Source of the DNA: Squalus acanthias
Taxonomy: Eukaryota
Length of the DNA: 64,000 nucleotides
Assembly (NCBI GenBank): GCA_030390025.1
Contig: CM059445.1
Coordinates: 58,900,001 to 58,964,000 of the forward strand
Direction of reading: 5' to 3'
Part shown: positions 1 to 64,000 of the stretch, piece after piece
How the letters are laid out: the number at the start of each line of letters is the position of its first letter
How positions within the stretch are numbered: the first letter of the stretch is position 1
Made by a program: the position numbers and the translations under genes
Notes under the pieces: generated by a model
What the model was told of the DNA's origin: nothing
What the model saw: the letters and a program-made list of their open reading frames with translations, nothing else
The model's database searches: none

Positions 1-195
1 TGTGTTATAGACTCCCCAGCCAGGGGAAACATCCTCCCTGCATCTACCCTGTCAAGCCCTGTAAGAATTTTATACGTTTCAATGAGATCACCTCTCATTC
101 TTCTAAACTCCAGAGAGTATAGGCCTAGTCTACTCAATCTCTCCTCAGAGGGCAACCGTCTCATCCCAGGGATCAATCTAGTGAACCTTCGTTGA
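1..195 (-). mobile_element. CR1 LINE fragment (continues beyond window start)
   Basis: Near-identical to CR1 ORF2 C-terminal sequence at 48620-48805. Confidence 0.8.
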
Positions 196-544
196 CATCT
201 GTTCTAAACCCTTTGTATTAGTCTCTGCCTTCTTTTTACTTGTATCCACCTTTGTCCTGTATTGTAACTTAATAGTGCTCCGGATTAAGCGTTCCTATTT
301 CCCTTTCTATCCTGTATCCATCTTGTGGCGTGCATTGGCAGTGCGAGGGTGGAGTTGGTGTGAAGTGATTTTGCTTCACTATGTCTCCAATTGCGGTGTA
401 ACTGAAAACCGTACCAGGGCACCCGAAGACAGCAGAGGCAGACTCCTTCGGAGGAGGGCTGTGGTCTAACTGTAAATTACTTCATTTGTCAGTTCCAAAG
501 TGATTTCCCCCGCTGAGTTTCAGGCTGTGTGCATTGGTCTGTGA

Positions 545-1075
545 ATAAGAACATCAGGAGCAGGAGTCGGCCAATCGGCCCTTCGAGCCTGCGTCGCCAT
601 TCAATAAGATCATGGCTGATCCAATCTTGGCTTCAACTCCACTTTCCCGCTCTCTCCCCAGACCCCTTGACTCCCTTGTAGTTCAAATGTCTGTCAATCC
701 CCGCCTTGAATATATTCAATGCCTCCGCCTTTGGTCTGCATGGTCTTTGGCTTCTCCAATCAGCCAAATGTGGCCACTCATTAATGACTAGCTGGCTTGG
801 TTCAGTGATGGAAGTTGAAGGGGGGTCAAAACAAGTCATCTGTTCAAAACTCCAAAGGATATTCCCTACCCCCCTTCTCTTCCGCAAACAGCAATTGATG
901 CTGGGGTCAATTGTTAATTTTAAATCTGAGATCGATAGCTTTTTGTTAACCAAAGGTATTACAGGATATGGGGCAAAGGCGGGTATATGGAGTTAGGTCA
1001 CAGATCAGCCATGATCTCATTGAATGGCGAAACAGGCTCGAGGGGCTAAGTGGTCTACTCCTGTCCTATGTTCCT
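545..1075. mobile_element. Two CR1 3' ends in divergent orientation (about 545-730 minus, 915-1075 plus)
   Basis: FKxEIDxFL..KGI.GYG..AG.WS C-termini with CR1 3' UTR hairpin. Confidence 0.75.
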
Positions 1076-1185
1076 AAGCTCCCCCGCTCCACCTGTAGGT
1101 TTACTGTTGCCTTCAATACTGAGGTCACACTCAATTTTGATGGACAGAATTCCCACATAGCAGATTCCTGAGGGGGATACGATAG

Positions 1186-1512
1186 AAAGAGGGAAGAACT
1201 TGCATTTCTCCAGCGCCTTTCACGACCTCAGGACGTCCCAAAGCGCTTCACAGCCAATGAAGTACTTTTGAAGTGTAGTCACTGTTGTAGTGTAGGGAAA
1301 CGTGGCAGCTAATTTGCGCACAGCAAGCTCCCACAAACAGCAATGCGATGATGACCAGATCATCTGTTTTTCAATGATGTTGGTTGAGGGATAAATATTG
1401 CCCAGGACAATTGGGGAGAACTCCCCTGCTCTTCTTCGAAATAGTGCCACGAGATCTTTTACGTCCACCTGAGAGAGCAGACGTGGCCTCGGTTTATCGT
1501 CTCATCCGAAGG
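1186..1512 (-). mobile_element. SacSINE1-like DeuSINE, 3' part
   Basis: Reverse complement of the Deu-domain and tail seen in 34105-34542. Confidence 0.8.
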
Positions 1513-1734
1513 GCCTTTAATGCACCAGTCTGGAGGTCTGTCTCACTGATTAAAACGTCAGGCTCGAACCTTCTCCAAATACTGAAAGTTTGCCATGACA
1601 CTTCTAGTTCTATTCTAATACATTTTTACATTGTTGGCTTGTGCTTTTTAAACAAACTTAAAAGGGAGGTTTTTCCAAACACATTTTGTTGCTTTTTCCA
1701 GTGAAGAGGCTGGCCCTTTTAAAAATGGGAGACT

Positions 1735-1820
1735 GGGAGGAAAGAACAACTGAAACTGCGTGCTTCACTTCTTTAGTGCGGTTTCCTGGTCCCAAGAGCC
1801 AATCAGGGAACACCACAATG
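1735..1820 (+). promoter_or_regulatory. Putative leukocyte-type promoter of the JAML-like gene (RUNX, ETS and CCAAT sites)
   Basis: Unique non-repeat DNA with TGCGGTT (RUNX, 1777-1783) overlapping TTCCTG (ETS, 1783-1788), GCCAATCA (1798-1805), ACCACA (RUNX, 1812-1817) and GAGGAA boxes, ending about 165 bp upstream of a good splice donor. Confidence 0.4.
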
Positions 1821-1983
1821 CTGTGACTAGCTACTTTGCAGATGGCAATTAACACTCCGAGGGAAAGAGTGCAGGCTGCTGCTCAGGAGGAAACCAAACC
1901 CAGGCTGGACGGATGAAGCGTTGGGTGTGACTGAATCCTAGCAGTTTAGCAGGAGCAGCTTCCGTGGAGTGGCCGATCAGCTC
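1820..1983 (+). other. JAML: Putative non-coding first exon (5' UTR) of the JAML-like gene; start approximate
   Basis: Donor CTC|gtaagt at 1983/1984; the next exon (4381) has a clear acceptor 3 nt before the ATG, so an upstream exon is required; in-frame TAG at 1939-1941 makes it non-coding. Confidence 0.5.
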
Positions 1984-2047
1984 GTAAGTTTTTCCCTGCT
2001 CTGTAACAGAAAAAAGGTGGGCGAAAAAACAAAATCAACTTTCAATC

Positions 2048-2365
2048 GGGCAACATGGTGGCATAGTGGTTAGCACTGTGCCTCACAGCGCCAGGGACCC
2101 GGGTTTGAATCCGGCCTCGGGTGACTGTGTGGAGTTTGCACATTCTCCCTGTGTCTGCGTGGGTTTCCTCCGGGTGCTCCGGTTTCCTCCCACAGTCCAA
2201 AGATGTGCGGGTTAGGTTGATTTAGCTATGATAAATTGACCCTTAGTGTTAGGGGGATTAAATACGTGGGGTTACGGGGATAGGGTGGGATATGTGTCGG
2301 TGCAGGCTCGATGGGTCGAAATGGCCTCTATCTGCATTGTAGGGATTCTGTGATTCTGTGATTTC
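2048..2365 (+). mobile_element. HE1-type V-SINE
   Basis: tRNA-like head (GGTGGCATAGTGGTTAGC..GGTTTGAATCC), V-domain GGGTTTCCTCCGGGTGCTCCGGTTTCCTCCCACAGTCCAAAGA, CR1-like tail with GATTCTGT repeats. Confidence 0.88.
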
Positions 2366-2489
2366 TGTTTTAATTGATTGGTTTTGTTTTAACATGTTGA
2401 AAACATCGCAGGGTTAAAATACAGTTCAATGCGGAAGAGGTCTGTTCAGGAGGAATGTTCCCGTGTGTTACGAGTTTTTCCTCTCACAC

Positions 2490-3362
2490 TAACAACGACT
2501 TGCTTTTATATAGCGCTTTTAACCTGGTAAAACCACAGAATCATAGAACAGTACAGAGCAGAAGGAGGCCATTCGGCCCATCGAGTCTGCGCCGGTTCTT
2601 TCGAAGAGCAATCCAGTTAGTCCCACTCCCCCGCTCTTTCCCCATATCCCTGCAATTTTTCTCCTTCAAGTATTTATCCAATTCCCTTTTGAAGGCGACT
2701 ATTGAATCTGTATCCACCGCCCTATCAGGCAGTGCATTCCAGATCCTAACCACTCGTTGCGTAAAAAGGTTTTTACTCGTGTCTGCTGGTTTGCTGATCA
2801 CCTTAAATCTGTGTCCTTTGGTTATTGACCTTTCAGCCATTGGAAACAGTTCCTCTTTGTTTACTCTATAGAGTCCCAAGGCTTCACAGGAGCGATTATC
2901 AGATACAATTTTGACACCGAGCCACATAAGGAGATATTAGGAAAGGTGACCAAACGCTTGGTCAAAGAGGTAGGTTTTAACAAGCATCTTAAAGGAGGAG
3001 AGAGAGGTGGAGAAATTTAGAGAGGGATTTCCAGAGCTTAGGGCCCAGGTAGCTGAATGCACAGCCGCCAATGTTGGAGCGATTAAAACCGGGGATGCAC
3101 AAGAGGCCAGAATTGGAGGAGCGCAGCGATCTGGAGAGTTGTAGGGCTGGAGGAGGTTACAGAGATAGGGCGAGGGCGAGGGATTTGAACACGAGGACGG
3201 TAATTTTAAATTTGATGCGTTGCCGGACCAGGAGCCAATATAGGCTAACAAACACAGGGGTGATGGGTGAATGGGACTCGGTGCGAGTTAGGACACGGGC
3301 AGCAGAGTTTTGGATGAGCTCAAGTTTACGGAGGGTGGAAGGTGGGAGGCCGGCCAGCCGAG
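2490..3362 (-). mobile_element. L2 LINE 3' fragment with a CR1 3' fragment (about 2534-2868) nested in its tail
   Basis: Minus-strand [22 protein letters not shown]...L.WL.VRQRIKFK L2 C-terminus; tail ending in (GTT)n. Confidence 0.85.
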
Positions 3363-3829
3363 TCTGGAAAACAACTGTTGGACAGAACAAGTCCTACAGT
3401 TCCAACAAGTGGACAAGAAGTTATCGCTACCTGGGGAATGTTAGGAGTGACTCTCACTGGGGTACGGGTTCCACAGGCTGCATTTGCCACCTCCCCAGTG
3501 CCTTGTCTAATTTGCCATTCTTCATGCTTGAGCCTCCAACAGCGTGTCGGCTGGCTATTCGACCTTGGGGGCGTTATGGGTGAGCCCAATCCACTTCCAA
3601 ACTCGCACACTGTCCAGCAGGGGTCACAGTGAATAGAGGGAGGAACCTTGGCTGAATTTGTCCATGGAGTTTGTAGGCCCCCTTACCAGCACCTCCGTTG
3701 GGACCAGCTAATCCAGTCTGAAACAAGGGTTGAACCTGTCAGTGGACGGAGTCCCACACAGTCCGACACTGGGTTACGCATTAACCTCATCAACCATTGG
3801 GGAATCCAATCTGCAATCTTTAATTTCAC

Positions 3830-4345
3830 TACGTAAACCTGAGCTCACCCGAATGTCTGCTGCCCCGTGTCCTAACTCGCACCAAGTCCCGTTCACCCAT
3901 CACGCCCTGTGCTCGCTGACCTACATTGGCTCCCGGTCCGGCAATGCCTCGATTTTAAAATTCTCATCCTTGTTTTCAAATCCATCCATTGCTTCGCCTC
4001 TCCCTATCTCTGTGACCTCCTGCAGCCATACAACTATCTGAGATCTCCGCGCTCCTCCATCTCTAACCTCTTGTGCAGCCCCGATTTCCTTCGCTCCACC
4101 ATTGGCTGCCGTGCCTTCAGCTGCCTGGGCCCTAAGCTCTGGATTTCCCTCACTAAACCTCTCCGCCTCTCTCTCCTCCTTTAAGTCACTCCTTAAAACC
4201 TACCTTTTTGACCAAGCTTTTGCTCATCTGCCCTAATATCTCCTGATGTGGCTCGGTGTCAAATTTTGTCTGATTTACTCTCCTGTGAAGCGCCTTGGGA
4301 CGTTTTACTGTGTTAAAGGCGCTATATAAATGCAAATTGTTGCTA
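3830..4345 (+). mobile_element. L2 LINE 3' fragment
   Basis: [17 protein letters not shown]...[13 protein letters not shown]; tail AAAGGCGCTATATAAATGCAA. Confidence 0.85.
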
Positions 4346-4383
4346 TTGCTGACTGTAATATCCTGCGTTTCTCTCCATAGGTG

Positions 4384-4435
4384 ATGAACGGTGGGATGGG
4401 TCTGCTCTTGCTCCTGCCAGCTCTCATATTCTACG
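4384..4435 (+). CDS. JAML: JAML-like signal peptide exon (MNGGMGLLLLLPALIFY)
   Basis: Acceptor tttctctccatag| at 4380, ATG 4384, hydrophobic leader, phase-1 donor G|gtaagt. Confidence 0.8.
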
Positions 4436-7400
4436 GTAAGTGCTTCGTTTATTGAGAATAGAGATGGTGGAACAATGCATTATTGTGTGGAAGGGCTTTG
4501 AGTCTCAACTGTGATCGGGGAGGGGGGGGGCGGGGGGAAAGGGTTGCCAACTCTCGTTGGATGTATTCCTGGAGATTTCATCACATGACCTCCCACCTCT
4601 AACCGCTCCGCCCCCACACTCGCGCCATTGGTCCATCCTCAGAGTGCCCCGCCTTACCCGATTGGATGATGCCTGACGGTCAGTCAAACAGCGATTTTTT
4701 CCCCCGCCTCCCCCATCTCCAATATTTTTATAAATAAAAGCGATTACAGAAAATTAAAAAAAAAACAATTTCTTTTAATGCCCCCTATGATTTTTCTCCT
4801 GGGTTTTTGCTCACAGCAGTGTCCTGGAGATGAATCTTCAATTCCTGCAGACTCCAGGGCAATCAGGAAGATGGACAAACACAATCGGGGGAGAGAGACG
4901 GCTCTGAACAACTGTTAATGACAACCACTAACTTACAGCTCACTTCTCTGTAAACAGTTCATTGCAAGTGTTAACTTTAAACCCTCAGAGAAAAGTTTAT
5001 TAAGAACATAAGAAATAGGAGCAGGAGTCGGCCATATGGCCCCTCGAGCCTGCTCCGCCATTCAATAAGATCGTGGCTGATCTTCGACCTCAACTCCACC
5101 TTCCCGCCCGATCCCCATATCCCTTAATTCCCCTAGAGCCCAAAAATCTATCGATCTCAGTCTTGAATATACTCAACGACTGAGCCTCCACAGCCCTCTG
5201 GGGTAGAGAATTCCAAAGATTCACCACCCTCTGAGTGAAGAAATTCCTCCTCATCTCAGTCTTCAATGGCCGACCCCTTATCCTGAGGCAATGCCCCCTA
5301 GTTCTAGACTCTCCAGTCAGGGGAAACAACCTCTCAGCATCTATTGAGCTACAGCAAGAGGTTTCCAGACAATTCAGTTTTGCGACGGACTGCCTACCTG
5401 ACCTGGGCACAGGGAATGATCCCAGGTAAGTCCGAGGCCTGGGGTCTGAGGCCCGATCGAAATGAAACCGGCGAGCTGTGGACTACTGCTGTGTGTCCCC
5501 AGACAGCTCGTCAGTGAGGCGGGGATCAGTTTCAGGCCACCGCGACACTGGCAGTGAACCCCGGGTAGGTCCTGGGAGAGGAGGGGAAGGCCAGCATGGG
5601 GAGGGATGGGGCAAACAGGAAGGGGGTGGCGCTCGAGAGAGAGAGGGGGAGCTGATCAGGAGAGGGAGGGGGAGTCGATCGGGAGAGGGGAGGGGATTGA
5701 GAGAGGGGGGGTCGATCGGGAAGGGGAGGGGATTGAGAGAGGGGGGGTCGATCGGGAAGGGGAGGGGATTGAGAGAGGGGAGGTCGATCGGGAGAGGGGA
5801 GGGGATTGAGAGAGGGGGGGTCGATTGGGAAGGGGAGGGGATTGAGAGAGGGGGGGTCGATCGGGAGAGGGGAGGGGATTGAGAGAGGGGGGGTCGATTG
5901 GGAAGGGGAGGGGATTGAGAGAGGGGGGGTCGATTGAGAGAGGGGAGGGGATTGAGAGAGGGGGGGTCGATCAGGAGAGGGGAGGGGATTGAGAGAGGGG
6001 GGGTCGATTGGGAAGGGGAGGGGATTGAGAGAGGGGGGGTCGATTGAGAGAGGGGAGGGGATTGAGAGAGGGGGGGTCGATCAGGAAGGGGAGGGGATTG
6101 AGAGAGGGGGGGTCGATTGGGAAGGGGAGGGGATTGAGAGAGGGGGGGTCGATCGGGAGAGGGGAGGGGATTGAGAGAGGGGGGGTCGATCGGGAAGGGG
6201 AGGGGATTGAGAGAGGGGGGGGTCGATCGGGAGAGGGGAGGGGATTGAGAGAGGGGGGGGTCGATTGGGAAGGGGAGGGGATTGAGAGAGGGGGGGTCGA
6301 TTGAGAGAGGGGAGGGGATTGAGAGAGGGGGGGTCGATCGGGAAGGGGAGGGGATTGAGAGAGGGGGGGTCGATCGGGAGAGGGGAGGGGATTGAGAGAG
6401 GGGGGGTCGATTGGGAAGGGGAGGGGATTGAGAGAGGGGGGGTCGATTGAGAGAGGGGAGGGGATTGAGAGAGGGGGGAGCCAATCGGGAAAGGGGAGGG
6501 GATTGAGAGAGTGGGGGGAATTGAGAGAGGGGGGAGTCGATTGGGTAGGAGAGGGGAGGGGATTGAGAGAGGGGGAGTCGATCGGGAGAGGGGAGGGGAT
6601 TGAGAGAGGGGGGGTCGATCGGGAGAGGGGAGGGGATTGAGAGAGGGGGAGTCGATCGGGAAGGGGGGAACAGGAGGGGAGGAGGGGAACAGGAGGGGGG
6701 GAGGGGATCAGGAGGGGGGGAGGGGAACAGGAGGGGGGAGGGGAACAGGAGGGGGGAGGGGAACAGGAGAGGGGGAGGGGAACAGGAGGGGGGAGGGGAA
6801 CAGGAGAGGGGGAGGGGAACAGGAGGGGGGGAGGGGAACAGGAGGGGGGGAGGGGATCAGGAGGGGGGGAGGGGAACAGGAGGGGGGGAGGGGATCAGGA
6901 GGGGGGGAGGGGAACAGGAGGGGGGGAGGGGAACAGGAGGGGGGGAGGGGAACAGGAGGGGGGAGGGGAACAGGAGGGGGGGAGGGGATCAGGAGGGGGG
7001 GAGGGGAACAGGAGGGGGGGAGGGGATCAGGAGGGGGGGACGGGATACTTCAGCAGACATTAGACCCCTAACTAAAGGGGCCGACACCTGCTTTAGGCGT
7101 CTGCCCAGACATCTAAAACAATGGGTGCCACGAGTTTAGCAGTGGGACAAATGCCTGGACAGATTGGGCTAAACTGGTCACCGGTTTAATGCCTGGAAGC
7201 AGTGGGAGAAATAGGTTGCCTTGCGGCTGTTAGGCTCGGAAGAGAGGGAAGAATGAGAAGAATGGAAGCACCCTACCCGGTGTGGTACGGAGCCACACAG
7301 ACCAGGAAAGTCCCAGCGTCCATTCACGGGTCTGTGCCGACCACAGCCTAGGCAGAAGTAAAAGAACAGAGGAAAGAAAGAACCTGCATTTCTCCAGCAC

Positions 7401-10400
7401 CTTTCATGACCTCAGGATGTCCCAAAGCGCATGACAGCCAATGAAGTACTTTTTTGAAGTGTAGTCACTGTTGTAATGTAGGAAACACGGCAGCCAATTT
7501 GCGCACAGCAAGCTCCCACAAACAGCAGTGTGATAAATGACCAGATAATCTGATTTTTTAATGATGTTGATTGAGGGATAAATATTGGCCAGGATACCGG
7601 GGAGAACTCCCCCTGCTCTTCTTAGAAATAATGCCATGGGATCTTTTACATCCACCCCAGAGGGCAGACGGCGCCTCAGTTTAACGCCTATGATTCTATT
7701 TAAAAAAATTTGCAGGGCTACGGGGAAAGGGCGGGGGAGTGGGACTAGCTGAAGTGCTCTTGCTGAGAGCTAGCACAGGCTCGACAGGCCGAATGGCCTC
7801 CTTCTGTGCTGTAACCATGCTATCTCATCTGAAAGACAGCACCTCTGACAGTGCAGCACTCCGTCAGCACTGCACTGGGAGTGTTAGACTGGATTTTTGT
7901 GCTCAAGTGTCTGGAGTGGGGCTCGAACCCACAACCTCCTGACACGGAGGCGAGAGAGCTACCCACTGAGCTCTCCCCTGTTCCCTATTCTCACGTTCCT
8001 TTATTCCCCTATCCTGCAACCACCTATCTAACCTATTTTTAAATGTTGGCATGGTCTCAGCTTTAATCACGAACTCTGGCCGTGAATTCCACAGCCTCAC
8101 AACTCTTGTGTAAAAAATACATTTCTCCTGCTCTCTGGCCCAAATCTCTATTATTTAATCTTACATCCATGTCCCCTCATTCTAGACCCCTCAACCACTG
8201 GAAACACTCTCGGGGCAATTTTAACCTAACCCGTCCTTTGGGTAACTGGCCCGATCGGGAGCAACACTGGTTTCACACCTCGCCCGATTTTAATTTCCAT
8301 TAAAGTCAACAGAGAGCGAGATATAAAACTGGCGTTCCACCCGATCCCGTGGGATTCTCGCCCAGCGAATAAAATTAAAATGACTCCTTCAGTTTCTATC
8401 CACTCTGACCCTTCCATTCATAGCTTTAAATATCTCTATCAAATCACATTGTACATAAGAACATAAGAATCAGGAGCAGGAGTCGGCCATTCGGCCCCTC
8501 GAGCCTGCTCCGCCATTCAATAAGATCATGGTTGGTCTTCGATCTCAACTCCACTTTCCTGCCGGATCCCCATATCCCTTGATTCCCTTGGAGTCTAAAA
8601 ATCTATCGATCTCAGCCTTGAATATATTCAATGACTCAGCATCCACAGCCCTCTGGGGTAGAGAATTTCAAAGATTCACAACCCTCTGAGTGAAGAAATT
8701 CCTCCGCATCTCAGTCTTAAATGGACACCCCTTATCCTGAGACTATGACCCCTAGTTCTAGACTCTCCAGCCAGGGGAAACAGCCTCTCAGCATCTACCT
8801 GGTCAAGCCTCTAGTAATTTATATGTTTCAATGAAATCACCTCTCATTCTTCTAAACTCCAGAGAATAGAGTCCCAATCTACTCAGTCTCTCCTCATATG
8901 ACAACCCTCTCATCTATGTTCAACAAAACAAATGCATAAGCGCTTGGATGGAAGGTGTTTAAGGCAGCAGTTTGGTTTCAGGATTCATATCCCTTGCACA
9001 AATCGCTCAAGTTCCGTTCAGGTGGCGGGCGATCCGACCCCAGCTGTACTGAGACTCTGACGGAGCGCCCCTCAGACCAGACGCAAAGGTGAGCCGCAAC
9101 AGTAACTTCCCGTAAAGAGGAAGTCGCTTCAACACCTCCCTCCCCTTCCCCATCGCCCCTACCGCACCACCAACCACCCACAGTTTCCCTCTTTCCAGGT
9201 GCCTGACTTCTACCCACAGCCGCTTTCTTGCTGCAAAGCAACTTAACCCTTCATAAGGCACCTTAGTTCAGGCCAATGCTCCGATGCAGTACTGAGGGAG
9301 GGCGACCTTGACATAGGTGCCAAGTTCCACACGAGACACTAAACCAAGAACCCCCCGTGGGTGGATAATGGTGGCTTTAGGTAATATTTTCCAACTCGGA
9401 CTCTTTGAAGGAGCCCTTGTTTGCAAAATGAACCTACAGCCTGGTGCTGGAAGATCTGCAGCTAGCTTTAGTTTATATCTGCAGAGGTTTTCTGAACAAT
9501 CTTGTTTCAATTGTTCCAGTATTCGAGGCATGGACAACATCAACTGGATTTCATTCAATAAATGTGTAAATGAAAGCTAGCGCGGATTTGTTAAAGGCAA
9601 ATCGTGTTTGACTAACTTGATTGAGTTCTTTGAAGAAGTAACGGAGAAGGTTGATGAGGGTAGTGTAGTTGATGTTGTGTATATGGACTTTAAAAGGTGT
9701 TTGATAAAGTATCACATAATAGACTTGTTAGCAAAACTGAAGCCCATGGGATTAAAAGGACAGTGGCTGCGTGGATATGAAATTGGCTAAGGGACCGAAA
9801 GCAGAGAGTAGTGGTTAGTGATTGTTTTTCAGACTGAGGGAAGTATACAGTGGTGTCCACCAGGGGTTGATGTTGGGACCGCTGCTCTTTTTGATATATA
9901 TTAATGACCAGGACTTGAGTTTACATACATGGCATAATTTCAAAGTTTGCAGATGACACGAAACTTTGAAATGTAGCAAACAGTGAGGAGGATAGTAACA
10001 GACTCCAGGAGGACATAGACAGACTGGTGAAATGGGCAGACACAGGGCAGATGAAATTTAACGCAGAGAAGGGTGCGGTGATTCATTTTGGTAGGACGAA
10101 TGAAGAGAGGCAATATAAAATAAATGGTACAATTTTAACAGAGGTGCAGGAACAGATAGACCCGGAGGTGTATGTAAACACGTCTTTGAAGGTGGCAGGA
10201 CAATTTCAGAAGGCTGTTAAAAAGCACGTGGAATCCTTGGCTTTATAAATAGAGGCATAGAGTACAAAAGGAAGGAAGTTATGCTAAACCTTTATAAAAC
10301 ACTGGAGTATTGTGGCCAGCTCTGGACACCACATTTTAGGAAGAATGTTAAGGTCTTGGAGAGGGTGCAGAGGAGACTTACTAGAATGGGACCAGGGATA

Positions 10401-13400
10401 AAAGAATTCAATTATATAGAGAGACTAGAGAAACTGAGGTTGTTCTCCTTAGAGCAGAGAAGGTTAAGGGGAGATTTGATAGAGCTGTTCAAAATCATGA
10501 AGGGTTTCGATAGAGTAAATAAGGAGAAACTGTTTCCAGTGGCAGGAGGGTCGGTAACCAGAGGACACAGATTGAAGGTGATTGGCAAAAGAACCAGAGG
10601 CGACATGAGGGAAAAGCAGTTTATGCAGCGAGTTGTTGCGATCTGGAATGCACTGCCTGAAAGGGCGGTGGAAGCAGATTCAATATTCAAAAAGAAATTG
10701 GAGAAATACTTGAAGAAGGAAACTTTGCAAGGCCATGCGGAAAGAGCAGGGGAGTGGGGCAAATTGGATAGAATCTGTCAAAGAGGCACGATGGGCCAAA
10801 CGGCCTCCTTCTATGCTGTATTATTCCATGATTCAATGTGTCAAGGAACGGTCAGGCACCTGGTGTTGTAAACTAAATTGAGAGGTCGCACAACACCAGG
10901 TTATAGTCCAACAGTTTTATTTGAAATCACAAGCTTTCGGAACTATCGCTCCTTCCTCAGGTGAAGTAAATTGGATACAGAATCGTCAGAGCATATATAG
11001 ATGGAAAAAAAAGCATGTGTACTTTACAATTGCAGACCAATAAATTAAATCATCCTGACTATCTGCCGAGGTGTGATAAAGTTAATTAAGTCAGCCAGGA
11101 AGGTACCACATCAAAAGACATAGCAAGATACAACTGAGACAATGAGGTGAAGTCGCAGGGGTTCTAACGTGTCAAAAGCTGCCGTCTGTATGTAAAACGA
11201 AAAGCTTTAAAAAAAAAAAATATTTACTTTTTTACTGGGAAAATTTTTACTTTTTTACTGGGAATCACATCTGTGAACAAGCTAACGACGACTCGAGTCC
11301 GGATCACGTCATGTATCGTGACATAAACCCAAGATCCCGATTGAGACCGTCTTCATGAGTGCAGAACTTGGCTATCATTTCTGCTCGATGATTTTGCGTT
11401 GTCGTGTGTTTCTAAGGTTGCCTTGGAGAACGCTTACCCGCAGATCCGAGGCTGAATGTCCTTGACTGCTGAAGTGTTCCCCGACTGGGAGGTAACAATC
11501 CTGCCTGGCGATTGTTGCGCGGTGCTCGTTCATACGTTGTCTCAGTGTCTGCATGGTCTCGCCGATGTACCATGCCGCGGTGCATTCTTTCCTGCAACGT
11601 ATGAGGTAGACAACGTTGGCCGAGTCACATGAGTATGTACCATGTACCTGGTGGGTAGTGTCCTCACGTGTGATGGTGGTATCTGTGTTGATGATCTGGC
11701 ATGTCTTGCAGAGTTTGCCATGGCAGGGTTGTGTGGTGTCGTGGTCGCTGTTATCCTGAAAGCTGGGTAATTTGCTGCGAACGATGGTACTTCTGAGGTT
11801 AGGCGGCTGTTTGAAGGCAAGTAGTGGAGGCGTGGGGATGGCCTTAGCGAGGTGTTTGTCGTCATCGATGACATGTTGAAGGCTGCGAAGAACATGTCGT
11901 AGTTTCTCCGCTCCGGGGAAGTACTGGACGACGTAGGGTACCCTGTTGGTTGTGTCCCGTGTTTGCCTTCTGAGGAGGTCTATGCGATTTTTCGCTGTGG
12001 CCCGTCGGAACTGTCGATCGATGAGTCGAGCGTCATATCCCGTTCTTACGAGGGCGTTTTTCAGCGTCCGTAGGTGTCCATCGCGTTCCTCCTCGTCTGA
12101 GCAGATCCTGTGTATTCGCAGGGCTTGTCCATAGGGGATGGCTTCTTTAACATGGTTAGGGTGGAAGCTGGAGAAGTGGAGCATCGTGAGGTTGTCCGTG
12201 GGCTTGCGGTAGAGTGAAGTGCTGAGGTGTCCGTCTTTGATGGAGATTCGTGTGTCCAGGAATGAGACCGATTCTGAGGAGTAGTCCATGGTGAGTTTGA
12301 TGGTGGGATGGAACTTGTTTATGTTATCGTATGTAAACTAAGCCATACAGATCAGGGGAGTGCAGTTCAATCTCCTGTCTGGGAGAGAGCTGTTACCCAC
12401 TGGGGTAGCAAGGGCACTCCAGCTGCACCCAGTGCCCCTAGGCTAGGGAAGGGAATATCAGCCAATGGTCTCTTTCCAGATCACCGTCTAGTGCCCGCTG
12501 CTGGAAGCTGCATGTGGGTGGTTATTGAGGCCAGCGGTGATTCCATCATCATTGCACAAAAGATCCTGGCCTGCAACGAATATTAGTGGGCAATAACAGA
12601 GCTCAGTCTGTGCTGAGAAACCTGACATCGCTTCAAGGGGGGTTTATATATAGAATAGCAGATACCCGGGAGTGAGTTACAGGCTGGAATCTAATCGAGG
12701 GGTTCGGGGGGGTTGATATATAGAATAACAAATACCCGGGAGTGAGTTACAGGCTGGAATCTAATTGAGGGGTTCAGGGGGTTTATATATAGAATAACGG
12801 ATACCTGGGAGTGAGTTACAGGCTGGAATCTAATCGAGGGGTTCGGGGGGGGTGGGCTTATATATAGAATAACGAATACCCGGGAGTGAGTTACAGGCTG
12901 GAATCTAATCGAGGGGTTCAGGGGTTTTATATATAGAATAACGAATACCCGGGAGTGAGTTACAGGCTGGAATCTAATCGAGGAGTTCGGGGGGGTTATA
13001 TATAGAATAACAGATACCCGGGAGTGAGTTACAGGCTGGAAGCTAATCGAGGGGTTCGGGGGGGGTTATATATAGAATAGCAGATACCCGGGAGTGAGTT
13101 ACAGGCTGGAATCTAATCGAGGGGTTCGGGGGGGTTTTATATATAGAATGACAGGTACCCGGGAGTGAGTTACAAGCTGGGATCTAATCGAGGGGTTCGG
13201 GGGGGGTTATTTATAGAATAACAGATACCTGGGAGTGAGTTACAGGCTGGAATCTAATCGAGGGGTTCGGGGGGGGTTATATATAGAATAACAGATACCC
13301 GGGAGTGAGTTACAGGCTGGAATCTAATCGAGCGGTTCGGGGGGGTTATATATAGAATGACAGGTACCCGGGAGTGAGTTACAAGCTGGGATCTAATCGA

Positions 13401-16400
13401 GGGGTTCGGGGGGGTTTTATATATAGAATGACAGGTACCCGGGAGTGAGTTACAGGCTGGAATCTAATCGAGGGGTTCGGGAGGGTTATATATAGAATGA
13501 CAGGTACCCGGGAGTGAGCTACAGGCTGGAATCTAATCGAGGGGTTCGGGGGGGTGTTATATATAGAATAACGGATCCCCGGGAGTGAGTTACAGGCTGG
13601 AATCTAATCGAGGGGTTCGGGGGGGTTATGTATAGAATAACGGATACCCCGAAGTGAGTTACAGGCTGGAATCTAATCGAGGGGTTCGGGGGGTTTATAT
13701 ATAGAATAACAGATACCCGGGAGTGAGTTACAGGCTGGAATCTAATCGAGGGGTTCGGGGTGTTTATATATAGAATGACAGATACCCGGGAGTGAGTTAC
13801 AGACTGGAATCTAATCGAGGGGTTCGGGGGGTTTATATATAGAATAACGGATACCCGGGAGTGAGTTACAGGCTGGAATCTAATCGAGGGGTTCGGGGGG
13901 GTTATATATAGAATAACAGATACCCGGGAGTGAGTTACAGGCTGGAATCTAATCGAGGGGTTCGGGGGGGTTTATATATAGAATAACGGATACCCGGGAG
14001 TGAGTTACAGGCTGGAATCTAATCGAGGGGTTCGGGGGGGGGTTATATATGGAATGACAGGTACGCGGGAGTGAGTTACAGGCTGGAATCTAATCGAGGG
14101 GTTCGGGGTGGTTTATATATAGAATAACAGATACCCGGGAGTGAGTTACAGGCTGGAATCTAATCGAGGGGTTCGGGGGGTTTATATATAGAATGACAGG
14201 TACCTGATGCAGCATCACTAGCGGTGGAAATGAACCCACTGCCTCTCAACACAAGTAATGAGATTTCCACCACTCTCCGGGCACTGACTGCTTGTTGCTA
14301 CTCTACAGATATCCGCTCAATCTCAGCGGTTGGCATCTCAACCCCGACATACCTGTTTGTGAAAGAGGGGATGGAGCTACGGCTGGACTGCATGCTCAAC
14401 TACAGTGCTCACACACAACTACACAACGTCAAGCTGGAATGGCACCACACCCCTGATAGTGGTGCTGAAGAGGACTTGGTGAGTGATAGGTCCCCCAGTG
14501 CTCGGTGCTGATCCCCAGGGGCTGCACTCCACCACGACCCTCTGATCCTGGGTCTTGAGCTCGAACCATGCAGGTGTCAACATGTTGCCAGTTTAGGGCA
14601 ACTGAGCTGCTGCCGGCCAGAACTGGTCAGGAATCGGCCTATTGACCGTCTCTGGGAGTTCTGCGGAACTTGGGCACCAAAGCACGCTCCAAACGATGCT
14701 GTTTTGGTGCATCCACTAAAACTGTAACTTAACCAAAAATACAACAACTGAAACTTAACAAATTAAATTAAAATTTCATTTCCGGGGGTGATGATGCACT
14801 CCAGACCCTGCGGTGCCCACCGGTCGCGGAAGACGATGAGGGCAGAATTCAGTGGGTGACCTGCTCTGGTTATGATATACCTCGAAAGGCACGGAGGGTG
14901 AATTTAGGGGTTTTCACTGTCCAGCACATATCAAAAATACGAAACTACCCCAGTTAGTCTTCAGAATAAAGTGCCAGGGAAATATTTGGCCATATGCCAT
15001 GTTTGCCACACCAATGTGCCAATATATTTTAAACAGCTCGCACCCCGACACTGGGTCTGTGGATGTTTCAGGGAGACAGCGTCCCTTTAAAGGTTCACGG
15101 TAGTTTTTGCGTTCTGCGACATGCAAATGAGTTTGAGCCGAAACTCGAGGGAAAAAAAAAACACTACTCAAAACCGCCGCACTTTGCGCCCGGATCATCG
15201 AATGCGTCCAAAGTGGAAACACCACCCCCAGGTCTGCCGGGATTATTGACTTTAAACCATTTGCAGAATGCTGAAGCTGCTTCTGTAACTCTTCCGTTTT
15301 GTTTATTGTTCATACTTGGGATGTGGGCCTTGCTGGCAAGGCTGGGATTTATTTTCCATCCCGAGTTGCCCTGAGAAGGTCTTCTCCCGTTTGATACAAC
15401 TGAGTGGCTTGCGATGCCATTTCAGAGGGCAGTTGAGAGTTAACCACGTTGGTATGGGACTGGAGTCACATGTAGGCCCAGACTGGCTAAGGATGGCCGG
15501 TTTCCTTCCCTAAAGGGCAGTTGTGAACCAGTTGGGTTTTTACAACAATCTGATAGCTTCATGGTCACTTTTACTGACAACAGCATTTTATTTCCAGAAT
15601 TATTTTTTAAACTGCGATGGTGGGATTTGAATTCACGTTCTCTGGATTGAAAGTACAGGCCATGGGATGGACAACGTAAAGGAAGCTTTACTCTGTATCT
15701 AACCCGTGCTGTACCTGCCCTGGGAGTGTTTGATGGAACAGTGTAGAGGGAGCTTTACTCTGTATCTAACCCGTGCTGTACCTGCCCTGGGAGTGTTTGA
15801 TGGGACAGTGTAGAGGGAGCTTTACTCTGTATCTAACCTGTGCTGTACCTGCCCTGGGAGTGTTTGATGGAACAGTGTAGAGGGAGCTTTACTCTGTATC
15901 TAACCCGTGCTGTACCTGCCCTGGGAGTGTTTGATGGAACAGTGTAGAGGGAGCTTTACTCTGTATCTAACCCGTGCTGTACCTGCCCTGGGAGTGTTTG
16001 ATGGAACAGTGTAGAGGGAGCTTTACTCTGTATCTAACCCGTGCTGTACCTGCCCTGGGAGTGTTTGATGGGACAGTGTAGAGGGAGCTTTACTCTGTAT
16101 CTAACCCGTGCTGTACCTGCCCTGGGAGTGTTTGATGGGACAGTGTAGAGGGAGCTTTACTCTGTATCTAACCCGTGCTGTACCTGCCCTGGGGGTGTTT
16201 GATGGGACAGTGTAGAGGGAGCTTTACTCTGTATCTAACCCATGCTTCTCTTTAGTTTCTTTCCTTCTTTATTCCAACACAGATTTTCTTTCACTATCAA
16301 AATCTCAGTACGGTGAAGGAGGACAGCTTGTTCACCCCGAGACTGCAGTGGGTGGGTGACATCGGACAAAACAATGGTTCCATTCTCATAACTAAAGTGG

Positions 16401-19400
16401 AATGCAATGACACAGGCAATTTCACCTGCGATATGCGGATCCCCAGGATGTCCAGCAGTATCTATAAAAGCAGCACTCACCTAACAGTTTTGTGCAAAGG
16501 TAATGTACAGAGTCGCTGTCATTCTATACACTGGTAGTGAATGGGTAGGGGTTTGGTCCCTTGGGATTCTATACTCCAGGAGTGAATGGGAAGAGATTTG
16601 GTCCATTGGGATTCTATACACTGGGTGTGAATTGGAAGGCATTTGATCCATTGGGATTCTATACACTGAGAGTGAATGGGAAAGGGTTTGGTCCATTGGG
16701 ATTCTATACACTGAGAGTGAATGGGAAAGGGTTTGGTCCATTGGGATTCTATACACTGGGAGTGAATTGGAAAGGGTTTGGTCAATTGGGATTCTATACA
16801 CTGGGAGTGATTGGGAAAGGGTTTGGTCAATTGAGATTCTATGCACTGGGAGTGAATGAGAAGGGATTTTGGTCCATTGGGATTGTGTACAATGGGAGTG
16901 AATGGGAAGGAGTTTGGTCCATTGGGATTCTAAAATCTGGGAGTAAATTGGAAGGGGTTTGTTCCATTGGGATTCTATACACTGGGAGTGAATGGGAAGG
17001 GGTTTGATCCATTGGGATTCTATATAAATTTCTGCTTTTTTTGGGGGGGGTGGGGGGTGGGAGATTTTACACCTAAATATTTCTGAGCATTTCTATTCCC
17101 TTCAGGTATGGGGCACAAACGATCTTTCCGGCTGCCTGTGTCAGAGGAAGTGGTTCCGAAGAATATTATCATATATGCAACAGTTGGGGTCTTTACCCTC
17201 TTTGTTGCGCTGTCTATTCTTGTAATCATGTGGAGGAAACGTTCGATGCACACAGCACCAAGGAGTCAAAGGTATACACTTTGAGGAGGGAGAATTTAAA
17301 GGAGTTGCATTGTCATCCACCTTTTTACGCAATTAATAATTCTGAACTTTTCTCCCCCATTCTCTGCGGTCAATACACAGAAAGAACGATCCAGGTGCCC
17401 TTGAAAACTCTGAGGTAAGGGGCGTTTTAATAATATTGTTTTTGAGTGTAGACTTTTTATAATCCAGAATATTAAATAGTCAGTCATGCTCTCAGTCACT
17501 GAAACTTTAAGACCAATTGTCAACTCCAGACCGACAAGGGTTGAGTGTTCTTCCGAGGATTCTCCATATTCAGAGGAACTTAAGACTTACTTTCCCATCG
17601 TAGAGTTAGGGGGGATCTGATTGAGGTTTATGAAGGGAACAGAATGTGTTCCAGTTGGCAGTTTGTTCCAATTAAATAGATTAGGGAGGAGCAGGGGTCA
17701 CAAATTTAAGTTGTATAAGATCTAGGTTAGATGTCAGGAGGTGGTCATTTCCCCAGAGAATAGAGGACCTCTGGAACAGGCTGCCGTCTTGTGCGGTGGA
17801 TGCCGATTCACTGAATTCCTTCAAGTGAGAGCTGGACCTGTTTCTGGCTGGGGCGGAGATCAACTCTTACGGAAGGGTAGGTACTGCAGGGAATTCAGGG
17901 CCAGAGGGATCTCCTGGACTAGTTTCGATCACCTAGGAGAGGAATTTCCCAGATTCTTGCCCCCCAAATTGGCCTGGGTTTCAATCTGGTTTTTTCACCT
18001 CTCCCAGGAGGTGGGGTGGGGTGGGGAGTGTATATGTTATGATACACAAGGTATCACAATTGTGTGGGACTTGCTGGATGAACCAGAGGGTCTTTACCTG
18101 TCCGTCATTGTTTGTTTATTTGTAAGCTTCGTCTAACCTTCACCCCATGGTTAACCCAGTGAATAAACAAAATTTAAACTTCACAGGCTTGAAAGAAGGT
18201 TGTACTGGGCTAAATGAGAGATATAGGGGGGAAAATTTGGTTGTGTTGCGCCTCCCGTTAGTGCCCTAAGAGGGCGCTAATGGGGTGCAAAGCAACTAAC
18301 GCCCAGGCACGGCGATGTTTGCGCCGCTCGCGAAATTGACCAGACATTTTGCGGCGGCGCTCAACACTACCGCCACGATCTCCTGCGCCCGCAGATCGTG
18401 ATGTTAGTCGAGTGTGCAACGCCCCGGTAGCGCCCCGGACCGGGTATTGAGTGCCGCCCCCTGCCTTACCGCCTGCCTCTAGCAACGACAGGTTGAGGGG
18501 AACGTTTTGCAGTTGGGAAGGGACTGGGGGAGCGCTATTTAAAGGCGAACACTTCCTGCCCTTTCTTGTCAGCGGCATTTTTGCACCACGCATTCTGAGA
18601 GAGAGAGAGAGACTTCTGGAGAGAATCAACATTGTGTGAAGGAGTTTTGGGTACTGAGCAGCACTTTGCAGGTTCATTTTGATTTGACCTTCCTTGCATC
18701 GATTTAGAAGAGACTATGGGGGCTGCACTCTGAACTCTTTCCCTGGACCTCTCCATTGTTCTATCCAGCAGAATTGATGTACAGGTCTCTCCAGGCCGAG
18801 ATTCAAGGTTGCAATGAGCAGGGTGTGGATGGAGAGCAAGATCGACCATCCCCTTTAAGAACTGGCCGGCGCCATTGTGTCTGTGTTTCATTGCTGACTG
18901 ACATCACATGAGCTTCGCCAGCGCTCTGAGGTAGCGCCTCGCTCCTCGGCGTTAGAGCCTTAAGAGAGGTGTGTAGCGCCTGATTTAGCGCTCCAATCAC
19001 CTCCAGGGGTGATAGAAGCCAAGTTTGTAGTCAGAGGTGATAATTAGCGCCAGGTGCTAAACTTTGTGCCCGGCCGATAATTGCGCCCCAAATGGGGCGA
19101 TACTGAATTTCTCCCCCATAAGATATTAATTGGTATAGAATCAGGTAGTATTTACAGCAGAGAAACAGGCCATTCGGCCCAACAGGTCCGTGCCGGTGTT
19201 TATGCTCCACACGAGCCCTCTTCATCTCACCCTATTAGCATATCCTTCTATTCCTTTCTCCCTCATGTGTTTATCTAGCTTCCCCTTAAATGCATCTATA
19301 CTATTCGCCTCAGCTACTTGTGGCAGCGAGTTCCACATTCTAACCACTCTCCGAGTTCCTTATTGGATTTATTAGTGACTATCTTATATTTATGGCACCC

Positions 19401-22400
19401 CCCCCCCCCCCCAGTTTTGGACTCCTTCACAGGTGGAAACATCTTCTCTACATCCACCTTATTGACCCCTTCATAATTTTAAAGACCTCTATTAGGTCAC
19501 CCCTCAGCCTTCTCTTTTCTAGAGAAAGGAGCCCCAGCCTGTTCAGTCTTCCCTGATATTTATAACCTCTTAGTTCTGGTATAATTCCTGTGAATCTCTT
19601 TTGAGCCTTTTCCAGTGCTTCTATATCTTCAAGCCCCTCCCCCTCCACTTTCCACACACAGCCCGCAGTGGGAATATCTGTCGTCTTAACGAGGTGATGG
19701 TATAGATAAGGTGAGCCCAGAATATTACTTCAAATAAAATCAGAGTAGCAAGGCCAGAGATTATACATTTAAATTAGTGAACAGTAAATTTAAAACAGGT
19801 GTTACTTAATGTGTGAGAAATGTTTAGAATGATCTGTCAGGCAGGGGTGTAGAGATTTAGGTACTGCAGAATGGGCATCAGTGGGGTACTGGAGGGTTGA
19901 GTTCCAATGGGAGAGTTATGGTATTGAAGTAATGAGCTTCAATACAAGAGTTAGAGTACTGGATAGATGGCCTTCAATTGAAGAGTTGGAATACTGGAGA
20001 GATGGACTTCAATGGGCGAGTTAGGGTAGTGAAGGGTTGAGTTTCAATGAGAAAGTTAGTGTACTGGAGGGATGGGCTTCGATGGGAGAGTTGGGGTACT
20101 GGGGGATGGGCTTCCATGGGAGTTTTGGGTACTGGGGGATGGGCTTCGATGGGAGAGTTGGGGTACTGGGGGATGGGCTTCCATGGGAGAGTTGGGGTAC
20201 TGGAGGGATGGGCTTCAATGGGAGAGTTGTGGTACTGGAGGAATGAGCTTCACTAGGAGTGTTGGGATACTGGAGGGATGGGCTTCAATGGGAGAGTTGG
20301 GGTACTGAGGGATGGGCTTCAATGGGAGAGTTGGGGTACTGGAGGGATGGGCTTCGATGGGAGAGTTGGGGTACTGAAGGGATGGGCTTCCATGGGAGAG
20401 TTGGGGTACTGGAGGGATGGGCTTCAATGGGAGAGTTGTGGTACTGGAGGAATGAGCTTCACTAGGAGTGTTGGGGTACTGGAGGGATGGGCTTCAATGG
20501 GAGAGTTGGGGTACTGAAGGGATGGGCTTCAATGGGAGAGTTGGGATACTGGAGGGATGGGCTTCAATGGGAGAGTTGGGGTACTGAAGGGATGGGCTTC
20601 AATGGGAGTGTTGGGATACTGGAGGGATGGGCTTCAATGGGAGAGTTGGGGTACTGGAGGGATGGGCTTCAATGGGAGAGTTGGGGTACTGGAGGGATGG
20701 GCTTCAATGGGAGAGTTGGGGTACTGGAGGGATGGGCTTCAATGGGAGAGTTGGGGTACTGGAGGGATGGGCTTCAATGGGAGAGTTGGGGTACTGGAGG
20801 GATGGGCTTCAATGGGAGAGTTGTGGTTCTGGAGGGATGAGCTTCTCTAGGAGTGTTGGGTACTGGAGAGATGGGTTTTGTTAGGCCAATGGCATTTTCA
20901 TATCCTTGGTATGGTGATGTGATCAGGTGGGGTGGGTTATTCACTAAATAAGACCATTAAATTTGCTGCCCACTTCTATGCCAAAAACCTTTGAGGACTA
21001 TCTGCTAATCATATTTTGTTTGGTTTCCTCAACTGTTGGTTGACATTGGAGACAATCGTTATTGTGAGATATTTGTTTTATTGTTTCAGTTTCCTCCTCT
21101 CCTCTCCTGAAGGTCCTCAGGTGCCAGCAGGATTCAGCACCACATTGAGGCAGTCATTCTTCATATATGAGTCCAAACAGTGAATGTTGGCAAGTTATCC
21201 ATCCATGGAATAACAGCTGAGCCTAATCCTGCCTTTACCTGGCATGTATTCTCCAGAAGGAATCACTAGATCAGGAGCAGGAACCCCAGCTGATGTTCTC
21301 CCGACAGGGGCTCAGAGCTCAAAAGTGCGGCCCTAATTCTGCCGCAGCAGAGTCAGCGTGGACCACTGATGGAACCTTGGGCCTTCCTGGTCCAGGCTGT
21401 TGAGTTCCACACTGCCTTGACCCAATGAGGCGTTGCAGAAAAACAAGAGGGGATTGGGCAAAATTAAATTAGAAAGTGAAGAAGAGTGAATAACCTGTTA
21501 CAGCTGATTAAACAAAACAAATATGTTCACCAACAATCAGGAGACAGACCGTTACTTCACTATGACCAGGAGACCTCCACTCCAGAGAGACAGAGGGAAT
21601 AATCCCATGGAAGGAAAGAAAAATGAGGAATCAAAGACTGGTGAAGATGAAATTTATGTAACAATGGTAAGATTCTTGAAGGAATAATTCCTTTAGCCTG
21701 ATGTAAGTAGAAGATATTACACAATGCCTGCGTGACTACCTGGTATACACAGTTAGTGATGAACCCATGCGTACTATCCATCCATTGGATACACAAATTG
21801 TGTAAAGTCATTTTACTAACAAAACTGGCCAACAGGCCTGTCCCTCTTTGAGTAATCTCAATCCTACCTACTCACCTTCCCACCATATCTCTCAATCCCA
21901 CTTTCTCACCATATCTGTCAATCCCACCTACCCACCTTCCCACCGTATCTCTCAATCCCACCAACCCCCTTTCTCACCAAATCACTCAATCCCATGTACC
22001 ATCTCCCCACCAAATCCCTCAACTCCTTTTTTTTCTCCAAAAATGCACCCAGTAGCCTCTTGAACTGATTTATACGGTCTGATCCAATGGCCTAGGTTGA
22101 TAACTTATTCTACAACTCAATTATCCTTTGTGTGGAAAAAGTTCCTCATGCCTTCTCTTCTTATTCCTTACTTCCTCATTTTAACTTGTGTCCACTGGGA
22201 TTTGAACCATTCACCATACTGAACAATTTGCCAGATCAGTTTCGTCAGTCCTCTTCATAATCGCAAACATTTCAATGAAGCCTCCTCAAAGTTTTCCCTT
22301 TTCCAAAGAAAACAAACCCACCTCCATTAGTAAAACCTAGATTCCTAACACCAGGAATTATCATTGTTGCTCACCTCTGTACCCTCTCAAAGGGCAATAA

Positions 22401-24424
22401 TATACTTCCTCAGACTGAGGGTTGCCAACCCTCCAGGATTGCCCTGGAGTCTCCAGGAATAAAAGATTGATCTCCTGGGCACTGCTGGGAGCAACCCTGG
22501 AGAAAAATTATATGGGCACTAAAAAAATGTTTTTTTTCATATTCTTTGAACACTTTCGTTATAAAAATATTAGAGATGGGGGGATAAAAAAAAGGCTGTG
22601 TGACTGAGAGTCAAGAATCATCCCATTGGGTAATGAAGAGTCTGTTCGCTTTCCAATTGGCGCAGGAAGGCGATGTGCCGTGAGGGTGGTTGTGTCAGGG
22701 CGACCAATGGTGGGAGTGTGGGGGTTGGAGATGGGAGGGTCATGTGACGATACCTCCAGGAATACATCCAACCAGAGTTGGCAACCCTAGTCACTGCGCC
22801 AGCCAACTTTCTCCTCATTGGATGTCTGCATGAGTTGACATTTATAGAAAGAAGATCTTGCATTTATACAGTACCTTTCACTAACTCCCCAAAGCGCTCT
22901 ACAGCCAATGAAGTACTTTTTGAAGTGTGGTCACTGTTGTGATGTAGGAAACTCGGCAGCCAATTTGTGCACAGCAAGCTCCCACAAACAGCAATGAGAT
23001 AATGACCAAACAATCTGTTTTTAGTGATGTTGGTTGAGGGATAAATATTGGCCAGGACACCGGGGAGAACTCCCCTGATCTTCTTCGAAATAGTGCCCTG
23101 GGATCTTTTCTGTCCACCTGAGAGGGCAGATGGTGCATCAGTTTAACGTCTCCAAAAGACGGCGCTTCCAACCGTGCAGCACTCCCTCAGTATTGCATTG
23201 GAGTGTGGGCCTGGATTTTGTGCTGAAGGGCTGGATTTTGTCTTGGGGTCGGGTTGGGGTCGTGTCATCCGCATTTCGTGTTATCCACCCGCCTGAAATT
23301 GGATGTGGGAGATTGATGCAATTTTCACTTAATTGGGCAATTGAGTTCCAGCATGTGGGAACCCATGAACCAATTAGTGGTTTCAGTCTGAAAGTCGCCT
23401 CTGATGATGTCATCATTGTAGGTCAGAGACTGCCTGGTCTGGTCTCAGAGATTGCCTGGCCTTTGCTGTGAGAGGACCTGGATGCAAAATGAGCAGCATC
23501 TCAGCAGAGAGAGAGAGAGAATTTTTTTTTCCATCCAGGTCCTCCAAAGGCCAGGCAGTCTCTGAAGACATTCAGTGCAGCAGCATCAGAGGCGACTTTC
23601 AGACCTAATACTACTACTACCTTCATCACATCTCCGTTGTAATAGTGGACCTGCAGCTGATAGTCAGCTATCCACTTGTGCTCCCGCCAGGTTTCACTGG
23701 CGTGTTTCACATCAGGTGTGCTTCACGTCAGAAAAGGGTTAAACTAGCTAAAACGTTTCAAAATGGCATTACAGAGCCAATTTAAGGCTTGTTAAGGGCT
23801 TTAATGGCCTCTCCCACCTCTTGGAGGCGGGACGGAGTCGGGAACACTGCACACGATTTTATCAAAATTGCGTGGAGGCGGGTTGGAGGCGGGATGGGGT
23901 CGGGACCCCTGAATCTGGAACTTTAACCCCCCACAGGCCTCCAAACCGACTCCACGGGTCATTGAAAACCCAGCCCGAAGGCTCTGGAGTGGGTCTTAAA
24001 CCCACAACCTTCCTGACTCAGAGGTGAGAGGGCAACCCACTTGAGCCACGGCTGACGCAGAAAGGGGCTGTGATTCTGTTACACCCTGTGTATTACAAAG
24101 TAATTGCAATCCGTTCCTGGCACATACCGTGGCTGGCGCATATTGTGGGGGCAATTTTGCGGGGTTGTGCTACTCCCTGGGGCGTCTCGCCCACCTGCCG
24201 AGCATTTCGGAAGATCGTGGCTGTCCCAGGTTGAGCTGTTCTGACCATTTGGGAAAACTCAGAAAAATGTGTAAATTATTCCTGCGTGCTTTGTAACTAT
24301 TGTTTTCCTGTCTCTCGTTTGTCTCCAGCGCTCATTCTTAGGAACCGGGAAATCAGACAACCAGTTTACTAATCCAATGGTACTCAACAATCCCGTTTAC
24401 GGAGAGCATTCCCACCAGGTGTAG
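4384..24424 (+). CDS. JAML: JAML/AMICA1-like single Ig-V domain type I membrane protein, 7 coding exons, 286 aa (join 4384-4435,14309-14478,16283-16499,17106-17271,17381-17414,21541-21666,24329-24424)
   Basis: Exons join by GT-AG with consistent phases (1,0,1,2,0,0) into 861 nt without internal stop: signal peptide, Ig-V (LDC..LEW..RLQWVGDIGQNNGSILI..DTGNFTC), TM helix, tail. Segments FHYQNLS, GDIxxNxGS and CDMRIPRMSSSIYKSSTHLTVL resemble recalled human JAML (YYYSNLS, GDILCNDGS, CEIRLKGESQVFKKAVVLHVL); the tail has a YxTM motif; gene lies directly upstream of SCN2B in the same orientation, as human JAML does. Confidence 0.78.
4540..4870 (+). mobile_element. hAT-like MITE (TAGGGTTGCCAAC family), right end degraded
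   Basis: AGGGTTGCCAAC left end; colinear with copies at 22418 and 59520. Confidence 0.7.
5002..5343 (-). mobile_element. CR1 LINE 3' fragment
   Basis: TRGH.LRIRG...[17 protein letters not shown]; AAGAACAT tail repeat. Confidence 0.88.
5660..7040 (+). repeat. Compound G/A-rich minisatellite: about 36-bp unit (5660-6660) then about 20-bp unit (6660-7040)
   Basis: Units GGGAAGGGGAGGGGATTGAGAGAGGGGGGGTCGATC and GGGGAACAGGAGGGGGGGA. Confidence 0.95.
7372..7970 (-). mobile_element. SacSINE1-like DeuSINE interrupted by a CR1 3' fragment (about 7690-7818, + strand)
   Basis: The SINE body resumes at tctcatctgaaagacagcacc after the CR1 tail piece. Confidence 0.78.
8212..8387. mobile_element. Small palindromic MITE family C (about 175 bp)
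   Basis: GGGGCAATTTTAA...TTAAAATGACTCC hairpin-like element interrupting an old CR1 fragment; homologous to 56543-56718. Confidence 0.65.
8454..8915 (-). mobile_element. CR1 LINE 3' fragment
   Basis: Same family as 5002-5343. Confidence 0.85.
9578..10835 (+). mobile_element. CR1 LINE, RT to 3' end, degenerate
   Basis: [54 protein letters not shown]. Confidence 0.9.
10877..12331 (-). mobile_element. Penelope-like element, 5'-truncated (RT C-terminus, GIY-YIG endonuclease, 3' pLTR)
   Basis: ORF 11375-12289 with NVVYLIRC..WYIGET..LRQRMNEH GIY-YIG signature and Cys linker; frameshift near the C-terminus; TSD TGTAAACTAA at 10867-10876 and 12332-12341. Confidence 0.93.
10927..10964 (-). ncRNA. 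Minimal type I hammerhead ribozyme in Penelope pLTR
   Basis: Minus strand UCAC-CUGAGGA-A-GGAGC-GAUA-GUUCC-GAAA-GC-UU-GUGA: CUGANGA and GAAA core, stems I and II pair, palindromic AAGCUU in place of stem III. Confidence 0.8.
12637..14205 (+). repeat. About 69-70 bp tandem repeat, about 22 copies
   Basis: Unit GGGAGTGAGTTACAGGCTGGAATCTAATCGAGGGGTTCGGGGGGTTTATATATAGAATAACAGATACCC, with a variable G run. Confidence 0.97.
14309..14478 (+). CDS. JAML: JAML-like Ig-V domain, N-terminal half exon
   Basis: ctctacag| acceptor; DIRSISAVGISTPTYLFVKEGMELRLDC...KLEWHHTPDSGAEEDL; phase-0 donor TTG|gtgagt. A mid-domain split is typical of the MPZ/SCNxB/JAML family. Confidence 0.88.
14730..14835 (-). mobile_element. 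Possible Tx1/L1-type LINE extreme 3' fragment
   Basis: Minus strand reads VFRDRWAPQGLECIITP followed by a T-rich UTR, like recalled C-termini of fish Tx1 ORF2. Confidence 0.45.
15376..15670 (-). mobile_element. Unassigned tRNA-headed SINE-like repeat
   Basis: B-box-like TTCAAATCCCACC on the minus strand near 15620-15632; its 3' side joins a LINE-tail fragment at about 15305-15375. Confidence 0.45.
15680..16246 (+). repeat. 67-bp tandem repeat, about 8.5 copies
   Basis: Unit GGGAGTGTTTGATGGGACAGTGTAGAGGGAGCTTTACTCTGTATCTAACCCGTGCTGTACCTGCCCT. Confidence 0.97.
16283..16499 (+). CDS. JAML: JAML-like Ig-V domain, C-terminal half exon
   Basis: Long polypyrimidine tract then cacag|; IFFHYQNLS...RLQWVGDIGQNNGSILITKVECNDTGNFTC...THLTVLCK; phase-1 donor G|gtaatg. 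Confidence 0.9.
16520..17025 (+). repeat. 45-bp tandem repeat, about 11 copies
   Basis: Unit GGGATTCTATACACTGGGAGTGAATGGGAAAGGGTTTGGTCCATT. Confidence 0.95.
17106..17271 (+). CDS. JAML: JAML-like stalk and transmembrane exon
   Basis: ttcccttcag| acceptor; IIIYATVGVFTLFVALSILVIMW followed by RKR stop-transfer; phase-2 donor AG|gtatac. Confidence 0.85.
17381..17414 (+). CDS. JAML: JAML-like 34-nt cytoplasmic micro-exon (RKNDPGALENSE)
   Basis: Pyrimidine tract and tacacag| acceptor, GAG|gtaagg donor; converts phase 2 to phase 0 exactly as the next exon requires. Confidence 0.72.
17600..18135 (+). mobile_element. Old CR1-type LINE 3' fragment with long 3' UTR
   Basis: GDLIEVY, RGHKFKL..., FPQRI..LWNRLP remnants. 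Confidence 0.6.
18226..19117. mobile_element. MITE family B (PIF/Harbinger-like non-autonomous)
   Basis: TIR GGGGGGAAAATT...AATTTCTCCCCC, TSD ATA, CpG-rich subterminal palindromes. Confidence 0.82.
19150..19630 (-). mobile_element. CR1 LINE 3' fragment
   Basis: LEKAQKRFT.IIPEL...[17 protein letters not shown]. Confidence 0.8.
19868..20880 (+). repeat. 35-bp tandem repeat, about 29 copies, more diverged at the 5' end
   Basis: Unit TACTGGAGGGATGGGCTTCAATGGGAGAGTTGGGG. Confidence 0.95.
21085..21425 (-). repeat. Old dispersed SINE-like family (related pieces at about 3436-3760, 7270-7350, 12342-12530, 26210-26350, 60970-61215)
   Basis: Recurrent diverged blocks TTCTTCATxTxTGAG, TCCAGxAGGGGTCAC..GATCAGGAG..GGAACCC..GCTGA, CCTTCCTGGTC. 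Confidence 0.5.
21541..21666 (+). CDS. JAML: JAML-like cytoplasmic exon with YFTM and YVTM motifs
   Basis: aatcag| acceptor (weak pyrimidine tract), 42 open codons ending EDEIYVTM, donor ATG|gtaaga. Confidence 0.75.
22418..22789 (-). mobile_element. hAT-like MITE (TAGGGTTGCCAAC family)
   Basis: TIR AGGGTTGCCAAC...GTTGGCAACCCTA. Confidence 0.8.
22845..24057 (-). mobile_element. SacSINE1-like DeuSINE split by MITE A (23228-23976)
   Basis: SINE tail and body on the left, tRNA-like head on the right of the MITE. Confidence 0.8.
23228..23976. mobile_element. MITE family A (PIF/Harbinger-like non-autonomous), inserted in a DeuSINE
   Basis: TIR GGGCTGGATTTT...AAAACCCAGCCC, 3-bp TSD GAA. Confidence 0.82.
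24329..24424 (+). CDS. JAML: JAML-like last coding exon (RSFLGTGKSDNQFTNPMVLNNPVYGEHSHQV*)
   Basis: Strong acceptor tctctcgtttgtctccag|, phase-0 frame ending TAG 24422-24424, AT-rich UTR and AATAAA downstream. Confidence 0.75.
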   Translation, partial: RSFLGTGKSDNQFTNPMVLNNPVYGEHSHQV

Positions 24425-24717
24425 TTTCCCACTCGACGGGTTTTCCAGCAGATCGTTTGAATTTTTTGAGGCTGTATTCAATCATCATTTTATTAACGCC
24501 CACAATTCTTCAAGAATATGTCGAACGGATTTGGTTTGACGGAGTGAGTGAGAGATTCTTTCAGCAACACTGGTTCCCTAAGCTCTGGGGTTTTTTTTTT
24601 AAACCCCTTCGAATCAAACTGGTTCCGTTTTATTGCATTAAGAAGCACAAACTGCACTTCTGGCTCCAACTTTAAAAATATTCCATTTTAATGTTTGCAA
24701 GGACATAACTGTGAATT

Positions 24718-24723
24718 AATAAA
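24718..24723 (+). terminator. Polyadenylation signal of the JAML-like gene
   Basis: AATAAA about 295 nt after the stop, followed by a GT/T-rich downstream element. Confidence 0.6.
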
Positions 24724-24803
24724 TGCTGCGTTTCGTCCATTTCTTTAGTTCCGGTTTATGATGTTAAGGGGACACTGTCTCCTTGAAAAACTGTGTGTTA
24801 AAC

Positions 24804-25414
24804 AGTCCGTAAGGGGGACCCCGAGCTCCCGGTTGCCTGTCACTTTAATTCACCGTTTCACTCCCACTCTGACCTCACCGTCCTCGGCCTATTACACTGT
24901 TCCACGGCAGCGCAGCGTAAGCTCGAGGAACAGCACCTCATCTTTCGTTTAGGCATGCTACAGCCCTCTGGACTCAATATCGAGTTCAACAATTTTAGAT
25001 CATAACCTCAGCTCCAATCACATTTATATTTTATTTTTTCCACCCTTTTATTTGCCCCCCCCCCCACACCTTTTTTTCCCTCCTAGAAGCTGGCAGCTGT
25101 CCTTCATTCTGCCAGTGGATTTCACACTTCTTTCAGCCTTAATCTGTCACATTAACACCTCCTCTAGCCTTGCATATCTTATTAATGTCTCTTCATCTCC
25201 CCCTTTGTTCCTTTATCCCCTCCCCCTTTTCCCAGCTTTACCCTGGCCTTAAATCTATTTGATTTCCGGCTCTTCCCAGTTCTGACGAAAGGTCATCGAC
25301 CTGAAACGTTAACTCGGTTTCTCTCTCCACGGATGCTGCCTGGCCTGCTGAGTTTTTCCAGCGTTTTCTGTTGTTATTTCGGATTTCCAGCATCCGCAGT
25401 ATTTTGCTATCGTA
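24804..25414 (+). mobile_element. Penelope-like element (second family), 3' fragment
   Basis: 24805-25005 reads VRKGDPELPVACHFNS..HSHSDLTVLGL...RKLEEQHLIFRLGMLQPSGLNIEFNNFRS* (GIY-YIG C-terminus); TSD TGTGTGTTAAAC at 24792-24803 and 25415-25426. Confidence 0.88.
25278..25314 (+). ncRNA. Minimal type I hammerhead ribozyme in Penelope pLTR
   Basis: AGUU-CUGACGA-A-AGGUC-AUC-GACCU-GAAA-CG-UU-AACU: intact core, perfect stems I and II, palindromic AACGUU. Confidence 0.83.
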
Positions 25415-25721
25415 TGTGTGTTAAACTTGTTTTCTATTTTGTTTAGAAGTTGGGGGGGGGGGGGAGGGGGTGGAAAGGTCAAAATGTGTTATTTTTACTT
25501 TGAGCTCAGATGTGTTTCCATGGCGCTTTTCAATCTGATTTCTGTTCCATGGGGAACTTGTAACCAAACAAAAAAGTTTGCCATCACTCGTGAAGTATGC
25601 ACCCCTTTAACATAGTTCTTCATTGTAGTATTAAACTGTGTGGCTTGTTGGTGTAGAACCTCAAAGAGGAAATATTCAGAGTCGCCACACAGCCTTTTCT
25701 CCTCGGATTTCTCCCCCTCCT

Positions 25722-26151
25722 AGAAAAGAAATAACTTGCATTTATATAGCGCCTTTCATGACCTCAGATGTCCCAAAGCATTTTACAGCCAATGAAGTAC
25801 TTTTTGAAGTGTAGTCGCTGTTGTTATATAGGAAACGCAGCAGCCAATCTGCACACAGCAAGCTCCCACAAACAGCAACGTGATAATGACCAGATAATCT
25901 GTTTTTAGTGATGTTGGTCGAGGGATAAATATTGGCCCCAGGACACCGGGGAGAACGTGTAGTTCTTCTTTGAATTGTGCCATGGGATCTTTTACATCTA
26001 CCTGAGAGTGCAGATGGAGCCTTGGTTTAATGTCTCATCCAAAAGACGGCACCTCCGACAGTGCTGCTCTCCCTCAGTACTGCACTGGGAGTGTCAGCCT
26101 AGATTTTGTGCTCAAGTCCCTGGAAGTGGGGCTTGAACCCACAACTTTTTG

Positions 26152-26185
<34 letters not shown>

Positions 26186-26193
26186 GGCTGACA
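25722..26193 (-). mobile_element. SacSINE1-like DeuSINE, full length
   Basis: Complete tRNA head, Deu-domain and AAAGGCGCTATATAAATGCAAGT tail on the minus strand. Confidence 0.85.
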
Positions 26194-27712
26194 TGTCCCC
26201 TGATTACTAGCCCTCCCCTCTGATGTCTTTCCAAAAGGGGTCGCTGGATAGTACTCAGGAACAGCATCACCGCCTCTCAAATGCAGTGACACTGAAGCCA
26301 ATTGAAGCAACCAGCCACTTGCCCTAGTTAGAATCAGCGAACTCAGCGTATACCAGCAGTCGTAATATCTTTACAAATGATGGTGGAAGTGAGAGTGTAG
26401 GTGTACCAGAGAAGGTCAAGGAACAATGGATTATAATTGTAGAAAAGGAAATAGATTCTGAAAAAAATTAGCAGAACTCACGGTGGATAAGTCACTGGGC
26501 CCTGACCACATGCACCTTAGGCTGCTGAAAGAAGTTGTAGAAGGTTGGGCCACAATTTCTCATTAAATGTACAAGTTGTGTTGTGGGGCTGGAGGGTAAT
26601 GAATATAACATTCGTGTTCAAGAATGGAGATAAACCAGGTAACTACAGACCACTGAGTCTAACGTCAGTTCTAGGCGATTCTTCGAATCCATTATTTGAG
26701 ATCAAATTAATGACCATCTAGAAATGAAAGGGTTAATCGAGGTCAACCAGCATGGATTTGAATCATAGAATCATAGAAAGTTACAGCACAGAAGGAGGCC
26801 ATTTCGGCCCATCGTGTCCGCGCCGGCCAACAAAGAGCTATCCAGCCTAATCCCACTTCCCAGCTCTTGGTCCATAGCCCTGCAGGTTACAGCATCCCAA
26901 GTGCACATCCAAGTACTTTTTAAATGTGGTTAGGGTTCCTGCCTCTACCACCCTTTCAGGCAGTGAGTTCCAGACCCCCACAACCCTCTGGGTGAAGAAA
27001 TTTCCCCTCAAATCCCCTCTAAACCTTCCACCAATTACTTTAAATCTGTGCCCCCTGGTTTTTGACCCCTCTGCTAAGGGAAATAGGTCCTTTCTATCCA
27101 CTTTATCTATGCCCCTCATAATTTTGTACACCTCAATAAGGTTTTCCCTCAGCCTCCTCGGTTCCAAGGAAAACAGACCCAGCCTATCCAGTCTTTCCTC
27201 ATAGCTAAGATTCTCTACTCCCGGCAACATCCTCGTAAATCTCCTCTGTACCCTCTCTCATGCAATCACATCTTTCCTGTAATGTGGTGACCAGAACTGC
27301 ACGCAGTACTCTAGCTGAGGCCTAACTAGTGTTTTATACAGTTGAAGCATAACCCCCCTGCTCTTGTATTCTATACCACGGCTAATAAAGGCAAGCATTC
27401 CGTATGCCTTCTTAACCACCTTATCTACTTGGCCTGCTACCTTCAGGGATCTGTGGACATGCACTCCAAGGTCCCTTTGTTCCTCTACACTACTCAGTGT
27501 CCTACCATTTCATGTGTATTCCCTTTCCTTGTTAGCCCTCCCCAAATGCATTACCTCACACTTCTCCGGATTGAATTCCATTTGCCACTGTTCTGCCCAC
27601 CTGACCAATTTATTGATCTCTTCCTGCAGTCTACAGCTTCCTTCTTCAGCATCAACCACACAGCCGATTTTAGTATCATCTGCAAACTTCTTAATCATAC
27701 CCCCTATATTCA

Positions 27713-27843
27713 TGATGTGGAGATGCCGGCGTTGGACTGGGGTGGACAAAAATGAGAAGTCGCACAACACCAGGTTATAGTCCAACAGATTTATTTAAAA
27801 TTACAAGCTTTCGGAGCTGTCGCCCCTTCCTCAGGTAGAGTTA
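27713..27843 (-). mobile_element. 131-bp solo Penelope pLTR-like insertion inside a CR1 RT ORF
   Basis: Homologous to 10880-10964; 12-bp TSD CCCCTATATTCA at 27701-27712 and 27844-27855; removing it restores the CR1 reading DLDLNIGGMI. Confidence 0.88.
27802..27837 (-). ncRNA. Minimal type I hammerhead ribozyme
   Basis: Minus strand UAC-CUGAGGA-A-GGGGC-GACA-GCUCC-GAAA-GC-UU-GUA; stems covary with the 10927-10964 copy. Confidence 0.78.
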
Positions 27844-30489
27844 CCCCTATATTCAAGTCAAGATCGTTGACATATACCACAAAAAGCAAGGGACCTAGTA
27901 CTGAGCCCTGCGGAACCCCACTGGAAACAGCCTTCCAGTCACAAAAACACCCATCAACCATTACCCTCTGCTTCCTGTCTCCGAGCCAGTTTTGAATCCA
28001 CCTTGACACTTTGCCCTGGATCCCATGGGCTTTTAACTTCATGAATAGACTGCCATGTGGAACCTTATCAAAAGCCTTGCTAAAGTCCATATACACTACA
28101 TCAAACGCACTACCCTCATCTACCCTCCTTGTTACCTCCTCAAAAAATTCAATCAAGTTTGTCAGACACGACCTTCCCTTAACAAATCCGTGCTGACTAT
28201 CCTTGATTAATCCGTGTCTTTCTAAATGAAGATTTATCCTGTCCTTCGGAATTCTTTCCAATAATTTCCCCACCACTGAGGTTAGGCTGACTGGCTTGTA
28301 ATTACTCGGACTATCCTTTTCTCCCTTTTTAAACAAGGGAACCACATTAGCAGTCCTCCAGCACCACACCTAAAGCTAGAGAGGATTGAAAAATGATGGT
28401 CAGGGCCTCTGCTATTTCCTCTTTTGCTTCGCTTAACAGCCTGGGATACATTTCATCCGGGCCTGGGGATTTATCCACTTTTAAAGCTGCTAAACCCCTT
28501 AATATTTGTTGAAGGCAAGTCGCGATTGCCAAATTTAATAGTTTTTTTTGAAGAAGCGACTGATTGGCTAGATAAAGGGAATCCAGGTAGATGTAGTGAA
28601 TGTGGATTTTTCAGGTGACTTTTGATATGGAGTCTCACAGGAGGCTTGTTACAAAAATTCAGGCTTCTTTTATAGAAGGAGATGTAACAGCACAGATAGA
28701 AAGTTGGTTGATGGATAGAAAGTGGGGTAAATGGATATTGCGCGGACCCACATGGGATCCACTTGCGTTCTCGGTATGTGTAGATGATTTGGGTTTAGGA
28801 ATAGGGAGCACGATATTGAACAACACAAAAGTGGGGGGGGGGGTTTCAAGCAGTGAGGAGGACTGTAAAAGACTTCAAGACATTAGTGGAATGGGCAGGC
28901 CTGGTGGCAGATACAATTTAATGTGTGAGGTAAAACATTTTGGGGAGCAAAAACAAGTAATGGGGAGTAGACAGTCAATGGAAAAATACTGAAGGGCGTG
29001 GATGAACAGAGACCCAAGGGTTCAAATACAGAATTACCTGAAGGTGCGAGTGCAGTAGATAAACCATTAAAAGGCCAACACATTTGGGGTTTTATAAATG
29101 GGGCACAGACTGAAACAGTAAAGGAGATGAGGATAAATTTGTACAGGGCCACAGTCAGTGCACTGTGTGCGGTTTTTGGGCAGCCTATTATAGAATGGAC
29201 ATTAAAGCCATAGAGTGCACACATTAAATTGCATCTGCCACCTCTCTGCCCATTCCAATAATGTCTGGAAGTATTTTACATACCTCCTCACAGCTTGAAA
29301 ATCCTCCACTTTTGTGTTGTTCAATATCATACAGTGCAGATTCACCAGGATGATAACAGAGATAGGAAACTATAGTTATAGCGAGAGACTCGAGATACTG
29401 AGATACTCAATATTTATTGACACTTGAGATACCGGGCCAAATGGCCTACTCCTGCTCCTATTTCTTATTTCCACAGTGGCAAAGAAAGCTAAGAGGATTC
29501 AGTAGAGGGCTTTAAAATTGAGGGGTTTTGATAGAATGAATAGGGAAAGATGATCAAAGAGGGAGAGGAAGAAGAGGGAGTGGGGGAAGGGGAGAGGGAG
29601 AGAGAAGGGGAGGGAGTAGCAAAAGGAAGATGGGGAAGGAGAAGGGAGTGGGAGAAGAGGGAGTGAGAAAGAGAATGGGGAGAAGGGAAGGGGAGAGAGG
29701 GGAAGGAATGCAAACTCAAACTGCAGCTAGATCCAGGGGCAATGAGATGGAGGTAAATTCAGTGATTTGGGGGAGGGATTAAATCATCATTTAGATTATA
29801 AACTTTAATATATAAAAAACAACTCTGAATGTAAAGGAAATAAATAGGCAAGTCAGGTCTGTATAATTTTAATTTCAGAATGTATTTCACACAGTATTTA
29901 CAGCACAGAAACAGGCCATTCAGCCCAACAGGTCGCTGCTGGTATTTATGCCCCACACCAGCCTCCTCCCTCCCCTCTTCATCTCACCCCATCAACACAT
30001 CCTTCTATTCCTTTCTCCCTCGTGTGTTTATCGAGTTCCCCTTAAATGCAACTACGCTAGGCAACTTTAAATGGTTAATTTCCTGTGGTTTTTCCGCCCC
30101 TCACAGCCCAAATATGGACCTGAAAAATATGGAGGGATAAATAATTCTGGCTCCCAGTAACAGGGCTCCTGTTAATTAATAGCAGTTTGCAGATTCTGAT
30201 GATTTGCTTTTTTCTATTCTCGTTATTATTTCACCCCCACCCAGCCACCCACAGCACATTGATTTCTCAGTGAACAGAACTGCCGTTGTCTCTCACCTCC
30301 TCCAAAGCACCGAATGAACCCCCTTCCCATTTCCAGCAAACACACATCCAGCCATATTGAACCTCGGTTCAAGCCTCTGCCGAGCAGCCCGGCGCTGAGA
30401 CAGAGCGAGAGAGAGAGAGTTCGAGTTCTGTACCTCCCATCATCACCGCCTCCTTCCTTCCCCGGCTCTCCATCGCTGGGAAATTCGCA

Positions 30490-30568
30490 ATGAAAGTTAA
30501 TGCCAGACCGGCTCTCCCTCTGCTGCATTTCGGCTTGGTCGGGCTGATGCTGCTGTCCAGCGGCTGGG
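30490..30568 (+). CDS. SCN2B: SCN2B exon 1 (signal peptide [26 protein letters not shown])
   Basis: ATG in GC-richer unique DNA, hydrophobic leader with RPA as in mammalian beta-2, phase-1 donor G|gtaagt matching the exon 2 phase. Confidence 0.85.
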
Positions 30569-33500
30569 GTAAGTTGCAAACCATTCATTGCATTTTACCA
30601 GATTTTTGGAAACAAAAAAAAGCAAAGAGCTGGAGGGGGGGGGGGGGGGGGGGGGAAGAGAGAGAGAGAGAAGGGGGGAAGAGAGAGAGAGAGTCGAGTC
30701 TGAATCAGCAAGACTGCCAAAGCACAGAGATTTGCCATATTTCTTGTTCTTTCTGCAGAGAAAAATAAAATAAAGATTTTATCTAATATTGGATGAGCTG
30801 TCATTGCATGTGTGGAATATTCTGCTCCATACAGATTGGAATTTCCTAACCCCCTTCATATTGTCTGGATCCCACTGTATTTATATATATATTCTTTTCA
30901 GACAATGGTGTTTATTGCATATGTCAAAACAGATTTTTTTGGACTCCTGTTGTTCTCTCACTGAGATTGTTGATGTGGACTAACTCACTCAGATTATTTC
31001 ATATTTTTTATGCACACACACACACACATATATATACAGGGTGAAATGGAGTGCTCGCTCGCTCTCTCTCCCAGGCTGGTTACGGGGTGTGTCAAAATGT
31101 CCTTATCATCAGATGTGTTTTATATTCTAGTCACTAATCTTCAGGGGTCCTCCTCAATATAAAAGGTGTACCCAGTGCTGCAGTCGGCTGTGTTATTCAA
31201 AGGAATGATCCACCTATCGCTAATTGTTGTTTTCCTTCAATTAATATCCTACCCCACAGTGGGGGAGAGCGATTGTCTGGAAAAGACTGAGCTATATGTT
31301 TCTATGGGGGGGATTTTAAAAAATGAATTCCTGTCAATGCTGGGAATCTGAAATTTAAAAAAACATGAAAATGCTGGAAATGCTCACCAGATCTGGTCAA
31401 CATCTGTAGAGGGAGAGAGAAAAGACAGGTTAGTGCACTGGGTGTGTGGACCCTTCCTCAGAACTGGCTTAGACAAGGGCAGGGAAAGGCCACCTTATAA
31501 GGGCTGTCTACAATAAATGGGGAAGAGGGGAGACCAGGTCAAGCGTACAGAGACACCAAACTGCTTTCGGCCATCTGCAAAGAGATTTCGCCACGCCTGA
31601 CAATCTGTAACTTTCTCCATTATTTTGGAGCGTGGCTATTCGGCAGTGGAGGGAACCACAGCTGATCCGGCCCAGTGATCAGAAACAGATGTGCAGTTGC
31701 GTGGAGAAGGCGCGAGAACGCGATGGAGTTGGGGGCCACCCAGTGACCATGGCCTCGGTGTAAATCTCCAATTGATACCTTGGGCCCTTAGAGTGAATGA
31801 GAGCAGGAGCTAAAATACCGGCAAATCCCACAGCCAGTTGGAATGTGATGAAATAATGTGAAATGTAGGAGAAGGGAGACCAAAATTACCAACCCTATGT
31901 TAGTACTCTACTGAAGGGTGGAGTATTATCAGTACAGCACAGAAGGAGGCCATTTGGCCCATTGTGCCTGTGCCTGCTCTTTGAAAGAGCTCTCCAATTA
32001 GTCCCACTTCCTGGCTCTTTCCCCGTAGCCCTGCAAATTTTTCCTTTTCAAGTATTTATCCAATTCCCTTTTGAAAGTTATTATTGAATCTTCTTCCATC
32101 GCCCTTTCAGGCAGCGCATTCCAGATCACAACTCAGTGCGTAAAATATTTCTCCTCATCTCCCTTCTTTTGCCAATTATCTTAAATCTGTGTCCTCTGGT
32201 TACCGACCCTCCTGCCAGTGGAAACAGTATCTCCATACTTACTCTATCAAAACCCCTCATAATTTTGAACATTTCTATTAAATCTTCCCTTAGCCTTCTC
32301 TGCTCTAAGGAGAATAATCCCAGGTTCGCCAGTCTCCACATAACTGAAGTTAGCTCCCGGTCCGGCAATGTCTCGATTTTAAAATTCTCATCATTTTTTT
32401 CAAATCCCTCCATGGCCTCACCCCCCCTCCCTATCTCTGTAACCTCCTCCAGCCCTACAACCACCAAGATCTCTGCAGTTCCTCCAATTCTGGCCTCTTG
32501 CACATCCCTGATTTTCATCGCTCCACCATTGGCGGCCGTGCCTTCAGCTGTCTGGGCCCTAAGCTCTGAAATTCACTCCCTAAACCTCTCCGCCTCTCTC
32601 TCCTCCTTTAAGACGCTCCTTAAAACCTACCTCTGACCACGCTTTTGGTCACCGGTCCTAATATATCCTTATGTGGCTCGGTGTCAAATTTTGTTTGATA
32701 ATCGCTGCTGTGAAGCACCTTGGGATATTTTACTACGTTAAAGGCGCTGTATAAATGCAAGTTGTTGTCGAAACCCATCATCCCTGGCAACAAGTAGATA
32801 ATTCGTTACTGAAAATTTCATGCCTGGGGTTTGTCTGATGTTGAGAGCTCTGCCCAAGTGATCAGTTAGTCTACAAAATTATCCACTGTACCCCCAACAA
32901 ATGTCACCCAGTGACTTGACCAGACAAACCCAAACCGGCCTACATGGTTTTATAAGTTTGTTCATTCTTAATGTCTAAATTCTGAAGCACTCTGGAAATA
33001 CAGATCTAAGTGATGTACTTAAAAAACCTCAGGTGGGATATACCATCTGGCTCCATAGCAACATGGCCGCCCAGTTACACTGAGCAATATCCATGCTCAG
33101 GTGTTGACTGTAGCTCAGTGAGTTGCACTCTTGCCTCTGAGTCAGAAGGTTGTGGGTTCATCGTCCCACTCCAGAGACTTGAGCACAGAATCCAGGCTGA
33201 CACTCCCAGTGCAGTACTGAGGCAGTGCTGCACTGTCAGAGGTGCCGTCTTTCAGATGAGACGTCTGCCCTCTCAGGTGGACATAAAAGATCCCATGCCA
33301 CTATTTTGAAGAAGAGCTGGGGAGTTATCCCCGGTCTCCTGGCCCACATCACTAAAACAGATTATCTGGTCATTTATCTCATTGCTGTTTGTGGAAGCTT
33401 GCGGTGAGCAAATTGGCTGCCGCGTTTCCTACATTACAGCAGTGACTACACTTCAAAAGTACTTCATTGACTGTAAAGCGATTTAGGGACATCCTGAGGT

Positions 33501-36500
33501 TGTGAAAGGCGCTATACAAATGTAGACTCCTCCTAGAAGTTAGTACGAGCTCCATCTGGTGGACTGGATGAGTAATTGCAACGTTGAATCCAGTGGCTTC
33601 AATTCCTAATAGACTGTAAGTTTGAAATGAATATGAGTTACATTTAGGGTTGAATAATCTAGCACCATCGTGGGAACACCATCTTCACAAGGAGCTCAGT
33701 GGTTCGAAGAGAAGGCCCATCGCCACCTTCTCGGGGCAATTATGGACGGGCAATAAATGCTGATCAAGTTTCTTTTTAAAAAGTGTTTAAATAAAAAGTT
33801 ACAACAAGACTCTTCTTCGACTGCAAACCATATTGCAATTTTTAATAATTCAATAATCAAATGAGAAATTGCATCCAAATTGCTAAATTATTTTCGCTAG
33901 TGCACGTTAGTTTTTTATATTGACTTATGGGAGCAGAATCTTTTCTCGATTGTAGCATCTCATCGGTAATCTTCAAAGAACGCAAAAAAGCTTGGAACGA
34001 GAATTAGGCATTTGGTCATCAATCCCAACTCCTTCCACAGTCCATGCAGGTCAACATCAGTCATTCACTCACTCCCCTGAACTAATCTGATCTTTACGGT
34101 GTATCAGCTGTGGCTCAGTGGGCCGCACTCTTGCCTCTGAGTCAGAAGATTGTGGGTTCAAGTACCCACTCCATAAGACTTGAGCACAAGAAATCTAGGC
34201 TAACACTCCCAGTACTGCACTGTTGGAGGTGCCGTCTTTCGAGATGAGATGTTAAACTGAGGCCCCGTCTGCTCTCTAAGGTGGACGTAAAAGATACCAC
34301 GCCACTATTTCGAAGAAGAGCAGGGGAGGTGTCCTGGGGCCAATATTTATCCCTCAATCCACATCATAAAAACAGATTATCTGGTCATTTATCACATTGC
34401 TGTTTGTGGGAGCTTGCTGTGCTCAAATTGTCTGCCGCGTTTCTTACATTACAACAGTGACTGTACTTCATTGGCTGTAAAGCGCTTTGGGACGTCCTCA
34501 GGTCGTGAAAGGCGCTATATAAATGCAAGTCTTTCTCTTTTCTATTGACATCTCTCTAACCCTCAATCAATGTTGATCCATTTCCTTTCTAAAGATACAG
34601 TATTGCCAACTCTCGCGATTCCATCGCAAAAGACGCAATTTTCGGAGTGAAATAAAGCATCACTCGCGATGGAATGCCTAAATCTCGGCATTTTGCGGGG
34701 GGGGGAATACGATTTGCGCACGCACAGAGCAAAGGATACGGTGATTGCAGAGCGGAGTATTGGATGGTCGCGTTGTTTTCTGGAGGTAAATTTCCCAAAG
34801 TGAGTCTGCCTCCTGCGATTCGACCATCCGGGCTCTTTATTTGCACTTCAGTAATACTATAACTGGGAAGGGGATCGTACAGCAAAAAAAACACAAGATT
34901 TTTTTTTAAATAGGAAGAAAACATAAGATGCAGTTTGCAAAAAGGATCAGAGTGAAAGGATAAGAAATGCAACAAGGTTGCATTAAAGTGATTTGGAAGG
35001 TGGGAATGAGAGAGAGAGAGAGAGAGATTGGAAAGTAGCTTCACAATGTGTGTGTGTGAGAGAGAGAGAGCCCATTGCATTTCATTGGCAGCCATCTCAG
35101 CACTGTGCGACTGCATGGTTTTTTAAAAGAGAGAGCGGGGAGAGAGCGAGAGAGGTTTAACTGCATTAATGTGCATCAGATCGACGTGCCTTTCCTCCTG
35201 AGCCGCTTTTAACATACGTCAACTCCATCGCATTTATATTACAACACCATCATCACCGTCGTGGCCTGAGGACAGTCACCGCAACAAAAAAAGAGGCTAG
35301 ATCCGAAGCTAGCAAGCAATCAAAAAAATAAATTGCATGTTAATTATTATCGATCGTTTATAACTAGAGGGCTGGGGGAATTAGATCCGCTCCCCCGCCT
35401 GCAGAACTCCTTATTTTTGTTTACTTTTTGTGATCAGAAGTGCAAAGCGCCTATTTCTTATTATCTCATGTCAGTAATCGGTTAGTAACAGCCGAATGAG
35501 CTTTTTGACCGGGTGCAAAGGTCAGCGAGGGGTCGGGTCAGGAAATAAATAGTAACTCATGATTTCTATACCAAATCTCATGACTTTTAACAGTTTGTCT
35601 CATGATTTATGAGACGGTGGAATTGGCATTACTGAAGATGATCCCTGACCCTGAATTTCTCTGGCAGTCTGTTCCACACACTCACCGTCCTGTGAGGGGA
35701 ATGAACCTCTTCTAACAAGAACATAAGAAATAGGAGCAGGAGTCGGCCATTCGGCCCCTCGAGCCTGCTCCGCCATTCAATAAGATCATGGCTGATCTGA
35801 TCTTAGCCTCAACTCCACTTTCCCGCCCGCTCCCCATAACCCTTGATTCCCCTGTTTTTCAAAAATCTGTCTATCTCCGCCTTGAATATATTCAATGACT
35901 CAGCCTCCACAGCTCTCTGGGGTAGAGAATTCCAAAGATTCACGACCCTCTGAGAGAAGAAATTCCTCCTCATCTCCGTCTTAAATGGGCGACCCCTTAT
36001 TCTGAAACTATGCCCCCTAGTTCTGGATTCACACACGAGGGAAAACATCCTGCATCTACCCTGTCAATCCCCCTCAGAATCTTATAGGTTTCAATAAGAT
36101 CACCTCTCATTCTTCTAAACTCCAATGAGTATAGGCCCAACCTGCTCAACCTTTCCTCATAAGAAAACCCCTTCAACTCAGGAATCAACCTAGTGAACCT
36201 TCTCTGAACTGCCTCCAATGCAAGTATATCCTTCCTTAAATAAGGAGACCAAAACTGTGCACAGTACTCCAGGTGTGGTCTCACCAACACCCTGTAGAGT
36301 TGTAGCAAGACTGCCCTACTTTTATACTCCATCCCCCTTGCAATAAAGGCCAATATTCCATTTGCCTTCCTAATTACTTGCTGTATCTGCATGCTAACTT
36401 TTTGTGTTTCATGTACGAGGACACCCAGATCCCTCTGTACTGCAGCATTCTGTAGTCTCTCTCCATTTAAATAATATTTTGATTTTCTATTCTTCCTACC

Positions 36501-37673
36501 AGAGTGGATAATCTCACATTTTCCCACATTATACTCCATCTGCCAAATTTTTGCCCACTCACTTAACCTATCTATATCCCTTTGCAGACTCTTTGGGCTG
36601 GATTTTGAATGACCCATGGAGTTGGGTTTGGAGGCGTGTGGGGGGTTAAATTTGCGGGGTCGGGGGTCCCGACCCCATCCCGACTCCATCCCGCCTCCAC
36701 GCAATTTTGACAAAATCAGTCGCGGGGTTCCCGACTCCGTCCCGCCTCCAAGAGGCGGGAGAGGCCATTAGAGCCCTTAACAAGCCCTAAATTGGCTCTG
36801 TAATGCCATTTTGAAACGTTTTAGCTAGTTTAACCCTTTTCCGACGTGAAGTACGCCTGGTGTGAAACACTCCAGTGAAACCTGGCGGGAGCACAAGTGG
36901 GTAGCTGACTATCAGCTGCAGGTCATGAAGGTAGTAATATTAGGTGTGAAAGTCGCCTCTGATGCTGCTGCATTGAATGTCTTCAGAGACTGCATGGCCT
37001 TTGCTGGGAGAGGACTGGGATGGAAAAAAATTCTCTCTCTCTCTCTCTCTCTCCATATTTTGCATCCAGGTCCACTCACATCAAAAGCCAGGCAGGTCCT
37101 CTCTCACCAACAGCCAGACAGTCTCTGAGACCAGTCAGCAATGATGACATCATCAGAGGCGACTTTCAGACTGAAACCACTAATTAGTTCATGGGTTCCC
37201 ACATGCTGGAACTCAATTGCCCAATTAAGTGAAAATTGCATCATTCATCCACATTAATCTGGAGTCGGGGTGGGGGGACACGAAATGCGGATGTCACGAC
37301 CCCAACCCGACCCCAAGACAAAATCCAGCCCTTTGTGTCTCCTCACAACTTGCTTTCCCATCTATCTTTGTATCGTCAGCAAATTTGGCTACATTACACT
37401 CGGTCCCTTCATCCAAGTCATTAATATAGATTGTAAATAGTTGAGGCCCCAGCACTGATCCCTGTGGCACTCCACTAGTTACAGTTTGCCAACCTGAAAA
37501 TGACCCATTTATTCCGACTCTCTGGGCTGGATGAACTAATTAGTGGTTTCAGTCTGAAAGTTGCCTCTGATGATGTCATCATTGCTGACTGGTCTCAGAG
37601 ACTGTCTGGCTGTTGGTGAGAGAGGACCTGCCTGGCTTTTGATGTGAGTGGACCTGGATGCAAAATATGGAGA

Positions 37674-37705
<32 letters not shown>

Positions 37706-40700
37706 ATTTTTTTCCATCCCAGTCCTCTCCCAGCAAAGGCCATGCAGTCTCTGAAGACATTCAATGCAGCAGCATCAGAGGCGACTTTCACACCTAATAC
37801 TACTACCTTCATGACCTGCAGCTGATAGTCAGCTATCCACTTGTACTCCCGCCAGGTTTCACTGGCGTGTTTCACATCAGGCGTACTTCACATCGGAAAA
37901 GGGTTAAACTAGCTAAAACGTTTCAAAATGGCATTACAGAGCCAATTTAGGGCTTGTTAAGGGCTTTAATGGCCTCTCCCGCCTCTTGGAGGCGGGAACC
38001 CCGCGACTGATTTTGTCAAAATTGCGTGGAGGCGGGATGGAGTCGGGATGGGGTCGGGACCCCGCAAATTTAACCCCCCACACGCCTCCAAACCCGACTC
38101 CATGGGTCATTCAAAATCCAGCCCTCTGTTTTCTGTCAGTTAGCCAATCCTCTATCCAGTCTAATATATTACCCCTAACACCATGAGCTCTTATCTTGTG
38201 CAGTAACCTTTTATGTGGCACCTTATCGAATGCCTTCTGGAAATCCAAATACACTACATCTACTGGTTCCCCTTTATCCACCCTGCTTGTTACATCCTCA
38301 AAGAATTCTAGTAAATTTGTCAAACACAATTTCCGTTTCATAAAACCATGTTGACTCGACTTGATTGTATTATGATTTTATAAATGTCCTGCTATTACTT
38401 CCTTAATAATGGATTCTAGCATTTTCCCAATGCCAGATGTTAGGCTAACTGACCTATAGTTTCCTGCTTTCTGTCTCCCTCCTTTCTTGAATAGGGGAGT
38501 TACATTTGCAGGTTTCCAATCCACTGGGACCTCTCCAGAATCCAGGGAATTTTGGTAGATTACAACCAACGCATCCACTATCTCTGCAGCCACTTCTTTT
38601 AAAACCCTAGGATGCAGGCCATCAGGTCCAGAGGACTTGTCAGCCTTTAGTCCCATTAGTTTGCCTAGTACTTTTTCTCTAGTGATAGTTTTAAGTTCCT
38701 CCCTCCCTATAGCCCCTTGATTATCAATTATTATTGGAATGCTTGTAGTGTCTTCTACCGTGAAGACTGATACAAAATATTTGTTCAAAGTCTCTGCCAT
38801 TTCCCAGTTTCCCATTATTAATTCCCCAGTCTCATCCTCTAAGGGACCAACGTTTACTTTAGCTAATCTCTTCCTTTTTATATACCTGTAGAAGCTCTTA
38901 CTGTCTATTTTTATATTTTTAGCTAGTTTACTCTCATAATCTATTTTCTCCCTCTGTTATTTTTTTAGTCATCCTTTGCTGGTTTCTAAAAGTTTACCAA
39001 TCCTCTGGCCTACCACTAATCTTTGCAACATTGTATGCCTTTTCCTTCAATTTGATACTATCCTTAACTTCCTTAGTTAGCCACGGATGGTTCATCCTTC
39101 TCATAGAATCATAGAAGATAGGAGCAGGAGTAGGCCATTCGGCCCCTCTAGCCTGCTCCGCCATTCAATGCGATCATGGCTGATCATCCAAATTCAGTAC
39201 CCTGTCCCTGCTTCCTCCCCATATCCCTTGATCCCTTTAGCCTTAAGAAATATATCCAACTCCTTCTTGAATCTATTTAATGAATTGGCCTCTACTGCCT
39301 TCTGTGGCAGAGAATTCCACAGGTTCACCACTCTCTGGGTGAAGAAATTCCTCCTCATTTCTGTCCTAAATGGCTTACCCCTTATCCTTAGACTGTGACC
39401 CCTGGTTCTGGACTCCCCGACCTTCGGGAACATCCTTCCTGCATCTAGTTTGTCCTGTCCTGTCAGAATTTTATAAGTTTCAATGAGATCCCCTCTCATT
39501 CTTCTAAACTCCAGCGAGTATAAGCCCAATCGACCCAATCTCTCTTCATACGTCATTCCTGCCATCCCAGGTATCAGCCTTGTGAATCTTCGCTGAACTC
39601 CTTCCATGGCAAGAACATCCTTCCTCAGATAAGGCGACCAAAACTGCACACAGTACTCAAGGTGTGGTCTCACCAAGGCCCTGTACAACTGCAGCAAGAC
39701 ATCCTTGTTCCTGTACTCAAACCCTCTCGCTATGAAGGCCAACATACTATTTGCCTTCTTAACCGCCTGCTGCACCTGCATGCTTACCTGCAGCGACTGG
39801 TGCACAAGGACATCCAGGTCTCGTTGCACTTCCCCTTCTCCCAATCTATCTCGTACAGTCTTTCTTTCTCACTGGAATAAACCTTTGCTGAGAGTTATGA
39901 AATGTCTCCTTAAATGTCTGCCACTGCTTATCTACCGTCTTACCCTTTAATTATTTTCCCAGTCCACTTTAGCCAACTCTGTCTTCATACCTTTGTAATT
40001 GCCTTTATTTAAGTTTAGGACACTAGTTTCAGACACAAGTTTCTCACCCTAAAAATGAATTTGAAATTCAATCATGCTATGATCACTCTTCCCTAGAGGA
40101 TCATTTACAATGAGCTCATTAGTTAATCCTGTCTCATTATACATTACCAGATCTAAAATAGCCTGCTCCCTGGTTGGTTCCACAACGTATTGTTCTAAGA
40201 AACCATCCCGAATACATTCTATGAACTCGTCCTCAAGGCTACCCTTGCCAATTTGATTTGTCCAATCTATATGAAGATTAAAATCGCCCATTATTATTGC
40301 AGTACCTTTCTTACAAGCCCCCATTATTTCTTGATTTATACTCTGTCCTACAGTGTAGCTACTGTTAGGGGGCCTATAGACTACTCCCACCAGTGACTTC
40401 TTTCCCATACTGTTTCTTATCGCCACCCAAACTGATTCTACATCTTGATCTTCTGAGCCAATATCATTTCTCACCACTGCACTGATCTCATCCTTTATTA
40501 ACAGAGCTACCCCACCTCCTTTTCCTTTCTGTCTATCCTTCCGAAATGTCAAATAGCCCTGAATATTCAGTTCCCAGCCTTGGTCACCTTGTAACCACGT
40601 CTCTGTAATGGCTATCAGATCATACCCATTTATTTCTATTTGTGCCGTCAACTCATCTATCTTGTTACGAATGCTGCGTGCATTCAGATAAAGAGCCTTT

Positions 40701-43700
40701 AATTTTATCTTTTTACCATTTTTCTCTACTCTGACTCTATCTGCTGGTGCACTCTTAAGTTTGTATGCTGTGTCTCTTCCTGTCACACTCTGGTTCTCAT
40801 TACCCCTATCTTGCTCACTGTTGCCAAGCTTTCCAGGTCAGGTACAGCACAGGTTAGAACCTGTGGCATTCCTAGATTCTGCACCAGCCATCACTGCTAA
40901 TCTGGTTGACAATACACTTCGGGGGAAACATGTGGCACATTTTCTTGCTTTTAGCTGCAACACACAGGGGACCCAGTTACAGAGACACAGGGGGACCCAT
41001 TTACAGGAACATCCTCCCCAATTGCTCCCTCCTTCCATCCCCCACGTTCACTCGCTCCTTGCTTCCCCCCACTCTCACTCCCAACCCTAGTCTCCCTCTC
41101 TACCTCCCTTCCCCAATCTCCCTCCTCCCTCCCCCACTCTCACTCCTCCATCCCTCCCCCACTCTCAGTCCCTCACTTGCTCTCTTCCCAACTCACTTCC
41201 TCCCTCGCTCCCTCCCCCACTCTCACTCCCACCCCTAGTCTCACTCTCTACCACCCTTCCCCAATCTCACTCCTCCCTCCCCCATGCTCACTCTCCCTCA
41301 CCAGGCTCATTCCCTTCCTCCCTCACTCTCTCCTTCCCTCACTCCCTCTCTCACTCTCACTCCCTCCCTCATGCTTGGGTTAGATACAGAATAGAGCTCC
41401 AACTACACTGCCCCATCAAACAGAAAAGACGGAGGATGACCTGATAGAGGTCTTTAAGATTATGAAAGATGTTTGATAGGGTAGACATAGAGAAAATGTT
41501 TCCACTTCTGGGGGAGACCAGAAATAGGGACCATAAATATAAGATAGTCACTAATAAATCCAATAGGGAATTCAGGAGAAACTTCTTTACCCAGAGAGTG
41601 GTGAGAATGTGGAACTCGCGACCACAAGTAGTAATTGAGGCAACTAGCATAGATGTACTTAACAGGAAGCTAGATAAACAAATGAAGGAGAAAGGAATAG
41701 AAGGTTATGTTGATCGGGTTAGATGAAGAAGGGTGGGAGGAGGCTCGTGTGGAGCATAAACACCGGCATGGAACTGTTGGGCTGAATGGCTGTAATTACG
41801 ATGTAATACTATATTATATACAGAGTAAATCTCCTTCTACAATGTCCCATCAAACACTCCCAGGGCAGGTACAGCACGGGTTAGATACAGAGTAAAGCTC
41901 CTTCTACAATGTCCCATCAAACACTCCCAGGGCAGGTACAGCACGGGTTAGATACAGAGTAAAGCTCCTTCTACAATGTCCCATCAAACACTCCCAGGGC
42001 AGGTACAGCACGGGTTAGATACAGAGCAAAGCTCCCTCCACACTGTCCCATCAAACACTCCCAGGGCAGGCTCAGCACGGGTTAGATACAGAGTAAAGCT
42101 CCCGCTACACTGTCCCATCAAACACTCCCAGGGCAGGTACAGCATGGGTTAGATACAGAGTAAAGCTCCCTCTACACTGTCCCATCAAACACTCCCAGGG
42201 TAGGTACAGCACGGGTTAGATACAGAGTAAAGCTCCCTCTACACTGTCCCATCAAACGCTCCCAGGGCAGGTACAGAACGGGTTAGATACAGAGTAAAGC
42301 TCCCTCTACACTGTCCCCATCAAACAGTCCCAGGGCAGGTACAGCACGGGTTAGATACAGAGTAAAGCTCCCTCTACACTGCCCCATCAAACACTACCAG
42401 GACAGGTACAGCACGGGTTAGATACAGAGTAAAGCTCCCTCTACACTGTCCCATCAAACACTCCCAGGGCAGGTACAGCACGGGTTAGATACAGAGTAAA
42501 GCTCCCTCTACACTGTCCCATCAAACACTCCCAGGGCAGGTACAGCACGGGTTAGATACAGAGTAAAGCTCCCTCTACACTGTCCCCATCAAACACTCCC
42601 AGGGCAGGTACAGCACGGGTTAGATACAGAGTAAAGCTCCCTCTACACTGTCCAATCAAACACTCCCAGGGCAGGTACAGCACGGGTTAGATACAGAGTA
42701 AAGCTCCCTCTACGCTGTCCCATCAAACACTCCCGGGGCAGGTACAGCATGGGTTAGATACAAAGTAAAGCTCCCTCTACACTGTCCCATCAAACACTCC
42801 CAGGGCAGGTACAGCATGGGTTAGATACAGAGTAAAGCTCCCTCTACACTGTCCCATCAAACACTCCCAGGGTAGGTACAGCACGGGTTAGATACAGAGT
42901 AAAGCTCCCTCTACACTGTCCCATCAAACGCTCCCAGGGCAGGTACAGAACGGGTTAGATACAGAGTAAAGCTCCCTCTACACTGTCCCCATCAAACAGT
43001 CCCAGGGCAGGTACAGCACGGGTTAGATACAGAGTAAAGCTCCCTCTACACTGCCCCATCAAACACTACCAGGACAGGTACAGCACGGGTTAGATACAGA
43101 GTAAAGCTTCCTCTACACTGTCCCATCAAACACTACCAGGGCAGGTACAGCGTGGGTTAGATACAGAGTAAAGCTCCCTCTACACTGTCCCATCAAACAC
43201 TCCCAGGGTAGGTACAGCACGGGTTAGATACAGAGTAAAGCTCCCTCTACACTGTCCCATCAAACGCTCCCAGGGCAGGTACAGAACGGGTTAGATACAG
43301 AGTAAAGCTCCCTCTACACTGTCCCCATCAAACAGTCCCAGGGCAGGTACAGCACGGGTTAGATACAGAGTAAAGCTCCCTCTACACTGCCCCATCAAAC
43401 ACTACCAGGACAGGTACAGCACGGGTTAGATACAGAGTAAAGCTCCCTCTACACTGTCCCATCAAACACTCCCAGGGCAGGTACAGCACGGGTTAGATAC
43501 AGAGTAAAGCTCCCTCTACACTGTCCCATCAAACACTCCCAGGGCAGGTACAGCACGGGTTAGATACAGAGTAAAGCTCCCTCTACACTGTCCCATCAAA
43601 CACTCCCAGGGCAGGTACAGCACGGGTTAGATACAGAGTAAAGCTCCCTCTACACTGTCCCATCAAACACTCCCGGGGCAGGTACAGCATGGGTTAGATA

Positions 43701-46700
43701 CAAAGTAAAGCTCCCTCTACACTGTCGGACGGCACCTCCGACAGTGCAGCACCCCCTCAGTACTGCAGTTGGGGTGTCAGCCTAGATTTTGTGCTGAAGT
43801 TTCTGGAGTGGGTCTCTGTCAGCATTTTCTGTGCAACAAATGATCGCGCAAAGGCCAGCGGGAGACCTTGCACGCAGATTGTCGATCAATAGATTACTGC
43901 AACAAGACTAAACGACTCCTTAACCCTTTCATCGCTACCCCTCTACTTACCTTGAGTGAACAGCCTCTCTGCCACGTGTTTAAGGGGACAGGTAAGTGAG
44001 AAATAGATTCTTTCAGCTTGCTCAAGTTTTCCACAGTTGGCTGAGACTGAGATGGAGTAGGCAGAGGAGGAAGGAAAAAGTAAAATGAGGTCACCTGGTG
44101 CCTGAGTTAGCTTTCAGTGTAGACATCATTCTTCTGGGAGGAAGGGTTTTAGGTTCACTGTCAATTAACTCACTTGTTCTTGGTCCAGTCATTACAGATG
44201 AGGATGGTGATGGTTTTTTATTCTTCGGGATAGATCATTCATTTATTTTCATGTGGCTTCCTTCTTGCCCATTGACTCTTGCGATCTGAGGTATGGAGAG
44301 TGGTCCCTGTAGTTTTATGGAGTGGACCCAATTGCTCCTAACCCTGAGCCATCTCCATATTCCTAGTTATGGTTAATCCATTACCTGAGGTCCTTTATTC
44401 TGCCTTCCGGGGCACCGCCTTCCCTGAATCCAAGCCTCCTTGGGCTAGCCAAAAGATTTTTTGCGTTGGGGCTGTGTGAAAAGCATCCACACTCTTCCGC
44501 CCCCCCCCCAATATGCTCTGTGAAAACCAGGCTCCGACAAGCAGCTGATTAAGGATGTTCTTACTTCTTAACAGTAACCTTCACAGATGACGCGAGTCCA
44601 GTTCATCCAAAGTCCTGTAATCTTTTGCTATCTTCGCCTCGCAGGGTAACCGAGCAACGAGCATTGCGGGAACCTCTTAACATCTCCGGGAAAAAAAAAA
44701 ATCCTTTCTGAAGCTCTGTGTATTGGAGTGCTGCAAATTAAACAGTACAAGCTGACAGACAGGATACGATTCCTTTTCATGTTTTGTTGGCGTGGAGTCC
44801 TGTTCCATTGCAGCATCCCCTGGGATAGACCCAACTTAGTATTATTCAATAAGAGTCTGCACAGTCAGCACTCCAGCCCAGCTGCATCGCCCTCTGATTG
44901 ATGCAGCGTTTGGAGATATAGATTTTTTTTCCCAGAGCTTTAAAGCACAGCAATATGCAAATAGAGCTGCAAAGGGTGAAGGCACAACTGCATGATGACA
45001 GAAGCACTGAAGCTGCTGCAGGTTGGGCAACTGAAGAGAAAGTTGCGCCATCAGGGCTGCTTATCAATGGGGAGTTCTGTTAACAGGACCCTTCTTAAGG
45101 AGGGTGGTCTTACCAACGGGACCCCTGTGAAAAAGTTGGCCTCGCTAAACCTCTCCTCTTATAAGACGTTCCTTAAAACCTACCCCTATGACCAAGCTTT
45201 TGGTCTCCTGTCCTAATAATCTCCTTATGTGGCTCGGTGTCAAATTTTGTTTGATTATCGCTCCTGTGAAGCACCTTGGGACGTTTTACTACGTTAAAGG
45301 CGCTACTTAAATGCAAGTTGTTGTTGACTCGCCACATGGACCGCTTTTGAACAGGGAGTGTCAGCATCATGACTCTTTGTAAAGAGGGAGGCTCTCCATC
45401 AGACTCCCCTGTAAAGGGGGTCTATCATCCCTGGTGGTGTTGACACGCTGATTAATTGTTTGGGGCACATGATGAGAGGGTGAGCCATGTTGTTGTTTGA
45501 CTCTTTTCTCCCTACTGGTACAGTCCTGGGCGATGTGCAACCTGGTGGCCTGGGGCCTGGGGTCAGATTTTGAGACTTGGCTTATTTGAGATACTTAAAT
45601 TTTTGCACCTCCAAAAGGCACCAAATTCGCAAGGACATCCATACCTCACCATTAACTGGAGTCTAATGAAATTGAACTAAAAAAATCTCAGTGTACTAAG
45701 ATGCAAAAACCTCAAAACATACACGCTCAATAAGATAGTCATAGAGTCATAGGGGGAGAAATTCAGTATCGCCCCATTTGGGGCGCAATTATCGGCCGGG
45801 CGCAAAGATTAGCGCCTGGCGCTAATTATCGCCACCGACTGCAAACTTGACTTTTATCGCCCCTGGAGGTGATTGCAGCGCTAAATCAGGTGCTTCACAC
45901 CTGTCTTAAGGCGCAAAGGCCGAGGAGCGAGGCGCTACCTCAGAGCGCTGGTGAAGCTCATGTGATGTCAGTCAGCAATGGAACACACACACAATGGCAT
46001 GGGCCAGTTCTTAAAGGGGATGGTTAATCTTGCTTTCCATCCACATCCTGCTCATTGCAGCCTTGAATCTCGGCCTGGAGAGACCTGCACATCAAATGTG
46101 CTGGAAAGAACAATGGAGAGTACCAGGCAAAGAGCTCAGAGTGCAGCCCCCACAATCTCTGCTAAATCGATACAAGGAATGGCAAATCAAAATGAACCTG
46201 CAAAGTGCTGCTCAGTACCCAAAACTCCTTCACACAACGTTGAATCTCTCCAGAAGTCTCTCCCTCTCTCTCTCTCAGAATGCATAGTTCAAAAATGGCA
46301 CCAACAATAAAAGGCAGGAAGCGGTCACCTTTAAATAGCGCTCCCCCTTTCCCTTCATGACTGCAGAACGCTCCCCTCAACCTGTCATTGCTAGCGTCAG
46401 GCGGTAAGGCAGGGGGCGCCACTCAATTTCCGCTCCGGGGCGTTACCGGGGCGTTGCGCACTCGAGTGACGTCATGATCTGCCGGCGCAGGAGATTGTGG
46501 CGGTAGTGTTTAGCGCCGCCGCAAAATGTCTAGTTAATTTCGCCAGCGGCGCAAACTTCACCGCGCCTGGGCGCAAGATGCTTTGCGCCCCATTAGTGCC
46601 CTCTTAAGGCGCTAACGGGAGGCGCAACCAACTGAATTTTTCCCCCATAGAGTTATACAGCACAGAAAGAGGCCCTTCGGCCCATCGTGTCCACGCCGGC

Positions 46701-49700
46701 CATCAAGCCCTATCTATTCTAATCCCATTTTCCAGCACTTGGTCCATAGCCTTGTATGCTATGGCGTTTCAAGTGCTCATCTGAATGCTTCTTGAATGTT
46801 GAGGGTTCCTGCCTCTACCACCCTTTCAGGCAGTGAGTTCCAGATTCCAACCACCCTCTGGGTGAAAAAGTTTTTCCTCAAATCCCCTCTAAACCTCCTG
46901 CCCCTTACCTTGAAACTATGCCCCCCTGGTTATTGACCCCTCTACTAAGGGGAAAAGTTCCTTTCTATCTACCCTATCTATGCCCCTCATAATTTTGTGC
47001 ACCTCAATCAGGTCCCCCCTCAGCCTTCTCTGCTCTAAGGAAAACAACCCCAGCCTGTCCAGTCTCTCTTCATAGCTGAAACGCTCCAGCCCAGATAACA
47101 TCCTGGTGAATCTCCTCTGCACCCTCTCCAATGCAATCACATCCTTCCTATAGTGTGGCGACCAGAATTGCACACAGTATTCCAGCTGTGGCCTAACTAG
47201 CATTTTGTACAGCTCCATCATAACCTCCCTGCTCTTATATTCTATGCCTCGGCTAATGAAGGCAAGTATCCCATATGCCTTATCTACCTGTCCTGCTGCC
47301 TTCAGGGATCTATGTACATGCACACCAAGGTCCCTCTGATCCTCTGTCCTTCCTAGTGTCCTACCATTCATTGTATATTCCCTTGCCTTGTTAGTCCTCC
47401 CAAAATGCATCACCTCACACTTTTCAGGCTTAAATTCCATTTGCCACTGTTCTGCCCATCTGACCAACCCATCTATATCGTCCTGTAGCCTGAGGCTTCC
47501 CTCCTCGCTATTTACCACTCCACCAATTTTCGTGTCATCTGCGAACTTACTGATCATACCTCCTACATTCATATCTAAATCATTAATGTACACTACGAAC
47601 AGCAAGCGACCCAGCACCGATCCCTGCGGTACACAGGCTTCCAGTCACAAAAACAACCTTCGACCATCACCCTCTGCCTCCTGCCACTAAGCCAATTTTG
47701 GATCCAATGTGCCAAATTGCCCTGGATCCCATGGGCTCTTCCCTTCTTGACCAGTCTCCCATGCGGGACTTTGTCAAAAGCCTTACTGAAGTCCATGTAG
47801 ACTACATCAACTGCACTAACCTCATCCACACACCTAGTCACCCCCTCGAAAAATTCAATCAAATTGGTCAGACATGATCTCCCCCTGACAAAGCCATGCT
47901 GACTATCCTTGATTAATCCTTGCCTATCCAAGTGGAGACTAATTCTGTCCCTCAGAATTTTTTCCAATAATTTCCCTACCACATGAGAAGTAGCTGACTG
48001 AGCTGGTTATCTGCAAAATATTTCTAATATATATATGGCACTCAAATCCCTTTCTCAGGGCTGAGAAAACTATCTTTTCATATTCATTCCTGGGATGTGG
48101 GCGTCGCTGGCAAGCCCAGCATTTATTGCCCATTCCTACTTGCCATTGAGAAGGTGGCAGTGAGCCGCCTTCTTGAACCGCTGCAGTCCGTGTGGTGAAG
48201 GTGCTCCCACAGTGCTGTTAGGGAGAGAGTTCCAGGATTTTGACCCAGCGACGATGAAGGAACAGCTGGTATATTTCCAAGTCAGGATGGTGTGTGACTT
48301 GGAGGGGAACTTGGAGGTCATAAGAACATAAGAAATAGGAGCAGGAGTAGGCCATTTGGCCCTTCGAACCTGCTCCACCATTCAACAAGATCATGTCTGA
48401 TCTTCTACTTCATCTCCACTTTCCTGCCCTATCCCCATATCCCTTGATTCCCTTAATATTCAAAAATCTATCGATCTCTGTCTTGAATATACTCAACGAC
48501 TGAGCCTCCACAGCTCTCTGGGGTAGAGAATTTCAAAGATTCACCACCCTCTGAGTGAAGAAATTTCTCCTCATCTCAGTCCGAAATGGCTGACCCCTTA
48601 TTCTGAGACTGTGACCCCTGGTTCTAGACTCCCCAGCCAGGGGAAACATCCTCCCTGCATCTACCCTGTCAAGCCCTATAAAAATTTTGTATGTTTCAAT
48701 GAGATCACCTCTCACTCTTCTAAACTCCAGAGAATATAGGCCTAGTCTACTCAATCTCTCCTCATAGGACAATCCCCCATCCCAGGAACCAGTCTGGTGA
48801 ACCTTCATTTCACTCCCTCTGTGGCAAGTATATCCTTCCTTAGGTAAGGAGACCAAAACTGTACACAATACTCCAGGTGTGGTCTCACCAGGGCCCCATA
48901 TAATTGCAGTAAGACGTCTTTACTCTTATACTCAAATCCTCATGTAATAAAGGCCAACATACCATTTGCTTTCCTAATTGCTTGCTGTACCTGCATGTTA
49001 ACTTTCAGTGATTCATGTACAAGGACACCCAGGTCCCTCTGAACACCAACATTTCCCAATCTCTCAACATTTAAAAAATACTCTGCTTTTCTAATTTTCC
49101 TCCACATTATATTCCATTTGCCATGTTCTTGCCCACTCACTTAGCCTGTCTATATCCCCTTGAAGCCTCCTTGCATCCTCCTCACAACTTGCATTCACAC
49201 CCAGCTTTGTATCATCAGCAAACTTGGATATATTACATTTGGTCCCCTCATCCAAATGATTGATGTAGATTGTGAATAACTGAGGTCCAAGCACTGATCC
49301 TTGCGGGAGCCCACTAGTTACAGTCTGCCATCCCGGAAATAACCCGTTTATTCCTGCTCTCTGTTTTCTGTCCATTAACCAATCCTCAATCCATGCTAGT
49401 ATATTATCCCCAATACCATGAGCCCTAATTTTGTTTAATAACCTCTTGTGTGGCACCTTATCGAATGCCTTCTGAAAATCCAAAATACACCACATCCATT
49501 GGTTCCCCCTTATCTATTCTGCTAGTTACAACCTCAAAAACTCTAACAGATTTGTCAAACACGATTTCCCTTTCATAAATCCATGTTCACTCTGCCTAAT
49601 CCAATTATTATTTTCTAAGTGCCCTGTTACCACGTCCTTAATAATAGGTTCTGTCATTTTCCCTACTACTGATGTCAGGCTAACTGGTCTGTAGATCCCC

Positions 49701-52700
49701 GTTTTCTCTCTCCTTCCTTTCTTAAATAGTGGGGTTACATTTGGTACCTTCCAATCCTTGGGAACCATTCTAGAATCTATGGAATTTTGGAAAATGACAA
49801 CCAATGCATCCACTATCTCTATAGCCACCTCTTTCAAAATCCTAAGATGTAGGCCATCAGGTCCAGGGGATTTATCGGCTTTCATTCCCATTAATTTCTC
49901 TAGTACTATTTCTTTTACTAATACTAATTTCTTTCAGTTCCTCATTCTCGCTAGACCTTTGATTCTCCACTATTTCCAGGAAGTTTTTTGCGTCTTTTTC
50001 CGTGAAGACAGACACAAAGTATTTGTTCAATTTCTCTGCCATTTCCTTATTCCCCATTATAATTTCTCCTGTCTCAGCCTGTAAGGGACCCACATTTACT
50101 TTTGCTAATCTTTTCCTTTTCACATACCTATAGAAGCTTTTACAGTCTGTTTTTATGTCTCTCGCTAGTTTACTCTCATTCTATTTTCCCTTTCTTTATC
50201 AATTTCTTGGCCCTCCTTTGCTGAATTCTAAAATCCTCCCAATCCTCAGGCTTACTACTCTTTTTTGGCAAAATAATAAGCCTCTTCCTTTGATCTAATA
50301 CTATCTTTAACATCTTTTGTTAGCCACGGTGGGGTTTTTGTGCCTTAAATGAATGTATATTTGTTGTAAATTATGTATTAATTCTTTAAATGCTAGCCAT
50401 TGCTTGTCTACCGTCATACCTTTTAATGTAGTTTCCCAATCTACCTGAGCCAACTCGCCCCTCATACCTACGTAGTTTGCTTTGTTTAGATTTAAGATCC
50501 TAGTTTCTGATTTAACTAAAGCACTTTCAAACTCAATAAAAAATTCTATCATATTATGGTCACTCTTCCCTAAAGGCCCCTTACTACAAGGTTATTAATT
50601 AACCCTTTCTCATTGCACAATACTAGATCTATAATAGCCTGTTCCCTAGTTGGTTCCTCAACATACTGATCTAGAAAACTATCCTGCATACATTCCATGA
50701 ATTCATCCTCCACACTATTACTGCAAATTTGGTTTGTCCAGTCTATATGTAGATTAACCTCCCCCATGATTACTGTATTACCCTTGTTACATACGCCTCT
50801 AATTTCCTGATTTATACTCTGCCCTACAAGACAATTACTATTTGGGGGCCTATAAACAACTCCCACCAATGTTTTCTGCCGCTTGCTGTTTCTTAGCTCC
50901 ACCCAAACGGATTCTACTTCTTGATTTTTGGAGCTAAGATCCTTTCTCTCTACTGTCTTTATCCCATCCTTTATTATCAGGGCTACCGCTCCTCCTTTTC
51001 CATTTTGCCTACCTCTTCTAAAAGTTAAGTATCCTGGAATATTTAGTTCCCAACCTTGGCCACTTTGCAACCACATCACCATTATGGCTATTAGATCAAA
51101 CCTGTTAATTTCTATCTGCGCTATCAATTCATCTATTTTGTTGCGAATGCTTGTTCCCATGCGCCTGCTGCCCTTGTCCTTCTAGGTGGTAGAGGTCGCG
51201 GGTTTGGGAGGTGCTGTTAAGACTTTATTCTCCAGTTGTGAGATAGACCATCAGACATTTTCAATCCTTTAGTTCCTGACCGTTTGTTTGCCCCACTCCC
51301 TTTAGTCCACCTTGGTTCTAGTATGGACGTCATGGTTTCACCCTACGTCATCAAGCTGAATGGCACATCAGCCAAACTGACCTGCACCTTCAACTCATGC
51401 TATGATGTCAATGTCAAGCAGTTCTCCTTAAACTGGACCTATCAGGAATGTGACAACTGCACAGAAGATCTGGTAAGGATTTTGCTTTCTTTGCTTCATT
51501 ATTTGATTGGAAGGAGATATGTGTTATTGGAAGAGTGTTTCCTTGTAAACTACCGCCCCATCTCCAACCTCCCTTTCCTCTCAAAAGTCCTTGAACGTGT
51601 TGGAGCCTGCAAAATCTGTGCCAACCTTTCCCGCAACTGTGTGTGTGAATCTCTCCAATCAGGTTTCCGCCCCTGCCACAGCACCGAAACGGTCCTATTC
51701 AAAGTCACAAATGGCATACTACGTGACTATGACTGTGGTAAACTATCCCTCTTCATCCTTCTCGACCTTTGACACGGTTGACCACACCATCCTCCTCCAA
51801 CACCTCTCCTTCGTCATCCAGCTGGGTGGGATTGCTCTCGACTGGTTCAACTCCTACCTATCCAATCATAGCCAGAGAATCTCTTCCCGCTCCTGCACGG
51901 TTACCTCTGGAGTCCCCCAGGGATCTATCCTTGGCCCCCCTCTTATTTCTCATCTGTATGCTGCCCCTCGGCGACATCATCCAAAAACACATCATCAAGT
52001 CCACGTGTACGCTGGCGATGCCCAGCTCTACATCACCACCAGCTCTCTCAACCGCTCCTCTGTCTCTGATTTGTCAGACTGCTTGTCCGACACCCAGTCC
52101 AGAATGAGACGAAATTTCCTCCAATTAAACGCTGGAAAGACCGAAGCCATTGTTTCAGTCCCCGCCACAAACTCTGTTCCCTAGCCACAGATTCCATCCC
52201 CCTTCCTGGCCACTGTCTGAGGCTGAACCAGACTGTTCACAACCTCTGTGTCCTATTTGACCCTGAGCCACATATCCTCTCCATCACAAAGACCGCCTAC
52301 TTTCACCTCCGCAATATCGCCAGTCTCTGCCCCTGCCTCAGCCCATCTGCTGCTGAAATTCTCATCTGTGCCTTTGTTACCTCCAGACTCGACTATTCCA
52401 ACGCACTCCTGGCCGGCCTCCCACCTTCCACCCTCTGTAAACATAAGCTCTTCCAAAACTTTAGCCTGTATCCTAACTCGCACCAAGTCCTGTTCACCCA
52501 TCACTCCTGTGCTCGCTGACCTACATTGGTTCTCAGTCCAGCAATGCCTCGATTTTAAAATTCATCCGAGAGTTCAAAACCCTCCATGGCCCTCACCCCT
52601 CAGTATCTCTGTAATCTCCTCCAGCCCTACGACCCTTCGAGGTATCTGCGCTCCTCTAATTCTGGCCTCTTGTGCATCCCTCACTTCCTTGACTCCATCA

Positions 52701-55580
52701 TTGGTGGCCGTGCCTTCAGCTGCCTGGACCCTAAGCTATGGATTTCCCTCCCTAAACCTCGCCACCTCTCGTACGTTCTCTCCCCCTTTAAGACGCTCTT
52801 TAAAACCTCTTTGACCAAGCTTTTGGTCACCTGTCCTAATGTCTCCTTCTTTGGCTTGGAGTCAATTTTTGTCTGATAATCGCTCCTGTGAAGCGCCCTG
52901 GGACTTTTTTACTATGTTAAAGGCGCTGTATAAATGCAAGTTGTTGTTGTTGACTGGGAGCAACATGGCAGTATGTTGAGTGCAGACTGTTTAAACTATA
53001 GGCTGATGGGGAGGCATAGTACAGAGCACAGGCATCTGATACAGTAAGACAAAAGGAGGAGTGCCAAGGTCTTCTTAGCTACAGAGTGTCATTGGCAGAT
53101 CCCGGGGCAGATCTATAACTTCTCTCTCAGCAACAACAACTTGCATTTATATAGCGGCTTTAACACAGTAAAATGTCACAGGAGCGATGATCAAACAAAA
53201 TTTGTCACCTAGGCATATAAGGAGATATTAGGGCAGGTGACCAAAAACTTGGTCAGAGGTCGGTTTTAAGGAGCATCTTAAAGGAGGTGAGAGAGCTAGA
53301 GAGGTTTAGGGAGGGAATTCCAGAGCTTAGGGCCCAGGCAGCTGAAGGCGCGGCCGCCAATGGTGGGGCGATTAAAATCAGGGATGCGCAAGAGGCCAGA
53401 ATTGGAGAAGCGCAGAGATCTCGGAGGGTTGTAGGGCTGGAGGAGATTACAGAGATAGGGAGGGGGGTGAGGGCCATGGAGGGATTTGAAAACAAGGATG
53501 AGAATTTTAAAATCGAGGCGTTGCCGGACCGGGAGCCAATGTAGGTCAGCGAGCACAGGGGATGATGGTGAACGGGACTTGGTGCGAGTTAGGACACGGG
53601 GCAGCAGAGTTTTTGGATGAGTTCAGACAGAGATGTTGGGTTGGAAATAGACTTCCGGAGGCGAAGAATCAACGAGTTTAACAAACCGGCACCTCCCACA
53701 CAAACATTTACTTTTATTCTTTTTTTTTCCTAGTTTGTCCAATTCCGGCGAAAGGTCATCATCCCCAGAACGGAGCGCTTTTGGGGCAGGGTGGAGTGGT
53801 CAGGGAACCTCGTAAAGAATGATGTCTCTGTCACTATTCACGACATACAGCTCAGTGATGAAGGCTTTTACAACTGTTACGTCTTAAACCCTCCTGACAG
53901 ACATAAAGGGTTGGGAACAATCTATCTGAACGTGGTCACAGAAGGTATTGTAAAATAATGTTGCTGTTGTCTCGATCCCTTCATCCTCAATTCTTCGACT
54001 TGCCTGTTCTTTCCCCTATCTACGATCTTCCATTGCGCTCTCTCTCTGTTTTCTGTGACTTCTACCCTTTTGTGTCCTGTTGTAGATGTTCTTTCCCCCC
54101 CACTGACTAACCATCTGTCTGAGCCAAAGTTTGGATTTTGTTCCATTTTCGAATTTTTCGATAATTCAGGCAAACTTGAACAACCTACTTGACAGGGAGC
54201 GAATAATTTATTGTCCTTCCATGAAGAAGTGCAGGTGAAGTTTGGCAGCAAGATGAGAAGATCACCTTTGGGATCCGAGCCTGCATCTCTCTCCAACTGA
54301 TGGGATGGAGGCCTCTTTTTTGATGACTGCAAGTTGAAATGGGTTTCATCCATGATTTTGTCGGTTTCAGAATCATCTATTCCAATGCTCTGCTGGCCGG
54401 CCTTCCATCTTTCAACCTCCGTAAACTTAACCTCATCCAAAACTCTGCTGCCCGTGTCCTAACTCGCACCAAATCCCGTTCACCCATCACCCCCTGTGCT
54501 CGCTGATCTACATTGGCTCCCGGTCTGGCAACGCCTCCAATTTAAAATTCTCATCCTTGTGTTTATATCCCTCCAAGGCCTCACTCCTCCCTATCTCTGT
54601 AATCTCCTCCAGCCCTACAACCCGCCAAAATCGCTGCGCTCCCCCAATTCTGGCCTCTTGCGCATCCCCGATTTTAATCGCTCCACCATTGGTGGCCGTG
54701 CCTTCAGCTGCCTGGGCCCTAAGCTCTGGAATTCCTTCCCTAAATCTCTCCACCTCTCTACCTCCCTCTCCTCCTTTAAGACACTCCTTAAAACCTACCT
54801 CTGCCACCTGTCCTAATATCCCCTTATGTGGCTTGGTGTCAAAATCTGTTTGATAATATTCCTGTGAAGTGCCTGGGGACATTTTACTATGTTAAAGGCG
54901 CTTTATAAATGCAAGTTGTTGTGTGACGCCAGTCTCAACCCAGTTTCTGGTAGGTCTAGTCCACGGCATGTAACAGACTAGAATTTGACACAAATTGGTA
55001 TAGTGAGGGACCACAGTGATGCTTTTCCCAACTGACATATGCTGGGCACAGAATCCTCACAAAATGCCCTTATTTAAATGTTTAATAGAATAAGAACATA
55101 AGATATAGGAGCAGGAGTCGGTCATTTGGCCCCTCGAGCCTGCTCCACCATTCAATAAGATCATGGCTGATCTTCTACCTCAAAGCCACTTTCCTGCACT
55201 CTCCCCATATCCCTTGATTCCCTTAATATTCAAAAATCTATCGATCTCATGCCGATGGTTCCTATATTAATTTTTCCCTCCAAAATTATGCATTTAGCAA
55301 GAGACACCCTGCGTAAATGAAGTAGACAATTCCTCAACGTAAAATAGACTACCGATTGACATGTGATATTTCTCTTTCAGTGGCCCCTGAACGTGACTCC
55401 ATAGTCGCTGTGATTATTGGCGCTTCTGTCGGGGGGTTTCTGGCTGTCGTCATTCTGAGTCTAGTGATCGTGAAGTGTATCAGGAGGAAAAAGAAACAGG
55501 ACCATCAATCTGAAGATCAGAAAACCGAAGAGGAAGGCAAAACGGACGGCGAAGGGAATCAGGACGAAGACGAAAAGTAA
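30490..55580 (+). CDS. SCN2B: Sodium channel subunit beta-2, 4 coding exons, 218 aa (join 30490-30568,51306-51472,53734-53944,55381-55580)
   Basis: Diagnostic peptides [68 protein letters not shown]; GT-AG junctions with consistent phases 1,0,1. Confidence 0.97.
31355..31467 (-). mobile_element. Degenerate Penelope pLTR remnant with decayed hammerhead
   Basis: Reverse complement resembles 25275-25380; CUGAGGA and stem II are retained but the GAAA core is mutated. Confidence 0.55.
32354..32768 (+). mobile_element. L2 LINE 3' fragment inserted in a minus-strand CR1 fragment (about 31930-32792)
   Basis: L2 C-terminus and tail; CR1 sequence resumes briefly after it. Confidence 0.8.
33100..33525 (+). 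mobile_element. SacSINE1-like DeuSINE
   Basis: tRNA head GCTCAGTG..GGGTTCA, GGTGCCGTCTTTCAGATGAGACGT Deu-domain, tail. Confidence 0.82.
34105..34542 (+). mobile_element. SacSINE1-like DeuSINE, near full length
   Basis: A and B boxes (TGGCTCAGTGG, GGTTCAAGT), Deu-domain, tail GTGAAAGGCGCTATATAAATGCAAGTCTTTC. Confidence 0.85.
34598..35634. mobile_element. Putative old non-autonomous hAT-like element (about 1 kb)
   Basis: Ends CAGTATTGCCAA and TTGGCATTACTG (1 mismatch) with TCTC(G/A)(C/T)GA-like subterminal motifs at both ends; TSD unclear. Confidence 0.45.
36595..37331. mobile_element. MITE family A copy, inserted in CR1
   Basis: TIR GGGCTGGATTTTG...CAAAATCCAGCCC, TSD TTT; reverse orientation relative to the 23228 copy. 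Confidence 0.85.
37524..38124. mobile_element. MITE family A copy with internal deletion, inserted in the same CR1
   Basis: GGGCTGGAT...ATCCAGCCC ends, TSD TCT; near-identical reverse complement of 36595-37192. Confidence 0.85.
39101..39850 (-). mobile_element. Nested CR1 LINE 3' fragment
   Basis: ORF 39194-39844 ([14 protein letters not shown]...[12 protein letters not shown]) with its own tail, inside the larger CR1. Confidence 0.9.
41020..41370 (+). repeat. Pyrimidine-rich low-complexity repeat
   Basis: CCCCCACTCTCACTCC-like units. Confidence 0.7.
41425..41815 (+). mobile_element. CR1 LINE 3' fragment
   Basis: [24 protein letters not shown]. Confidence 0.8.
41818..43726 (-). repeat. 67-bp tandem repeat (same family as 15680-16246, opposite strand), about 28 copies
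   Basis: Unit ACACTCCCAGGGCAGGTACAGCACGGGTTAGATACAGAGTAAAGCTCCCTCTACACTGTCCCATCAA. Confidence 0.97.
45146..45325 (+). mobile_element. L2 LINE extreme 3' end
   Basis: FLKTY..DQAF C-terminus and AAAGGCGCTA..TAAATGCAAGTTGTTG tail. Confidence 0.75.
45735..47981 (-). mobile_element. CR1 LINE, RT to 3' end, with MITE B in its (CATAGAGT)n tail
   Basis: ORFs 47593-47982 and 46916-47617 with [22 protein letters not shown]. Confidence 0.92.
45752..46646. mobile_element. MITE family B copy (opposite orientation), inserted in a CR1 microsatellite tail
   Basis: TIR GGGGGAGAAATT...AATTTTTCCCCC, TSD ATA; colinear reverse complement of 18226-19117. Confidence 0.82.
48078..51220 (-). mobile_element. 3' end of a distinct CR1-group LINE family split by the 48320-51147 CR1 (pieces about 48078-48320 and 51148-51220)
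   Basis: Joined pieces match the reverse complement of 60668-60970 ([19 protein letters not shown]; GGCAATAAATGCTGG tail). Confidence 0.75.
48320..51147 (-). mobile_element. CR1 LINE with near-complete frameshifted ORF2 (APE plus RT)
   Basis: APE at 50570-51147, RT pieces down to 48533; AAGAACAT tail; nested in another LINE 3' end. Confidence 0.93.
51306..51472 (+). CDS. SCN2B: SCN2B exon 2
   Basis: ccctttag| acceptor; [13 protein letters not shown]...CTFNSCY...[10 protein letters not shown]; donor CTG|gtaagg; 167 nt. Confidence 0.97.
51538..52950 (+). mobile_element. L2 LINE, RT domain to 3' tail, frameshifted
   Basis: [47 protein letters not shown] motifs; (GTT)n tail. Confidence 0.92.
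53131..53623 (-). mobile_element. L2 LINE 3' fragment
   Basis: Minus-strand [18 protein letters not shown]...[17 protein letters not shown]. Confidence 0.88.
53734..53944 (+). CDS. SCN2B: SCN2B exon 3
   Basis: ttttttcctag| acceptor; [10 protein letters not shown]...RVEWSGN..KNDVSV...[18 protein letters not shown]; donor G|gtattg; 211 nt; missed by the ORF track. Confidence 0.97.
54365..54921 (+). mobile_element. L2 LINE 3' fragment
   Basis: [18 protein letters not shown]...[17 protein letters not shown]; tail. Confidence 0.88.
55381..55580 (+). CDS. SCN2B: SCN2B exon 4 (TM and cytoplasmic tail)
   Basis: tctctttcag| acceptor; [26 protein letters not shown]...KCIRRKK...GNQDEDEK*. Confidence 0.97.
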
Positions 55581-55609
55581 GGATCTCTGTCAGACCCAAC
55601 TATGTGTCA

Positions 55610-55912
55610 CCGTGGCTCAGTGGGTAGCACTCGCGCCTCTGAGTCAGAACGGTTGTGGGTTCAAGTGCCACTCTGACACTCCCAGTGCAGTACTGAGGGA
55701 GTGCTGCACTATCGGAGTCTGCCGTTTTCTGGATGAGATGTTAAACCGAGGCCCTGTCCGCTCTCTCAGGTGGACGGGGAAGATCCTGTGGCACAGGAGT
55801 TCTTCGTGGTATCCTGGGCCAATATTTATCACTGAAACAGAGATTAACTGGTCATTTTTGCTGTTTGTGGGAGCTTGCTGTGAAAGGCGCTATATGAATG
55901 CAAGTTTGTTTG
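55610..55912 (+). mobile_element. SacSINE1-like DeuSINE with internal deletions, just after the SCN2B exon 4 stop
   Basis: tRNA head, Deu-domain and tail segments in order. Confidence 0.78.
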
Positions 55913-56082
55913 TTCCTTCCTGTAACCAAAGGTAACAGATGATGCTAATCCAGAAAAATTGCAAAGCAGAGTGAAAGAGGCAGGAAACCTAATGTAAAAT
56001 GAATCATACAGAGTTAAGATTCCTGGCATTGAGATTCAAATTCATGCTAATTGTTGCTCCAATTATGTTTCTGTTTTTGCAG

Positions 56083-56092
56083 GCAGCACTAG
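56083..56092 (+). CDS. SCN2B: Putative SCN2B terminal exon 5, coding part (...K-Q-H-stop), followed by 3' UTR
   Basis: Donor AA|gtaagg at 55576/55577 overlaps the stop codon; acceptor tttctgtttttgcag| at 56082 with GCTAAT branch-like site about 33 nt upstream. Confidence 0.55.
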
Positions 56093-56542
56093 ACCAACGC
56101 AGGGACAATGACAAAAGGTCGAGGCTGAGGACGATCTGCCTCTGGTGACAAACTGTTGGTCTTCGTGCTTCGTGGGCTATTACCGATTCGCCGCCGTGTT
56201 CAACCCGCGCTGCTTCACATTAAACACGAGCGCTGAGATGACCCACCTTCCGCTGTGCCGTGAAACCGTGCTAGCTTCGTCGTGCATGCCATCAACCTCC
56301 AAACTGTGCGCAGGTGTAAACGCTAAATCGTGGCAGCGCCCAAAGTGAGCACCAGCTTCACACCATCGCCGTATATATCACGCTACACGTCATGCCAAGT
56401 GTCATATTAGTGTGGTGAATTCTAGCTAAGGATGTTAATTGTGCATGTTGTAATCGGGCAGCAATGATTAGGCCGTACATTACTGTTAAAAAAAATAATG
56501 CACACGCAAGCTCATTGCTGCATGGCTTTCTTATTCATTGGC

Positions 56543-56718
56543 GGGGGTCATTTAAACCTCACGTGCCAGGCGGGAATCCCACAGGATCGGGTGGAACGCC
56601 GGTTACACCCCGCCCAATATTGCACATCAATGGAGAGTAAAATTGCGCGGTGTGTAAAACCAGCATTGCTCTTGATCCCGTCCGTTTCCCGTTGGGCGGT
56701 TAAGTTAAAATTGCCCCC
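56543..56718. mobile_element. Small palindromic MITE family C copy in putative SCN2B 3' UTR
   Basis: GGGGGTCATTTAAAC...GTTAAAATTGCCCCC; shares GGCGTTCCACCCGATCCYGTGGGATTC (reverse strand) with 8212-8387. Confidence 0.65.
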
Positions 56719-57589
56719 ATTAATATTGTTACTGACTTTCTGATTTTTTTTTTCAAATTAATGCCTCAAAACATCCGCTGAAAAGATTTGGGAGACTCCA
56801 ATCTCTCCATTGGGTATGGCCAATGAGACCTGAATGCATCACGGGCTACTGTTCTTGTCCAATTACCTTGTTAATCCCAGAACAGGAGAATTCTCAAAAT
56901 GGAGGTTTAGATTGGATGATTGTGAAATGGCCGCCTCAAAACAACTTCCAATGTCTTTCTCCCTTGGAAGAAGAGGGGAGTAATAGCCCGTTCTCCAGTC
57001 AGCGGAGTGGGACATTCTGGACACACAGCACAAAACACCCTTTTTTTTCCGTTTCCTTGTGCCAAATATGTGGGTAATTTTGAGCTGAGAAATTGAACTT
57101 GTGAACGGCTGGATTGAGAGGACCGATTTTCACACATAAAGGAAAACCTTTGCAACCGTATTTGAGCACGATTAGAAGTCCCAAGGCCAGAAGGTGCCAC
57201 AATGCCAACAGATGGCATAAATTTATTATTCTAGTCATCGGGGCTGATATGGGGTCTCCTGGTAGGGTCCCCAACCCTCCCGGAATGGCCAGGAGTTTCC
57301 CAGATTCAGGGATTCCTATCCCGAGCACTGCCTCCAGTAGCCTGGGCGATCAGCAATTTAAATTTGCCGCCACAGTGCCCCACATGAACAACAGACTCTG
57401 ATCTGTGAGGCACTGCAAATAATGACTGACTGTTAGCCTGGCATCGGGAGTCAGAACCAGGTTAAACCGCATTCATTTTAAACAGAATCATTTCCCAGCC
57501 TTTCCCAAGGAGCTCGTCACCGGCTACTACTCAAAGCCGTCACCCGCAGAGAGCCGCGACCAGCTGGGGGGAGGGGCAGTGAGTGGAGA

Positions 57590-58570
57590 GGGAGACTGGG
57601 TATGGGGTCTTAGGGAGACTGGGAAATGGGGTCTTAGAGAGACTGGGGAATGGGGTCTTAGAGAGACTGGGGAATGGGGTCTTAGAGAGACTGGGGAATG
57701 GGGTCTTAGAGAGACTGGGGAATGGGGTCTTAGGGAGACTGGGAAATGGGGTCTTAGAGAGACTGGGAAATGGGGTCTTAGAGAGACTGGGGAATGGGGT
57801 CTTAGAGTGACTGGGGAATGGGGTCTTAGGGAGACTGGGAAATGGGGTCTTAGAGAGACTGGGGAATGGGGTCTTAGGGAGACTGGGAAATGGGGTCTTA
57901 GAGAGACTGGGGAATGGGGTCTTAGAGAGACTGGGGAATGGGGTCTTAGAGAGACTGGGGAATGGGGTCTTAGAGAGACTGGGGAATGGGGTCTCAGAGA
58001 GACTGGGAAATGGGGTCTTAGAGAGACTGGGAAATGGGGTCTTAGAGAGACTGGGGAATGGGGCCTTAGAGAGACTGGGGAATGGGGATGGGGGGAGAGA
58101 TGGAGACAGGGGAATGGGGGCTCGGGGGAGAGATGGAGACTGGGGAATGGGGGAGAGGTGGGAGAGATGGAGACGGGAATGGGGGCTCGGGGAGAGAGGC
58201 AGACTGGGGAATGGGGGCTCGGGGAGAGAGACAGAGACTGGGGAATGGGGGCTCGGGGAGAGAGACAGAGACTGGGGAATGGGGGCTCGGGGAGAGAGAC
58301 AGAGACTGGGGAATGGGGGCTCGGGGAGATGGGGAATGGGGAATGATGGCTCGGGGGGGAGAGATCGGGAATGGGGGCTTGGGGGGAGAGATGGGGAATG
58401 GGGGCTCGGGGGGAGAGATGGGGAATGGGGGCTCGGGGGGGAGAGATGGGGAATGGGGGCTTGGGGAGATGGGGAATGGGGGCTCGGGGGGGAGAGATGG
58501 GGAATGGGGGCTCGGGGGGAGAGATGGGGAATGGGGAATGGGGGCTCGGGGGGCGAGATGGAGACTGGGG
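57590..58570 (+). repeat. 24-bp tandem repeat (57590-58082) grading into a degenerate G-rich repeat
   Basis: Unit GAGACTGGGGAATGGGGTCTTAGA, then GAGATGGGGAATGGGGGCTCGGGGG variants. Confidence 0.95.
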
Positions 58571-59519
58571 TGGGTGTGGGGACCAGCATTTCCCGCAGAG
58601 CCGGGAGCAGAAGCAGCAAGGTGGTGAGTGGGAGCGGCACTGAGAGAGGAGCAGACAGTAAAGGGACGAGTTAAACATGGGAACCTCACTGTGGGTAAAT
58701 AGTGAAAGATTGTTTCCACTGGTGGGGGAATGGGGAACTAGGGAATGGAAACCAAGGATTCTCACTGGGAAGATCTTGAACTGAGGGCTATTAAACCGCG
58801 GGATCCTTCACCACATGTGACGATTGAGGGACAGACTAAAACTTCACTTCAAAGGGAAGGGCATAAATATTTGAGCATGTGATCAGATGTTACGTGATCA
58901 GGCATCACATGGTCAGATTATCACATGGTCAGAATGTCATGTGGTCAGAATGTAACGATCAAGCCTCCAGGAATGCCTCCAACCCTATTTTCCTGGTCTC
59001 CCGCTGGAGGTACATCAGAATGTCCACCCCATCTTCTTTTGGGTTGCCGTGGCAATAGCCCATTCCCGTGATGCTTTGTATCAAGTCCACATGCTCAGAC
59101 TAAGACTGCCCATGAGGCGTGCTGATATTCTCTAACTTTACGCCTCTCCCTTTCCCTTGCGTTGCTGAGCTTGTATTGTTCCTTCAAAGTGTAGTCCTGC
59201 AACTAACCTGAAACCCTTCAACAGCTGAGCTGCACTCGCTTGCTTGCTTAACTGGTCTAGACCCACCCTGTCCAGGCTCTACCTTGGAGTTCACAAACCA
59301 GACTGAATTGAGCCGAGCTGTAGCTAGCTAGACAAGCTTATTATTTTTGACATGGGTTTGCTATTCCGGCTTCAGCCTGCTCGTAAACCATCTCTGATTG
59401 CAGACAAAGTTGGCCATTGTCCAGATGGGAAGAGGCGATTCCACCTTGGGTGGTTTTAGTTAATGTGTGGTCTCAGCTCCTGATCCTGACCTTAATGCCG
59501 GACGCACTTTAACTTCACT

Positions 59520-59899
59520 TAGGCTTGCCAACTACATGCGGACAGGAGGTTTCATCACATGACCTCCAACCTCTAACCACGCCCCCGCCCACACTCCACG
59601 CCATTGGCCGCCCGACATGCGGTGGCGCCCCACCTTCCCCACGGCCAATCGGAAACCAAACCAACTCTTCGTTACCCGACTGGATGATACTTGACTGTCA
59701 GTCAAACAACCGTTTTGGCCCCTCCCCATTTCCAATATTTTTATAACTGACGAAAGTGTTCAAAGAAAATGAAGAAACAACACTTTTTTTAAACGCTATG
59801 ATTTTTTAAATCCTGGGTGTTGCTGGCAGTGGTGTCCAGGAGATTAATCTTTCATTCCTGGAGACGCCAGGGAAATCCTGGAGGAGTTGGCAACCCCTA
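59520..59899 (+). mobile_element. hAT-like MITE (TAGGGTTGCCAAC family)
   Basis: TAGGCTTGCCAACT...AGTTGGCAACCCCTA; degenerate 8-bp TSD ACTTCACT/GCTTCAGT. Confidence 0.78.
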
Positions 59900-60036
59900 G
59901 CTTCAGTTGATGGACAAGAGACTCCAGTTTAGTATTTTCTTCTGACGATGGTGTAACTCCTCCGGTGCTGGGTGCTAATGACATCATAAGCACAGCCCCC
60001 CCCCCTTGCTATTGTAAATGAATTCCAACAGAGTGG

Positions 60037-60278
60037 GAAGGGGAGTTATCCCCGGTGTCCTGGGGCCAATATTTATCCCTCAATCAACATCACTAAAACA
60101 CATTATCTGGTCACTTATCACTTTGCTGCTTGTGGGATCTTGCTGTGCGCAAATTGGCTGCTGCGTTTCCCACATTACAACAGTGACTACACTTCAAACA
60201 ACTACTTCATTGGCTGCAAAGCGCTTTGGGACGTCCGGTGGCCGTGAAAGGCGCTGTAGAAATGCAAGTCTTTCTTTC
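60037..60278 (+). mobile_element. SacSINE1-like DeuSINE, 3' half
   Basis: GGGGAGTTATCCCCGGTGTCCTGG...GTGAAAGGCGCTGTAGAAATGCAAGTCTTTC. Confidence 0.8.
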
Positions 60279-60515
60279 GAAATAGTCACCAATGGGACAC
60301 CTTCCCCAACACATCAAACATGTACTGACTCAATGCAAAATTTCAAAAACATTTTGCTGAACCATTTAGAAAAGGGTTGAAGTATTTGAGAAATGATACC
60401 GTTTTTATATCTTTTTCTTGGCGTCTTTCCTCTTTGGGAAGTTTTCAGTATTGCCGGAGTTATATGAGGGGAGTGTCAGGGGTTCGGGATATCTGTTAGT
60501 TGTAATGTAGGTAAA

Positions 60516-60521
60516 AATAAA
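60516..60521 (+). terminator. Candidate SCN2B polyadenylation signal
   Basis: AATAAA in AT-rich unique DNA followed by a T-rich tract; implies a 3' UTR of about 4.4 kb. Confidence 0.35.
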
Positions 60522-60667
60522 GTAAATGTGATTGAAATAACACTTCATGATGTTCTGTAGTTTCTTTTTATACTTTTTTTCCAATTCGCTCTGCTTCTCC
60601 CTCGAAGGCACTAACTGACCTTGGGTACAGTCTCTCTCCAGTACCTCAACCACGTTTGCATTCTTTG

Positions 60668-60970
60668 ACAGCACCTCCGAAACCCGCGACCTCGACCACC
60701 TAGAAGGACAAGGGCAGCAGGCGCATGGGAACACCACCACCTCCAAGTCACACACCATCCTGACTTGGAAATATATCGCTGATCCTTCATCGTCGCTGGG
60801 TCAGAATCCTGGAACTCCCTCCCTAACAGCACTGTGGGAGCACCTTCACCACACGGACTGCAGCGGGTCAAGATGGCGGCTCACCACCACCTTCTCGAGG
60901 GCAACTAGGGATGGGCAATAAATGCTGGCCTTGCCAGCGACGCCCACATCCCGCGAATGAATAAAAAAAA
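60668..60970 (+). mobile_element. 3' end of the distinct CR1-group LINE family
   Basis: [25 protein letters not shown]; tail GGCAATAAATGCTGGCCTTGCCAGCGACGCCCACATCCC..GAATAAAAAAAA. Confidence 0.8.
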
Positions 60971-61659
60971 TTCTTCATGTGTGAGTCTCAACAATGGCTA
61001 TCACTAGGCTATTTGAACAAGGGGGGCATCATGGTCCAGTCCAATGCTGACCTTACCTATGTACACACACTGCGCACTCTCCAAAAGGGATGTAAAGGAC
61101 AGTGATCAGGAGTGGGAATCCTAGCTGGCTTTTACCCTCCTTATCTTGGAGAGACTGAGGCCATGTTGTATCCCTCAGTTTAGGTCCTTCCTGGTCTGTG
61201 CGACTTAGCTCCACACTTAGATCCTGCTCGCGTATGAATGACGGCCACTCTGGCAGGTTATCAGCCTTCTAGGCCCCAAGCTCTGGAATTTCAACCCAAA
61301 ACATCTCTGCCGCTCCAGCTCGCTCTCCTCCTTTAAGACCTTCCTTAAAACTTACCTCTTTGAGCAAGCTTGTAGTCGCCTATCCTAATGACTCCTTCTT
61401 TGGATTGGTGTCAAATTTTGTCTGATTACACTCCTGTGAAGTGCCTTGTCTTTCAGAGACATGAGTACATAATCTAGGCTGACTCCAGGGCAGTACTGAG
61501 GGAGCGCTGCACTGTCAGAGGTGCCGTCTTTCAAGTGAGACGTTAAACCGAGGCCCCGCCTGCCTGGAATGGAGTGGGGGAATGGGACTAACTGGATTGC
61601 TCTAAGGAGAGCTGGCACAGACTTGATGGACTGAATGGCCTCCTTCTGTGCCGTTATGA

Positions 61660-64000
61660 CTCTATTGTCATTGCCTGGCACTTGTGTGGCGCGAATGATA
61701 CCTGACACTTATCAGCCAAAGCCTGAACGTCGTGCAGGTCTTGTTGCATGCGGACATGGACTGCTTCATTATCTGAGGAGTTGTGGATGGCACTGAACAC
61801 TGTGCAGTCATCAGCGAACATCCCCATTTCTGACCTTATGATGGAGGGAAGGTCATTGATGAAGCAGCTGCAGCTGGTTGGGCCTAGGACACTACCTTGA
61901 GGAACTCCTGTAGCGATGTCCTGGGGCTGTAATGATTGACCTTCAACCACCACAACCATCTTCCTTTGTACTAGGTATGACTCCAGCCAGTGGAGAGTTT
62001 TCCCCCCGATTCCCATTGACTTCAGTTTTACTAGGACTCCTTGATGCTGCACTCGGTCAAATGCTGCCTTGATGTCAAGGGCAGTGACTCTCACCTCACC
62101 TCTGGAATTCAGCTCCATTGTCCATGTTTGGACCCAGGCTGTAATGAGGTCGGGAGCCGAGTGGTCTTGGCGGAACCCAAACTGGGCATCAGTGAGCAGG
62201 TTATTGGTGAGTAAGTGCCGCTTGATAGCACTGTTGATGACACCTTCCATTACTTTGCTGATGATTGAGAGTAGACTGATGGGGCGGTAATTCGCCGGGT
62301 TGGATTTGTCCTCCTTTTTGTGGACAGGACATACCTGGGCAGTTTTCCACATTGTTGGATAGATGCCAGTGTTGTAGCTGTACTGGAACAGCTTGGCTAG
62401 AGGCGCGGCTAGTTCTGGAGCACAAGTCTTCAGCACGATAGCCGGGATGTTGTCGGGGCCCATAGCCTTTGCTGTATCCCGTGCGCTCAGCTGTTTCTTG
62501 CTATCATGTGGAGTGAATCGAATTGGCTGAAGACTGGCTTCTGTGATGGTGGGGACCTCAGGAGGAGGCCGATATGGATCATCCACTCGGCACTTCTGGC
62601 TGAAGATGGTTGCAAACACTTCAGCCTTGTCTTTTGCACTCACATACTGGGCTCCACCATCATTGAGTCATAGAGTCATACAGCACAGAAAGAGGCCCTT
62701 TGGCCCATCGTGTCTGCGCCGGCCATCAAGCCCCGTCTATTCTAATCCCATTTTCCAGCACTTGGTCCGTAGCCTTGTATGCTATGGCATTTCAAGGGCT
62801 CATCTAAATGCTTCTTGAATGTTGTGAGGGTTCCTGCCTCTACCACCCTTTCAGGCAGTGAGTTCCAGATTCCAACCACCCTCTGGGTGAAAAAGTTTTT
62901 CCTCAAATCCCCCTGCCCCTTACCTTGAAACTATGCCCCCTGGTTATTGACCCCTCTACTAAGGGGAAAAGTTCCTTTCTATCTACCCCCCTCATAATTT
63001 TGTACACCTCAATCAGGTCCCCCATCAGCCTTCTCTGCTCAAAGGAAAACAACCCCAGCCTGTCCAGTCTCTCTTCATATTCATGGAGCCTTCTCCTCCC
63101 GTTAGTTGTTTAATGGTCCACCACCATTCACGACTGGATGTGACAGGACTGCAGATTGATCTGATCCGTTGATTGTGGGATTGCTTAGCCCTGTCTATAG
63201 CATGACTGCTTCTGCTTTTTAGCATGCATATAGTCCTGTGTTGCAGCTTCCCCAGGTTGGCACCTCATTTTTAGGTACACCTGGTGCTGCTCCTGGCATG
63301 CTCTTCTGCATTCCTCATTGAACCAGGGTTGGTCCCCTGGTTTGATGATAATGGTAGAGTGAGGGATATGCTGGGCCATGAGGTTACAGATTGTGGTGGA
63401 ATACAATTCTGCTGCTGCTAATGGCCCACAGCGCCTCATGGTTGCCCAATTTTGAGCTGCTAGATCTGTTCTGAATCTATCCCATTTAGCACGGTGGTAG
63501 TGTCACACAACACGATGGAGGGTGTCCTCAGTGTGAAGACGGGACTTCGTCTCCACAATGACTGCGGTGGTCACTGTTATCAATACTGTCATGGACAGAT
63601 GCATCTGCGACAGGTAGATTGGTGAGGATGAGGTCAAGTATGTTTTTCCCCTTGTGTTGGTTCTCTCACCACCTGTCGCAGGCCCAGACTGGCAGCTATG
63701 TCCTTCAGGACTCGGCCAGCTCGGTCAGTAGTGGTGCTACCGAGCCACTCTTGGTGATGGACATTGAAGTCCCCCACACAGAGTACATTCTGTGCCCTTG
63801 CTACTCTCAGTGCTTCTTCCAAGTGGTATTCAACATGGAGGAGTACTGATTCATCAGCTGAGGGAGGGCGGTAGGTGGTAATCAGCAGGAGGTTTCCTTG
63901 CCCGTGCTTGACCTGAAGCCATGAGACTTCATGGGGTCCGGAGTCAATGTTGAGGACTCCCAGGGCCACTCCTTCCCGACTGTATACCACTGTGCCGCCA
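61660..64000 (-). mobile_element. Distinct CR1-group LINE ORF2 (APE plus RT), continues beyond window; interrupted by a CR1 3' fragment at about 62665-63078
   Basis: ORF 61654-62643 ([40 protein letters not shown]); APE motifs TTYRPP and GDFNVH at 63634-63990; PWFN linker. Confidence 0.9.

Follow-up and report, generated by a model that had tools for sequence, protein, structure and literature searches.

Accounts of JAML, a target in cancer immunotherapy, present it as a JAM-like receptor with two domains; the mammalian protein is expressed on leukocytes, binds CXADR (CAR) and costimulates epithelial gamma-delta T cells. As an earlier note on a window of 64,000 nt from Squalus acanthias (contig CM059445.1, positions 58,900,001 to 58,964,000, forward strand; coordinates below count from its first letter) had described a JAML-like receptor with a single Ig domain, we were interested whether this gene is the JAML orthologue, whether its one domain is the state before the duplication, and what the protein would do. 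The gene occupies 4384-24424 on the plus strand, and its seven coding exons encode a type I membrane protein of 286 aa that has a single IgV domain. The features are as follows.

4384-4435, plus strand: coding exon 1, carrying the start codon and the larger part of the signal peptide
14309-14478, plus strand: exon 2, end of the signal peptide and first IgV half, with Cys45 and the K-L-E-W motif (14431-14442)
16283-16499, plus strand: exon 3, second IgV half, with Cys123 and the shark-specific Cys115 and Cys145
16500-17105, plus strand: intron between the Ig and transmembrane (TM) exons, 606 nt
17106-17271, plus strand: exon 4, stalk, transmembrane helix and basic stop-transfer
17381-17414, plus strand: exon 5, 34-nt tail exon
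21541-21666, plus strand: exon 6, tail, with the proximal tyrosine of YFTM (21553) and the distal YVTM (21655-21666)
24329-24424, plus strand: exon 7, last coding exon with the stop codon; the 3' UTR reaches at least 24729
30490-55580, plus strand: neighbouring SCN2B, assigned by 81-89% to shark SCN2B P0131 and by tree; leader 30490-30568, Ig exons about 51305-51475 and about 53734-53943, TM exon from 55380

As the earlier note had proposed, the leader, one IgV domain split over two exons and a TM exon are present, all in frame and with GT..AG introns. Coding exon 1 matches the N-terminus of the shark orthologue P0008 at 59%, and the acceptor AG found at 4379-4380 hints at an untranslated exon further upstream; the leader-to-exon 2 junction was set by reading frame and orthologue models, not by reads. 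Exon 3 gave a Pfam V-set match (E 7e-9) as well as PDB matches. Spliced contigs from two studies, used for junctions only and not for expression level or tissue (the runs carry no tissue record), join exon 2 to exon 3 in three of four runs and exon 3 to the TM exon likewise in three of four. Beyond 17271, where the earlier note ended, exons 5-7 encode the signalling tail; exons 5 and 6 together exactly fit the 161 letters between the TM exon and the last exon in two spliced contigs, and the distal YVTM ends at the splice donor of exon 6.

The intron between the Ig and TM exons had been read as mostly 45-bp repeat, leaving no room for a second domain, and both points were borne out. The tandem repeat (16521-17024) makes up 83% of the 606 nt. 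A profile of all JAML domains run over positions 1-30400 picked out the two Ig exons alone, at 87.9 and 41.2 bits, and no intron or flank scored above 0.0 bits; the spliced contigs pass directly from the Ig exons to the TM exon. The gene has the signal peptide, the IgV split over two exons and the single TM that mark the beta/MPZ subfamily in the wide sense, and not the two tandem IgV domains of placental JAML; a place for JAML in the MPZ/SCNxB subfamily is already in print in the part of PMC10506104 consulted. The predicted structure shows an IgV fold with pLDDT mostly above 90 in the Ig domain (an earlier fold from 9 sequences was unusable, pLDDT 42), although this fold is unable to tell the paralogues apart in Foldseek.

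We are highly confident, from sequence comparison, that the gene is a JAML orthologue, as the earlier note had it. In a 64-row tree the shark rows and bony-vertebrate JAML fell on one side of a branch (91/93), and the same branch reached 100/99 in a tree of 43 rows from which long and redundant rows had been dropped; the trees took in MPZ, MPZL1-3 and SCN2B/4B, with SCN1B/SCN3B left out, and the shark Ig domain stood apart from these paralogues. AU tests, run without MPZL1, rejected a grouping of the shark rows with MPZL3 (p 0.001), MPZ (p 0.0006), MPZL2 (p 0.002) and SCN2B (p 0.015). With held-out profiles the shark domain scored 96 bits against JAML and 40-68 bits against five paralogue profiles, and the part after the Ig domain scored 30.2 bits on the held-out JAML profile, top of 32 scored test rows, with shuffled controls at or below 4.3 bits (187 scored shuffles). 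Following the second cysteine, an NPPD-type FG loop was found in 29/29 paralogue rows, in 0/22 JAML rows and in 0/7 shark rows. The tail motif YxxM is carried by 7/7 shark and 16/17 bony JAML proteins; in the Squalus acanthias protein it reads YVTM, which was present in all 12 cartilaginous-fish proteins checked. The lysine equivalent to JAML K54 (numbering of the marmot sequence P0203) occurs in 7/7 shark, 15/23 JAML and 0/32 paralogue domains, and the K54-type motif K-V/I/L-D/E is present in the shark gene.

The neighbourhood agrees with orthology on one side. SCN2B and then SCN4B follow downstream on the same strand, and the human JAML-SCN2B pair has the same order and orientation. A block of SCN2B, SCN4B, MPZL2 and MPZL3 has been described (PMC1971062, seen in part). 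The claim of a syntenic orthologue held downstream, whereas MPZL3 and MPZL2, expected upstream, were not found in 360 kb upstream, in three genome searches of this assembly, or beside UBE4A and beside CD3E, which leaves the synteny one-sided. Assembly gaps lie 314 kb upstream of the gene and 27 kb 5' of CD3E, and the missing genes may reflect loss, rearrangement or sequence absent from the assembly. Elsewhere in the genome, three candidates for a second JAML were rejected, as the matches were P0 (C497), MPZL1 (C5) and a light-chain-type V (C13); chicken-JAML matches at C2944, C7 and C22:62.04 Mb were single-exon nectin/CD226-like V domains by inspection.

The proposal that one domain is the pre-duplication state was supported by domain counts and tree. 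One domain was found in all 12 non-therian JAML models sampled from bony vertebrates (ray-finned fish, lungfish, coelacanth, turtle, crocodile, birds and monotremes; no marsupial or amphibian JAML was recognised in the database matches), and two sister domains in 5/5 placental-type JAML proteins, most rows being gene models. In the 43-row tree D1 pairs with D2 (99/96) and platypus branches outside the pair (96/86); an AU test rejected platypus with D1 (p 0.023). The contrast between one domain in non-therians and two in the placental type places the domain duplication, in all likelihood but less surely than the orthology, after the monotreme split; the one-domain state is likely ancestral and the second domain a late arrival within mammals. 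The earlier note's view of the shark form as a distinctive link was not supported, since all the non-therian lineages sampled have the single domain as their normal state. RefSeq already gives the name JAML to several one-domain models, and a gar read-through model strings together MPZL2, MPZL3 and a one-domain JAML. As JAML of chicken, turtle, crocodile, monotremes and lungfish lacks two domains, tandem domains define the placental form only. A literature search returned no paper on JAML domain evolution, though subscription journals or supplements may hold one; a BLAST-level presence table in the part of PMC7916592 consulted records JAML for lamprey and land vertebrates but not for its marine vertebrates.

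Could the gene instead be a fast-evolving paralogue of the MPZ family, a shark MPZL3 or P0-like gene pulled towards JAML by long-branch attraction? The JAML branch is long and its internal order departs from the species tree, with sharks next to coelacanth and lungfish at the base, several shark orthologues are named P0-like or MPZL3 in RefSeq (others uncharacterized), and MPZL3 was not found in this assembly. Raw similarity does not set JAML apart from P0 (26-34% identity to single JAML domains vs 28% to P0), exon 3 alone scored higher with P0 (36.8 bits) than with JAML D1 (27.2 bits), a shark profile gave 62.8 for JAML D1 vs 61.8 for P0, and Foldseek ranked P0, SCN2B and MPZL1 above JAML, the model having been folded on a paralogue-rich alignment. 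We nevertheless consider a paralogue improbable: the AU tests reject it, the NPPD loop is missing while the JAML-type tail and K54 are present, and genuine P0 and MPZL1 sit at other sites of the shark genome. Even less credible is an ancestral two-domain JAML of which non-therians lost one domain, gene conversion making D1 and D2 look young. Tandem domains can be homogenised, and with marsupials and amphibians outside the sample and most rows gene models some room is left for it, but it would take six or more separate losses (sharks, ray-finned fish, coelacanth, lungfish, sauropsids and monotremes), all paralogous genes are one-domain, the shark introns hold no Ig remnant, and platypus with D1 was rejected.

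As a whole, the data are best explained by a one-domain shark JAML orthologue with a YxTM tail, probably a white-cell adhesion and costimulatory receptor. Its single IgV domain would bind CXADR, the phosphorylated YVTM would recruit PI3K, and the protein would act in adhesion and costimulation on white cells. YVTM is a likely p85 docking motif, as the cytoplasmic PI3K motif is YxxM (mammalian YMxM; PMC8404475, in part), and we lean slightly towards CAR binding: K54 mutation abolishes adhesion of JAML to CAR (PMC2600739, in part), sharks keep the K54 equivalent together with the D1 C-strand pattern aromatic-Y-x-N-x-S, and CXADR, found in the same genome, has a strongly conserved D1. A different ligand or role, in which the protein carries a PI3K tail and serves homophilic or myeloid adhesion, is less probable and yet a serious contender. 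CAR binding and T-cell costimulation would then have arisen later, in amniotes or mammals, and this would fit the low identity of the ectodomain to mammalian D1 (about 30%), its five N-glycosylation sequons and additional cysteine pair, unseen in other JAMLs, and the missing K54 in lungfish, coelacanth and ray-finned models; mammalian JAML also works on neutrophils and monocytes (PMC5900413, in part). Expression on gamma-delta T cells in particular, with costimulation of those cells, is doubtful. The proposed dating of JAML costimulation to early jawed vertebrates draws on conserved motifs. That a one-domain JAML-CAR-PI3K circuit has served epithelial T cells ever since jawed vertebrates began, with the two-domain form a late mammalian addition, is a tentative reading that we hold unlikely.

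If JAML orthology and the late duplication are true, JAML acquired its two-domain shape recently and came to resemble JAM by convergence, and its PI3K motif dates back to the origin of jawed vertebrates. The shark gene would be the oldest data point and would correct the names P0-like and MPZL3, with chicken and platypus sharing the architecture. The JAML crystal structure reportedly shows CAR binding through D1. A report cited in PMC2600739 (seen in part), in contrast, mapped it to the membrane-proximal domain (D2). The one-domain orthologues of shark, chicken and platypus could address this disagreement and be used to test if a single domain is enough to bind CAR; were the ancient circuit true, such natural forms would show which domain binds and the effect of the added one.

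Among known systems, the RefSeq one-domain JAML models have the same architecture, with signal peptide, one IgV, TM and YxTM tail (chicken XP_040546240, platypus XP_007655660, lungfish XP_043936809, crocodile XP_019398616, coelacanth XP_064424795, truncated, catshark XP_038635103 and white shark XP_041030383); they are automatic annotations for which a functional study was not found. MPZ/P0, MPZL1-3 and SCN2B/SCN4B share with the shark protein a single IgV over two exons, the fold and a similar raw identity, but they carry the NPPD FG loop, have neither K54 nor the YxTM tail, and form separate clades. Mammalian JAML/AMICA1 (mouse, PDB 3MJ6, 3MJ7, 3MJ9) has two IgV domains where the shark has one with an extra cysteine pair and about 30% identity, and MPZL3/MPZL2 were not found upstream in the shark; both nevertheless fall in the same clade by tree, share the K-x-D/E-W and C-strand motifs of D1 and a tail with a proximal tyrosine and a distal YxTM, and sit 5' of SCN2B on the same strand.

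The four exons described in the earlier note were confirmed, with canonical splice sites and an unbroken frame, and three more tail exons were located by tblastn with shark orthologues as queries, which led to seven coding exons and a protein of 286 residues. Spliced contigs from four public runs (two studies; 0-2 letters differ from the window exons) join exon 2 directly to exon 3 and exon 3 directly to the transmembrane (TM) exon, each in three of the four runs, and in two contigs the TM exon and the last exon are separated by 161 letters, the length expected for exons 5 and 6. The leader probably joins exon 2, whose start coincides with the end of the signal peptide in 9/9 aligned shark orthologues. 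Scanned with a profile of all JAML domains, the 9.9-kb first intron, the remaining introns and the flanks showed no second Ig domain (best score 0.0 bits), bearing out the single domain first noticed, and all eleven proteins returned by a search with exon 3 were from sharks (65-76% identical), with one V-set domain each. The introns are filled by minisatellite arrays and, from inspection of translations, decayed LINE-like retroelement fragments. Exon 3 encodes two extra cysteines that every aligned shark orthologue keeps and other JAMLs lack; they likely form an added disulfide at the domain base.

Features in the window
4384-24424, + strand: coding span of the probable JAML orthologue, seven exons
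16283-16499, + strand: exon 3, with Cys115 and Cys145
21553-21564, + strand: proximal tyrosine motif of the tail
5662-7046, 12637-14204, 15676-16246, 19882-20875, 41814-43726: minisatellite arrays
9560-10800, 11378-12337, 26850-28610: decayed LINE-like retroelement fragments

Pairwise scores alone are ambiguous on the identity of the gene, whereas trees and diagnostic sites are unambiguous. Exon 3 scored higher with P0 (MPZ) than with D1, the first Ig domain of mammalian JAML, a shark domain profile scored both equally, Foldseek ranked P0, SCN2B and MPZL1 at the top for the predicted domain, and RefSeq labels the shark orthologues JAML, P0-like, MPZL3 or uncharacterized. Relatives for the trees came from a single profile search, which listed 150 of its 354 matches; 30 proteins were named from database records and 52 were picked by hand, and the rows marked x were labelled by motif and later grouped with their named anchors. 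Across 64 domain rows, shark and JAML formed one side of a branch with support 91/93, rising to 100/99 once 21 long or redundant rows were dropped, with long branches as a caveat and an order within JAML that departs from the species tree. A grouping of the shark rows with MPZL3, with MPZ, with MPZL2 or with SCN2B was rejected by AU tests (the MPZL1 join lay outside the test set, SCN1B/3B outside the tree set). In evidence separate from the trees, held-out shark domains scored 86-100 bits on the bony-vertebrate JAML profile, the deepest of those compared and thus favoured in its own score, vs 40-79 on paralogue profiles. An NPPD loop occurs in 29/29 paralogue rows and in no JAML or shark row. 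With a JAML tail profile the post-Ig part of the window was the top scorer, and one SCN2B row scored above three shark rows. The tail YxxM was present in 7/7 shark and 16/17 bony JAML proteins and in 0/27 paralogue rows, many of these being partial models. In several bird and mammal JAML models the motif runs directly into valine and unrelated sequence, suggesting that a splice donor follows it immediately in these genes too, at the place where the shark gene has one. The shark gene is very likely a real orthologue of the known receptor JAML. P0 and MPZL1 have their own loci elsewhere in the genome (C497:63102 and C5:144005418, respectively), which speaks against either as its identity. Bowfin, paddlefish, char and gar likewise have JAML orthologues with one domain and a tail YxTM, none of them carrying the JAML name (P0073, P0103, P0120, P0129).

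The synteny proposed in the earlier note held downstream, with SCN2B beginning 6 kb behind the gene and SCN4B lying 143-149 kb from the start of the window, each on the strand of the JAML gene, as in human. MPZL3 and MPZL2, expected upstream, were found neither in 360 kb upstream nor in three whole-assembly searches. Downstream, UBE4A is 0.7 Mb away and a CD3E-like exon 5.2 Mb away, and a 500-N assembly gap lies 27 kb to the 5' side of that exon (G000:C22:64099684-64127079, L097-L100), so that in this assembly the block has been rearranged or is in part absent. In human, MPZL2 sits on the 5' side of CD3E, matching the gap; MPZL2 and MPZL3 may lie in a gap or have been lost. There are hints of MPZL2 and the JAML gene on one chromosome in two other sharks, and a gar read-through model strings together MPZL2, MPZL3 and a one-domain JAML. 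No second JAML, as might have lain upstream with two domains, was found in searches of the Squalus genome.

Further upstream, 166-232 kb from the window (G000:C22:58667894-58733677, L041-L048), two CAR-like IgV exons occur in three copies each within 97-99% segmental duplications. They are about 40% identical to D1 of shark CXADR (CAR), and no CXADR D2, TM or tail match lies nearby; the copies are either a tandem CAR-like family or remnants of one. These CAR-like exons neighbour the probable orthologue of a CAR-binding receptor.

One Ig domain was found in 12/17 bony-vertebrate JAML-clade proteins, counted mostly from gene models in a set without marsupials and amphibians.

Ig domains in bony-vertebrate JAML proteins
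One (12/17): chicken, second bird, turtle, crocodile, platypus, echidna, lungfish, coelacanth (truncated model), bowfin, paddlefish, char, gar
Two (5/17): dog, pangolin, marmot and two further proteins grouping with them

The trees make the D1 and D2 clades each other's closest relatives and leave the monotremes outside the pair, and grouping platypus with D1 was rejected (AU test, p 0.023). The simplest reading of these sequences is a single tandem domain duplication after the monotreme split. The pre-duplication state suggested by the earlier note is thus likely right, but not as a shark trait, since birds and platypus share it and RefSeq already names such models JAML. Frog MPZL1 models (P0015, Ascaphus; P0018, Rhinophrynus) contain two near-identical IgV domains each; provided that these models are correct, a domain was duplicated in parallel within this subfamily. 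The literature searched, with most subscription journals outside its scope, yielded no study of how many domains JAML has in different vertebrates, and this history is apparently a modest evolutionary point unwritten so far. The placement of JAML in the beta/MPZ subfamily has been published (PMC10506104), and the accessible part of an evolutionary study of that subfamily gave no match for the term AMICA (PMC1971062).

Mouse JAML binds epithelial CXADR and signals through PI3K by a YMxM motif, according to three papers (PMC8404475, PMC5900413, PMC9041367), and mutation of JAML K54 abolishes adhesion to CAR, as another states (PMC2600739). The shark protein retains the tail YxxM, with a second YxxM in Squalus acanthias, the lysine matching K54, and a C-strand pattern common to one-domain JAMLs and D1 but not D2. 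A well-conserved CXADR is present in the Squalus genome (G000:C5:167869720, L084) and in 13 cartilaginous-fish clusters. A CLMP-like exon lies at G000:C22:43669888 (L085). The proximal tail motif reads YFTM in Squalus vs YVTV in other sharks, and tail exon motifs are repeated in Heptranchias, Mustelus and lungfish models. From the retained YxxM, lysine and C-strand pattern and the conserved CXADR we propose a leukocyte receptor whose single domain is predicted to bind CAR and whose tail would recruit PI3K. Judged from sequence, CAR binding has about even chances; a gamma-delta T-cell role is unsupported. In the JAML-CAR crystal structure D1 is reportedly the CAR-binding domain. PMC2600739 cites work in which CAR binding was mapped to JAML D2, and this disagreement is directly testable with one-domain JAML orthologues.

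Follow-up and report, generated by a model that had tools for sequence, protein, structure and literature searches.

Three hammerhead motifs in a 64-kb window of the Squalus acanthias genome (the window being the whole stretch of 64,000 nucleotides analyzed) are best explained as ribozymes in the end repeats of three truncated insertions from two families of Penelope-like elements (PLEs). They likely cleave only in same-family pairs, and the copies themselves are probably passive; we give this reading a probability of roughly 0.75. A descriptor scan of the window returned exactly the three motifs that an earlier note on this DNA had proposed. HHR1 (10927-10964, minus strand) belongs to family A, has the loop AGCU, and is predicted to be cut between 10931 and 10930. 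HHR2 (25278-25314, plus strand) belongs to family B, has the loop ACGU, and is predicted to be cut between 25310 and 25311. HHR3 (27802-27837, minus strand), from another subfamily of family A, has the loop AGCU and a predicted cut between 27805 and 27804. All three are minimal type I hammerheads that share CUGANGA, GAAA, the 2-nt loop, and UU, together with one extra A preceding stem II. Stem I comprises 4 bp and stem II 5 bp in HHR1 and HHR2; the corresponding lengths in HHR3 are 3 and 5 bp, the fourth stem I position being a C-A mismatch. In 200 dinucleotide shuffles of the window, loose matches averaged 0.07 and strict matches were absent. The canonical type I hammerhead of the Rfam model, which has a stem III of 1–2 bp with a loop and tertiary loop contacts, does not describe these motifs, and an Rfam scan of the window identified no hammerhead family up to an E-value of 1, with a single chance match. 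The hammerheads can be called intact as judged by sequence. Folding of the single motifs gave a modest gain over shuffles (z of -1.9, -1.7, and -0.75 for the three motifs), and the lowest-energy fold of HHR2 is an alternative hairpin. The covariation first seen between HHR1 and HHR3 holds for stem I, where pair 3 changes on both sides (C-G to U-A), but not for stem II, where the differences are a pair of wobble changes, each affecting a single side (A-U to G-U and G-U to G-C).

The genomic context of each motif was that of a discrete insertion. HHR1 is located in the 3′ end repeat of a 5′-truncated family A insertion with a tail-less 3′ end (10877-12331, minus strand), which is 93% identical to a full-length unit (L062). 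An ORF remnant in this insertion (11307-12331, minus strand) covers the end of the reverse transcriptase (RT) region, a CX4CXXC linker, and a GIY-YIG endonuclease; its frame is broken near 11378, it shares 91% amino acid identity with the L062 protein, and its GIY-YIG match (E = 7.6e-4) is under the Pfam cut-off. A 10-bp target-site duplication (TSD) flanks the insertion (5′ copy 12332-12341, 3′ copy 10867-10876, minus strand), and a TATA-like box (10993-10999, minus strand) lies 32 nt before a putative, Inr-like RNA start at 10967, 7 nt ahead of the core. HHR2 is carried by a 5′-truncated family B insertion with a tail (24804-25414, plus strand; 95% identical to the tandem units of L241) that includes the endonuclease C-terminus (24804-25005, plus strand) and is bounded by a 12-bp TSD (24792-24803 and 25415-25426, 5′ and 3′ copies, plus strand). 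Here a TATA-like TTAAA (25249-25253, plus strand) is found 29 nt before the putative RNA start at 25278, the first base of stem I. HHR3 resides in a 131-bp family A insertion (27713-27843, minus strand; sharing 96% identity with L062 in its 5′ end repeat) that starts 9 nt upstream of the core, ends in a tail of ~35 nt (about 27713-27747), and is located inside a LINE RT frame between the copies of a 12-bp TSD (5′ copy 27844-27855, 3′ copy 27701-27712, minus strand). Because the three insertions are 93–96% identical to full-length units, they are young. The decayed fourth candidate was also recovered, as a family B-like end repeat (31329-31472, minus strand; E = 5.7e-10 to the family B profile) that retains CUGAGGA and has lost GAAA and the loop.

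The attribution of the motifs to two Penelope families was borne out for both by ORF remnants, end repeats, and full-length units. Families A and B share ~31% protein identity, and intact full-length copies of each are present elsewhere in the genome. In the family A unit L062, an 892-aa ORF (RVT_1, E = 2.3e-8) accompanies two hammerheads 3,046 bp apart, one per end repeat. Family B is represented by a triple tandem (L241) with a period of 3,198–3,199 bp, and 23 of 150 scored matches contain a 1,004-aa open frame. What looked like another family B tandem, at C1:7.05 Mb, was rejected as a satellite-borne duplication of truncated copies rather than an element array. Homologues of the element protein carry PF00078 and PF01541. 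A single ORF with RT plus a GIY-YIG domain at its C-terminus, pseudo-LTRs (pLTRs) arising from partial tandems, inverted 5′ copies, an optional 30–40-nt tail (40 of 99 copies examined), and short TSDs mark the elements as EN+ PLEs. Both families have the CX4CXXC linker, and a CX2-5CXXC linker between RT and endonuclease defines Neptune/Nematis in the portions covered of Craig et al. 2021 (PMC8557442); judged by linker and architecture, the families are of Neptune/Nematis type. The elements treated in that source have the ORF layout and linker in common with those described here, as well as the canonical hammerhead, the tail, the partial tandems, and the inverted 5′ copies. Non-LTR retrozymes, described in part of bioRxiv 10.64898/2026.07.22.740005 from one chondrichthyan genome and in up to 14,255 copies in axolotl, likewise have type I hammerheads that originated in the end repeats of PLEs. 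Unlike those short noncoding tandem repeats with a hammerhead per unit, the window copies are three separate, dispersed insertions with their own TSDs, two of them with ORF remnants, and therefore are not retrozymes of this kind.

A search of the whole genome with the general core pattern resulted in 143,146 matches, compared with 461 in the reversed control, in agreement with the very large ribozyme population that had been anticipated from the window; two narrow family patterns gave 22,832 and 25,104 exact matches. The mean of 38.5 core matches per Mb corresponds to ~2.5 expected per 64 kb, or about one per 26 kb. The loop consists of only G and C in 127,488 of the 143,146 matches. A candidate third palindrome family (AUAU/AAUU; 695 matches versus 157 in the control) was discarded, many of its members being double CpG decay of family B. 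As summarized in a review (PMC6765202), Lünse, Weinberg, and Breaker (RNA Biol 14:1499) described small PLE-associated hammerhead variants with a very short stem III that cleave as dimers. These authors are also said to have counted about 150,000 variants in total across the genomes available to their search.

The minimal PLE hammerhead was already described in 2014, and the window motifs are nothing new in kind. Those portions of Cervera and De la Peña (PMC4209133) that were covered describe type I motifs in metazoan PLE pLTRs with no real helix III, a helix I of 4–5 bp, an extra nucleotide that separates position 9 from 10.1, a palindromic helix III stretch (15.1-16.1 or 15.2-16.2), mostly lone copies from truncated elements, and inverted pairs, all of which recur here; the shark motifs differ in having a 5-bp helix II and, in family B, mostly A-U or G-U at 10.1-11.1. 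The counts given there, about 4,000 for coelacanth and 9,000 for Xenopus, are far below the 143,146 core matches of this genome and were obtained with a descriptor different from ours. Sharks are not named in the main-text portions and one supplement table covered. Our search of the openly accessible literature found no report on shark PLE hammerheads, and shark counts may be in print.

New here is the start-site evidence from short copies, which begin 4–7 nt ahead of the core, about 30 nt past a TATA-like box, and in many cases directly follow a G; starts at the cleavage site itself are rare. At -7, 4,434 copies begin following a purine (G 82 : A 18), versus 398 junctions summed over six positions up to the cut site. 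Among 99 family A copies, 18 have 5′ ends at -12 to -6 and none exactly at the cut site. Of 6 distinct long A copies, 5 have the TATA-like box at -32; among 33 B copies, 29 have it within -32 to -29. When 24 G-preceded junctions were inspected, the G possibly came from an inverted partner in 16, looked untemplated in 7 (4 identical), and was unclear in 1; a cap-derived G is thus only suggested. Family B shows a G excess at 45 of 100 junctions, and none of 30 family B junctions, 10 with a detectable TSD, had a clean extra G. On this evidence transcription would begin 4–7 nt ahead of the core, so that the motif would fill the first ~40 nt of a capped RNA. An internal start of reverse transcription, of the sort shown for the anole element, would lie some 50 nt (tail-less end) or 85 nt (tailed end) downstream of the cut site, and the enzyme would copy through the uncut motif; on reaching the RNA 5′ end it would generate 95–135-bp copies such as HHR3. 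The ribozyme is thus placed, likely, at the capped RNA tip and copied uncut. The literature search yielded nothing relevant on a start site or cap associated with a pLTR hammerhead.

A template like the one proposed here is used by the Poseidon element PAc of Anolis carolinensis, for which the covered part of Frangieh et al. 2024 (PMC11167929) gives internal RT starts, a tail, protein-assisted cleavage, and uncut RNA as the main substrate. Common to both systems are two 3′ ends downstream of the hammerhead, with or without a 30–40-nt tail, and the lack of an end pile-up at the cut site. The shark elements differ in their Neptune/Nematis-type linker. The family A tail stops exactly where the start codon begins, with the hammerhead fully upstream of the ORF, whereas the PAc ORF starts inside the ribozyme, an arrangement that family B approaches in copies with U at N7. 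The 24 listed runs are all contigs, which do not show RNA ends, and most are presumed RNA; 4 of them, aligned to the full-length unit, cover it, and at the ribozyme they neither begin nor end nor reveal a splice joint. An intron 3′ splice site at the ribozyme edge, as in Drosophila Penelope, is unsupported, AG being present there in some subfamilies only.

The rarity of ends at the cut site is also what religated circles would leave. In the model proposed in part of PMC4209133, cleavage and religation give unit-length RNA circles, and RT proceeding round the circle makes partial tandem copies of more than unit length, which would make cleavage central to transposition. Tandem and partial-tandem units do exist, and a circle would restore the motif. 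We nevertheless consider this model unlikely: thousands of copies begin just ahead of the core after a TATA-like box, which, for the short copies at any rate, points to templates that are linear and capped, and ribozyme mutants of the anole element had no effect on insertion in vitro in the covered part of PMC11167929.

The sequence of the motif across copies bears on whether catalysis matters. The extra base before stem II, whose identity the pattern does not specify, is A in 158 of 159 sampled cores; the core is invariant while N7 and loop II (3–8 nt) vary. Helix III is reduced to the palindrome, with GC in 91, CG in 58, and TA in 1 of the 159 loops. The suggestion of family-specific palindromes was upheld, family A having AGCU (GC in 91 of 92) and family B ACGU (CG in 57 of 64). 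The 6-nt palindromes AAGCUU and AACGUU that had been put forward are palindromic as text, but the working palindrome is 4 nt because A14 and H17 are core positions; C17, seen in 15 of 159 cores, breaks the 6-mer and preserves the 4-mer. Stem I pair 3 in family A (n = 92) is C-G in 55, U-A in 29, U-G in 4, and other in 4, and stem II pair 5 of one subfamily, read by eye, is C-G, U-G (21 of 100), or U-A (39 of 100). Families A and B differ on both sides at stem I pairs 1–4 and stem II pairs 1, 3, and 4. Covariation across many copies is therefore seen in stem I and in other subfamilies, but it represents few independent events, namely subfamily founders. The 10.1-11.1 pair, G-C in 91 of 92 family A cores and A-U in 47, G-U in 16, and G-C in 1 of 64 family B cores, keeps its purine-pyrimidine character; G10.1-C11.1 was highly conserved in the 2014 set, as given in the covered part of PMC4209133.

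It is possible, if improbable, that this fold is kept as a promoter, a 5′-UTR structure, or a protein-binding site, or is a passenger, and that catalysis scarcely matters. The motif overlaps the putative start site, and Naiad PLEs thrive without hammerheads (PMC8557442, in part). Full activity is not required, since a core subfamily with U4C has reached about 4,000 copies; U4C reduces activity in vitro (PMC3088659, in part). However, families only ~31% alike in protein keep the core, the extra A, and the palindromic loop while their stems change two-sidedly, none of which a promoter role predicts.

Cleavage in same-family pairs, our preferred reading, would follow from known chemistry. A lone motif would have a 1-bp stem III and be inactive; two motifs would exchange stem I strands, with AGCU pairing to AGCU and ACGU to ACGU, and A-B cross-pairing is not expected. 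In the covered part of PMC4209133, the monomer is inactive and dimers are weakly active. Computed homodimer hexamer duplexes had energies of -4.3 and -3.5 kcal/mol, and the A-B combination -0.2 kcal/mol with 0–1 stem I pairs. Since stem I is intermolecular in the double hammerhead, it should contribute at least as much as the palindrome to partner choice, and in this model stem I, too, should keep the families apart. Co-folding returned the double-hammerhead fold for no pair, which we count neither way because the energy model lacks core contacts. Pairing would be easiest where tandem arrays are transcribed into read-through RNA or where the element protein assists, and would process the multi-unit RNA of the element. 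As cleavage would need a same-family partner and serve multi-unit RNA, most scattered copies, HHR1-3 included, are probably passive leftovers.

That HHR1-3 were domesticated to act on host RNA from the neighboring JAML-like and SCN2B-like genes, by cutting or regulating it, is very improbable. The motifs are within about 20 kb of both genes and HHR2 is on their strand, but three motifs per window match the genome-mean expectation and the copies are young. Relative to the two genes, HHR1 and HHR3 have the antisense orientation, as does the decayed copy, and the window contains no other intact family B motif with which HHR2 could pair. Chance matching, for which the shortness of the motif and the missing Rfam match might speak, is refuted by the shuffles, the reversed control, and the fixed place of the motif in the element.

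For work on the role of PLE hammerheads, this genome supplies two families that are young, intact, and very abundant and whose different palindromes and stems make them a natural specificity pair; the widespread U4C variant is a further resource. Thousands of junctions map the putative RNA start and suggest that RNA, once cut, rarely serves as a template. With a motif every 26 kb or so, many host pre-mRNAs would be affected even if activity were weak. A more speculative reading, which we regard as doubtful, would rank the ribozyme population here among the largest known from any single genome, with two non-pairing families at capped 5′ tips and the hammerhead acting as a concentration sensor. 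Abundant same-family RNAs would dimerize in trans and remove their own caps by cleavage, each family thereby limiting its own expression; the short promoter-less copies, which number in the tens of thousands, could take part where host transcription reads through them.

A both-strand descriptor scan of the window returned HHR1 (10927-10964, minus strand), HHR2 (25278-25314, plus) and HHR3 (27802-27837, minus) only, and 200 dinucleotide shuffles of the window gave a mean of 0.07 loose and 0 strict matches. All three minimal hammerheads lie where the earlier note placed them, with stem I/stem II lengths of 4/5, 4/5 and 3/5 bp, respectively; they are real and were correctly read. The decayed extra copy it mentioned was recovered by profile search at 31329-31472 (minus), without GAAA. 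No hammerhead model was matched in an Rfam scan of the window, at E values up to 1. The kind of motif, the minimal hammerhead of Penelope-like elements (PLEs), is already known (PMC4209133, 2014).

The three motifs lie in three separate insertions, in each case close to the 3′ end. Element 1 (10877-12331, minus; HHR1) has a 10-bp target-site duplication (TSD), no tail and an ORF remnant with 91% identity to a full-length PLE protein; element 2 (24804-25414, plus; HHR2) has a 12-bp TSD, a tail and the final 67 codons of a GIY-YIG domain. Element 3 (27713-27843, minus; HHR3), 131 bp with a 12-bp TSD, disrupts a LINE RT frame. The proposed Penelope origin is borne out by the ORF remnants in elements 1 and 2 and by full-length PLE units for both families, A (loop AGCU; HHR1 and HHR3) and B (loop ACGU; HHR2). 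The closest named relatives of the element protein are shark proteins (92%, 85% and 80% identity); P0015, a shark gene model, combines an epsin-2 annotation with a segment 94% identical to this PLE protein, which probably reflects exonisation or an error of annotation. Within the target of element 1 (10858-10876), a short stretch matches, on the reverse strand, the end repeat of family A itself, as though the insertion had landed on look-alike sequence. In both families the stretch directly downstream of the ribozyme could form an 8-bp stem with the tail (candidate regions 27713-27790 for A and, by reading the sequence, 25330-25397 for B), with the tail-less end inside; this predicted stem-loop may be where reverse transcription begins.

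At L062, a locus with a full-length family A unit, an 892-aa ORF directly follows the tail, each end repeat carries one motif (spacing 3,046 bp) and the protein matches RVT_1 (E 2.3e-8). For family B, a 1,004-aa open frame was counted by eye in 23 of 150 scored matches, and a near-identical triple tandem (L241, G000:C4:15715500-15725400; period 3,198-3,199 bp) carries a motif in every unit. The L241 motif has the canonical GUC triplet. A family B core in which N7 is U spells an in-frame ATG, so that translation of the ORF could then begin within the ribozyme itself, as it does in the anole element. The A and B proteins share 31% identity over 850 aa, and in both CX4CXXC precedes the endonuclease. 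Such a linker is described as a hallmark of the Neptune and Nematis clades (PMC8557442), and by this motif both families carry the Neptune/Nematis mark. Truncated family B copies at G000:C1:6.99-7.06 Mb (L061, L066) lie inside a ~35-bp satellite and were amplified with it.

The suggestion of a very large ribozyme population was upheld by searching the 3.71-Gb genome, in which the window is G000:C22:58,900,001-58,964,000. Narrow exact patterns matched 22,832 (A) and 25,104 (B) times, with 0 matches in reversed controls, and a general core pattern, which applies no pairing rules, gave 143,146 versus 461 in the control. At the resulting 38.5 per Mb, three motifs in 64 kb are average. The loop was G/C-only in 127,488 general-core matches (GC or CG in 98 of the first 100 listed) and A/T-only in 695, versus 157 in the control. 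Among 159 distinct cores from fetched loci, a sample taken at the beginning of contig 1 and biased towards matches to the narrow patterns, 138 had a stem I of at least 3 pairs, a stem II of at least 4 and a palindromic loop. When family A copies were picked by a downstream anchor chosen without regard to the ribozyme (97,107 matches genome-wide), 75 of 99 had an intact core. By eye, ~38 of the first 100 motifs listed formed back-to-back inverted pairs, which makes the number of insertions smaller than that of motifs; ~9 had a neighbour of the same family and strand within 5 kb, leaving most motifs without a partner in cis. Reported counts, obtained with descriptors that differ from ours, are ~4,000 and 9,000 per genome (PMC4209133) and 14,255 retrozymes in one genome (bioRxiv 2026.07.22.740005).

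As for the earlier claim of covariation between HHR1 and HHR3, only stem I pair 3 is altered on both sides, and stem II differs by wobble changes. Across 92 family A cores, stem I pair 3 was C-G in 55, U-A in 29, U-G in 4 and other in 4, stem II pairs 3 and 4 varied on one side only, N7 was any of the four letters and loop II spanned 3-8 nt. A family A subfamily with the core variant U4C (4,388 matches at that position, C in 89 of the first 100 listed; ~4,000 copies) has its own stem II variant, e.g., at C1:906703-906732 (L068) and C1:1072594-1072721 (L147). In this subfamily, stem II pair 5 forms a true compensatory series (by eye, 21 U-G and 39 U-A among 100). Families A and B differ on both sides at stem I pairs 1-4 and stem II pairs 1, 3 and 4. 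The compensatory changes go back to a small number of independent events that were passed on to many copies.

Of the proposed family-specific 6-nt palindrome, the family specificity stands (91 of 92 A cores have the loop GC and 57 of 64 B cores CG, most of the other B loops reflecting CpG decay), but the conserved unit is a 4-mer, since at position 17 the 159 cores have U 144 times and C 15 times. In a double hammerhead, stem I is intermolecular (Forster 1988, as described in PMC4209133). Predicted A-A and B-B dimers have 3-4 pairs per stem I and 4 in stem III, and HHR1-HHR3 has 2-3 and 4, whereas A-B has 0-1 and 2; family-specific partner choice, set by stems I and III together, is therefore predicted. 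Co-folding of motif pairs did not return the catalytic fold; monomers fold only modestly better than shuffles.

Among the 99 anchored family A copies, 18 begin 12 to 6 nt upstream of C3 (seven exactly at -7), ~16 start inside the motif, two start within 3 nt after the cut site and none exactly at it. Genome-wide, 4,434 copies of the main A subfamily have a purine directly before -7 (G in 82 and A in 18 of the first 100 listed), 2,794 have G or C one base further in (G 29 : C 71), and only 398 junctions fall on the six positions that end at the cut site. The first 100 of these, binned by eye from -5 to +1, gave 17, 8, 17, 17, 13 and 28; ten in the last bin are 4-nt microhomology to the inverted partner, and any excess at the cut site is slight at most. 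In family B, the base before -4 is non-native in 2,878 copies, point mutants included (G 45, T 28, A 27). TATATA lies at -32 from the inferred start in 5 of 6 distinct long family A copies, and TTAAA at -32 to -29 in 29 of 33 long family B copies. Both start sites fit an initiator consensus. Rotifer PLE end repeats are described as having TATA plus a TCACT initiator (PMC3846280). The junction G may derive from copying of the cap, although 16 of 24 inspected G junctions are explicable by the inverted partner's sequence.

The structure, place, numbers and junction pattern of the motifs are observed directly. In the mechanism we propose, RNA would start at the 5′ edge of the ribozyme, and reverse transcription would begin at either of two internal downstream sites, as demonstrated for PAc, the Poseidon element of Anolis carolinensis (PMC11167929), and pass through an uncut or religated motif. 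Runs reaching the RNA tip would yield copies like element 3, and longer runs on read-through RNA would yield elements 1 and 2. Cleavage, which would process tandem transcripts, probably requires either the element's protein or a partner of the same family; PAc is reported to cleave only with protein, and its ribozyme mutants had no effect on insertion (PMC11167929). U4C reduces activity in vitro (PMC3088659), and the success of the U4C subfamily suggests that strong activity is not required.

Repeats make up ~67% of the window (self-genome matches plus tandem repeat masking), with long GC-skewed minisatellite arrays at 5480-7140, 12690-14000, 16500-17000, 20000-20880 and 57500-58700. Two genes lie on the plus strand. 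A JAML/MPZ-like gene has a V-set exon at 16256-16534 (best match JAML, E 3e-12), a transmembrane exon at 17087-17284 and, at about 21508-21687, a putative final exon with a tyrosine motif at its end. A gene resembling SCN2B (sodium channel beta-2; E 1e-19 to solved chains) has exons at 30490-30568, about 51320-51480, 53734-53955 and 55326-55577, the one at 30490 being a candidate signal-peptide exon; the decayed hammerhead would lie antisense in its first intron. Nothing suggests that the young hammerhead copies serve either gene. Its copy number and the evidence on start sites make this ribozyme population of some use as a test system.
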